Positions 1-26,355 of a DNA stretch of 26,355 bases are shown one piece after another. The notes below the pieces were generated by a model, which saw only the letters and a program-made list of their open reading frames with translations, was not told where the DNA came from and made no database searches. The position numbers were made by a program, and so were the translations under genes. How positions within the stretch are numbered: the stretch's first letter is position 1; each line of letters starts with the position of its first letter. The stretch covers positions 1 to 26,355 of the forward strand of contig JARYMM010000050.1 of the NCBI GenBank assembly GCA_029907105.1, given 5' to 3'. The stretch is from Anaerolineae bacterium. GTDB lineage: Bacteria; Chloroflexota; Anaerolineae; UBA3071.

Positions 1-58
1 CCAGGCGGAGCCGGGCCGGGGGTGCGGGGGTGTCCCCCGAATTGTCCCCAGAATCAAC

Positions 59-91
59 GAGCACCCAGGGTTGCCCAAGCCCTGAGTGCTC
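59..91 (-). other. GC-rich stem-loop about 120 nt downstream of the acyltransferase gene (possible weak terminator)
   Basis: GAGCAC (59-64) pairs with GTGCTC (86-91), and the inner CAGGG (66-70) pairs with CCCTG (80-84). There is no clean U-tract on either strand. Confidence 0.2.
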
Positions 92-214
92 TATCAAAAA
101 GGAGGAGAAGAAGAGATTTACTCTCGCCAATATCCTACCACATTTCCTTCCCCCGTGCTGGACGTCTGCCCTACGCTTGCCCTACGTTCGCCCAGCGGCA
201 GCCGGACCCTTACC

Positions 215-1078
215 TCACTCCTCCGGCCAGATACGGCTGAAAGCCATCCACTGCTCCGGCCAATGGCTGATGTACTGCTCCATCACCTCCAGGCAACGGC
301 GCATGCCGCTGAGCACGTCGTCCTGCCCCTTGCGCAAGGTGATGGGCGGCTCGATGATGATCCGCACCCGCAGATCCTCGGTGCGCACCAGAAAAGCGGG
401 CAAAATAGGCGCACCGGTGCGCAGGGCGATGCGCACGTGCCCGTCGGGCATCAGCGCCGGGCGGCCGAAAAACTCCCCCCAGGTGCCGGAGTCGCTGAAA
501 TTGCGGTCGGCGGCCACGACGATCATCTCCCCCTGTTTGATGGCCCGCAGCAACTCTCGCGCCGCCTGGCCCAGGGGCACCGTACGGTAGCCGCTCCGCT
601 CCCGCCTGGAGATGAAGAACTCCTCTATGGGCCCGGCGTGCGACAGGGCCACCCCGGTTAACGGCACATTTCGGCTGGCGATCCAGGCTCCGCCCGCCTC
701 CCACGGCCCCATGTGTGCAATCATCAGGATGCCGCCGCGCCCGGAGGCCAGGGCTTCGTGCAGATACTCCTCGCCGGTAATGGAGGCGATAAGCTGATCC
801 AGCTCCCCGGCCAACAGCCGGGGCTGGCGGAAGAAATCCACCAGGCCGTAGGCGAAATAATCGAAGCCGGCCCGCGCCGTGCGCCGCACCGTGGCCTCGT
901 CGGCCTGCGGCCCGAGCACCTGGCGCAGATTGGTCAGCAACGTCGCCCGCGAGCGCCGATGAAAGACCCAATAGAGCCAGGCGACGATCCGTGCCAGACG
1001 GTAGGCCCACCCCATGGGCAGGCGCACGGCCAGGGATTCCCCTAACCTGTAAAACAGGTATCCGAGGGTGTCAAGCAT
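215..1078 (-). CDS. Lysophospholipid / lipid A-type acyltransferase (LpxL/HtrB family)
   Basis: 287-aa ORF with GC3-rich codons. It has an N-terminal hydrophobic anchor (YRLARIVAWLYWVF) and an H-x-G-x-W-E acyltransferase motif (AHMGPWE). VVAADRN and FFGRPALMPDGHVRIALRTGAPILP are typical of this family. Confidence 0.75.
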   Translation of the reverse strand: MLDTLGYLFYRLGESLAVRLPMGWAYRLARIVAWLYWVFHRRSRATLLTNLRQVLGPQADEATVRRTARAGFDYFAYGLVDFFRQPRLLAGELDQLIASITGEEYLHEALASGRGGILMIAHMGPWEAGGAWIASRNVPLTGVALSHAGPIEEFFISRRERSGYRTVPLGQAARELLRAIKQGEMIVVAADRNFSDSGTWGEFFGRPALMPDGHVRIALRTGAPILPAFLVRTEDLRVRIIIEPPITLRKGQDDVLSGMRRCLEVMEQYISHWPEQWMAFSRIWPEE

Positions 1079-1100
1079 GGCTCTCTCCGCCGGAGCCTCC

Positions 1101-2453
1101 CTATCTCCTGTCTTCTCCCCCCTCTGGCTTGCGCTTTCTCACGCGCAGGCGGAAACCATCGCGGCCCAGCACTTCCACCGACTCCCCGGCGGCGACCGGC
1201 CCATCCTCAGCCACGGCGTTCCATCGCTCTCCCTGCACGAAGACGATGCCCTCCGGATCGAGGGCCGTGCGCGCCCTGGCTATCTGTCCCACCAGCCCCT
1301 CGCCACCCGTGACCGCCGGCGCACGCTGGGCAGCCACCGCCTTGGCCACGGCGAAGAAGAAAAAGCCCCCTGTGGCCAGCCCCACGCCGATCACCAGCGG
1401 CAGGGAGATGCGAAAGTAGGGGCTGTTGAACAGCATCAGCGCGCCGAAAACGAAGGAGGCAATGCCTCCCAGCGTCAGCGCCCCGTGGGTCGGTGCCTTG
1501 ATGTCCAGGATGAAGAGGACGAAAGCCAGGCCGATGAAGAACAGGCCGCTGTAGTTGACGGGCAGCACGCCCAGCGCATACAGTCCCAACAGCAGGCAGA
1601 CAGCACCCACGATGCCTGCGGCGTAGCCACCGGGGCTGGAAAGCTCGAACAGCAGGGCGTTGAGCCCCAGGGTCAGCAGGATGAAGGCGATGTTGGGATT
1701 GAGGATGGTGTTCATGAACTGCTCGAAGGCGTTCAGGGGAAGATGCTCCACGGAGGCCCCGGCAGTGTGCAGCAGACGCCTCTCCCCGCCAATCTGCACC
1801 TCGAAGCCATCGAGATGGCGCAACAGGTCCTCCAGGTCGTCGGCGATAACGTCAATGACGCCCAACTCCAACGCTTCCTGCGCCGTGGCTGCGGCTGCTT
1901 CTTCCACGGCCCTGGCCGCCCATTCCACCGCCTTCTCGCCCCGCCGCTGGGCCAGGTTCTTGATGTCGGCCACCAGGATATTGGTGGCCTTCTTCAGCAT
2001 CGTTTCCGGCAACTCCTGCCCTTCACCGCTCACCGGCGCCGCAGCCCCGATGCTGCTGCCGGGGGCCATGGCCGCCACGTGCGCGGCCAGGGTGATGAAT
2101 GTTCCCGCTGAGCCAGCATGCGCCCGCGCCGGGGCCACATAGACGACGATGGGCACCCGGGCCTGGATCATGCGCTGGCTGATCTCCTTGGTGATGTCCG
2201 CCGAGCCGCCGGGCGTGTCCAGTTGCAGGACCAGCGCCTCGGCGTGGGTTGCCTCTGCAGCCTGAATACCTCGCTCGATGTAGTTGCTGAGGATGGGTGT
2301 CACCGCGCCTTTGAAGGTGAGCACCAGCACCCGGCCGGGCGCTTGCGCGCCGGCGCCGGTCACCAGCGCGGCCAGCGTCAGCAGCAGGTAGAAGCCGAGG
2401 CGTAGATGCTTCCAATATCTGGTGAACCGCCCATTCCCTCCTCTCGTGACCAT
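1101..2453 (-). CDS. NfeD-family membrane-bound ClpP-class serine protease (long form)
   Basis: 450 aa with an N-terminal signal/anchor. The ClpP/SppA-like core carries LQLDTPGGSADI and HAGSAGTFI. A block of about 4-5 hydrophobic helices follows, then a C-terminal OB-like NfeD domain (GLVGQIARARTALDPEGIVFVQGERWNAV...VEVLGRDGFRLRV). Confidence 0.85.
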   Translation of the reverse strand: MVTRGGNGRFTRYWKHLRLGFYLLLTLAALVTGAGAQAPGRVLVLTFKGAVTPILSNYIERGIQAAEATHAEALVLQLDTPGGSADITKEISQRMIQARVPIVVYVAPARAHAGSAGTFITLAAHVAAMAPGSSIGAAAPVSGEGQELPETMLKKATNILVADIKNLAQRRGEKAVEWAARAVEEAAAATAQEALELGVIDVIADDLEDLLRHLDGFEVQIGGERRLLHTAGASVEHLPLNAFEQFMNTILNPNIAFILLTLGLNALLFELSSPGGYAAGIVGAVCLLLGLYALGVLPVNYSGLFFIGLAFVLFILDIKAPTHGALTLGGIASFVFGALMLFNSPYFRISLPLVIGVGLATGGFFFFAVAKAVAAQRAPAVTGGEGLVGQIARARTALDPEGIVFVQGERWNAVAEDGPVAAGESVEVLGRDGFRLRVRKRKPEGGEDRR

Positions 2454-2486
2454 CTTGCCTCACCTCCCGGGGTTTTCCCCCATGAC

Positions 2487-2515
2487 ATTATACCTCATAT
2501 CCTCCCTCCAGACAA
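2487..2515 (-). promoter_or_regulatory. Putative sigma70-type promoter for the NfeD gene
   Basis: Read on the minus strand: -35 TTGTCT (2515-2510), a 17-nt spacer, then -10 TATAAT (2492-2487). A GGGAGGTGA Shine-Dalgarno lies 6 nt before the ATG at 2453. Confidence 0.4.
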
Positions 2516-2547
2516 AGAAAACCCCCGACCGGCTCGCCGATCGGGGG
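2512..2547 (-). terminator. Rho-independent terminator after the R3H/AAA ATPase gene
   Basis: Minus-strand RNA reads CCCCCGAUCGG-CGAG-CCGGUCGGGGG, an 11-bp stem with one mismatch and a 4-nt loop. It is followed directly by UUUUCUUUGU and begins 11 nt after the TGA stop at 2558-2560. Confidence 0.6.
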
Positions 2548-2557
2548 CATCCATGGC

Positions 2558-4081
2558 TCATCGCTCTTCCCGATAGATGCGCACTCTCCGTCGCGGCTCG
2601 CGGCCCTGGCTGTGCGAGACGAGATGCGCCTCCCGCGCCATTTCGTGTTGCAGGCGGCGGATGAACGCCGGTTGCGGCTGCAATTCCACCATCTCTGTGC
2701 CTGCCAGCACGCGGCGGATGGCTTCATCCGCCTCCTGCATGGCCTCGGCAAAGGGGTCCACCGGCTCCACCGGCAGGCCCATGATCTCGGCCAGGCAGGC
2801 CTCCATCTGCCGTACGGTGTTGGAGCGCAGCACGTAGACCGGAATCCCGCGCTCTTCCGCCGAGCTGATAGGCTGCGGCCGCCGCCGGTAATAGTTCTTC
2901 AGCGTCACTACCATGTTGGCCGCTGACACCTTGTCCACCAACTGCAACGGGATGTCCAGATTCTGGGCCGCCTGCTGCAGCTTGTTCTTGCCCACGCCAT
3001 AGGGGTAGATGCGCAGTGCCCGGTCCGGCAGCTTCTGCGGCACGCTGGCGCGGCGTTCCGCTTCCGGCAGGGGCCGCCTGACGGCGGGCGTGGTCTCGAT
3101 GCGCACCCGGCCTTCCTCATCGCGGATGCGCAGTTCGGGGGTGAGGGGCCGTCCGCGCAGCAGCGCATCCACGGCCGCCGACACGTCGTGATGCACCGCC
3201 AGCCGCTGGCGGTCCTGGATCTCCACCACCACATCGAAGGTGGGCGGCGCCCGCCGCTCCAGCACTGTCTTCTGTGTGCCCCGCCGCCGCGCCTCTTCGT
3301 CGCTCAGGGTCACGCTCTCGATGCCACCCACCAGGTCGGCCAGGGTGGGGTTCATCAGCAGGTTGTCCAGCGTGTTGCCATGGGCGGTGCCGATGAGCTG
3401 CACGCCTCGCTCGGCGATGGTGCGGGCCGCCGCCGCCTCCAGTTCCCGCCCGATCTCGTCAATGATGATCACCTCCGGCATGTGATTTTCCACAGCCTCG
3501 ATCATCACCTCGTGCTGCAGCGCCGGGGTGGGCACCTGCATGCGCCGCGCCCGGCCGATGGCCGGGTGGGGGATGTCGCCGTCGCCGCCGATCTCGTTCG
3601 AGGTGTCCACCACCACCACCCGCTTATGTTCGGCCAGAATGCGCGCCGCCTCCCGCAGCAGCGTTGTCTTGCCCACGCCGGGGCGGCCCAGCAGCAGGAT
3701 GTTTTTGCCCGATTCCACGATGTCCTGGATGATGTCAATGACGCCGTACACCGCCCGCCCCACGCGGCAGGTCAGCCCCACGATGTCCCCCTGCCGATTG
3801 CGGATGCAGGAGATGCGGTGCAGCGTGCGCTCGATGCCAGCCCGGTTATCGGTGGTGAACTCGCCGATGCGCTCGACGACATAGTCCAGCTCCTCCCGGC
3901 TCACCTCCTGTTCGTCCAGCGTCACCTCATGGGCGACGAAGCGGGCCTCGGGCCGCCGGCCCAGGTCGAGGACCACCTCCAGCAGCTCATCGCTGCGATT
4001 GGACTGGCGCACCGCCTCCTCAAGGTGCGGCGGCAGGACGCTCAGCAAGGCGTCTAGATCGTCGGTAATTCGTTGTTGCAT
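2558..4081 (-). CDS. SpoIIIAA/Ycf45-like AAA ATPase with C-terminal R3H nucleic-acid-binding domain
   Basis: 507 aa. Walker A is [14 protein letters not shown] and Walker B is EVIIIDEIG. The family signature [29 protein letters not shown] is present. The C-terminal R3H-like segment reads [21 protein letters not shown]. Confidence 0.8.
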
Positions 4082-4094
4082 GCTCTATCCATAG

Positions 4095-4174
4095 TTGGTA
4101 TATTGGTAAACTGGTAACTGGTAAATTGGTGTGCGATACGAGTTTACCAATCTACCAATGTACCCATCTACCAA
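4095..4174. repeat. Mirror array of hexamers: 5x TTGGTA-like, then 4x TACCAA-like, period 7-8 bp
   Basis: TGGT(A/G) starts at 4096, 4104, 4112, 4119 and 4127. TACC(A/C)A starts at 4145, 4153, 4161 and 4169. The segment is AT-rich in a GC-rich genome. It lies between the stop of the 4183-5172 gene and the start of the ATPase gene at 4081. Confidence 0.7.
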
Positions 4175-4182
4175 CGACCGGT

Positions 4183-5172
4183 CTACCGGCTTGTGGGCAC
4201 CGCCCCGGGAACGGAAGGCTCCGCCCGCGGCTCCAACGCCGGCAAGGCCCGTCGCGCCGGTTCCCTGACCCGCACCACGGTGTGTTTGACCAGGCGAGAC
4301 CAGGTGGCCACCGGCCGAAAGCCACGCTCGCTCAACGGTGTGCGCACCCCACTTTGATACTCCCGCACCAGGCAGTAGACCGGCCGTGGCGGGTAGGCGG
4401 ACAGGACGGCCAGGCCCCGCTCCAGGAGCGCCAGCGGTTCCGAGGCCTCCCGAAAATCGCCCCACAGCCGCAGGCAATGTCCGAAGCGTCCGGGCTGCAC
4501 CAGCACCAGGCCGGCGATCTCCCCGTCTCGCTCCAGCACGAAGCGCTCCCAGCGACCCGGCATCTGTCCTGGCAGCGATGCGTCATCCTCCGGGCCTCCC
4601 AGGCCCTCCGCCTGTTGCACCAGGCGTGGCGTGATGGCCGTGTAGAGCTGGTACAACGCCCCGCCGTCCGTCGCGGCCAGGGGCCTGACCCGTTGCGCGC
4701 CCGGCCCTGGCTCGGCGGGCCGCTCGGTGCCGTACACCTCCTCCCGTGTGTAGGGGCTGAAGCCCATCTGCACGAACAGCGAGAGCATCTCCTGAGCCTC
4801 CTGGGGCAGGCTGGCAAAGAGCCGCTGCACCCGCTGCTCGCCGGCCTGCTGGGCGCAGTAGGCCAGCAGGCGACGCCAGAGGACGGCGATCTTCTCCTCC
4901 CCGGTCAACGCCGGGGCCAGGAAAACGATATCCGCTTCGGGGCGGCCAGGCCGCACGCGCATCTGGATGGCACCTCCTCCGGCTTCCCTGGAGACGTAGG
5001 TCACCGCGTCGCCGGCCCACCAGCGGAACGGCGCGCTCAGCGCCGTCCACGCCGGTGGCTCGCCGCCGGCCAGGGCGCAGTGCGGGTCAAGCCACACCCC
5101 GCGCGGCTGCAGGCGGTGGAGCAGGAAGAAATCACCCAGATCAAAGAGACGGATCATATCTCGGAAATCCAA
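4183..5172 (-). CDS. Conserved hypothetical protein, possibly a two-lobed GNAT-type acetyltransferase
   Basis: 329-aa ORF with coding-like GC3. Segments such as RFVLERDGEIAGLVLVQPGRFGHCLRLW and ERGFRPV resemble GNAT beta4/alpha3 and C-terminal motifs. The listed start is TTG; an ATG lies 5 codons downstream. The functional call is weak. Confidence 0.4.
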   Translation of the reverse strand: MDFRDMIRLFDLGDFFLLHRLQPRGVWLDPHCALAGGEPPAWTALSAPFRWWAGDAVTYVSREAGGGAIQMRVRPGRPEADIVFLAPALTGEEKIAVLWRRLLAYCAQQAGEQRVQRLFASLPQEAQEMLSLFVQMGFSPYTREEVYGTERPAEPGPGAQRVRPLAATDGGALYQLYTAITPRLVQQAEGLGGPEDDASLPGQMPGRWERFVLERDGEIAGLVLVQPGRFGHCLRLWGDFREASEPLALLERGLAVLSAYPPRPVYCLVREYQSGVRTPLSERGFRPVATWSRLVKHTVVRVREPARRALPALEPRAEPSVPGAVPTSR

Positions 5173-5245
5173 AGTTCAAAAACCAAAGTCCAAAGGAGGG
5201 CCGGAAAGCCCGTTATTCACCGGGAATGAGGCCCGCCCACATCTG

Positions 5246-5274
5246 ATTATAGACGGCAAAGCCTTCTATTGCAA
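5246..5274 (-). promoter_or_regulatory. Putative sigma70-type promoter for the 4183-5172 gene
   Basis: Read on the minus strand: -35 TTGCAA (5274-5269), a 17-nt spacer, then -10 TATAAT (5251-5246). It is about 75 nt upstream of the start codon. Confidence 0.35.
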
Positions 5275-5299
5275 ATGGGACAAGGGCCCAGGGTTGGCC

Positions 5300-6895
5300 C
5301 TATTCGCCGAAGACCTCGGCGGTGAAGGCGTAGAGATGGGCATCCGCTTCCCGCCAGGCGTCCTCGGTCAGACCCGCCTTGCGGCACACAGCCTGCAGGG
5401 ACTCCTCCCGATCCCATCCCTCCTCCAGCGCAACCTGGGGCAGCAAGACCCCCTGCTGCCTGCCCTTGACGATGACCAGCCCATGCACGCCTACCTCAAT
5501 GCTGTTCACGTCCTGCACTTCTTGCAAGGGGGTGAGGGCGGAGATTTCGATCTCGATCTGCGGCAGTTCCTCCGCCGTGACCGCCGGGAAGCGAGGGTCG
5601 GCCAGGGCCGCCGACAGCGCTGCCGACTGCACCGACAGGTAGAGTGGCTGCCTCCCCACCAGTTCGCCGATACAGCCGCGCAATTCGCCCTCCTTCTCCA
5701 GGGTGACGAAGGCAGCCCGCGCCTGCCATAGCCCTGGCTCGGCCGGATGGACGATGGGCGCATCCCCCAGGGTCAGGAAGCGCTCCAGCGTGGTGCGGGC
5801 CAGCTTCAGCAGAGCGGCCCGTTCCTGCCCGTTGAGTGGGGCGATGGGCTGAAGCTCGTGCCGTCCCATCCACGCTGCCGGTGCTGTCACCTCATCGCCC
5901 TGCCAGAACATCACTGCCCCGTAGCCCACCACCTGACCCCGGTCGGCGAAGGGGGTGTCGCCGGAGTTGGCGTAGCGCAGCACGACGGCGCGGTTGGCGC
6001 CCAGCGCTTTGGCGGTCAGCATGGCCGTGAGGATGGGGCCTTCGCCACAGGCGCAGGTGGCCAGGTTGGGGATGTTCTGGCTCATCATCTCGTCGCGGGC
6101 AGCGATGAACCGCTCCGGTTCCAGGCTGACGATGGCCTGCAGGATGGCCGTATCGGAGCGCACGGCGTCGTCGTAGGCCGGGTAGTGGGAGAGGTCGGAG
6201 CTGGCGATGATGAGCGCCCGTTTGCCTGAAAGCACCTGGGCCAGGGCGTCGGCCAGGGCATGGGTGTTCTCCGCGCTGGGCTCGCCGATGACCACAGGCA
6301 CGAAGCGCAGCCGCTCGCCGTAAAGCCGCTGCAGGAAGGGCAGTTGTACCTCCACCGAATGCTCCTGGCGGTGCACGTTGCGGTCGAAGACGAGGCGCTC
6401 GTCGGCCTCCAGGAGCGCCGCGGCCAGCTCCTCGTCCACCTGAGCCACTCCCAGCGGCGTCTCGAAACCGCCTTTGGCCCAGACCGACACCTGGCGGAAG
6501 GTGGGGTCGCGGTGATTGTTGCCCACGACGACGATGGCCTCGTACTCCACCCCCTCGATCTGTTTATAGGCTTGGGCGGCCACGTGGCCGGAGTAGACGT
6601 AACCAGCATGGGGCACGATGAGCGCTACCGGCAGGGGACGGCCGGGCACCGCTTCCGCCTCTGCCAGCAAGGCATCCACCTGCGCGGCCAGCGTCTGGGG
6701 GTTATCGGAATAGAAACTGCCAGCGGCGATGGCTTTGCGCACTTCGCCGGGAAGGGTCGTGGGCGTGCCGGCCGCCGGCAGGACGGCGGCGGTGGCCGTG
6801 GGTGCCGGCGTTCGCTCTCTCACCGCGCACGAGGGCAACACAGCAGCGAGAGCTGCAATGATCAGAAGACCGACTTTGCCGTGTCGATTCATCAT
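5300..6895 (-). CDS. Fusion of a Memo-like domain (AmmeMemoRadiSam system protein B) and an AMMECR1 domain (protein A), with an N-terminal signal or lipoprotein peptide
   Basis: 531 aa. The N-terminus MMNRHGKVGLLIIAALAAVLPSCAV is a hydrophobic core followed by Cys. The Memo signature is VPHAGYVYSGHVAAQAY ... SSDLSHY. The AMMECR1 signature is AAFVTLEKEGELRGCIGE ... PRFP ... LEIEISALTPL. An AGGAG Shine-Dalgarno lies just upstream of the tandem ATGs. Confidence 0.85.
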   Translation of the reverse strand: MMNRHGKVGLLIIAALAAVLPSCAVRERTPAPTATAAVLPAAGTPTTLPGEVRKAIAAGSFYSDNPQTLAAQVDALLAEAEAVPGRPLPVALIVPHAGYVYSGHVAAQAYKQIEGVEYEAIVVVGNNHRDPTFRQVSVWAKGGFETPLGVAQVDEELAAALLEADERLVFDRNVHRQEHSVEVQLPFLQRLYGERLRFVPVVIGEPSAENTHALADALAQVLSGKRALIIASSDLSHYPAYDDAVRSDTAILQAIVSLEPERFIAARDEMMSQNIPNLATCACGEGPILTAMLTAKALGANRAVVLRYANSGDTPFADRGQVVGYGAVMFWQGDEVTAPAAWMGRHELQPIAPLNGQERAALLKLARTTLERFLTLGDAPIVHPAEPGLWQARAAFVTLEKEGELRGCIGELVGRQPLYLSVQSAALSAALADPRFPAVTAEELPQIEIEISALTPLQEVQDVNSIEVGVHGLVIVKGRQQGVLLPQVALEEGWDREESLQAVCRKAGLTEDAWREADAHLYAFTAEVFGE

Positions 6896-6904
6896 CCCAC
6901 TCCT

Positions 6905-6946
6905 GAAACGTGAAACGTAAAACGTGAAACGTAAGTCGTAGACGTG
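6905..6946. repeat. Six-unit 7-bp tandem repeat (GAAACGT-like) with a phased ACGT core
   Basis: The units are gaaacgt gaaacgt aaaacgt gaaacgt aagtcgt agacgtg. ACGT recurs at 6908, 6915, 6922, 6929 and 6942, with TCGT at 6936. The array fills most of the 63-nt gap between the TIR-propeller stop (6959) and the Memo-AMMECR1 Shine-Dalgarno and start. Confidence 0.75.
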
Positions 6947-6958
6947 CTTCCTTTTTGT

Positions 6959-9900
6959 TCACCGGGGGCGGCTCAATACCCAGATGTATTCGTAGCCTTC
7001 CACCAGCAACTCCTGGCCCGAAAAGGCAATCGGCTCCGGCACATTGGCGCTGGCGAACACCGTGTACACCCCTTCATCCAACTCCGCCGACCAGGTGTCG
7101 CCTGGCTTCAGGATGGCCGACTCGTCGCCGAAGGAAAGGGTCATCGGCCCCTGCAGGTTGTTGGTCACGCGCACGAGGGCCTTATCGCCAAGAGAGAGCG
7201 GCTCGATCTGAGGACGGGGCAGCATCCGTTCCCCGCCCTTTCCGGGCGTTGACGTCGGCTTCAGGGGGACTTCTTCCTGGCGCAGGGAAAGCTGATAGAC
7301 CTTGCGTTCATTGGGCAGGGCCAGCCACAGGTAGCCCTGTCGGTCAAAGGCCAGAATCGGGTAGTACGGGAAGGCTCCGATGCCCAGGCTGCCCTCTCGC
7401 AGCAGTTCACCGCTGAAGTTCAAACGGTACCAGGTGCCAAAGGTGTTCACCGCCCACAATCCATCGGGAGCCCAGGCCAGCGCCTCGGCACTGCCAAAGA
7501 TGGGCGCATGGAAGGTCTGCAGGGATGCGCCATCGGCGCTGAACCTCAGCAGGAACTCACCTCTATACTCCCACACCGCGCCATCGGCCGGATCCCGGGC
7601 TTGAACAGCGGTGATGCCCCGAGGCTGCGGAAAAGACTCCAACACCGTGCCCGTCGGGTCCAGCCGCACAACCCGGTTGCCCGGATAATCGCTCAACGTC
7701 AGAAGCAGCGTCGCACCGTCCCAGGCCAGACCCCGGATGGGGTTCGTGAAGGTGATCGGGAAAGAGGCCAGCGGCGTGCCAATGCGGTCCAGTTGATACA
7801 GCCGCTGCTGCTGCCCATCGGCCACCCAGAGGGTATCGCCGGCCACGGCCAGGGCGGCGGGATCGGGGCCGGGGGCGAAGAACTCGCTCACCACGGCTTC
7901 GGGGACGAAGATGAATCGGCTGGAAGGCAGGCCCACCGCGGTCGGCGAGGCAGCCGCTGCTGTGGGCACGGCTTCCGGCGTAGGAGTCGGCGTGGCTGGC
8001 TGAGGCGTGGGTTGGGGCGAGCGCGTAGGGGCAGCCGTTTCCGTGGAGGTCGGCAGCAACAGCCCCGCCAGGTCAATAGCCGGCGCGCCGGGAACCTGTA
8101 GGCGCAGCTCGTCGGCCTCTGAAGGAACCAGCCAGGCCAGAGTCAGCTCCGGCCACTGGCCATCGAAGGATGGGATATCTACGTCACCCTGATGAGAGAA
8201 GCTGACCCCTTCAGAGGTGCTCTTGACTTCGTACACCAGTTGCAGGCCGGGGGGCTTGAGGCGAGACATGATGATTTTGCCTTCCACCTGGCCGACGGCG
8301 TACTCTTCGGGCATAGGGGTCGCGCTGATCCGGATTCCGCTCGGAGCGTACACCTGTCCCCGGTTGTCCACTATGGAGATGTCTTCCAGGTTCAGAATGG
8401 CTCCCGCCGTCGGATTGTTGAGCCCCAGTTCTACGACCACGAAGACCCGGCCGATGCCTGCGATATGCTGGAGCGGCGGCTGTGCGCCGGATTGGCCGGG
8501 GCGTTTTTCTTCCAGGAAATACGCCCGCCGCGCCGAGGACACCCTGGCCTGCCAATCGCTGCCCGACGAACGAGCATGTGCCTCGGCCTTTGCCAGGGCC
8601 ACGTTCAGCCTGTATACCGCCAACTCCCCGGCGAGAGTGTCCCTGCCAATGGCCCAGAGATATCCATCGCCCCAGGCCAGGCCCTCGATCTGGTAGACCG
8701 GCGAAGGAAACGAGGCCAATTCCCTGCCCTGGGCGTCCAGCAGGGCGAGCACCGAGGGCGAAGGGAATTCGTGGTAGGCGACCCACAGACAGGAGCCATC
8801 CCACTCCAGGCCCAGGACGTTCTTGGGATAAGCGAAAGTGCTCAGAATACCCCCTGTGGCATCCAGGCGATACACATGGTACTGGTTCGCATACCACAGC
8901 GCCTGGCCGTCCCACGATAGATCGTTGGTGATGTCGCCACCGAACACCTGCGCCGGCGATTGGAAAGAGCTGAGCGTTTTCGGCTCCCGTCCCTCAAACC
9001 GGAAGCGGTAAATGAAGCCGTGGTTGGTTGTGAAAAGCCAGAAGCCGGTGCCGTCCCAGGTCAGACCTTGCGGCGTCACCTCGGGGGCCTGGAAGGCATC
9101 CAGGAGCGTGCCCGAGGGATCAACCTGGAAGAGGGTTCCCGAATTGTCGGCCAACCACAGGTGTGCCCCATCCCAGGCGATTCCCTCTGCCAGATGGCCG
9201 GGGGCTGCGAAGCGCTGCACGATGGAAATCCAGGCCACGGTAGGAGTTGGGGTGGCCGTTGGCCTGGCCATTGTTGTGGGTGTCATCGTCGGTGTGAAAC
9301 GTGAGAGGGGAGACGCAGCGATGATCTCTGCTGACGTTGGCGCGGGCGTGAGCAGGGACGCCATCTGACGGGTCAGGGTCGGTGGCACTGCTTCGGAACG
9401 AGGTCGTATCCCGAACCACCACAGGAGCACCAGCGCGGCGACGATCAAGAGCAGGGCAACGACAAGCGCTGGCCGCAGAGGCCGGGGCAGCAGGCGAGGC
9501 GCGGGAGGCGGCGTTGGGGGGCGTTCTGGCCCTGCAGGCGGCGTCGGCGGGCTTTCCGGCTGGCCCCCGGCCTGTAACACCGCCTCGACCGTCTCGGCAA
9601 GCCTCCCCAGGTGCTTCTCCAGGGGTGGGGTCAGCGCGTCCAGCCAGTGGATGGGCTTGATGTAATACCCCAGCTCCTTGGAGGGCTGCACATCTTCCAC
9701 ACGGAAGGGGATGACGGGGATGCCCCTGTCCACTGCCTCGCCCACTTCTCTGATCACCTGCCGTGACTTGTTGGCCCCGTCGGAGAAGACCAGGATGAAG
9801 ACGCGGCTTTTGTCAATCGCGTCAATGAGGGTGCTGGCCCAGGCTTCGCCGGGCAGCACATCCCGCGGGGCGATCCAGCAACGGATCTTCCTGTTTTCCA

Positions 9901-9970
9901 GGGTGGCACATACAGCGTCGGCGATCGCTTTATCTCGAGCCGAATAGCTGATGAACACGTCGTGTGCCAT
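6959..9970 (-). CDS. TIR domain - single TM - two extracytoplasmic beta-propeller-like repeat modules (membrane receptor-like TIR protein)
   Basis: 1003 aa. The N-terminal TIR_2-type domain reads HDVFISYSARD ... RCWIAPRD ... VFILVFSDGANKSRQVIREVGEA, and the conserved Glu is present. The TM helix is ALVVALLLIVAALVLLWWF (about aa 167-187, nt 9410-9472). Pro/Thr-rich linkers follow. Blade-like repeats carry G(L/I)(A/T)WDGxxLW (glutaminyl-cyclase-like propeller), once after the TM and again after a central Ig-like module (VFVVVELGLNNPTAG...IVDNRGQVY). Confidence 0.85.
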   Translation of the reverse strand: MAHDVFISYSARDKAIADAVCATLENRKIRCWIAPRDVLPGEAWASTLIDAIDKSRVFILVFSDGANKSRQVIREVGEAVDRGIPVIPFRVEDVQPSKELGYYIKPIHWLDALTPPLEKHLGRLAETVEAVLQAGGQPESPPTPPAGPERPPTPPPAPRLLPRPLRPALVVALLLIVAALVLLWWFGIRPRSEAVPPTLTRQMASLLTPAPTSAEIIAASPLSRFTPTMTPTTMARPTATPTPTVAWISIVQRFAAPGHLAEGIAWDGAHLWLADNSGTLFQVDPSGTLLDAFQAPEVTPQGLTWDGTGFWLFTTNHGFIYRFRFEGREPKTLSSFQSPAQVFGGDITNDLSWDGQALWYANQYHVYRLDATGGILSTFAYPKNVLGLEWDGSCLWVAYHEFPSPSVLALLDAQGRELASFPSPVYQIEGLAWGDGYLWAIGRDTLAGELAVYRLNVALAKAEAHARSSGSDWQARVSSARRAYFLEEKRPGQSGAQPPLQHIAGIGRVFVVVELGLNNPTAGAILNLEDISIVDNRGQVYAPSGIRISATPMPEEYAVGQVEGKIIMSRLKPPGLQLVYEVKSTSEGVSFSHQGDVDIPSFDGQWPELTLAWLVPSEADELRLQVPGAPAIDLAGLLLPTSTETAAPTRSPQPTPQPATPTPTPEAVPTAAAASPTAVGLPSSRFIFVPEAVVSEFFAPGPDPAALAVAGDTLWVADGQQQRLYQLDRIGTPLASFPITFTNPIRGLAWDGATLLLTLSDYPGNRVVRLDPTGTVLESFPQPRGITAVQARDPADGAVWEYRGEFLLRFSADGASLQTFHAPIFGSAEALAWAPDGLWAVNTFGTWYRLNFSGELLREGSLGIGAFPYYPILAFDRQGYLWLALPNERKVYQLSLRQEEVPLKPTSTPGKGGERMLPRPQIEPLSLGDKALVRVTNNLQGPMTLSFGDESAILKPGDTWSAELDEGVYTVFASANVPEPIAFSGQELLVEGYEYIWVLSRPR

Positions 9971-9983
9971 TGGGGATCATTTC

Positions 9984-12473
9984 CTATGCCTGCCGGCGGA
10001 TCTCCAACCCCACTTTGGCCAGGAACTCCGGTATCCGGCGCACCGTTTCTCGATCCCACTCCTTCACGTCGTCGGGGAGCGCCGACCAGGGCACCAGATA
10101 GGGGTTGGTTTTCCTGTACACGTCCCGCTTTTCACCCCGGGTCCAGCCGTCCAGCAGTCGCTCGGCCACCCAGCGCCCATGTTCCATCTCCGCCATGACC
10201 TCGACCTCGCTCTCCGTGAAGGTGATCGGCGAAACCTGGCCGCTGGCCACGCGGTGCACGGTGCAGCCGATCTGGCGCAGCTTCTCCGCCATGTGGTCGG
10301 CCTGTTGGCGGTTCGACTCCTTGAGGTTTTCCAGGAGGGCATTCCATTCGGCCAGCGAGGGGTCTTCGCTGGCCCGGCGGCCGGCCTGGAGCTGGCGGAA
10401 GGCCTCGTGAATGGCGCGGCCGAGGCTCTCGCGCAGCTCAGGCTCCAGCCTGGGGTTGCCCGAGCCGATGAAGGCGCGGACGGTCATGGCGTCGGCGGGC
10501 AAGCGCAGCAAGCGGCTGGAGGTATGCCAGTCCTCGTCGGCGAGCAGTTGGGCCACGGCGCGTCCGCTGCCCTCGATCACCGCCACGCGGGCCCCCAGGG
10601 CCAGCGCCAGCCGGTATTCGGCGGCGGCGATAGCGCCCCCGTTGATGCCCAGCAGCCTGACCTGCTCCGGTGAAATGCCGGAGGCGACGAGGTCAGTCCA
10701 GTATTGCAGCGCTTCCAGGGGGCTGAAATCGTGGCCGGTGGTGCGCCGGATCTCGCCGTAGCGCTCGTCCACGGTCACGCCCGCCGGGATCACCTGGGGG
10801 ATATAGCCGATAGTGCGGATGGCCGCAGGGTAGGCCTGCTGTACCTCGCCGGCCAGGCCGCTGATCCCGGCCATGGTGCCGCCGCAGATGAGCGTGCCCC
10901 GGAAGTCGCGGAAGCCTTCCCGCAGGAGCCGGCGGTAGGTTTGCATCTCCTGCTCCACGCTGGCATCGCAGCCGCCGCTCAGGATCACCACCGGGCCGGC
11001 CACCGCCGGGTGCCCGGGGGAAGCCAGCCGGCTCACCTGCTCCAGGACGGCAGGATGGGGAAACTTCACGCCCCATCCCAGCAGCAGCAGCCTGCGCGCC
11101 CATTCGTGTCCTGGCAGAGCCTCTTCGACGACGGAGAGCCTGTCCAGGGAGCGCAACGAGGTCTCGACCATCCACTCTTTTGTGCTGAGCCGGACCGCCC
11201 TGGCATAGGCGGTGAGGCTCTCGTAAGGCTTCCCCAGCAACAGGTAGAGCTTTCCCATGTCGTAGAAGGCCCAGGGCAGGTTCACGCCTACGTCGGCCTG
11301 GTCCCGGCAGCGCCGGATCGCCGCCTGGATGGCAGGGGTCAGCAGACGCACCACGGAAATATCTTTGCTCTCGACAATCTCGCATTCCAGATAGTTGCCA
11401 AAGGGATACGGGTCGGTGGGATCGAGTTCGAACGCCTGGCGGTAGTATTCTTTGGCCTTGCGGTCGTCAATCCCCTTCCACGTGCCGGCCAGGGAGGCCA
11501 GGGCGTCCGCATCTGTGCAGGGCGGCGCGCAGGCAGCCTCAAGGTAAGCCCGGCCTTGCCGGTATGGCGGGCTTTCCGGGTCCGCCCGATGCTGTTTGCA
11601 CAGGGCCACGCCGAGATCGCGCAGGATCGGCGGGTAGCCTGAAGGGACGTATGGACTGAGCACCTCTATGGCCTTCGGCCAGTCGCCCAGGGCGATGGCC
11701 AGCTTGCCGATACGGTGGGCCAGTTCGGCATTCTGTGGGTCGCAGGCCAGCACAGTCTCCAGCAAGGCCATCTCCTCCCGCATTTGCTCCTCGGACATAT
11801 AAGCGCCGTAGTTGGCGGCGTAGGTCTTGAGGCCGGCCTCGATGGCAGCGAAGGCATTGTCCACGCGCTCCAACATGGCGGCCAGGCCGGCGAACTCCCG
11901 TTGCCAGCGGGCCGGAACCGGAAACGGGCTTTTGTAGACCAGCCGGTGGTTGAAATCGGCCCAGGCATGCTCCAGGATCGTCCTGACCTGGATCTCGGCC
12001 TTCAGCCCGAGTACCTCTTGCGGGATCGCCACGTTTATATCCTTTGTCGGGAAGATGCCGGGCCTGAACTGGACGATGTAATGCACCGAGCGGTAGCCGA
12101 ATTCGGTGGGCTTCAGCCTTTGGGAGACGTCTATCGTGTTCGCCCGGTCCACGTCAAAATGCTGTTCGATGAAGGCGCAGATGGCCTTGACCTCCTCCGG
12201 CGTATGGGTGATGACACGTCCACCGCACAGGTCGGTGATCTGATTGACCGGGTCGCGGTACTTGGCCTTCTTACGCTGGATCTTCTCCGCAAAGCTGGCG
12301 ATGGACTTTGCCCGTGTCTGCACGATGGCTTCCGGTGCGTAGCGCCGGGCGGCTTGTTCGAGCACCTGGCGCAGGGTCTGGGCAAACGTCACATAGCGGG
12401 GCCGTGTGGCCCGGTATTTCTCGATCTGCTCGCAGGCCCATCGCAGATCCGCCTCTTGAGTTGAATCTGCCAA
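9984..12473 (-). CDS. RelA/SpoT-type nucleotide pyrophosphokinase (no HD hydrolase) - TPR-like region - SLOG/LOG-like Rossmann domain - RyR domain
   Basis: 829 aa.
- Synthetase motifs (nt about 11919-12356): TRAKSIASFAEKIQRK, DLCGGRVI, FGYRSVHYIV, EIQVRTILEHAWADFNH.
- Helical TPR-like repeats, aa about 235-470.
- SLOG-like motifs (nt about 10464-10997): VVILSGGCD, TLICGGTMAGISGLAG, LGINGGAIAAAEYRLALALGARVAVIEGSGR.
- C-terminal RyR-type repeat (nt about 9999-10436): AIHEAF...LKESNRQQADH...MAEMEHGRWVAERLLDGWTRGEKRD...NPYLVPWSALPDDVKEWDRETVRRIPEFL. Confidence 0.8.
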   Translation of the reverse strand: MADSTQEADLRWACEQIEKYRATRPRYVTFAQTLRQVLEQAARRYAPEAIVQTRAKSIASFAEKIQRKKAKYRDPVNQITDLCGGRVITHTPEEVKAICAFIEQHFDVDRANTIDVSQRLKPTEFGYRSVHYIVQFRPGIFPTKDINVAIPQEVLGLKAEIQVRTILEHAWADFNHRLVYKSPFPVPARWQREFAGLAAMLERVDNAFAAIEAGLKTYAANYGAYMSEEQMREEMALLETVLACDPQNAELAHRIGKLAIALGDWPKAIEVLSPYVPSGYPPILRDLGVALCKQHRADPESPPYRQGRAYLEAACAPPCTDADALASLAGTWKGIDDRKAKEYYRQAFELDPTDPYPFGNYLECEIVESKDISVVRLLTPAIQAAIRRCRDQADVGVNLPWAFYDMGKLYLLLGKPYESLTAYARAVRLSTKEWMVETSLRSLDRLSVVEEALPGHEWARRLLLLGWGVKFPHPAVLEQVSRLASPGHPAVAGPVVILSGGCDASVEQEMQTYRRLLREGFRDFRGTLICGGTMAGISGLAGEVQQAYPAAIRTIGYIPQVIPAGVTVDERYGEIRRTTGHDFSPLEALQYWTDLVASGISPEQVRLLGINGGAIAAAEYRLALALGARVAVIEGSGRAVAQLLADEDWHTSSRLLRLPADAMTVRAFIGSGNPRLEPELRESLGRAIHEAFRQLQAGRRASEDPSLAEWNALLENLKESNRQQADHMAEKLRQIGCTVHRVASGQVSPITFTESEVEVMAEMEHGRWVAERLLDGWTRGEKRDVYRKTNPYLVPWSALPDDVKEWDRETVRRIPEFLAKVGLEIRRQA

Positions 12474-12487
12474 GGCACACCTCCGTG

Positions 12488-12916
12488 CTAAGGCTGCCCA
12501 GGCTGCTGGCCGTAAGCCTGGGCGAAGGGCCGGAATTGCTCGACCAGGTCCATCCCCAGAAGGTCGTGAGGGGCGACCCAGGCGTAGTCCTCGTGTTCGC
12601 TGCTCAGGCGCACCTGGCCGGACTCCAGGCGGCCTTCCAGGATCAGATAGGCGACCTTACGCGTGGGCATCTCGGACTCCGCGGCCCCGGCCACCCGGTG
12701 CAGGGAGACCGTCAAACCTGTCTCCTCGGCCACCTCGCGCAGGAGCGCGGCGTCGAAATCCTCCCCAGCCTCCACCTTGCCGCCGGGGAACTCCCACTTG
12801 CCGGGATTGCCCTTCGAACTCGCCGACCGCCGCAGCAGCAGGCAGCGGTCGGCCTCATCGCGGATCACGACTTTGATAGACAGCGCAAACGGTTTGTCAG
12901 ACATGTAGCATTCCAT
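12488..12916 (-). CDS. Nudix (MutT-like) hydrolase
   Basis: 142 aa with a complete Nudix box, GGKVEAGEDFDAALLREVAEETGL (GX5EX7REUXEEXGU). An alternative ATG lies at 12904. Only 14 nt separate it from the downstream RelA/SpoT-SLOG-RyR gene. Confidence 0.9.
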   Translation of the reverse strand: MECYMSDKPFALSIKVVIRDEADRCLLLRRSASSKGNPGKWEFPGGKVEAGEDFDAALLREVAEETGLTVSLHRVAGAAESEMPTRKVAYLILEGRLESGQVRLSSEHEDYAWVAPHDLLGMDLVEQFRPFAQAYGQQPGQP

Positions 12917-12955
12917 GTAGTGAATTTGCCTTCTTTAGCGCTCCCGAATGCCTGC

Positions 12956-13002
12956 CCCTCACCCCTGTCCCTCTCCCATTGGGAGAGGGACAGGGGTGAG
13001 GG
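12956..13002. repeat. 47-nt near-perfect palindrome (23-nt arms) spanning the stop codon of the TIR-WD40 gene
   Basis: ccctcacccctgtccctctccca (12956-12978), then t, then tgggagagggacaggggtgaggg (12980-13002). The TGA stop (12959-12961) and the last roughly 14 codons (..PVPLPMGEGQG*) are encoded by the palindrome. It sits 40 nt upstream of the Nudix start. Confidence 0.85.
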
Positions 13003-15814
13003 CGGAAGGCGTGCACAGGTCTGGCAGATTGGGGCAGGTGGGACGGCAAGGCTCGTCACCGATGTACTGTTGCCACTCCTCCAGGGTCAGATTCCTGGGC
13101 AGACGGGCGCAGGCCTCGGCAATCACATCCTCCGGCCTCCACAACGACACCTGCACCGTGCCATCGCTGTGCCCCGAGGCCACCCATCGCCCATCAGGGC
13201 TGAAGGCTACGGCCTTTACCGTACCTCTGTGTTCCATACGGGCCATCTCCTGCCCGCTGGCTGCCTCCCACACCCGTGTTGTGCCATCTCTGCCTCCTGA
13301 CGCTACCCACGTCCCATCGGGGCTGAAGGCCACGCCTTCTGTCACATCCCTGTACTCCATCCGGGTCACCTCCTGACCGCTCGTGACCTCCGCTATGCGC
13401 ACGGTGTTGTCCCCCATCCCCAAGGCTACCGCCACCCACTTACCGTCAGGGCTGAGCGCCAGGTCATTTACATAACTCTCGTAGGCAATGCGGGTCACCT
13501 CCTGGCCGGATGCGGCGTCCCAAACCAGCACTGTGCCATGTTGGTCCCCAGAGACCACCCACCTTCCGTCGGGGGTGAAGGCCACGCCGCTTATCGGGCC
13601 ATCGTGCACCATCCGGGCCACCTCTCTTCCAGAAGCTATCTCCCGTACCCGCACTGTGTTGCCCAAACTCCCTAACCCTATCGCCAACCGCTGTCCGTCG
13701 GGGCTGAAAGCCATAGCCGTCACCTCATACCTGTCCTCCAGCCGAGCCACCTCCTGCCCGGTGGTCACTTCCCACACCCGTATCGTTCCCTCCCCGCTCC
13801 CCGAGGCCAGCCACTGGCCATCAGGGCTGAAAGCTATGGCTCTCACGTAGCTGTGCTCCATGCGGGCCACCTCCTGCCTGGTGGCCACCTCCCACAATCG
13901 CACCGTGCCATCCGCACTCCCCGAAGCCATCCATCGCCCATCGGGACTGAAGGCCAGAGTGCTGACCTCGCCCTGGTGTTCCATCCGGGCCACTTCCCAG
14001 ATGCGCACTCTGTTGTCCTCGCTGCCTGTCACCACCCGTCGCCCGTCGAGGCTGAACGCCACGGCGTTCACCGCCCCTCCGTGGAACATCCGGGCCACCT
14101 CCCGCCCGCCGGCCGCCTCCCACACTCGCGCCGTGCCATCTCTGCTCCCTGACAGCACCCATCTTCCATCAGGGCTGAAGATCACGGTTTCCACTCCACC
14201 GTCATGTCCCCTCGAGGCCACGATGCGCCCACTGTTTGCCTCCCACACGCGCATGGAGTAGTCCCAACTTCCTGAGGCCACCCACCTTCCGTCGGGGCTG
14301 AAGGCCACGGCGTTCACAGGCCCGCCGTGTACGACGCGGGCTATCTCCTGGTCGGTAGCCACCTCCCAGACCAGCGCGGCGTTATCTCCCCATCCTCCCA
14401 ATGCCACACGCTCGCCGTCGGGGCTGAAAGCCACCGTCCATACCCGTCCCCCGCGTTTCATCCGGGCTATCTCCTGCCCGGTGGCTGTCTCCCACACGAC
14501 GGCTCCGCCGTCATTTTCAAATGGCCGTTCATATCCTGACACCAGCCACCTTCCGTCGGGGCTGAAGGCCACGGCCGTGACCTCACCCTCGTGCAGCATC
14601 TTCGCCGTCTCCTGCCCGGTGGCAACCTCCCATATCCGTGCACTGTGGTCGCGGCTTCCAGAGGCTACCCACCTTCCGTCGGGGCTGAAAGCCACCGCTT
14701 CCACCGACCCTTCATGCGTGACACGGGCCACTTCCTGTCCGCTGGCGGCTTCCCACACCCGCATCGTGCCGTCCGCGCTTCCCGATGCTATGTGCTTTCC
14801 ATCGGGACTGATGGCCACGATGCGCACGGCCCCCTCATGCCTCATGCGAGCCACTTCTCGCCCCGTAGTCGCCTCCCATAGGCGCACCGTGGCATCCTCG
14901 CTCCCCGACACGGCCCACCGGCCGTCGGGGCTGAAGGCCACGGCATTGACCTTACCTTCATGCGCTGCCTGGGCCACCAGCGGAGGAAACAGGGCCAGCC
15001 CACGGTGCAGGACCTGGTCTCCTTCCAACGAAGGGAAGCGCCGCATGGACTCCGTAGCCAGCAGCATACTCCACAGCAGTCCGCTGCCCGTTTCCCCCCA
15101 TACCATCTGCGCCTGGGCCGCCAGTTGCCGGGCCATGGCCACCTGGCGCTGTTCTTGCGCCTGAGCCTGGGCCGTGGCCCGCACCTGGGCTTCCATTACC
15201 ACTGTGGCCTGGGCCATTTCGGCCTGGGCCTGCGCCGTGCTGCGGACCTGTGCTTCGGCCGCGGCAGTCGCCTCGGCGGCGGCTGCCTCCTGGCGCGCCT
15301 GGCCGGCCTCCAATGTCCGCTGGCCAGCATACCGGACCAGGCCGACAGAGATCAGGACGAAGGCCAGGACAAAGACAGCCGTCAGAAGGCGACGCCGAAA
15401 GCGGCGCTGTTCGTCGCGGCGCTTCAGCTCGTCAAAGCTCACGCCCAGCATGCCTGCCAGCAGCTTGAGCCTGGCGTTGGCCCTGCCGTCCCCCTGCCGG
15501 CGGGCATCAGCGGCCACGGGTTCCATCTGCCTGAGCGCCGGCGGAAAGCACTCGCGCTCGTCGCGGCTGTTGGGCTCGCCATCCACGATGAAGGCGAAAA
15601 CCCGCTCGCTGCGGCCCAGTTCGGCGAATGTCTCGATCTCCCGGTTTACCCACCTGGACCGCGCGGCACGCGGAGAACAGACCACGATCAGATAGCGCGA
15701 AGCGGCCAGGGCCTCTTCGATGGCTTTACCCAGGTCCGCGGAGGCGGGCAGCTCGTCGCGGTCGCGGAAGACGGGTTGGAAGCGCCTGGGAGCCAGATCC
15801 CCTGCCGGCGTCAC
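12959..15814 (-). CDS. TIR domain - single TM - coiled coil - 15 WD40 repeats. Coordinates use the first canonical start (GTG); the true N-terminus is probably upstream, near 15940
   Basis: 951 aa from the GTG at 15814.
- TIR core: RYLIVVCSPRAARSRWVNREIETF ... VFAFIVDGEP, with the conserved Glu present.
- The first TIR strand and helix (YWAFISYSSKDTAHAKWLHRAIETYGIP) are encoded in frame upstream of the GTG; I translated this by hand.
- A strongly basic segment (KRRDEQRRFRRR) precedes the TM helix LLTAVFVLAFVLISVGLV (nt about 15335-15391).
- An Ala/Gln-rich coiled coil follows.
- Then come 15 repeats of the type HxGxVxAVAFSPDGRWVASGSxDGTxRVWEVATGQEVARM. Confidence 0.9.
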   Translation of the reverse strand: MTPAGDLAPRRFQPVFRDRDELPASADLGKAIEEALAASRYLIVVCSPRAARSRWVNREIETFAELGRSERVFAFIVDGEPNSRDERECFPPALRQMEPVAADARRQGDGRANARLKLLAGMLGVSFDELKRRDEQRRFRRRLLTAVFVLAFVLISVGLVRYAGQRTLEAGQARQEAAAAEATAAAEAQVRSTAQAQAEMAQATVVMEAQVRATAQAQAQEQRQVAMARQLAAQAQMVWGETGSGLLWSMLLATESMRRFPSLEGDQVLHRGLALFPPLVAQAAHEGKVNAVAFSPDGRWAVSGSEDATVRLWEATTGREVARMRHEGAVRIVAISPDGKHIASGSADGTMRVWEAASGQEVARVTHEGSVEAVAFSPDGRWVASGSRDHSARIWEVATGQETAKMLHEGEVTAVAFSPDGRWLVSGYERPFENDGGAVVWETATGQEIARMKRGGRVWTVAFSPDGERVALGGWGDNAALVWEVATDQEIARVVHGGPVNAVAFSPDGRWVASGSWDYSMRVWEANSGRIVASRGHDGGVETVIFSPDGRWVLSGSRDGTARVWEAAGGREVARMFHGGAVNAVAFSLDGRRVVTGSEDNRVRIWEVARMEHQGEVSTLAFSPDGRWMASGSADGTVRLWEVATRQEVARMEHSYVRAIAFSPDGQWLASGSGEGTIRVWEVTTGQEVARLEDRYEVTAMAFSPDGQRLAIGLGSLGNTVRVREIASGREVARMVHDGPISGVAFTPDGRWVVSGDQHGTVLVWDAASGQEVTRIAYESYVNDLALSPDGKWVAVALGMGDNTVRIAEVTSGQEVTRMEYRDVTEGVAFSPDGTWVASGGRDGTTRVWEAASGQEMARMEHRGTVKAVAFSPDGRWVASGHSDGTVQVSLWRPEDVIAEACARLPRNLTLEEWQQYIGDEPCRPTCPNLPDLCTPSALTPVPLPMGEGQG
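13139..14962 (-). repeat. Intragenic tandem array of 15 WD40 units of about 126 bp (42 codons), with recurrent near-identical DNA blocks
   Basis: Strings such as tcggggctgaaggccacggc and ccatcagggctgaaggc recur at roughly 126-bp intervals on the plus strand. They encode the AFSPDG core of each blade. One unit is shortened (..RVRIWEVARME) and one is lengthened (GYERPFENDGGAVV). Confidence 0.85.
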
Positions 15815-15937
15815 ATGCCCGTGCTCTACCAGCTTGGCCGGGATGCCGTAGGTCTCGATGGCACGGTGCAGCCATTTGGCGTGGGCCGTATCTTTGCTGC
15901 TGTAGCTGATGAACGCCCAGTAACGGTATTCCTGAGG

Positions 15938-15955
15938 GATGGCTGCTTCCTCCTC
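15938..15955 (-). promoter_or_regulatory. Strong Shine-Dalgarno (GAGGAGG) plus an in-frame ATC, the candidate non-canonical start of the TIR-WD40 gene
   Basis: Minus strand: ACC GAG GAG GAA GCA GCC ATC CCT CAG GAA TAC CGT TAC TGG GCG TTC ATC AGC TAC AGC. GGAGG (15953-15949) is followed by an 8-nt spacer and then ATC (15940-15938). No ATG, GTG or TTG lies in frame between the TAA at 15982-15980 and the GTG at 15814. Confidence 0.4.
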
Positions 15956-15979
15956 GGTGAAAGCCTCCCCTGGGGGCCT

Positions 15980-17776
15980 TTAGTTTAGCCGATATACCTG
16001 CAACCCCGCCCGCGCCAGAAGGCGCGGCAACTCGCGGACGGTGTGGCGGTCTTTCTCCTTTTCCGATGCGGGCAACTCGTCCCACGGTACCAGGTCGGGA
16101 CTGGTCCTCCTTTCCAGGTCCTTGGGCCCTGGGGCATAGGTCCAGCCGGCACGCCGCCGCTCCTCGACGAAGCGCTGGTGTTCCATCTCGGCCATCCGCT
16201 CGACTTCCTCCGCCGTGAACTGGAACCGCTCCGCCTCCCAATCGGTCAAAGGGGCGATGGCGCAGCCAACGGCCCTCAGTTTCACGCCGATGTGGTCTGC
16301 CTGACGCCGGTTGGACTCCTTGAGGCCCTCCGGCAGTTCGTCCCAGGGCACCATCGAGGGGTTGGACTCGGGGGTCTGGCCCTGCTCCGCCTGATGGCGC
16401 ACGTACTCTTCGTGGATGGCCCGCGCCAGCATCTCGTGCGTGCCGCCGAGCAGCAACTCCGGCCGGCAGGTGCGATCCAGCAGGCCAAAAGCGTGCAGGT
16501 TAGCAAAGGCACCGCCTTCGCCCTCCGCCCGGCGCAGCAGCGTGGCCAGCCCTGCCTCGTCGCTCATGCGCACGACGATGGGAATCGCCCGCCCTCGAAG
16601 CTTTTGCAGCAGCGTCAGGCCGGCGGTCAGGCCGGCGGAATCGTCGCCCAGACAGATGTAGATGGCAGTCACGTCGCTACAGCCCTGAGGGTCGAAAAGG
16701 AACTCTGCCCGCTGATACTCCGGCCAGCGGATGTCCATCTGACGGGGGATCAGTTCGCAGACCTGCGCAAGCTGGGGGTAGCGCAGGCCCAGCGTTTGCA
16801 CTTTGCGTTCGGCTTCGCGGTCCACGATGGTAATGCGCAGCCGTGTATCTGCTGTGCCCTGTCGCTCCCGCCAATGGCGCGCGGCGCGCACGACCAGACT
16901 CTGCCCCATGCGTCCCAGCCCCACCACCAGCAGGTGCGGTGGGGTGGCCGGGGCCGGCCCTGCTTCGTCAAAGGGCGGATATTCCTCCAGCAGGGCGCGG
17001 GCCCCCAGCCCGTAGACGTTGAAGAACTCCAGCCGGAAGGCGCCGCTATCCTCCAGCTCCCGCTCCCGAAGCAGGTCGCACAGTTGGGGGTCCACCAGGT
17101 GGACGAAGCGGGTCAGAGGCTCCTCGCGGCCGGCGGCCAGTTGGCGGGCGTGGACGGCGATCTCGGCGTTGACGCCGTCATCCCCGCCGGCCGCGACCAG
17201 GTATCTGGCCGCCTGGACCCCGGCGCGGTGCAACAGGTGCGGGTCCGTCGCGTCGCCGATCAAGACCATCGCCCCCTGGTCGCGACATGGCCCCAGCAGG
17301 TGGTCGTCCTCGTTCTGTTCGATGACCACGACCTGCTCGCCCCGGGCGAGAAACCCTTTGGCCAGCAGGAAGCCCTTGCGACCCAGCCCGCAAATCACCA
17401 CGTGATCGCGGATGAAGCGCAGGCGCAGCGACTGGAACTGCTCCGAGAAAAGGACGGTCAGGGCCCGCACGGCGGTATAGGCGGCCACGGTCGGGGCCAG
17501 GAGCCGCGCCACCTCCAGTTCCCAGCTTTTGGGTCCGGGGAGCGAGCCAGACTCCAGCGTGAACAGTTGCAGGGCCAGGTAGAAGAGATCCCAGGGCGAG
17601 CGGGTCTCCTGCCGCGCCGCAAAGAGCCTGGCGAAGCCCAGGTAGCCCAGAACCGGCGTGACCAGCCACAGCCCGCCGATCACGCCCCACTGGATGTCAT
17701 GCCATCGGTGTCGCCCCTGTTCCCGCCAGAACGTCTTCAGGCGGTTCCACCACTTCAGCCCGCCCGGGTTGTTCAT
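15980..17776 (-). CDS. Membrane protein: 2-TM channel-like N-terminus - two TrkA-N (RCK-type NAD-binding Rossmann) domains - C-terminal RyR domain
   Basis: 598 aa.
- Hydrophobic helices: WGVIGGLWLVTPVLGYLGFARLF and ARLLAPTVAAYTAVRALTVLF. They flank a short helix and loop, WDLFYLALQLFTLESGSLPG.
- Rossmann GxGxxG motifs: VVICGLGRKGFLLAKGFLARGEQVVVIE and LLVVGLGRMGQSLV.
- RyR-type repeat (nt about 15992-16435), clearly paralogous to the C-terminus of the 829-aa protein: AIHEEY...LKESNRRQADH...MAEMEHQRFVEERRRAGWTYAPGPKD...SPDLVPWDELPASEKEKDRHTVRELPRLL. Confidence 0.8.
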   Translation of the reverse strand: MNNPGGLKWWNRLKTFWREQGRHRWHDIQWGVIGGLWLVTPVLGYLGFARLFAARQETRSPWDLFYLALQLFTLESGSLPGPKSWELEVARLLAPTVAAYTAVRALTVLFSEQFQSLRLRFIRDHVVICGLGRKGFLLAKGFLARGEQVVVIEQNEDDHLLGPCRDQGAMVLIGDATDPHLLHRAGVQAARYLVAAGGDDGVNAEIAVHARQLAAGREEPLTRFVHLVDPQLCDLLRERELEDSGAFRLEFFNVYGLGARALLEEYPPFDEAGPAPATPPHLLVVGLGRMGQSLVVRAARHWRERQGTADTRLRITIVDREAERKVQTLGLRYPQLAQVCELIPRQMDIRWPEYQRAEFLFDPQGCSDVTAIYICLGDDSAGLTAGLTLLQKLRGRAIPIVVRMSDEAGLATLLRRAEGEGGAFANLHAFGLLDRTCRPELLLGGTHEMLARAIHEEYVRHQAEQGQTPESNPSMVPWDELPEGLKESNRRQADHIGVKLRAVGCAIAPLTDWEAERFQFTAEEVERMAEMEHQRFVEERRRAGWTYAPGPKDLERRTSPDLVPWDELPASEKEKDRHTVRELPRLLARAGLQVYRLN

Positions 17777-17812
17777 GGATGCCTTTAAGGTGTGCAGTCT
17801 GAAAGCAGTGGC

Positions 17813-18841
17813 CTAGAATATCCTCTGCTCCAGAAACGCCCTGGCCTCTTCCAGGGCCGGCAGGGAGCGGGCCATGTCCAGATGGATGCCCAGCTCGGCG
17901 GTCAGCGGCTCCAGGAGGTTCCAAAGCCGCTCGCTGCGCACGTGCACACGGGCCGGCAGGCCGCGCAGGGGTTGCAGGGCCTTCAGGAAGTTCTGCGGCG
18001 TCTGCTGCCACACCGCCTTCAGGGTCGGCTTGGGAGCCATGAGGTCCGTTCGCAGGATGAACCCCGAGTCAGCATCCACCAGCATCAGCATGTAGGCGAA
18101 GTAGGGCCGCGGGTCCCCCTTCTCTTGGATGCCTCCGGGGAAGGGAAAGAGATCGGCTTGCAGGGTCATCTTCAGGAAGGGAAGCCGACGCAGCGCGGCC
18201 AGCTCCGCAGGCTCGATGGTTATGGCCAGAGGCTGCTCCTCGAAAGGCTCCGGCTCCAGCCATTCGTCTCTCCAGACCAGGGCGCCCTCCCGCGCTTCGG
18301 CCGTGCGCACCAGGTAAATGCCGTCGTACAGGGGATCCAACAGATTGGGGTTATCCCGCACCCGCAGGGCCACCTCCAGGCCCTGCTCCAGGGCCACGGT
18401 CAGGAAGCGCGCCTCGGCGTCGCTCACGAACCAGGGCAGGTAGCCGGGCACATAGGCGCGGAACAGCGGCCAGGCCTGCCGCCCGCGGAACTTCAGCCCC
18501 AGCGATTTGATGACTTCCCGATCTTTGTCTTGCAGCTCTTCCCGATCCTCCCAGGAGGCCTGCAATTGGGGTATTTCCAGGATGATGGCGGGGTCTGCCT
18601 CGGCGTCCGTGTGTATCCGCCAGAAGCCCTCCAATCCCTCGGACCCCGGGTAGAGGGCCAGAGCCAGGTGTTCGCCCAGTGCGCCCATGATGCTCCCGTA
18701 GCCGATCTGCCCGCTTTCCGGATCGCGCACGCCGAAGAGGTCGTCCTCGAACATCCATTCCCAGGGGGCGGCTTCCTTGAAAGCCGCCGCCGCGGCGTAG
18801 AGCTTACGCCACTCGTCAAATGAAGGTTGTTGTGTGTCCAT
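17813..18841 (-). CDS. Conserved hypothetical protein (function unknown)
   Basis: 342-aa ORF with coding-like GC3 and non-repetitive, globular-looking sequence (FDEWRKLYAAAAAFKEAAPWEWMFEDDLFGVRDPESGQIGYGSIMG...). I recognise no catalytic motif. It is 14 nt downstream of the PmbA-like gene and 36 nt upstream of the TrkA-N/RyR gene. Confidence 0.6.
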   Translation of the reverse strand: MDTQQPSFDEWRKLYAAAAAFKEAAPWEWMFEDDLFGVRDPESGQIGYGSIMGALGEHLALALYPGSEGLEGFWRIHTDAEADPAIILEIPQLQASWEDREELQDKDREVIKSLGLKFRGRQAWPLFRAYVPGYLPWFVSDAEARFLTVALEQGLEVALRVRDNPNLLDPLYDGIYLVRTAEAREGALVWRDEWLEPEPFEEQPLAITIEPAELAALRRLPFLKMTLQADLFPFPGGIQEKGDPRPYFAYMLMLVDADSGFILRTDLMAPKPTLKAVWQQTPQNFLKALQPLRGLPARVHVRSERLWNLLEPLTAELGIHLDMARSLPALEEARAFLEQRIF

Positions 18842-18855
18842 GAGTTGTCTCCTAT

Positions 18856-20241
18856 TTATTCTCCTGCAATGACCATCTGCTCGAAGCGGATCGCTTCCGG
18901 TCCGAGGTACTCGCCCAGGAAGGCCACCTCCCGCGCGTAGGTAGCCTGGGCAAACCCGTCGAAGAGATTGGCGCTCAGCGCCCCACCCTTGATGGGCGTC
19001 ACCCTGTCACCATCTACGACGTAACCCAGGCGGATTTCGGCTACCACGTCGCCGGTAACCATGTCGGGCACCATATCGGAGAAAGCCACGATGTGGATCA
19101 GCGGCCCGTCGGCCAGGAGCTCGGCCAGCGGGGTCGTGCCCGGCGGGATGACCAGGTTGCCGAAAGCGCCGGTGGGCTCGATGCCCAGGTACTCGGCGTA
19201 ACGTTGGTTGGCCCAGAAGCGGCGCAACACGTTGTCCTCGATGATGACGACATCGCGCCCCGGCAACCCCTCGGCATCGCAAGGCCCGCTGTTCAGCCCA
19301 AAGGGCAGCAGGGCATCGCTGCGCAGATGGAGTGGCTCGCCTCGCACTTCTCGCAGGCCGAACACGCTCTGGCCCACCTCCAACTGGCTGAGCTTCTGGA
19401 ACTTGCTCTGCGCCGAGCTCTGCACGCGGAAGAAGGCCAGCATGTCCAGCAACGCTTCGCGGCTGATGACCACGGGGCCACGGTGCCCGGGGGGCACGGT
19501 GGCCCGCAGCGCGTCCCGCGCCTGGGCCGCCTTGCGCGCCACCAGCGCCGGGACATCGAAATCGGCCGCCCGGCGGCGCTGCTGGGCGGTGTGCATCTCC
19601 GATTCGTTGGCCCCATCGCTGGAGATGAGCACGAAGTCGAACAACGCCTGGCTGCTCCGCACGGCGGCCTGGACGCCGCGGCTGTTGCGCAGTTCGCTTT
19701 CCCCCACCTCCAGGAAACACTCGCTGCTGGACAGGCGCACCTGCGGCTGGCGGCTGGCGGCAGCGATCAGTTGGCCGCGCAGCTCGTCGAGCACTGCCCG
19801 CGGCTCTTCTGCCAGCCGCGGATCGAGGACCTCGACCGCCGGATAATCCGCCGGGCCAGGCAGGCCAAAGGGAGGGTTGCTGACCAGCCCGGCCATGAAG
19901 ACCGCCTCCTCCAGTTTGCGGGCGATGGCCGTGTCGTCATCCTGCGGCAGCACGACGAAGCTGGCCTCGCCGCGGGCCAGGTCGCCCTCCGGCCCTGGGT
20001 GGTCGTTGTAGATGCGCACCCTGGCGCGCACCGTTTCCACGCTGCGCTCGCTCTCCACCCGCTCGCCGACCAGGAAGAGCTGATGGCTGCGCTTGTGGTT
20101 AAGCTCCACCTGCCAATCGTGGACGGCAGTGTGGGCCTGTAGATGTCTGATAATTTGCTCTAGCACAGTGTACCCCCTCAAAAGAGACAAGGGGAGGAGA
20201 GGGGAGACAAGGAGATCTACAGCTTGTAGGCCTCCAGTCAT
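18856..20241 (-). CDS. pmbA: PmbA/TldE-type partner of the TldD metalloprotease (no HExxxH motif)
   Basis: 461 aa, with the family-typical C-terminus IVAFSDMVPDMVTGDVVAEIRLGYVVDGDRVTPIKGGALSANLFDGF. The start is uncertain. The listed ATG (20241) lies inside a long hairpin. An in-frame GTG at 20166 has a better Shine-Dalgarno (GAGGGGG, 6-nt spacer) and would remove the odd LLVSPLLPLSLL leader. Confidence 0.8.
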   Translation of the reverse strand: MTGGLQAVDLLVSPLLPLSLLRGYTVLEQIIRHLQAHTAVHDWQVELNHKRSHQLFLVGERVESERSVETVRARVRIYNDHPGPEGDLARGEASFVVLPQDDDTAIARKLEEAVFMAGLVSNPPFGLPGPADYPAVEVLDPRLAEEPRAVLDELRGQLIAAASRQPQVRLSSSECFLEVGESELRNSRGVQAAVRSSQALFDFVLISSDGANESEMHTAQQRRRAADFDVPALVARKAAQARDALRATVPPGHRGPVVISREALLDMLAFFRVQSSAQSKFQKLSQLEVGQSVFGLREVRGEPLHLRSDALLPFGLNSGPCDAEGLPGRDVVIIEDNVLRRFWANQRYAEYLGIEPTGAFGNLVIPPGTTPLAELLADGPLIHIVAFSDMVPDMVTGDVVAEIRLGYVVDGDRVTPIKGGALSANLFDGFAQATYAREVAFLGEYLGPEAIRFEQMVIAGE

Positions 20242-20280
20242 GCCGAATGTCTCCCCGTCTCCCTGTCACCTTGTCTCTTT
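20181..20280. repeat. About 100-nt imperfect inverted repeat (extended hairpin) between tldD and pmbA
   Basis: Four nested pairings are visible. aaagagacaagg (20181-20192) pairs perfectly with ccttgtctcttt (20269-20280). ggaga (20196-20200) pairs with tctcc (20258-20262). ggggagaca (20201-20209) pairs perfectly with tgtctcccc (20248-20256). The inner ctaca/tgtag pair lies at 20217-20229. GAGAC and GTCTC pentamers recur in the arms. Confidence 0.75.
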
Positions 20281-20289
20281 GTCTCAAGA

Positions 20290-21771
20290 CTACCCCAGCC
20301 GCGCCCGGAACTTGAGATGCGGGCCGCCGGAGCCGTTGGGCACAAGTTCCTTGTAGCCCTTGCCGCAGTAGCCGCCGCTGAGCTTGAGGTCGTTGCCCAC
20401 CATGCTGATGCTCTGCAGCAGGTCGGGCACGTAGCCGGTGATGCCCACCGGGGCAAAAACCCGGCCTGTGACCCGGCCGTTGACGATCTCCCGGCCATAG
20501 TGGCAGATCACCTGGATGCCCCAATCCTTGGGGTCTTCCATGCCACTGGAGCCATGTTCCAGGTAGATGCCCCGTGGCACGGAAGCGACCATCTCCTCCG
20601 GCGTGCTGTGGCCGGGGAGGATGTAGGTGTTAGACATGCGGGCGTAGGGCTTGCGAGCAAAGCTCTCGCGGCGGCCGGAGGCCGTGCGCTCCACGCCCAG
20701 GTACAGCGAGGAGGCGAGATCGCCCAGCCCGCGCTCCAGGATGCCCTCCCGGATGATGGTGATGGGCCGGGCTGGCTCGCCCTCGTCGTCGAAGAAGAAG
20801 CCGCCGTAGCCGCCCTCGGCCAACGGATTGTCCACCATGGTCACCAGCGGCGAGGCCACCTGTTTGCCCAGGTAGTCGCGGGCGCGGGCGCGGCCTTTGA
20901 GGAACATGTCCAGTTCCACGCCGTGGCCGAAGGCTTCGTGGGCGATGATGCCGGACACATCGGGGCAGGAGACGCAATCGTAGAAGCCCGGCTCGATGCG
21001 CTCGGCGCTCAGGAGGGCCAGCGCCGAATCACGCAACGAGGCCAGCGTCTCGTCTGTCACGGCGGCAACCTCGTAGCCCCTGGTGCCGTCTTGTATGCGC
21101 CAGTCGTAGACGGTGCGCCCGTTCTCGTGCACGAGCAGCATCATCATCAGGCGTGCCCGCTGGATGCGTTGCAGCAAGCGGCGGCTGCGGTTGACGAAGA
21201 GTTTGGTCTCCGCCTCATCCCTGTACAGGACGCGGGCATTGATGACCCGCGGGTCCAACGCGGCCAGGCGTGCCTGCACTTCCACGCAGTGGGCGAATTT
21301 CTCTTGCAAGGGCACGGTGGCCGGATCAATCTGGCAGGACGTGGCGTACGTTTGTTCCAGTGGCGGGCCGGGGTCAACGGGGAGGCCGTCGGGCTCGACG
21401 GTCAGCCCGGCGGCGAATTCCCGGGCCAGGCGCACCAGCCGGTCAGGATGCAGTTCGCTGGTGGCAAGCTCGGCCAGGCGGCGACCCGTCCAAAAGCTGA
21501 GCACCACGCCCAGCGAGGGATCGGCGGGCTCCACGTGTTGCTCGCGGCTCTCCACATGAATGGTGTGCCCTGTCTGCTGCTGCACCAGCGCCGCCGCATA
21601 GGGCACCTGCCTCTCCATGTCCTCGATGAGCGAGGGCAGGACGTCTCGAAGTCTGGTCAGTTCGGGGGGAATGTCCAATTTGCACCGCCTCAAGCGAAAC
21701 CTTCGTCGAGGCTTTGGAGGCGCGGCCTCGAACGTCGGCCTCATTATATCGCCGATTCCTATACAAGGCAA
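20290..21771 (-). CDS. tldD: TldD-family zinc metalloprotease
   Basis: 493 aa with the HExxxH motif HEAFGHGVELD and the C-terminal GYCGK...GSGGP signature. The N-terminal 31 residues (MPCIGIGDIMRPTFEAAPPKPRRRFRLRRCK) look non-native. An in-frame TTG at 21678 preceded by GAGG is a plausible true start. Confidence 0.85.
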   Translation of the reverse strand: MPCIGIGDIMRPTFEAAPPKPRRRFRLRRCKLDIPPELTRLRDVLPSLIEDMERQVPYAAALVQQQTGHTIHVESREQHVEPADPSLGVVLSFWTGRRLAELATSELHPDRLVRLAREFAAGLTVEPDGLPVDPGPPLEQTYATSCQIDPATVPLQEKFAHCVEVQARLAALDPRVINARVLYRDEAETKLFVNRSRRLLQRIQRARLMMMLLVHENGRTVYDWRIQDGTRGYEVAAVTDETLASLRDSALALLSAERIEPGFYDCVSCPDVSGIIAHEAFGHGVELDMFLKGRARARDYLGKQVASPLVTMVDNPLAEGGYGGFFFDDEGEPARPITIIREGILERGLGDLASSLYLGVERTASGRRESFARKPYARMSNTYILPGHSTPEEMVASVPRGIYLEHGSSGMEDPKDWGIQVICHYGREIVNGRVTGRVFAPVGITGYVPDLLQSISMVGNDLKLSGGYCGKGYKELVPNGSGGPHLKFRARLG

Positions 21772-21833
21772 GTCCGTCGGCGTGGGGGGTGTGTTTCACT
21801 TTAGTGGCGAGAGCGAGAGCCAGCCTGACCTGT

Positions 21834-22007
21834 GTCATTGCGAGTCCGCCATGGCAGGCCCCGCCATTCTAAAGGACAGAAACACCGCCCATCTTGTCAT
21901 TGCGAGGCGGCGGTTTTCCGCCGAAGGGCCACGCCGAGGCTCGCCCGAGGCGCAATCCCCAAGTCGCTACGTGGAGATTGCTTCGCCCCTGCGGAGCTCG
22001 CAATGAC
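21834..22007. repeat. Nested-palindrome MITE/REP-like element (GTCATTGCGAG termini) plus an adjacent partial copy
   Basis: GTCATTGCGAG occurs at 21834-21844 and 21896-21906. Its inverse, CTCGCAATGAC, occurs at 21997-22007. Inner inverted repeats are GCAATC (21952-21957) / GATTGC (21976-21981) and ggcgg-tttt-ccgcc (21909-21922). The element lies in the divergent tldD / hisS intergenic region. Confidence 0.7.
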
Positions 22008-22048
22008 ATTTCCAAAAAACTGAAATGCACCCTTTTGGCAGTGGCGAA

Positions 22049-22078
22049 TGGACAAGATGGGCAAAACACGCTATAATG
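22049..22078 (+). promoter_or_regulatory. Putative sigma70-type promoter of hisS
   Basis: -35 TGGACA (22049-22054), an 18-nt spacer, then -10 TATAAT (22073-22078). An AAGGAG Shine-Dalgarno at 22093-22098 lies 8 nt before the ATG at 22107. Confidence 0.5.
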
Positions 22079-22106
22079 GAGGTGCTTTCGTGAAGGAGAG
22101 AAGCCC

Positions 22107-23366
22107 ATGTACCAGGCAGTGCGCGGCACCCAAGACATTTTGCCCGACGATGCGCCCTACTGGCGGCATCTGGAGAACACCATCCACGACCTGTGCGCTC
22201 GCTACGGCTATCGCCGCCTGGAGCCGCCCCTTTTCGAGGAGACATCTCTCTTCGTGCGCGGCGTGGGCGAAGGCACGGACATCGTGGAAAAGGAGATGTA
22301 CTCTTTCACCGACCGCGGCGGCCGGGAGCTGACGTTGCGGCCGGAGTTCACCGCCGGCGTCATGCGCGCTTATATCGAGCACGGCATGCACACCTGGCCG
22401 CAGCCGGTGAAGGTCTATTCCATCGGCCCCGCCTTCCGCTACGAGGCACCCCAGGCGGGCCGCTACCGCCAGTTCCACCAGGTCAACGTGGAGGCCATCG
22501 GCGAGCAGGACCCGGCCGTGGACCTGGAGATTATGTCTGTGGCCTGGGACCTATACGAGACGTTGGGCTCGCAGGGGCTGTCGTTTCAACTGAATTCCAC
22601 CGGTTGCCCGGCCTGCAAGCCCGTCTACATCCGGCATCTGGTGGCCTACTACGAGCAGCACCTGGATGACATCTGCCCGGACTGCCGGCGGCGGCTGCAA
22701 CGCAACCCGCTGCGCGTGCTGGACTGCAAGGTGGAAAGCTGTCAGCCGATCATCGAGGCCGCGCCGCACATGCGCCAGTACCTCTGCGCTGAATGCGCCG
22801 AGCACTTCGCCACGCTGTTGGGCTATCTGGACCTCCTGGGCCGGCCCTACACGCTCAATCACCGGCTGGTGCGCGGGCTGGATTACTACACCAAGACGGT
22901 ATTCGAGGTGTGGGCCGGGGAGGGGTTGGGCTCGCAGAACGCCGTCTGCGGCGGCGGCCGCTACGACGGCCTGATCGAGGAGCTGGGCGGGCCGCCGACG
23001 CCGGGCATCGGTTTCGCCGCCGGGCTGGAGCGCATTATCCTGACCATGAAGGCCCAGGGCATTGCCATCCCCCAACTGCCCGCGCCGCAGGTGCTGGTCG
23101 CCCACCGCGGCGCGGCGGCCAAAGCGCGGGCGGTGGTGCTGGCCAGCGAGCTCAGGGCGGCGGGCATTGCCACGCTGCTGGCCTTCGGGCAGCGCAGCCT
23201 GAAGGCGCAGATGCGGGAAGCGGACCGCGCCGGCGTGCGCTTCACGCTCATCCTGGGCGGGGACGAGCTGGCCGCCGGCGAAGTGACGGTGCGGGACATG
23301 AGCGCGGCGGAGCAGCAGCGGGTGGCGCCGGCGGAGATCGCCGGTTGGTTGAAGCGGAGGCTGTAG
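22107..23366 (+). CDS. hisS: Histidine--tRNA ligase
   Basis: 419 aa with class II aaRS and HisRS signatures: AVRGTQDILP, LRPEFTAGVMRAY, YRQFHQVNVEAIG, GGGRYDGL. A C-terminal anticodon-binding domain follows. Confidence 0.95.
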   Translation: MYQAVRGTQDILPDDAPYWRHLENTIHDLCARYGYRRLEPPLFEETSLFVRGVGEGTDIVEKEMYSFTDRGGRELTLRPEFTAGVMRAYIEHGMHTWPQPVKVYSIGPAFRYEAPQAGRYRQFHQVNVEAIGEQDPAVDLEIMSVAWDLYETLGSQGLSFQLNSTGCPACKPVYIRHLVAYYEQHLDDICPDCRRRLQRNPLRVLDCKVESCQPIIEAAPHMRQYLCAECAEHFATLLGYLDLLGRPYTLNHRLVRGLDYYTKTVFEVWAGEGLGSQNAVCGGGRYDGLIEELGGPPTPGIGFAAGLERIILTMKAQGIAIPQLPAPQVLVAHRGAAAKARAVVLASELRAAGIATLLAFGQRSLKAQMREADRAGVRFTLILGGDELAAGEVTVRDMSAAEQQRVAPAEIAGWLKRRL

Positions 23367-23394
23367 CGGAGCAGCAGGTCGCAGGGGAGCAGGG

Positions 23395-23439
23395 CCCTCC
23401 CTCAGCCCCTCCCAGGGGGAGGGAGGAGCAGGGGAGGGG
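23395..23439 (+). other. C-run / G-run nested hairpin and G-quadruplex-type motif between hisS and the downstream gene
   Basis: CCCTCCC occurs at 23395-23401 and 23407-23413. GGGAGGG follows at 23417-23423 and GGGGAGGGG at 23431-23439. The G-rich half reads GGGGG-A-GGG-AGGAGCA-GGGG-A-GGGG. It could act as the hisS terminator, but it has no U-tract. Confidence 0.4.
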
Positions 23440-23469
23440 AGCAACAGGTGGGAAAAGGAGCGGCAAATC

Positions 23470-26355
23470 GTGGAATTACGTGACTATCCCCGGCCGGCGA
23501 ACGATACGGGCATCGGCGTGCACTGGAGCCCGGGCAATGCCGGCGCCGTGGGCCTGGGCGAGCTGCGCGATTACTGGCTGCCCGAACTCATCGCCCTGGG
23601 CGTCAAATGGGTGAAGCTCTTGCACGACGGCGGCGTGGAGTTCGCCGAACTGCTGCTGCAAAACGACATCATGCCCATCGTGCGCCTCTACCGCTATCAG
23701 CCCAATTCCACCGACCCCGCGCCGGGCAAGGGCACTTTGGGCCCGCGGGAAATCGAATACCTGGAACGCTATGTGGCCGTGGGCGTGCGCTATTTCGAGT
23801 TCAACAACGAGCCGGAGCTTTCCGGCGAATGGGCGGGGGGCCAGGTCCCTCCCAACGCCGAGGAAATCGTCGCCCGCCACGCCATCATAGATATGGAGAC
23901 CATCCTGGAGCGGGGCGGCTACCCCGCCGTGCCGGCCACGGCCATCGGCACCAAATGGGACCTCGTCGGCAAGATCGTCGCCCTGGACCGCCGTGACCTC
24001 TTCGACGAACCGGTCTGGGTCGCCGTGCACAACTACGACATCAACCATCCGTTGGATTACCCCTACGATGCCGTCAACCAGCAGGGACAACAACTCACGC
24101 CGGAAGAGTACGAGGAACTGAACCGCCAGGGAGCCTGGGATGGCCGCAACTGGGGCCACCGCTCGCGGGAATGGATCAACGAGCAACGCCGGCTGGGGGT
24201 CAACAGCGGCGATACCATCCACGACGACCCCTCCTGCTGGCTGGCCTACACCCGCTTCGACGACCTGGTGCGCCAACACCTGGGCCGTCCGCTGCCCATC
24301 CTCTCCACGGAGAATGGCCCCATCGTCGGCGAAGACGACGACCCCCGCTATCCCACCACCACGCCGGAGCGCCACCGCGACAAGGTGCTGGAGATGTGCC
24401 GCATCATGATGGGCACGAGCTCGCGCTTCGACCCTGCCCCTCCGCAGTACTTCTGCACCGCCTTCTGGCTGCTGGGCAGCGCTGTGCTGCGCACCAGCGG
24501 CTGGGAAGCACATGCCTGGTACAGCCCCACCCGCCCCGGCGGCCGCCTGCCCGTCGTGGATGCGCTCAAGGCCCTGCCCAAACAGCCACGGCCTGGCTTC
24601 GGCGGCCCTCCCCCCTCCCCCTGGGAGGGGCCGGGGGAGGGGGTGATCCAGGGCTGGGTGCGCAATGGCGCCGGTCGCCGCCTGCTCCTCGACGGCCCTG
24701 TCTCCCGCGCCACCGACGTGGCCGCCGACGAATCGTTCCGCTTCGAGCAACTGCCCGCCGGCCGCTACCGGCTGATGGTGCGCGGCACCGAACTCAGCCG
24801 GGAAGTGGTCTTGCCGTCGGGCCAGGCTTCGCTCACCGTGGACATGGAACTGACCCCGGTGCACATCGAACCGCCGCGGGAGGGCGTGCTGCGCGGCCGC
24901 GTGAGCGGCGGGGCGGGCTACACGCTGCGGCTCAGCGGCGCTGTGGACCGTACCGCCGTCGTCGCCGGGGATGAGACCTACCGCTTCGAGAAGTTGCCCG
25001 CCGGCCAGTACACCCTGACCGTGGAAGGGACCGCCGTCAGCGAAAGCGGCATCGTGCTGGATGGGCGAGGGGAGCGGGTGGTGGATCTGACGCTGGCCGC
25101 CGGCTGGACGTGGGAGCAATGGGATGGCGGTCCCGGCCCTGGCTTCGGCGTGGTGCGTTGCGCGGTGCAAGGGCTGGTGAACCTCCCCGTGCACCTGTGG
25201 ACCGATGGCTGGTCGGGCATCGTGCAGCGGACGGGCAGCAAGGCGGAGTACGGGCCGTACGCCTGCGAGTTCGCCCCCCTGGGCGGCGGCCACTACTATA
25301 TCGAGCCCGAGGGCTTGGGAGTGCAGGCGGACGTGCACATTGATGGCCGCCGTGTGGTGTGGGTGGAGTTCCGCGAGCAGGCCCCACCGCCGCCAGGGGC
25401 AAGCGTCATTCACGGACGGGTGCTGGGCGGAGCCCGCTACGCCCTGGAGCTCAGCGGGCCACCGGGGTTCAGCCGAGAAGCGCGCACGGACGATGAGGGG
25501 AGCTATCGCCTGGAGGGGCTGCCGGCGGGCACCTACAGCCTGCAACTGCTGCGGGTGAGCCGTCGGGAGGTCGGGCCGGGGGAGTGGTACGAGAGCAAGG
25601 CGGTCATCGCCGATCAGGCGTTGGAGGACATCGAGCTCGATGGACAGAACGAGGTGGCTCTCGATTTCGACGTGCGGCGCTACGATCCCTACCGTGGCAA
25701 GACGGTGCTGAGCGGCAAGCTGCCCGGCGGCGCCGGCCAGACGGTCGTCCTTATCTGGCCCGGCGGCTACCGCAACGAGGTGCGGGTCGGCGAGGACGAG
25801 ACGTTCCGTTTTCAGGAGCTGGGAGCCGGGACGTACGAATTACAGGTCAAGGACAGCAAAGTCAGCCGAACCTTCGAGGCCGACGGCGTGCAGGAGGTCT
25901 CCCTGGAGCTGTGGCTGCCCGGCGCGGGTCGGGGGGTCATCTGGGGCCGGGTGCGCGACGGCGCCGGCCGTCAGATGGTGCTGGAATGGGCCGAGGGCCG
26001 GCAGGAGACGGCGGTGGCGAACAACGGCATCTACCGCTTCGCTGACCTTTTGCCGGGGGAGTACACGCTGCGCATCGAGGGTACGCCTGTGGTGTACGAG
26101 GGCGTGCGGCTGGGCGAGGGCGAGACGGTGGAGGTGAACCTGGAGGTGCCGCCGCCCAAGACGATGGAGCACTACCTGCTGGTCGGCCGGGTGGTGGGGG
26201 ACCGGGAGGGGTTCCTGGCTGCCCTGCGCTATGCCGCCCGCTTTGGGCCCATCGTGGGCAGCGACGTCGAGGAAGCTCGCCAGGCGGCGCACGTGACCAT
26301 CCTTGGCGGTTCCAGGGCGGTCAGCCTGGACGACGAGCGCAGCCTGCGCGCCAGC
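23470..26355 (+). CDS. Large 3'-partial protein: N-terminal clan GH-A-like TIM-barrel glycoside hydrolase domain followed by at least 5 carboxypeptidase-regulatory-like (Ig-like) repeats
   Basis: This frame is not in the supplied ORF track. I translated it by hand from the GTG at 23470 (AAGGAG Shine-Dalgarno at 23455-23460, 9-nt spacer). It gives 962 sense codons with no stop up to the window edge.
- It has strong GC3 bias.
- Motifs YFEFNNEPE (candidate acid/base) and ILSTENGP (candidate nucleophile) lie about 167 aa apart.
- Repeats end in YRFEQLPAGRYRLMV, YRFEKLPAGQYTLTV, YRLEGLPAGTYSLQL, FRFQELGAGTYELQV and YRFADLLPGEYTLRI. Confidence 0.8.
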   Translation, partial: MELRDYPRPANDTGIGVHWSPGNAGAVGLGELRDYWLPELIALGVKWVKLLHDGGVEFAELLLQNDIMPIVRLYRYQPNSTDPAPGKGTLGPREIEYLERYVAVGVRYFEFNNEPELSGEWAGGQVPPNAEEIVARHAIIDMETILERGGYPAVPATAIGTKWDLVGKIVALDRRDLFDEPVWVAVHNYDINHPLDYPYDAVNQQGQQLTPEEYEELNRQGAWDGRNWGHRSREWINEQRRLGVNSGDTIHDDPSCWLAYTRFDDLVRQHLGRPLPILSTENGPIVGEDDDPRYPTTTPERHRDKVLEMCRIMMGTSSRFDPAPPQYFCTAFWLLGSAVLRTSGWEAHAWYSPTRPGGRLPVVDALKALPKQPRPGFGGPPPSPWEGPGEGVIQGWVRNGAGRRLLLDGPVSRATDVAADESFRFEQLPAGRYRLMVRGTELSREVVLPSGQASLTVDMELTPVHIEPPREGVLRGRVSGGAGYTLRLSGAVDRTAVVAGDETYRFEKLPAGQYTLTVEGTAVSESGIVLDGRGERVVDLTLAAGWTWEQWDGGPGPGFGVVRCAVQGLVNLPVHLWTDGWSGIVQRTGSKAEYGPYACEFAPLGGGHYYIEPEGLGVQADVHIDGRRVVWVEFREQAPPPPGASVIHGRVLGGARYALELSGPPGFSREARTDDEGSYRLEGLPAGTYSLQLLRVSRREVGPGEWYESKAVIADQALEDIELDGQNEVALDFDVRRYDPYRGKTVLSGKLPGGAGQTVVLIWPGGYRNEVRVGEDETFRFQELGAGTYELQVKDSKVSRTFEADGVQEVSLELWLPGAGRGVIWGRVRDGAGRQMVLEWAEGRQETAVANNGIYRFADLLPGEYTLRIEGTPVVYEGVRLGEGETVEVNLEVPPPKTMEHYLLVGRVVGDREGFLAALRYAARFGPIVGSDVEEARQAAHVTILGGSRAVSLDDERSLRAS

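Follow-up and report, generated by a model that had tools for sequence, protein, structure and literature searches.

A Five-Gene Anaerolineae Locus Encoding TIR, Nudix, RelA/SpoT-SLOG-RyR, and TrkA-RyR Proteins as a Candidate TIR-Based Nucleotide-Signalling Conflict System

Results

The locus lies at 17776..6959 on the minus strand of a 26,355-nt Anaerolineae contig (JARYMM010000050.1), the whole of which is called the window here, and consists of five co-directional genes in the order (a)-(b)-(c)-(d)-(e). An earlier reading of the locus, made from the sequence only, had proposed these five genes and a set of domains for their products; all five lie on the minus strand at the positions first given, all coordinates below are on that strand too, and the domain calls of every protein were borne out by Pfam or structure searches.

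Gene (a) (15980..17776) encodes a 598 aa protein in which a pore-helix-like segment lies between TM1 and TM2; two RCK/TrkA-N domains follow, and a RyR module of the Repeat12/RyDEP-like kind forms the C-terminus (Pfam TrkA_N 1.2e-22, RyR 7.9e-16). Pfam scores the second RCK domain below threshold (E 0.048), but residues 281-443 of the AlphaFold model plainly form one, and the second TrkA-N copy that had been read from the sequence is further backed by Foldseek hits on GsuK, a channel with two RCK domains. The AF2 model (pLDDT 83.2) retrieved GsuK as its best Foldseek match (4gx5/4gx0/4gx2, E 7e-12, 511 columns aligned); next came the TrkA ring, MthK, and RyR3 Repeat12. The best match, to an NAD/ADP-binding channel, supports the channel-like nature first suggested for the protein. 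Between two long helices, the model places a helix (61-73) and then a loop (74-84). The pore-helix/filter-equivalent segment, DLFYLALQLFTLESG (17546..17590), was located with the AF2 model and the family alignment, across which the pattern FYLTLQLFxLESG is kept (family size >1292 members); the TVGYG potassium selectivity signature is absent from this segment, and TLESG is found instead. The model thus suggests a channel-like, GsuK-like 2TM/P-loop and tandem-RCK protein. Like the RCK-gated 2TM cation channels GsuK and MthK, it has a predicted TM1, pore helix, TM2, and, as in GsuK, which binds NAD+ and ADP, two RCK domains; unlike them, this predicted channel carries TLESG rather than TVGYG and an extra C-terminal RyR module.

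An in-frame stop separates (a) from (b); the locus of a close relative (L090) has the same stop, which appears to be incidental. Gene (b) (12959..15940) would encode 993 aa if the ATC at 15940 is its start; the TIR domain is followed by a single TM (aa 185-202), then by a coiled segment rich in Ala and Gln, and finally by 15 WD40 blades (Pfam TIR_2 2.3e-14, ThsB_TIR 7.4e-10, WD40 3e-141). Fourteen blades were counted by a regular expression for the AFSPDG motif and the fifteenth (MAFSPDG, ~aa 744) was read by eye, which gives the 15 originally counted. We would like to note that no ATG, GTG, or TTG lies upstream of the TIR domain in the window sequence, a point against our main reading; the likely start is the ATC, 7 nt after the Shine-Dalgarno sequence GAGGAGGA. 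In L090, the ATG of (b) sits in a 15-nt stretch missing from the window.

Gene (e) (6959..9970) encodes a second TIR protein of 1003 aa, with a single membrane span (aa 168-188), linkers rich in Pro and Thr, and two blade-repeat domains (Pfam TIR_2 7.1e-22). Its blade-repeat regions (aa 245-464 and 683-901) are homologous and match each other at E 5e-12; of the double propeller proposed for this protein, the internal duplication therefore stands, while the SGL and Phytase-like matches in Pfam are both sub-threshold. The ectodomain is conserved in the nearest relative only (L001). The catalytic glutamate, said from the outset to be kept in both proteins, is E101 in (b), numbered from the ATC, and E75 in (e), and it is invariant in all 33 TIR domains of these loci (33/33). 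An N-terminal TIR, one strong TM, and a variable C-terminal repeat domain are also found in 20/31 TIR proteins of related loci, so computation supports (b) and (e) as receptor-like membrane TIR proteins. A WD40 array outside the cytoplasm is unusual, which counts against our main reading.

Gene (c) (12488..12916) encodes a 142 aa MutT/NudG-type Nudix protein (Pfam NUDIX 9.6e-24) with its Nudix box at 12713-12784, which is intact as reported before and invariant in 45/45 sequences. The NCBI product begins at the second Met (12904) and is 138 aa long; with that start, the 42-nt gap first given between (b) and (c) becomes 54 nt. The nearest solved structure is 3grn, a 'MutT related protein' (1e-26), followed by NudI, MutT, and NudG, with no ADPRase among the solved-structure matches. 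NCBIfam returned NudG, MutT, and NudI, each below cut-off, and PADLOC returned PDC-S07 at 3.5e-23. By these likenesses, (c) is NTP-pyrophosphohydrolase-like, not ADPRase-like.

Gene (d) (9984..12473) encodes 829 aa comprising a RelA/SpoT domain (aa 1-225), TPRs (228-483), an LSDAT-type SLOG domain (494-670), and a RyR module (676-829). Pfam detected RelA_SpoT at 1.2e-19, the TPRs, LSDAT_prok at 8.7e-8 (32.1 bits, cut-off 25.4), and RyR at 6.7e-17. The core RelA/SpoT motifs RxKxxxSxxxK, DxxGxR, GYRSxH, and EIQVRT are intact, in agreement with the sequence-only reading, and invariant across 22 homologues; homologues number >943, with full-length identity of 55-70%. The AF2 model (pLDDT 84.6) matched SAS1/RelQ (TMt 0.65-0.68) and RyR3 Repeat12 (~0.6) in Foldseek, and PDB sequence matches were to RelP/RelQ and RyR Repeat12. 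The nearest relatives of the RelA/SpoT domain are the alarmone synthetases RelP and RelQ; none of CapRel, FaRel2, and Tas1 was detected by sequence with (d) at E<=0.01.

The RyR modules of (a) (15983..16438, aa 447-598; aligned with phage RyDEP homologues) and (d) (9987..10448; MAFFT alignment with the RyDEP family and HMMER alignment to RyR Repeat12) align end to end with phage RyDEP proteins, and among the BFVD matches of the (a) module are H8 and H3, two phage RyR proteins from the RyDEP paper. Phage RyDEP (PF02026) proteins bind TIR-made 2'/3'cADPR at nanomolar affinity, and some of them cleave it (PMC13232231); RyR Repeat12 binds ADP and AMP-PCP (PMC12627627). The module had been taken as a loose echo of eukaryotic RyR channels, a view that does not hold given homology over its full length to 2'/3'cADPR-binding phage proteins. 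The equivalents of RyDEP H75, W78, H100, and D117 are H, F, S, and D in (a) and, by MAFFT, H765, W768, N790, and D807 in (d), where H765, W768, and R772 are invariant in the family alignment. Because the phosphate-contacting H100 is replaced by Asn in (d) and Ser in (a), and W78 by Phe in (a), the ligand may differ from that of RyDEP.

The (d) family is present in 281 species genomes of many phyla, bacterial and archaeal (~0.15% of species, with 55-70% identity between bacteria and archaea), and among the 80 loci listed it is seen only in metagenome-assembled genomes. Within 6 kb of (d), 78 loci contained Nudix (50), TIR (21), TrkA-RyR (20), and DUF4062-STAND (19) genes. Nudix directly adjoins (d) in about two-thirds of loci, with or without TIR; its usual place is at -410 to -570 nt on the strand of (d) or directly downstream. 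Where at least 6 kb was available on both sides (32 loci), 22 had Nudix and 20 had TIR or DUF4062, with one more DUF4062 found by Pfam; 11-12 of these 32 have no detectable TIR or DUF4062 within 6 kb, which speaks against our main reading. TIR/DUF4062-STAND ORFs made up 47/641 within 6 kb versus 5/298 beyond (~4.6-fold, Fisher p 1.8e-4), and TIR-like genes near the core are usually co-directional and tightly packed. DUF4062 was compared with TIR by hhalign, and TIR likeness was not found (probability ~1%). When three Nudix homologues were picked regardless of context, all three (3/3) had RelA-LSDAT-RyR directly downstream and several TIR genes around. L090 repeats the five-gene order of the window in full, and independent lineages have TIR-TPR, TIR-STAND, TIR-LRR, TIR-PQQ, and DUF4062-NWD1-WD40 neighbours amid housekeeping genes. 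The linkage is thus conserved across phyla. The core is also accompanied by NACHT/STAND, SLATT, and ClpB-like genes, and once by an integrase. Patchy spread, 55-70% bacteria-archaea identity, variable sensors, and SLATT/STAND/ClpB-like neighbours are hallmarks of conflict systems.

Discussion

No described defence system was found to match the block, as judged by PADLOC models, whose only returns were weak TIR matches and two single-gene candidates, PDC-S07 and PDC-S33, and by a 29-type Thoeris survey and its supplements, from which RelA, RyR, Nudix, and LSDAT are all absent; the original impression that no named system covers it thus holds up. The block resembles Thoeris (types I-XI; a ThsB TIR with an effector such as the SIR2-SLOG protein ThsA) in having catalytic-Glu TIRs beside a SLOG-bearing effector, several TIR genes per locus as in type III, and a channel-like counterpart to the 'ion channel' effector of type X. 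It differs in its predicted RelA/SpoT pyrophosphokinase effector enzyme, in a second candidate sensor (RyR/Repeat12), and in a near-obligate Nudix partner. Moreover, ThsB is small and cytosolic, whereas most TIR proteins of window-type loci cross the membrane once and carry large, variable repeat domains at the C-terminus; of the Thoeris HMMs, that for ThsA did not match the window and that for ThsB did so only weakly. With SAS/toxSAS enzymes (RelQ/RelP, FaRel, CapRel), of which RelP and RelQ are its closest PDB relatives, (d) shares the synthetase fold, all catalytic motifs, and a small adjoining gene that could neutralise the product; in contrast, (d) runs to 829 aa and adds TPR, SLOG, and RyR domains for regulation, and its partner is a Nudix rather than SAH, Panacea, or another proteinaceous antitoxin.

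Parallels had also been drawn with TRPM2 (LSDAT-SLOG, channel, and NUDT9-H) and the cADPR-RyR link. An LSDAT-SLOG, a Nudix, a cation-channel-like protein, a Repeat12 module, and TIR, a predicted cADPR-type synthase, are indeed encoded together, but on separate polypeptides and in other combinations, and the channel-like protein belongs to the RCK type rather than to the TRP or RyR channels. (c) is MutT-like, and no other gene is as tightly linked to the RelA gene; its substrate is therefore more probably the RelA/SpoT product than the ADPR signal. The analogy fails at the Nudix, since (c) resembles MutT, NudG, and NudI and not NUDT9. What the two share is a set of components rather than an orthologous pathway.

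Who reads the signal is a related question. Archaeal homologues of (d) without RyR keep their Nudix and TIR neighbours, which favours SLOG as the sensor, and SLOG as the reader had been the first proposal. RyR is nonetheless a candidate at least on par with it, since RyR proteins without SLOG also adjoin TIR genes: TrkA-RyR and a ~900-aa ATPase-RyR adjoin TIR or DUF4062-NACHT genes at sites where 8-10 kb of flank contains no RelA-SLOG. These data make RyR, next to SLOG, a probable reader of the signal. The window modules share with phage RyDEP and RyR Repeat12 (PF02026) homology over both module halves, H75 and D117 (and W78 in (d)), and structural likeness to RyR3 Repeat12 and phage H3 and H8; they differ at H100 (Asn/Ser) and in being host-encoded and fused to an effector enzyme or channel, so they would act as receptors rather than as sponges or glycosidases.

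We consider it reasonably probable that the block is a TIR-based nucleotide-signalling conflict system on a Thoeris-like plan with new sensors and effectors, most likely directed against phages or other invaders. The membrane proteins (b) and (e) would detect a cue with the variable beta-propeller domains that they expose outside the cytoplasm, and their TIR domains inside it would use NAD+ to make a signal derived from ADP-ribose, probably one of the cADPR isomers. By homology, the RyR modules of (a) and (d) and/or the LSDAT-SLOG of (d) would read it. The ligand would turn on the RelA/SpoT pyrophosphokinase of (d), leading to growth arrest, and gate the GsuK-like (a), disturbing ion balance or membrane potential. 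(c), encoded immediately upstream of (d), would hydrolyse what (d) has pyrophosphorylated or, with lower probability, the signal itself, and may thereby set the activation threshold and guard the cell against leaky activity. Points against this reading include the H100 and W78 replacements, the hhalign result for DUF4062, and the restriction of the listed loci to metagenome-assembled genomes.

An unlikely alternative is that the core is a toxin-antitoxin-like pair of (d) and the Nudix antidote (c), in which SLOG and RyR sense adenine nucleotides or NAD+-depletion products and the TIR/STAND genes are independent NADase-type defence genes, merely clustered or only lowering NAD+. Nudix beside (d) is the most conserved pairing whether or not TIR is present (the 50 of 78 loci above), (c) is NTP-pyrophosphohydrolase-like, alarmone synthetases are the nearest relatives of the RelA domain, RyR Repeat12 binds plain ADP and ATP, and about a third of the fully flanked loci (11-12/32) have no TIR-like gene. 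However, TIR-like genes are enriched and tightly packed near the core with their catalytic Glu kept throughout, the RyR family has been shown to bind TIR products specifically, and the multidomain (d) is unlike known toxSAS. It is distinctly improbable that RyR is instead a homotypic adaptor (cf. the effector-associated domains of ternary conflict systems) joining (a), (d), and ATPase-RyR in one complex, with SLOG alone reading the signal. The same C-terminal module does occur on different proteins of one locus, RyDEP is a homodimer, archaeal (d) lacks RyR, and ATPase-RyR supplies the module in trans in five loci where (d) has none (L032, L036, L040, L050, L066); yet the ligand-contacting H, W, and D are conserved or invariant, co-evolution of RyR(a) with RyR(d) was not seen (identity 38.7% within versus 37.3% between loci, p 0.12), and TrkA-RyR is found beside TIR genes with no SLOG protein nearby and also on its own.

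Solo TrkA-RyR genes (L086, L087; once beside kynurenine-pathway NAD genes) also count against a conflict system, as do flanks of housekeeping genes rather than classical defence islands. Both fit a physiological module, in which an NAD(H)/adenylate-sensing regulator links potassium/ion homeostasis to a stringent-type response on envelope cues, as do the NAD and ADP binding of GsuK RCK domains, the extracytoplasmic domains of the sensors, and a search for viral or mobile carriage that found none. We regard such a module as very improbable: a family in so few species that is nevertheless 55-70% identical between bacteria and archaea implies lateral transfer, the sensor domains are hyper-variable, and the NACHT/STAND, SLATT, and ClpB-like neighbours, with an integrase in one case, also oppose it. 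Under the conflict-system reading, TIR receptors would be paired with two RyR-bearing proteins, an alarmone synthetase and a channel-like protein, a pairing that recurs across many bacterial and archaeal phyla.

The gene block and its borders

The minus strand of the window carries five closely packed genes between 17776 and 6959: (a), a TrkA-RyR gene (15980-17776); (b), TIR-TM-WD40 (12959-15940); (c), Nudix (12488-12916); (d), RelA/SpoT-TPR-LSDAT(SLOG)-RyR (9984-12473); and (e), TIR-TM followed by two blade-repeat domains (6959-9970). A sequence-only reading of the window by a model had proposed these genes as one TIR/SLOG/RelA-SpoT/Nudix/RyR system, and every domain that it named was matched in Pfam for the five proteins. 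NCBI labels the proteins of the window as those of an Anaerolineae metagenome-assembled genome. Its G+C is about 66%, and in this the block is no different from its flanks. The flanks carry housekeeping genes, i.e., an LpxL-like acyltransferase, NfeD, an AAA/R3H protein, Memo-AMMECR1, DUF7309/DUF6930, two TldD/PmbA paralogues, and HisRS. Searches of the related loci in other genomes (handles L001-L093) for DUF7309/DUF6930, Memo-AMMECR1, and one TldD/PmbA paralogue found no recurrence, so the borders proposed in that reading are right and these flank genes fall outside the system. A promoter and terminator scan for operon boundaries was uninformative.

Only 36 nt separate (a) from the DUF7309/DUF6930 gene, which is itself adjoined by the two tandem TldD/PmbA-family paralogues (18856-21771). 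Elsewhere in the window, overlapping ORFs of 367 aa (plus strand) and 329 aa (minus strand) at 4126-5229 and a 689-aa minus-strand ORF at 23476-25545 have no Pfam match and are putative genes.

A RelA/SpoT-SLOG-RyR protein with a Nudix neighbor

In Pfam searches, (d) matches RelA_SpoT (1.2e-19), TPRs, the LSDAT_prok SLOG domain (8.7e-8, which passes the gathering threshold), and RyR (6.7e-17). The RelA/SpoT motifs, the SLOG GG...E motif, and the RyR residues H765/W768/R772 are all invariant across 22 homologues. The AlphaFold model of (d) (pLDDT 84.6) matches small alarmone synthetases with TMt of 0.65-0.68; its other matches are TPR proteins and, at about 0.6, RyR3 Repeat12 in complex with ATP, ADP or dantrolene. 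A sequence search of the PDB with the RelA part retrieved RelP/RelQ-type enzymes only. The LSDAT/SLOG class was reportedly defined by Burroughs and colleagues in 2015, in work that may already draw a RelA/SpoT-LSDAT architecture.

The (d) family comprises more than 943 clusters at 55-70% full-length identity and has members in 281 species genomes out of 185,579. Its carriers include Chloroflexota, Gemmatimonadota, Planctomycetota, Actinomycetota, Bacteroidales, Proteobacteria, and Verrucomicrobia, as well as the archaeal Bathyarchaeia, Methanomicrobia, and Thermoplasmatota; all 80 of the listed loci come from metagenome-assembled genomes. Four archaeal members from Thermoplasmatota and Bathyarchaeia (loci L057, L064, L067, and L076) are about 670-690 aa long, ending past the SLOG domain, and have no RyR module; all four retain the upstream Nudix gene, and TIR genes lie nearby in two of them (L064 and L076). 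Some family members of about 1055 aa (P0101, P0103, and P0120) carry an additional KaiC/RecA-like ATPase domain (PF06745).

The product of (c) matches NUDIX at 9.6e-24 in Pfam, and its Nudix box is intact in 45 of 45 sequences. The gap before the Nudix gene, first given as 42 nt, is probably 54 nt, as the NCBI product of 138 aa begins at the second Met (minus strand, start region 12904-12916). The nearest solved relative is the "MutT related protein" 3grn (1e-26); NudI, MutT, and NudG come next, and the solved-structure matches include no ADP-ribose pyrophosphatase; NCBIfam matches point in the same direction, below their cut-offs. Enzymes of the MutT/NudG type are able to hydrolyse (p)ppGpp. 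The MutT/NudG-like character of (c), together with its tight coupling to the RelA gene, suggests that the enzyme may degrade a pyrophosphorylated product, where it would act as a threshold-setter or antidote. The resetting of an ADPR signal, a role like that offered in the sequence-only reading, is less likely.

A channel-like protein with an altered filter

Gene (a) matches TrkA_N (1.2e-22) and RyR (7.9e-16) in Pfam. Its AlphaFold model (pLDDT 83.2) runs from a long TM helix through a short, pore-helix-like helix and a loop to a second long helix, which is followed by two Rossmann/RCK domains and a helical RyR module at the C-terminus. The best PDB match to the model is the GsuK channel (E 7e-12 over 511 columns, NAD- and ADP-bound forms included), then the TrkA ring, MthK, CASTOR, and RyR3 Repeat12. 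The predicted model thus resembles the RCK-gated K+ channels GsuK and MthK in having a 2TM/P-loop pore followed by RCK domains, but it differs from them in that the T-V-G-Y-G selectivity filter is missing. The equivalent residues are TLESG in the window and [LM][EQND]SG over 25 homologues, and K+ selectivity is therefore not expected in (a). The structural neighbors of the model in BFVD include two phage homologues tested in PMC13232231.

A readthrough fusion of (a) with (b) was considered and ruled out, since (a) ends where its homologues end, and in L090, the closest syntenic relative of the window, (b) has its own ATG past the same in-frame stop. We treat this shared stop as incidental. The TrkA-RyR gene of L090 (positions 349-2290) is itself split by a frameshift that places the RyR module in a different frame, through either assembly error or decay.

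TIR proteins with variable C-terminal domains

The product of (b) matches TIR_2 (2.3e-14), ThsB_TIR (7.4e-10), and WD40 (3e-141), and that of (e) matches TIR_2 (7.1e-22). The start of (b) is unusual in that no ATG, GTG or TTG is found ahead of the TIR domain. When the sequence of L090 (GAGGAGGAcccatccATGcctgaAGCACCCATCCCTCAG) is compared with that of the window (GAGGAGGAAGCAGCCATCCCTCAG), 15 nt including the ATG are missing from the window, from the stretch that separates the Shine-Dalgarno sequence from the Ile codon. Upstream of the TIR domain, translation could plausibly begin only at an ATC at 15940 (within 15938-15982), 7 nt past the Shine-Dalgarno sequence. Either this ATC is the start or translation is impaired, and (b) may be poorly translated in the source organism.

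The 15 WD40 repeats counted in (b) stood, with 14 found by a regular expression on the blade motif and one MAFSPDG blade by eye. For (e), described earlier as a double propeller, the duplication is clear, as the two blade-repeat regions are homologous to each other (E 5e-12), and Pfam support for the propeller fold itself is sub-threshold only. Over the WD40 array of (b), GC skew is strongly negative (-0.23 to -0.25 at 13001-15000), unlike in the remaining window.

Among TIR proteins of the related loci, 20 of 31 share a layout in which the N-terminal TIR precedes a single segment of strong hydrophobicity and then a C-terminal domain that is large and variable. A hydrophobic segment of that kind occurs in 0 of 21 proteins of a separate neighbor class, DUF4062-STAND. 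Judged from their sequences, the TIR proteins of these loci look receptor-like, and, if the TIR domain is cytoplasmic, the part beyond the hydrophobic segment (WD40, propeller or LRR) would be outside the membrane. Solved relatives allowed little prediction of the TIR product, with weak matches only for (e) (TIR-STING, TLR2, RUN1) and none for (b). One further locus, L088 (3009-11313), has two TIR-LRR proteins and one TIR-LVIVD protein flanking a Nudix/RelA-SLOG-RyR pair, i.e., TLR-like pairings in a bacterium; it also encodes a SLATT protein and an RyR fragment of 76 aa.

DUF4062 was also considered as a relative of TIR and rejected: hhalign of the TIR and DUF4062 profiles from these loci was not significant (probability about 1%), and DUF4062-STAND genes were for this reason counted apart from true TIR genes.

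Linkage of the genes across genomes

Neighbors were counted by ORF clustering and iterated profiles at 78 loci with a called (d) ORF (77 related loci plus the window), 32 of which are fully flanked, with at least 6 kb on each side of (d). Within 6 kb of (d), a Nudix gene is present at 50 of 78 loci (22/32 of those fully flanked), mostly directly upstream of (d) on the same strand, or directly downstream. TrkA-RyR is present at 20/78 (8/32), TIR at 21/78 (10/32), DUF4062-STAND at 19/78 (12/32), and either TIR or DUF4062 at 36/78 (20/32); one extra DUF4062 gene was matched in Pfam and missed by the profile. In a reciprocal test, three Nudix homologues were taken from contigs matching no listed (d) match, and in all three cases RelA_SpoT-LSDAT-RyR lies directly downstream of the Nudix gene with several TIR genes around it (TIR-LRR, TIR-LVIVD, TIR-PQQ, TIR-WD40, and TIR-TPR). 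L090 repeats the gene order of the window in full: TrkA, TIR-WD40, Nudix, RelA-SLOG-RyR, TIR-X. The proposed co-occurrence of RelA-SLOG-RyR homologues with Nudix, TIR, and TrkA-RyR genes is thus borne out in other genomes; the block is intact except for the start codon of (b), and it is evolutionarily linked.

Other accessory genes at these loci encode an ATPase-RyR protein of about 880 aa, ClpB-like AAA+ proteins, SLATT/DUF4231 membrane proteins, and YbjN. The ClpB-like double-AAA+ protein (clusters c5/c8) occurs in 9 loci, accompanied in L041 and L046 by a YbjN-family protein.

RyR and SLOG as candidate sensors

Phage proteins of the RyR family PF02026 (RyDEP) bind 2'cADPR and 3'cADPR at nanomolar affinity, and one cleaves them to ADPR (PMC13232231, a 2026 preprint). 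The RyDEP contacts H75, W78, H100, and D117 are reported as conserved family-wide, including in animal RyR Repeat12 (PMC13232231), and ADP and AMP-PCP are bound by RyR3 Repeat12 (PMC12627627). The modules of (a) and (d) belong to this family by score (58.5 and 62 bits, respectively, against the PF02026 gathering cut-off of 27.4) and by structure (Foldseek TMt to RyR3 Repeat12 of about 0.6), and they align end to end with the RyDEP sequences in the supplement of PMC13232231. The equivalents of the four contacts are H, W, N, and D in (d), with three of four kept, and H, F, S, and D in (a), with two kept and one conservative change. A tblastn search of phage genomes with the RyR module gave weak partial matches only.

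RyR and SLOG also occur apart. TrkA-RyR, which has no SLOG domain, is found with ATPase-RyR and with TIR or DUF4062-NACHT genes in L085, L091, and L092 (one syntenic lineage) and in L093, and at these four loci no RelA-SLOG gene was found within 8-10 kb of TrkA-RyR. Taken with the archaeal (d) proteins that have no RyR beside Nudix and TIR genes, this makes RyR and SLOG both candidate signal sensors. ATPase-RyR (about 880-905 aa, with a P-loop/STAND-like ATPase and a C-terminal RyR module) appears to be a third type of effector with an RyR module; it lies directly upstream of (d) in L032, L036, L040, L050, and L066, where (d) has no RyR of its own.

TrkA-RyR is solo in L086 and L087. In L087 (1-9809) it directly follows a run of kynurenine-pathway (de novo NAD) genes (3-HAO, ACMSD-like, KYNU, and an FAD monooxygenase), possibly by coincidence.

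Comparison with known systems

The PADLOC models pointed to no described system for the block, and the sequence-only reading had likewise recognised no named defence system in it. They returned the single-gene candidates PDC-S07 for the Nudix protein (3.5e-23 over profile positions 13-128 of 135, where generic Pfam NUDIX scores at least as well) and PDC-S33 for (d) (positions 25-175 of 349 only, i.e., the RelA part alone), plus weak TIR matches. No window protein reached a curated NCBIfam cut-off.

The block resembles Thoeris in that its TIR proteins keep the catalytic Glu, as do 33 of 33 TIR domains from related loci, and in that a sensor-bearing effector adjoins TIR, with SLOG in (d), RyR in (a) and (d), and conserved linkage. 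It differs in matching no described Thoeris type, as no ThsA was found by PADLOC and ThsB1 was reached only at 8e-4, for (e). The text and supplements of a systematic survey of TIR signalling, with 29 predicted Thoeris types (bioRxiv 10.64898/2025.12.03.692087), contain no RelA, RyR, TrkA, Nudix or LSDAT; the survey lists "SLOG Patatin," "SLOG and 4TM," and an "Ion channel" type X (signal unknown). The block also differs from TRPM2, in that its SLOG domain is on (d) and not on the channel-like (a), and its Nudix protein is MutT-related and not a NUDT9-type ADPRase. RelA domains are rare effectors in vWA ternary systems (Kaur et al. 2020), and none of the papers that our literature search covered joins alarmone synthetases with RyR or SLOG.

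The reading that fits the block best is a Thoeris-like system of TIR signalling whose effectors carry RyR and SLOG domains and which has a Nudix partner; its mechanism is one that we infer from these parts. Among the main rivals of this reading is a toxSAS-like RelA/Nudix pair with which the TIR genes are only co-located. Like a toxSAS, (d) has a RelA/SpoT synthetase with intact motifs, but at 829 aa it also carries TPR, SLOG, and RyR, its neighbor is a Nudix protein and not an antitoxin of a known class, and the toxSAS models of NCBIfam and PADLOC were reached by no window protein. As to mere co-location, TIR-like ORFs make up 47 of 641 ORFs within 6 kb of (d) vs 5 of 298 farther away (odds ratio 4.6, p 1.8e-4).

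The other main rivals are that RyR is a homotypic adaptor and that the block has a physiological, non-conflict role. Bearing on the adaptor, the RyR modules of (a) and (d) gave no signal of co-evolution within loci (38.7% vs 37.3% identity, p 0.12), and both modules retain some of the RyDEP contact residues. Bearing on a physiological role, an IMG/VR scan for phage carriage found no relative of (d), and the ectodomain of (e) is kept in the nearest relative only, as expected for a diversifying sensor.

Within the Thoeris-like reading, a more specific proposal is possible, though we consider it rather less than probable: that host RyR modules in bacteria and archaea are receptors of TIR-made cADPR isomers, one gating a GsuK-like cation channel and another activating an alarmone-type pyrophosphokinase, with the signal coming from TLR-like single-pass TIR receptors with an extracytoplasmic propeller or LRR part.

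If true, this would supply the missing host side of the RyDEP discovery, with RyR-type modules as bona fide TIR-signal receptors fused to effectors, and the phage RyDEP sponges would derive from these host counterparts. It would give a prokaryotic antecedent to the long-debated link from cADPR to the ryanodine receptor and make the binding of cADPR-type molecules by Repeat12, and its control of a channel, testable in simple proteins. TIR immunity would gain two effector chemistries, alarmone synthesis (or another pyrophosphorylation) and RCK-channel gating, accompanied by a Nudix threshold-setter, and NAD-derived immune signalling would be wired into stringent-response chemistry for the first time. 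Finally, many little-studied phyla, archaea included, would possess membrane-spanning TIR receptors whose variable ectodomains (WD40, LRR, PQQ, NHL-like) suggest outside-in sensing reminiscent of Toll-like receptors.

Follow-up and report, generated by a model that had tools for sequence, protein, structure and literature searches.

A RelA/SpoT synthetase fused to TPR-like, SLOG and RyR modules is a candidate signal-gated enzyme encoded alongside TIR and NUDIX genes

Our analysis of the window, a 26,355-nt stretch of DNA from an Anaerolineae bacterium, confirmed that an 829-aa ORF (9984..12473, reverse strand) encodes a RelA_SpoT-TPR-SLOG(LSDAT)-RyR pair protein. The best-supported reading is that this fusion could act as a cis ligand-gated pyrophosphokinase, the effector of the TIR-containing cluster in which it is encoded. 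More precisely, we propose with moderate confidence that it forms the output of a TIR-type nucleotide signalling system, a Thoeris-like conflict system in which a signal gates the enzyme, and that a NUDIX protein serves as the counteracting hydrolase.

The ORF starts with a TTG codon, and its boundaries are exactly those given by an earlier, sequence-only reading of this DNA, which had described a single ORF with four modules. The ORF listing, Pfam and an NCBI twin (100% identity; named 'RyR domain-containing protein [Anaerolineae bacterium]', from a 26,355-nt contig) all agreed with that description. Three Pfam families exceeded their gathering cut-offs in the protein (RelA_SpoT, LSDAT_prok and RyR), and the AF2 model of the full-length protein reached a pLDDT of 85 and a pTM of 0.73. 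Pfam and structure models placed the four modules in one polypeptide, and all four domain assignments are correct. The sequence-only reading knew of no characterised protein with this architecture; likewise, our literature searches found no experimental study of it.

The N-terminal module (residues 1-225; 11799..12473, reverse strand) comprises a long N-terminal helix, a RelA/SpoT synthetase core and a low-confidence linker helix (residues 174-221). Pfam matched RelA_SpoT at residues 53-182 (E 1.2e-19, 71.1 bits against a gathering cut-off of 27), and no HD hydrolase family was present among the Pfam matches at E<=0.01, which bears out the earlier claim of a complete core devoid of an HD domain. 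PDB sequence searches recovered RelP/YwaC (2.3e-11) and RelQ (7e-8), Foldseek matched SAS1/SAS2 (E ~5e-6), and NCBIfam spoT_relA scored 14.6 bits against a cut-off of 499. In an alignment of 46 homologues sharing 55-70% identity, we observed that four motifs were invariant, and all four align with B. subtilis RelP: R54-x-K56-S; D81-L-C-G84-x-R86 (DxxGxR, containing the Mg2+ Asp); the G-loop E124-F-G-Y127-R-S-x-H131; and E160-I-Q162-V-R-T, containing the catalytic Glu. R54, K56, D81, G84, R86, G126, Y127, H131, E160 and Q162 also aligned residue by residue with RelP/YwaC. With Syn1, Syn2, the G-loop and the catalytic Glu all unchanged across these homologues, the domain looks catalytically competent. 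Its RelA_SpoT score, motifs and absence of HD are those of the synthetase-only RSH class, although SASs are generally single-domain (Atkinson 2011, PMC3153485) and this protein reaches 829 aa with three further modules. Hydrolase-less SASs can act as toxins making (pp)pApp (PMC7229694) and, as stated in 10.1101/2021.04.30.441581, can pyrophosphorylate tRNA. Furthermore, PADLOC matched the N-terminal domain of the fusion to the defence candidate PDC-S33 (2e-20).

Residues 226-485 (11019..11798, reverse strand) form a TPR-like alpha-solenoid. Pfam TPR_2, TPR_17, TPR_19 and TPR_1 matched between residues 235 and 430, with a weak match to TPR-S, and the AF2 model displayed helix hairpins all along the region, which Foldseek aligned with the TPR parts of SPY/OGT and with designed TPRs. 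The helical repeats reported previously are thus TPR-like, but they span about 260 aa rather than 230.

The third module (residues 486-675; 10449..11018, reverse strand) is a Rossmannoid SLOG domain of the LSDAT type. Pfam LSDAT_prok ('SLOG in TRPM, prokaryote') matched residues 494-648 above its cut-off (E 8.7e-8, 32.1 bits versus 25.4). The motifs G500, G526-T and G609-x-x-G612-G613-x-I-x-x-x-E619 are present and conserved; in the 46-homologue alignment, G500, G526, G609, G612 and E619 were invariant and G613 nearly so. A model of the SLOG domain alone (pLDDT 92, pTM 0.90) returned TRPM2/4/5/8/3 N-terminal MHR1/2 chains as all of its top 34 PDB matches (best E 5.4e-7, TMq ~0.6), followed by MCP, a SLOG protein. 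By Pfam and by model, the module is a predicted sensor-type SLOG, as the sequence-only reading had suggested, of the LSDAT/TRPM-like kind, and not the unrelated fold that was raised there as a counter-case. Two of the matched MHR1/2 regions bind nucleotides, ADPR in TRPM2 (matched also as 8e6v, with dADPR) and ATP in TRPM4, and the domain is a candidate sensor for an ADPR-type or adenine nucleotide.

The C-terminal module had been read as one RyR repeat. The RyR domain is there (Pfam RyR at residues 754-826, E 6.7e-17, 62 bits versus a cut-off of 27.4), but residues 676-829 (9987..10448, reverse strand) contain a tandem pair resembling Repeat12, a second candidate nucleotide-binding module. 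PDB sequence matches were the RyR chimera 6uhi (3e-24) and B. thetaiotaomicron 3nrt (9e-12), and Foldseek aligned about 200 columns of the module with the whole ATP/ADP-bound Repeat12 of human RyR3 (TMt 0.5-0.6). Repeat 1 is degenerate: H689 and W710 do not vary among the homologues, and the window protein also has N721 and R722. Repeat 2 is canonical, with H765-x-x-W768 and D807-R808; of these, H765 and W768 are invariant, and D807 is conserved in most homologues but gives way to S or N in several.

Two 2026 preprints (PMC13232231; 10.64898/2026.06.04.730250) report that phage PF02026 (RyR) proteins bind the TIR-made cADPR isomers 2'/3'cADPR at nanomolar affinity or cleave them. These reports speak against the earlier treatment of the RyR module as a passive extra. 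The H-x-x-W and Asp ligand contacts of the phage proteins map to H765, W768 and D807. Because RyR-domain proteins were shown in 2026 to bind or cleave TIR-made 2'/3'cADPR, the fusion carries two candidate nucleotide sensors, SLOG and RyR, rather than one.

The same residues bear on the idea that SLOG and/or RyR are enzymes and the polypeptide a multi-enzyme nucleotide-processing machine, SLOG being a LOG-like N-glycosidase or signal generator and RyR a RyDEP-like glycosidase that destroys cADPR isomers. Although SLOG keeps the LOG-like GG...E motif spacing and the catalytic His/Asp dyad of RyDEP is matched by H765 and D807, conserved as described above, the clade nearest to SLOG is that of the non-catalytic TRPM MHR1/2 and not that of LOG enzymes. 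Furthermore, most phage RyR homologues assayed bind without cleaving despite conserved residues (PMC13232231), D807 is replaced in several homologues as noted above, and the residue matching the second, phosphate-contacting His of RyDEP/RyR Tad (H100) is N790 in the window protein and S in the family consensus. We consider this explanation very unlikely.

An NCBI protein search returned 943 matches to the fusion. The best 120 of the 943 were near-full-length, came from distant phyla and were 54% or more identical to the window protein, a level that is high for an arms-race gene and argues against a TIR-gated effector. Relatives were encoded by 329 species-representative genomes, about 0.2% of species representatives, and the family comprised 913 clusters (50% identity) at E<=1e-30; it is therefore not 'unusual' in the sense of rarity, as first described. 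Near-full-length relatives (41-71% identity) occur in many bacterial and archaeal phyla, with a patchy spread, and the top matches were all MAGs. RelA_SpoT-SLOG-RyR is a stable, widely distributed architecture, and its near-exclusive presence in uncultured lineages probably explains why the family has gone unstudied. The SLOG-RyR module was tied to RelA_SpoT in 43 of 46 relatives; effector swapping, which is typical of defence sensors, was absent, a second point against the TIR-gated effector.

In the window, the fusion gene belongs to a same-strand run that also encodes two TIR proteins, a NUDIX hydrolase and a TrkA_N-RyR protein, all on the reverse strand. The NUDIX gene (12488..12916) lies upstream, 14 nt from the start of the fusion gene, and encodes a 142-aa MutT/NudG/NudI-like protein with an intact Nudix box (Pfam E 9.6e-24; PDB 3grn 1e-26; NCBIfam NudG/MutT/NudI types) that PADLOC matched to PDC-S07. 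MutT and NudG degrade (p)ppGpp (PMC5845004). In 39 of 81 related loci, a same-strand NUDIX gene of this subfamily lay no more than 200 bp away, and a NUDIX domain is fused into the polypeptide itself in 4 of 46 relatives. The adjacent NUDIX is the most conserved partner of the fusion gene. This link was absent from the sequence-only reading.

The TIR_2 and ThsB_TIR-like genes of the run share one strand, with gaps of 13-42 nt. The first, downstream of the fusion gene, encodes a 1003-aa TIR_2 protein (6959..9970; Pfam TIR_2 E 7e-22), a candidate signal generator with Pro/Thr-rich linkers, beta-propeller-like repeats, one hydrophobic segment (residues 163-181) and Glu75 as the catalytic Glu. The second (12959..15940) encodes a ThsB-like TIR followed by a hydrophobic segment, a coiled coil and about 14 WD40 repeats detected by Pfam; translation probably begins at an ATC (15940) and not at the GTG of the ORF list (15814), and the N-terminally extended protein matched TIR_2 (4e-15) and ThsB_TIR (1.4e-10). 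Judging from hydrophobicity, both TIR proteins seem to cross the membrane once and to expose their propellers outside, a topology that suits the sensing of an external cue no less well than that of phage. The TrkA_N (RCK)-RyR pair protein (15980..17776; 598 aa, Pfam TrkA_N 1e-22 and RyR 8e-16) has two hydrophobic helices and is a candidate channel-like second effector or receiver. Its RyR pair is paralogous to that of the fusion (48% identical, E 9e-44). A DUF7309/DUF6930 gene identified by Pfam (17813..18841) occupies the upstream end of the run; since it adjoined fusion relatives in 0 of 80 related loci, we doubt that it is part of the system.

The paralogous RyR pairs could also be taken to mean that signalling runs the other way. 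RelA/SpoT would then be the signal generator, TPR or SLOG would sense the trigger, the RyR pairs of partner proteins (the TrkA_N-RyR channel-like protein and an 879-aa P-loop-RyR protein, which would be the true effectors) would read the pyrophosphorylated nucleotide that RelA/SpoT makes, and NUDIX would reset the signal. RyR-bearing partners were encoded in 23 of 81 loci and TrkA_N-RyR orthologues in 20 (~25%), and about 12 relatives without RyR often have a separate RyR-bearing protein directly upstream. RyR R12 binds phosphate-bearing adenine nucleotides, and an NTP-pyrophosphatase-type NUDIX would fit a polyphosphorylated nucleotide signal. However, no second RyR protein was found nearby in 58 of 81 loci, and this arrangement would leave unexplained both the role of TIR and the presence of SLOG and RyR on the synthetase itself. 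We regard it as distinctly unlikely.

To assess the neighbourhood, we used 44 related loci flanked by 3 kb or more on each side. TIR was found within 8 kb in 17 of these well-flanked loci (~40%), DUF4062-STAND-WD40 in 13, NUDIX in 23 and a RyR-bearing partner in 14; six had none of the four, and independent gene calls with Pfam labels gave the same partners. The TIR catalytic Glu was invariant in all 33 neighbour TIR domains. Further neighbours of related loci were SLATT, YbjN/TY-Chap and ClpB/ClpP, which are typical of conflict systems.

The TIR counts also weigh against a TIR-gated effector, as do the six loci devoid of any recognisable partner. Because TIR genes occur in only ~40% of well-flanked loci and are missing from 27 of 44, a non-immune second-messenger role has to be weighed, although we find it unlikely. 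In such a physiological hub, SLOG and RyR would place alarmone synthesis under the control of adenine nucleotides or NAD metabolites (energy/redox), NUDIX would be the matching hydrolase, TrkA_N-RyR would couple the signal to ion homeostasis, and the TIR/NLR-like neighbours would be incidental or one input. The strong purifying selection and fixed architecture are consistent with this role, as are the RCK/TrkA_N partners, which suggest ion regulation, and the pairing of NUDIX and synthetase, which mirrors the hydrolase and synthetase logic of long RSHs. The literature describes RyR1 RY12 as a sensor of ADP and reports ATP/ADP binding by R12 (PMC13642953, PMC12627627); given ADP/ATP binding by RyR1/3 Repeat12 and ATP binding by TRPM4 SLOG, the ligands could be ordinary adenine nucleotides, a further argument against the TIR-gated effector. 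Conversely, the hub fits poorly with a patchy, HGT-like spread over so small a fraction of species, with a family present in archaea, where RSH enzymes are rare (PMC3153485), with recurrent TIR, STAND-WD40, SLATT, chaperone and protease neighbours, and with the PADLOC defence-candidate matches.

According to the signal-gated output enzyme reading that we prefer, triggered membrane-anchored TIR/beta-propeller proteins would use NAD+ to make a signal derived from ADPR, for example a cADPR isomer, that would bind the SLOG and/or the RyR pair of the fusion. The TPR solenoid would transmit this event or hold the autoinhibited state. Once released, the RelA/SpoT domain would move pyrophosphate from ATP to a purine nucleotide, yielding (pp)pApp or (p)ppGpp, or alternatively to the 3' end of tRNA, and the product would cause growth or translation arrest. 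The adjacent MutT/NudG-like NUDIX would degrade the product or, less likely, the signal, and thereby prevent self-intoxication; long RSHs have an HD hydrolase in this role, and toxSAS modules an SAH antitoxin. The TrkA_N-RyR protein would answer the same ligand at the membrane through its paralogous RyR pair.

We hold a broader scenario only tentatively. The operon would be a prokaryotic TIR to cADPR-isomer/ADPR pathway with TRPM2 modules (SLOG and Nudix) and ryanodine-receptor modules (Repeat12 pair) as receivers. Both an alarmone/tRNA pyrophosphokinase and a channel-like protein would be gated by host RyR pairs acting as genuine receptors for TIR-made nucleotides, phages would have acquired their RyR sponges by capturing copies of these receptors, and the animal ADPR-TRPM2 and cADPR-RyR links would both stem from one bacterial conflict system. 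If our favoured model is true, an alarmone-type pyrophosphokinase would be a new kind of output for TIR/Thoeris-like signalling, joining NAD-derived immune signals and RSH/toxSAS growth control, two fields studied apart. It would also give a cellular role to bacterial and archaeal RyR domains, whose only demonstrated functions are in phage counter-defence (2026). Finally, a tractable prokaryotic system encoding TRPM-type SLOG, Nudix, Repeat12, TIR and a channel-like protein together would make directly testable the long-debated matter of what Repeat12 and MHR1/2 sense and where these animal channel modules originated.

Among known systems, type I Thoeris (ThsB TIR and ThsA SIR2-SLOG) likewise has a catalytic-Glu TIR protein beside an effector with SLOG in cis, and the expected logic is the same, a NAD-derived signal switching on a growth-arresting enzyme. 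Here, however, the effector domain is an RSH pyrophosphokinase instead of a SIR2 NADase, SLOG belongs to the LSDAT/TRPM clade and not to that of ThsA, and a RyR pair, a TPR solenoid and a NUDIX partner are added, with TIR in a minority of loci. Thoeris models were not convincingly matched in the window, a point that counts against the TIR-gated effector: PADLOC gave ThsB1 at only 8e-4 and no ThsA match, and the NCBIfam ThcB4 hit (E 0.009, 14.8 bits) lay far below its cut-off of 220.

The toxSAS toxin-antitoxin modules and fused CapRel-type toxSASs (FaRel, FaRel2, PhRel, CapRel) share with the fusion a hydrolase-less RSH synthetase with all catalytic motifs, a small gene next door with the potential to neutralise it (SAH in FaRel systems and NUDIX in the window) and the idea of cis autoinhibition lifted by a trigger. 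In contrast, the fusion has its closer sequence relatives in RelP/RelQ (E 1e-11), with CapRel more distant (E 0.7), and its 829 aa include candidate nucleotide-sensor domains in place of a small antitoxin domain. We propose a small molecule, not a phage protein, as the trigger, and the putative neutraliser is a Nudix rather than an HD hydrolase.

TRPM2 (N-terminal LSDAT SLOG/MHR1/2, channel and C-terminal NUDT9-H Nudix) has the same SLOG clade by Pfam and fold and the same SLOG-Nudix partnership, and an ion-channel-like partner is encoded in the operon here. Unlike in TRPM2, the output is an enzyme and not a TRP pore, and the Nudix is MutT/NudG-like rather than NUDT9/ADPRase-like and usually a separate gene. 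RyR Repeat12, the phage RyDEP/RyR Tad proteins and B. thetaiotaomicron 3NRT share PF02026, the two-repeat fold and the conserved HxxW and Asp contacts, yet the module here is host-encoded and enzyme-fused whereas the phage proteins are free sponges or glycosidases; its first repeat is degenerate and N or S replaces the phosphate-contacting His. Finally, in long RSHs (Rel/RelA/SpoT) a synthetase is likewise combined with a hydrolytic partner, placed upstream or at the N-terminus, and synthesis is gated by an extensive C-terminal regulatory region. The hydrolase is a Nudix here instead of HD, and TPR-SLOG-RyR takes the place of the TGS-ACT ribosome sensors.

The sequence-only reading had described one polypeptide in which a RelA/SpoT-type synthetase core is joined to helical repeats, a Rossmann module and a RyR domain. 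The ORF listing returned this 829-aa frame at exactly 9984..12473 (minus strand, TTG start), and an identical NCBI record is named 'RyR domain-containing protein [Anaerolineae bacterium]'. Pfam searches revealed all four modules: RelA_SpoT (residues 53-182, E 1.2e-19, 71 bits vs a cut-off of 27), TPRs of several families (residues 235 to 430), LSDAT_prok or 'SLOG in TRPM, prokaryote' (residues 494-648, 32.1 bits vs 25.4) and RyR (residues 754-826, 62 bits vs 27.4). The domain description was therefore correct and far beyond chance. The protein truly belongs to three domain families, RSH, LSDAT-SLOG and RyR. No HD hydrolase family matched it in Pfam, confirming the claimed lack of that domain, and its likeness to the small alarmone synthetase YjbM was sub-threshold in NCBIfam.

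The synthetase motifs were invariant in an alignment of 46 full-length homologues sharing 55-70% identity with the target: R54-x-K56 (ATP binding), D81-L-C-G84-x-R86 (Mg2+ Asp), E124-F-G126-Y127-R-S-x-H131 (G-loop with the stacking Tyr) and E160-I-Q162 (catalytic Glu). Using HMMER, we observed that Bacillus subtilis RelP/YwaC (E 2.3e-11) and RelQ match these motifs one by one. Furthermore, an AF2 model of the full protein (pLDDT 85.1, pTM 0.73) superposed on SAS1/SAS2 structures (E ~5e-6, TMt ~0.6). Given these motifs and the SAS-like model, nothing suggests a catalytically dead N-terminal domain. Close membership in the CapRel/Tas1 clades was unsupported, as CapRelSJ46 (7ztb) reached an E value of only 0.7 with HMMER and no Tas1 structure ranked in the top 50 PDB matches by fold.

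Searching the PDB by sequence with residues 486-675 returned nothing meaningful, and only the fold search was informative. Modeled alone (pLDDT 92.1, pTM 0.90), this segment gave TRPM channel chains as its first 34 PDB matches in Foldseek, including TRPM2 both with ADPR and in its apo state (8srh_A, E 5.4e-7), the MHR1/2 and NUDT9H of human TRPM2 solved in isolation with dADPR (8e6v, rmsd 3.6), TRPM4 (also with ATP bound), TRPM5, TRPM8 and TRPM3. Next came MCP, a SLOG protein (2iz5, TMt 0.76). Residues G500, G526, G609, G612-G613 and E619 are conserved among the 46 homologues. The Rossmann module is thus a sensor-type SLOG, as proposed, and neither an unrelated fold nor simply a LOG enzyme; sequence and model place it in the LSDAT clade, to which MHR1/2 of TRPM channels corresponds and whose animal domains are non-catalytic binders of ADPR or ATP. 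That the SLOG and RyR modules would be enzymes and not sensors is a reading to which we attach very little probability. SLOG/LSDAT was reportedly defined by Burroughs et al. in 2015 (NAR), and a computational prediction of that year is said to have tied it to nucleotide-centred conflict systems.

The C-terminal assignment to RyR stood, although its description as a single repeat did not. Two repeats are visible in the sequence, one degenerate (AIH689EAF...W710..L..KESNR) and one canonical (AEMEH765GRW768...GW777...P791YLVPW796..L..KEWD807R808), and the whole Repeat12 domain of human RyR3, with ATP, ADP or dantrolene, aligned over ~200 columns to the full-length model; residues 676-829 are therefore a tandem pair. 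This arrangement matters because of two 2026 preprints in which phage RyR-domain proteins bind or cleave 2'cADPR and 3'cADPR, each of which Thoeris TIR enzymes produce. The contacts are made by a His-x-x-Trp together with an Asp and another His (PMC13232231; 10.64898/2026.06.04.730250). H765 and W768 never vary in the target family, where D807 is mostly kept (S/N in some homologues) and the second His is N/S. ADP/ATP binding has been reported for Repeat12 of RyR1 and RyR3 (PMC13642953, PMC12627627). The protein thus offers two candidate nucleotide pockets, the SLOG and the RyR pair, rather than one. Our searches turned up no paper that connects host RyR domains with TIR signalling.

In the window, six minus-strand genes form one run with gaps of 13-42 nt; common strand and short gaps are the sole basis for the proposed operon, and a scan of 6700-19100 for promoters and terminators gave counts at chance level. 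From its upstream end, the run encodes a DUF7309/DUF6930 protein (17813-18841), a 598-aa protein in which two hydrophobic helices precede TrkA_N and a RyR pair (15980-17776), a TIR-TM-WD40 protein (12959-15940), a NUDIX protein (12488-12916), the target, and a TIR_2-TM-beta-propeller protein (6959-9970). Housekeeping genes flank it (Memo/AMMECR1, TldD/PmbA and a putative histidyl-tRNA synthetase, the last identified from its translation). The DUF7309/DUF6930 gene was found in none of the 80 related loci and so probably lies outside the system. Between the R3H/AAA and Memo-AMMECR1 genes, we also observed a 329-aa minus-strand ORF (4183-5172) without a Pfam match at E<=0.001, which overlaps a 367-aa plus-strand ORF.

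In the 598-aa protein, two moderately hydrophobic helices surround a short pore-helix-like stretch, in which no TVGYG filter was found, and are followed by TrkA_N/RCK and the RyR pair. The listed GTG start of the TIR-WD40 gene (15814) leaves out an upstream, in-frame TIR betaA/alphaA sequence, YWAFISYSSKDTAHAKWLHRAIETYGIP. This in-frame stretch holds no ATG, GTG or TTG, and its frame is that of the TAA stop of the upstream gene (15982-15980); the likely start is the ATC at 15940, which has GGAGGA upstream of it. With the N-terminal extension, the protein matched TIR_2 (4e-15) and ThsB_TIR (1.4e-10) in Pfam. Both TIR proteins carry one strongly hydrophobic segment just past the TIR domain (residues 163-181 in the 6959-9970 protein, 183-201 in the 12959-15940 protein), then Pro/Thr-rich or coiled-coil linkers and beta-propellers. 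Both seem to cross the membrane once, with their propellers on the outside, a topology resembling that of Toll-like receptors. A crude hydropathy scan detected a TM-like segment in 20 of 33 TIR proteins beside related loci.

A search of 5.8 billion proteins returned 943 matches to the target, the best 120 of which are near-full-length (coverage >=98%), share 54-70% identity and have the same Pfam content. Among 185,579 species (one genome per species), 329 stretches encode target-like proteins. The best 80 of these genomes are all MAGs, from bacteria (Chloroflexota, Gemmatimonadota, Planctomycetota, Actinomycetota, Bacteroidales, Proteobacteria, Verrucomicrobia) and archaea (Bathyarchaeia, Methanomicrobia, Methanobacterium, Halobacteriota, Thermoplasmatota). 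Hence the architecture, which the sequence-only reading had called unusual, is not rare but an accessory family, patchily distributed in uncultured lineages and apparently spread by horizontal transfer. Literature searches for RelA/SpoT with SLOG and RyR/TIR returned general reviews only, and no experimental work on this architecture, while an earlier, purely computational mention is possible. Because RSH enzymes are rare in archaea (PMC3153485), the archaeal relatives would fit an activity on a universal target better than classical ppGpp signalling.

The SLOG and RyR part alone matched 913 clusters at E<=1e-30 in a 50%-identity library. A portable SLOG-RyR cassette with variable effectors was rejected, since RelA_SpoT is kept in 43 of 46 atypically long matches from that library; fusions among these long relatives (P0121-P0270) comprise NUDIX (4), TrkA_N (2) and a protein kinase (1). 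About 12 of 81 relatives stop right after SLOG (~675 aa, no RyR), as in loci L033 (7856-10495), L038, L052, L042, L008 and L019. At several RyR-less loci, a ~879-aa protein encoded directly upstream combines a Walker-A-like GTPGSGKS with a C-terminal RyR pair (Pfam RyR 4.6e-24), indicating that the RyR module can come on a separate polypeptide. Versions of ~1,055-1,060 aa bear an extra C-terminal KaiC/RAD55-like ATPase (PF06745) past the RyR pair (locus L007, a Bathyarchaeia MAG, 1466-4648; locus L084, 3701-6877; proteins P0101, P0103 and P0120).

We called ORFs, clustered neighbours and built profiles across 81 loci, the window and the best 80 of the 329. One specific subfamily of ~140-aa NUDIX proteins was encoded on the same strand within 200 bp in 39 of 81 loci and anywhere within 8 kb in 45; TIR proteins occurred in 24, DUF4062-STAND-WD40 (NLR-like) proteins in 20, TrkA_N-RyR orthologues in 20 and any second RyR-bearing protein in 23. 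Among 44 loci with >=3 kb on each side, NUDIX was present in 23, TIR in 17, DUF4062 in 13, a second RyR protein in 14 and none of these in 6. Independent gene calls with precomputed Pfam labels recovered the same partners, plus ClpB, ClpP, CesT/YbjN-type chaperones and more RCK proteins. The glutamate equivalent to E75 of the 6959-9970 protein is invariant in 33/33 neighbouring TIR domains. DUF4062, which forms the N-terminus of the neighbouring STAND-WD40 proteins, was not counted as TIR, which would have raised TIR to 27/44, since its hhalign comparison with the local TIR domains yielded a probability of just 0.8%. Large DUF4062-STAND(NACHT/AAA_16)-WD40 neighbours recur, e.g. at L082 and L083, as do ClpB-like AAA+ proteins (15 loci), YbjN/TY-Chap1/CesT-type chaperone-like proteins, ClpP and the two-TM SLATT_1 (5 loci), with examples at L083 (1-1554 and 12728-13839), L075 (5709-8099) and L016 (7703-9448).

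Within the window, the target and the TrkA_N protein carry RyR pairs that are 48% identical (E 9e-44). One alternative would reverse the polarity of the system, the RSH product being read by the RyR pairs of its partners; we consider this quite improbable.

The Nudix box of the window NUDIX is intact. Among solved structures, the protein is closest to an uncharacterised 'MutT related protein' (3grn, 1e-26), ahead of NudI, MutT and a CTP pyrophosphohydrolase. In NCBIfam, NudG, MutT and NudI types ranked first, NAD+ diphosphatase was listed weakly and no ADP-ribose pyrophosphatase model was listed. MutT and NudG break down (p)ppGpp in vitro and in vivo (PMC5845004). The NUDIX lies directly upstream of the synthetase or is fused to its N-terminus, recalling both long RSHs, where the hydrolase precedes the synthetase, and FaRel modules with their SAH antitoxin (PMC7229694). 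This likeness, the known (p)ppGpp breakdown and the placement together favour the synthetase product as its probable substrate. Alternatively, it may degrade an ADPR-type signal, as the SLOG-NUDT9H pairing of TRPM2 would suggest.

The sequence-only reading had interpreted the target as a ligand-gated pyrophosphokinase and likely effector, which our results partly support and which the RyR and NUDIX findings widen. We propose a TIR-signal-gated pyrophosphokinase, a reading whose chances we regard as about even. TIR proteins would make an NAD-derived nucleotide bound by the SLOG and/or the RyR pair; the TPR solenoid and a low-confidence linker helix (residues 174-221) would couple binding to release of the synthetase, whose product, (pp)pApp, (p)ppGpp or pyrophosphorylated tRNA, would arrest growth and be buffered by the NUDIX, while the TrkA_N-RyR protein may mount a parallel response. 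Several observations argue against such an effector: TIR occurs in only ~40% of loci, effectors are not swapped, the sequences are unusually well conserved, both sensor modules have counterparts in animals that are able to bind plain ATP/ADP, and the apparently outward-facing propellers of both window TIR proteins point to an external cue. A non-immune second-messenger hub is another reading, which we find unlikely. What makes the system most interesting is that one prokaryotic operon combines a SLOG of the TRPM type and a Nudix with a pair resembling RyR Repeat12, with TIR enzymes and with a channel-like protein, which is timely as RyR-domain proteins have just been shown to recognise TIR-made cADPR isomers.

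Compared with known systems, this one qualifies as a member of neither Thoeris nor toxSAS. It is Thoeris-like in pairing TIR with an effector that would carry its SLOG sensor in cis, but it matches no Thoeris profile, which also counts against the TIR-signal-gated reading. Likewise, despite its large size and its distance from CapRel, the target resembles a fused toxSAS as a proposed autoinhibited RSH toxin.

Follow-up and report, generated by a model that had tools for sequence, protein, structure and literature searches.

The TIR-WD40 gene of a five-gene operon in a Chloroflexota (Anaerolineae) genome appears to have lost its ATG through a lineage-specific 15-bp in-frame deletion, and weak synthesis of the full 993-aa protein from an ATC codon is, in our estimate, the most likely outcome, with about an even chance of being correct. 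The gene forms its own cistron within the operon; it does not extend, by readthrough, the RyR protein encoded ahead of it. The material is a single metagenome-assembled genome, in which the locus, read on the minus strand, lies within the 26,355-nt stretch of DNA analysed here (hereafter the window).

Gene layout and start region

The operon comprises TrkA_N/RyR, TIR-WD40, Nudix, RelA_SpoT-TPR-SLOG-RyR and TIR genes. The first product matches both of its Pfam families (TrkA_N, E=1.2e-22; RyR, E=7.9e-16) and, by direct reading of the minus strand, ends ...GLQVYRLN before a TAA at 15982-15980. A first-pass annotation of this DNA had claimed that the same frame continues beyond this stop, and so it does: it runs RPPGEAFTEEEAAIPQEYRYWAFISYSSKDTAHAKWLHRAIETYGIPAKLVEHGH, meets a GTG at 15814-15812 and closes only with the stop at 12961-12959, with no lesion other than that in the start region. 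It encodes a TIR domain, a transmembrane (TM) segment, a coiled coil and about 15 WD40 repeats. The features discussed below are as follows.

15980..17776, minus strand: TrkA_N/RyR gene, the upstream neighbour, encoding a 598-aa membrane protein (ORF list and translation)
15941..15979, minus strand: 39-nt spacer from TAA to ATC, which holds the Shine-Dalgarno sequence and is non-coding in the orthologue L001 (alignment A1)
15949..15955, minus strand: Shine-Dalgarno sequence GAGGAGG, inherited from the former ATG start, 8 nt (15948-15941) ahead of the ATC
15949..15950, minus strand: junction of the putative 15-bp in-frame deletion, where L001 has GACCCATCCATGCCT with its ATG (alignment A1)
15938..15940, minus strand: in-frame ATC, proposed near-cognate initiation codon, an internal Ile codon in L001
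12959..15940, minus strand: TIR - TM/coiled coil - WD40 gene counted from the ATC, 993 aa plus stop (translation; Pfam WD40 and TIR_2)
15905..15916, minus strand: codons of TIR strand betaA (AFIS of WAFISYS), a strand at residues 9-12 in the AlphaFold2 model
15812..15814, minus strand: GTG, the first canonical start in frame, an internal Val codon and residue 43 from the ATC

The earlier observation that no in-frame ATG, GTG or TTG precedes the GTG at 15814 is true, and extends to all three frames from the TAA to the Trp codon of WAFISYS. The ATC at 15940-15938 is the sole near-cognate codon upstream of betaA with a Shine-Dalgarno sequence, and direct reading confirmed the reported GAGGAGG, at 15955-15949, 8 nt ahead of it. 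This is the strongest such site in the operon, and its spacing lies within the range of the genome-wide GGAG peak, 6-9 nt upstream of first ATGs. RNA structure at the start was unremarkable, minimum free energies being no different from those of shuffled sequences (z = -0.54 in the window, +0.12 in L001).

Homologues and selection

Starts were compared among the 120 best homologues. The called start lies upstream of the conserved WAFISY strand in 117 of them, and the WAFISYS motif is likewise present in 117/120. The distance from start to the Trp of this strand varies from 6 to 284 residues, a range that includes the 7 residues counted from the ATC in the window. A candidate second truncated homologue, P0105 (beginning MHRAIETYG), was rejected as a miscalled internal TTG; in the real ORF an ATG lies upstream and a zinc-ribbon extension is present.

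The TIR-WD40 frame is free of stops and frameshifts over its 993 codons and reaches the conserved C-terminal module. Relative to L001, dN/dS was 0.26 for the TIR part and 0.19-0.27 for three well-aligned neighbour genes, in a single pairwise comparison (dS about 0.5-1) that is insensitive to recent loss of function. The search of the frame for further disabling lesions or relaxed selection, by which recent loss is undetectable, found none.

Origin of the start loss

One syntenic orthologue, L001, was found, with the same five genes as the window. Both the TAA and the GAGGAGG recur in it, and the latter is followed by a further 15 bases, among them its ATG, that the window lacks; the flanks are near-identical on both sides (pairwise DNA alignment A1). 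For all five genes, the parts present in L001 are collinear with the window contig. Judged from this alignment, the start loss is attributable to an in-frame deletion of these bases, GA microhomology leaving its exact boundary uncertain by 2 nt. A downstream Ile codon lay as far from the old ATG as the deletion is long, so that this ATC now stands exactly 8 nt behind the Shine-Dalgarno sequence.

A second locus, L042, has a TIR gene beginning MSDARQSEYRYW, and its RyR and TIR genes are separate, overlapping by ATGA in different frames. Because L001, L042 and most homologues have upstream starts, the ATG-less state of the window is the derived one. We also considered whether the 15-bp segment might be a tandem duplication or insertion in L001, where two 15-mers match at 11/15 positions by eye; this was rejected because the N-terminal length of L001 is typical of the family, while that of the window is short and has no start. 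The first-pass annotation had suggested a nonsense mutation or sequencing error. The TAA, conserved in L001, is no nonsense mutation; a lesion does exist, but it is the deletion of the ATG. Its question whether orthologues use ATG at the ATC position is answered in the negative for L001, whose ATG lies within the 15 bases and whose ATC is internal.

Further orthologues of the junction were sought in several ways. A degenerate DNA pattern covering deleted and undeleted forms was unmatched in metagenome and genome contigs, and a DNA search of 40 relatives returned only homologues of the RyR gene, none with this TIR gene behind it. The RyR protein led to 29 genome loci, and in the 15 of these that covered most of the protein no WAFISY motif occurred nearby. 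A protein-seeded metagenome scan recovered only L042 and the distant L043, and no closer relatives of the window, including near-identical sequence in other assemblies, were located.

The TIR domain

Pfam alignment and an AlphaFold2 model (pLDDT 88) uphold the earlier claim that the stretch before the GTG encodes betaA and alphaA, which the model places at residues 9-12 and 15-30, counted from the ATC. The Pfam model TIR_2 aligns from its position 2 (the Phe of FISYS) in the ATC product, and only from position 24 in the GTG product. Scores were 55.5 bits for TIR_2 (cut-off 28) and 40.3 bits for ThsB_TIR (cut-off 21.2), and the top Foldseek matches of the AlphaFold2 model were all TIR domains. 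Glu101 from the ATC (WVNREIE, at the start of alphaC) is invariant in 27/27 sequences of alignment A2; its motif position makes it a candidate counterpart of the catalytic Glu of NAD-cleaving TIR domains (SARM1 E642 or RUN1 E100).

Near-cognate initiation in infC and elsewhere

The infC genes of same-family and same-class genomes offer a comparison within the lineage. In four of these (L047, L048, L056 and L061), infC has an in-frame stop just upstream, no ATG, GTG or TTG, and an ATC after a GAGG-type Shine-Dalgarno sequence; other Anaerolineae relatives have ATT, and in the genome of the window itself the homologous codon is ATA. The lineage thus evidently initiates infC at ATC, ATT or ATA. 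Because infC of these relatives lacks a canonical start and begins at such codons behind a similar Shine-Dalgarno sequence, ATC initiation of the TIR-WD40 gene is, by analogy, plausible.

Near-cognate starts and start loss are already known phenomena. The infC gene of E. coli starts at AUU and is autoregulated, and dsg of Myxococcus starts at AUC. The AUH start of infC is conserved across genomes, its known regulatory logic being discrimination by IF3. Initiation has been measured for all 64 codons in E. coli, where AUC initiates at 0.02-3% of AUG with N-terminal Met incorporated (bioRxiv 10.1101/063800). Start codons can also be downshifted naturally or under selection, and Listeria supplies examples (PMC13068326): an ATC start of rnhC, confirmed experimentally, and a change of the rsbW start from ATG to ATA or ATT.

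Alternative explanations

Two alternatives place the start elsewhere. A protein made from GTG 15814, acting as a WD40 receptor whose TIR domain is truncated or vestigial, would use the first canonical start in frame. No good Shine-Dalgarno site precedes this codon, however, its position is an ordinary variable internal one among homologues (V, T, K or E), and the 42 codons upstream of it closely match those homologues. According to the structural model, moreover, the segment before the GTG is required for the whole TIR fold, and the product would lack betaA, alphaA and the next helix of the flavodoxin-like fold; we consider such a protein very improbable. Readthrough of the TAA, producing an ancestral or conditional RyR-TIR-WD40 fusion of about 1600 aa, had also been proposed in the first-pass annotation. 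The two ORFs do share a frame, interrupted by one TAA only, but this is a 1-in-3 coincidence which a 15-bp deletion preserves, and L001 keeps the TAA at the same position with its own ATG following. The genes lie separately and in different frames in L042, gene order differs or the genes are on opposite strands elsewhere, and a fused RyR-TIR gene occurred in none of the loci inspected. In addition, the first 10 spacer codons show 4 non-synonymous changes and 1 synonymous change relative to L001, which is not coding-like, and a TTA-anticodon (TAA-suppressor) tRNA was absent among the 44 tRNAs detected. Readthrough is thereby reduced to the least credible of the explanations, and an exceedingly improbable one.

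The remaining two concern the deletion itself. The gene may be a young start-loss pseudogene, silenced by the deletion, with negligible translation from the ATC and a frame intact only through recency. Its canonical start is gone where the orthologue and nearly all homologues have one, and operons of immune type often erode, the neighbouring RyR gene of L001 carrying two frameshifts. Set against this are the absence of a second lesion over about 3 kb, a dN/dS resembling that of the neighbour genes, and the presence of the operon's strongest Shine-Dalgarno sequence at optimal spacing before a codon used for infC starts in this lineage. Silencing is the main rival explanation, a possibility that we take seriously while thinking it rather unlikely. 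Alternatively, the deletion may be an assembly artefact or a minority strain variant, the true sequence of the population keeping the 15 bases and the ATG. The evidence is indeed one contig of one metagenome-assembled genome, unmatched by near-identical sequence in other assemblies; however, a clean 15-bp in-frame gap between near-identical flanks is atypical of assembler or base-calling error, and the collinearity with L001 extends over the shared parts of all five genes. We judge this explanation unlikely.

Proposed course of events

Initiation at the ATC, which the first-pass annotation had offered as one of three options, is the best-supported route to a complete TIR domain, given the inherited Shine-Dalgarno sequence and spacing and the AUH starts of infC. 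As a start, the ATC lacks conservation: the sole orthologue uses ATG, so the comparison gives no sign that selection has maintained ATC initiation. The ancestral start would have been an ATG about nine codons before YRYWAFISYS, as it still is in the orthologue and homologues. An in-frame deletion of bases corresponding to the L001 segment given above would then have taken the ATG, while the GAGGAGG survived and the ATC moved into its present spacing. Ribosomes would still load at this site, possibly aided by termination at the RyR-gene TAA 39 nt upstream, and would initiate with fMet at the ATC at perhaps roughly one percent of ATG efficiency, giving a low level of the complete TIR-TM-WD40 protein. 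We infer actual use of the ATC, with low expression being either tolerated or favoured. Allowing for the chance of silencing, either very weak synthesis or recent silencing is the probable state of the gene.

By our estimate, chance alone would bring the ATC to a workable spacing in some one in five to ten ATG-removing in-frame deletions. Little weight can therefore be put on the exact spacing, and selection for this placement is not demonstrable. It is quite unlikely, in our view, that the ATC start is a setting rather than damage, one that holds a toxic, NAD-consuming TIR receptor under an IF3-discriminated start, as in infC, and near zero in healthy cells. Were it so, any loss of initiation fidelity or IF3 activity, as might come with phage takeover or translation stress, would raise its translation.

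Relation to known systems and annotation

The start resembles the AUH starts of infC: a normally spaced Shine-Dalgarno sequence precedes an AUH codon, and canonical starts are lacking. The AUH start of infC is conserved and IF3-regulated, whereas the ATC of the TIR-WD40 gene is a lineage-specific, apparently deletion-born candidate. It also resembles the Listeria rsbW and rnhC starts and the E. coli codon series, in which an AUH codon replaces a canonical start, the ribosome-binding site is unchanged and protein level is lowered but not abolished. These are point mutations with measured effects, while here a 15-bp deletion would have put an Ile codon that already existed where the start had been. 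Defence genes that have become start-loss pseudogenes offer a further parallel, the ATG being lost from an immune-type gene that is costly or toxic; the TIR-WD40 gene differs in showing neither a second lesion nor a relaxed dN/dS, and in having a near-cognate codon fit for use at its start.

The protein resembles bacterial TIR-domain NADases and signal-generating proteins (Thoeris ThsB, SPARTA TIR-APAZ, AbTir and the SARM1 type) in its TIR_2 and ThsB_TIR scores above cut-offs, its Foldseek matches and the invariant Glu of its WVNxE motif. It departs from them in its combination of TIR, TM, coiled coil and about 15 WD40 repeats, and its operon partners are RyR, Nudix and RelA_SpoT-SLOG proteins, not ThsA or Argonaute.

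As the first-pass annotation anticipated, an ORF list limited to ATG, GTG and TTG opens the frame at GTG 15814 (951 aa), and automatic callers will begin the gene there and report a TIR domain that lacks betaA and alphaA. Judging from the comparisons above, the correct annotation is a complete TIR-TM-WD40 gene with a deleted ATG, which could be made only from the ATC. The locus may thereby offer a natural example of a small deletion turning far down, without destroying, expression of a probably toxic immune enzyme.

As a separate observation, infC appears to start at ATC, ATT or ATA across the Anaerolineae, and these AUH starts bear on gene calling in this group.

The TIR-WD40 gene and its missing start

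The gene in question, which encodes a TIR-TM-WD40 protein, sits in a nucleotide-signalling or conflict-type operon whose five genes are collinear with those of L001, a syntenic orthologous locus. PMC7159879 discusses operons in which TIR, SLOG and Nudix domains occur together.

Features of the operon and of the junction
6959-17776, minus strand, five-gene operon: TrkA_N/RyR, TIR-WD40, Nudix, RelA_SpoT-TPR-LSDAT-RyR and a TIR_2 protein of 1003 aa (window genes assigned by Pfam)
17776-15980, minus strand, TrkA_N/RyR ORF of 598 aa (Pfam TrkA_N E=1.2e-22, RyR E=7.9e-16)
15955-15949, minus strand, Shine-Dalgarno site GAGGAGG, 8 nt ahead of an in-frame ATC at 15940-15938

The TrkA_N/RyR ORF ends in ...GLQVYRLN and a TAA at 15982-15980, past which the same frame translates as RPPGEAFTEEEAAIPQEYRYWAFISYSSKDTAHAKWLHRAIETYGIPAKLVEHGH, reaches a GTG at 15814 and stays open until the stop at 12961-12959. 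None of the three frames contains an ATG, GTG or TTG from the TAA to the Trp codon. The first-pass annotation had described each of these elements, Shine-Dalgarno site and ATC included, and all were found in place.

The segment upstream of the GTG is indispensable TIR sequence. The Pfam TIR_2 match (55.5 bits) sets in at the FISYS Phe, which aligns to model position 2, and an AlphaFold2 model built on a 27-sequence alignment (mean pLDDT 88.1, pTM 0.82) places betaA at residues 9-12 counted from the ATC (AFIS), alphaA at 15-30 and a further helix at 35-39, with the GTG codon at residue 43 and the first six residues disordered. Alignment and model thus bear out the earlier assignment of betaA and alphaA to this stretch. 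The top Foldseek matches in the PDB were TIR domains only (SPARTA TIR-APAZ, C. elegans TIR-1, SARM1, TLR1/2/15, RUN1, L7, AbTir and ThsB). All 27 aligned sequences have Glu101 (in WVNREIE, where alphaC begins), whose position would make it the counterpart of the catalytic Glu in NAD-cleaving TIRs.

Deletion of the ATG

P0003, the best match of the TIR search, is encoded on L001 (ENA ERZ24794672). In a pairwise DNA alignment, the window and L001 share ...TATCGGCTAAACTAA, a spacer of ~85% identity and then CGAGGAG, after which L001 continues with GACCCATCCATGCCT and then GAAGCACCCATCCCTCAGGAATACCGTTACTGGG, and the window joins GAGGAG directly to GAAGCAGCCATCCCTCAGGAATACCGTTACTGGG. The L001 TIR protein begins MPEAPIPQEYRYW, its ATG lying 8 nt behind GAGGAGG. 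The 15 bases missing in the window are exactly those holding this ATG, and an Ile codon, the ATC 15 nt downstream of it, occupies its place at identical spacing; microhomology at the deletion junction amounts to only 2 nt (GA). At L042 (JGI Ga0247727), a third locus with the RyR gene upstream, the TIR gene starts as MSDARQSEYRYW. Because the N-terminal length in L001 is typical of the family and L042 starts at an ATG within an ATGA stop/start overlap, the polarity is clear as judged from these loci, the window state being the derived one. At the level of the assembled sequence, removal of the ATG by a 15-bp deletion is well supported by these alignments. Of the earlier proposal of a nonsense mutation or error, the nonsense part fails, as the TAA is also present in L001, while the idea of a lesion survives in the form of this deletion. 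We estimate that chance alone would place an ATC in this way in about 1 of 5-10 ATG-removing in-frame deletions, so the exact placement is weak evidence for selection.

Initiation at the ATC

The genome uses Shine-Dalgarno sites: ahead of the first ATG in long ORFs, GGAG shows strong enrichment at a distance of 6-9 nt. Within the operon, the strongest such site is that of the TIR-WD40 gene. As a lineage-specific control for AUH initiation, infC was examined. In two genomes of the same family (loci L047 and L048) it reads TGA-GGT-ACT-AGC-ATC-GCC-AGA-...-RINEGIRAREVRVIG, with GTGAGG 7 nt ahead of the ATC; in L056 and L061 an ATC is likewise the sole option, and all four loci have an in-frame stop a short way upstream and no ATG, GTG or TTG. 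L050, L052, L054 and L058 show an ATT preceded by a Shine-Dalgarno site; in L050 and L058 the open frame offers a further candidate codon. The infC of the window's own genome (G000 contig C106, ~7389-7440; locus L045, 1459-1510; also L046) carries GTGAGGTACTAGCA-ATA at the homologous place, in a frame also open to upstream ATGs, the probable choice of gene callers. Across the Anaerolineae, infC seems to be initiated at a non-canonical AUH codon, and these starts in relatives suggest, by comparison, that AUH initiation behind a Shine-Dalgarno site is normal for the ribosomes of this lineage.

In E. coli, AUC gives 0.02-3% of AUG initiation, with an N-terminal Met (bioRxiv 10.1101/063800). The ATC start of Listeria rnhC has been confirmed experimentally, and with the rsbW ATG changed to ATA or ATT the protein is still made, at a lower level (PMC13068326).

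Weighing the alternatives

Weak initiation at the ATC, giving the complete 993-aa protein at a low level, is the reading we would put at about even chances. A young pseudogene, silenced by the loss of its start, is possible at a clearly lower probability. Translation from the ATC reveals no further lesion in 993 codons, and a conserved C-terminal module (…EACARLPRNLTLEEWQQYIGDEPCRPTCP…), resembling the C-terminus of the L005 WD40 protein, is present.

dN/dS between the window and L001 (Nei-Gojobori)
TIR part of TIR-WD40, 0.26
WD40 part of TIR-WD40, 0.22
RyR gene, 0.19
Nudix, 0.22
RelA_SpoT-SLOG, 0.20

Given these values and the lack of other lesions, long-standing decay of TIR-WD40 is excluded, whereas a recent loss would escape a single pairwise dN/dS at dS ~0.5-1. 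An assembly artefact or strain variant, by which the deletion would belong to the assembly or to one strain, is improbable. A functional protein started at GTG 15814, the first canonical start in the frame, is very unlikely: no convincing Shine-Dalgarno site was found ahead of it, its residue varies among homologues (V, T, K or E), and the TIR_2 match of its product begins only at model position 24. Searching with the first 260 residues of the extended ORF (1-260) gave 3304 homologues, and in 117 of the best 120 the called start lies 6 to 284 residues (mostly ~10-12) upstream of W[AG]F[IVL][STG][YH]. An ATC-initiated product would have 7 residues ahead of the conserved Trp, within that range.

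The RyR-TIR fusion by TAA readthrough, also proposed earlier, is scarcely credible. Its attraction is that the two ORFs share a frame, a 1-in-3 coincidence that a 15-bp deletion leaves intact; the TAA is kept in L001 ahead of a canonical start. At L042 the two genes do not share a frame, at L002, L005 and L010-L012 they adjoin in another order or on opposite strands, and no fused gene occurs among the loci inspected. With the RyR protein as query, 29 genome loci were retrieved; the 15 covering most of it were scanned, and none has this TIR gene close by. The first 10 spacer codons differ from L001 at five places, four of which would be non-synonymous, against the dN/dS of 0.26 in the TIR coding part. 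Among 44 tRNAs detected in the genome by Aragorn none has a TTA anticodon, the sole stop-codon reader being tRNA-Sec. Bacterial readthrough of UAA is far rarer than near-cognate AUH initiation behind a good Shine-Dalgarno site.

Near-cognate starts and start-codon downshift or loss are already known; what is new is the instance in a TIR-TM-WD40 gene.

Homologues and divergence from L001

Genes of the TIR-WD40 family recur near TrkA_N/RyR genes (L002, L010, L011, L012 and L042) in varying order and orientation, often with a small TIR_2 gene or another TIR-WD40 paralogue close by, which suggests a functional link independent of adjacency or fusion. Of the three among the best 120 homologues that depart from the pattern of upstream starts, P0105 (L044, 2500-5952) was considered as a truncated form and rejected. 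Called from an internal TTG (Leu of WLHRAIETYG), and hence without betaA, its true ORF extends ~165 codons further upstream to an ATG and includes a zinc-ribbon N-terminal extension common to many homologues; it is a case of a gene caller truncating a protein of this family. P0079 lacks an initiator Met and begins within the domain; its contig is no longer than 2.6 kb, so it is probably cut off by the contig end. P0108 lacks the W[AG]F[IVL][STG][YH] motif.

In L001 the TrkA_N/RyR orthologue is split over three frames (tblastn frames 1, 2 and 3; observed at ~1844-1890 and 2160-2175) and has a 5-nt gap close to the end, reflecting either decay or assembly errors; the broken part is the RyR gene in L001 and the TIR start in the window. 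The last gene of the operon (TIR_2, 1003 aa) shares only 40% identity with its L001 counterpart (dN/dS 0.38), the other four being far less diverged. Nucleotide identity to L001 is 0.84-0.94 at window positions 16350-16080 and 15920-15380, which take in the RyR domain and a large part of the TIR domain, and stands at ~0.70 in the remainder of the RyR gene. A run of ~55 nt (15880-15825) is identical to L001, with no synonymous change, and the first 42 TIR codons have a dS of 0.17, compared with 0.8-1.2 in neighbouring genes. This tract could reflect recombination or gene conversion, or constraint at the nucleotide level.
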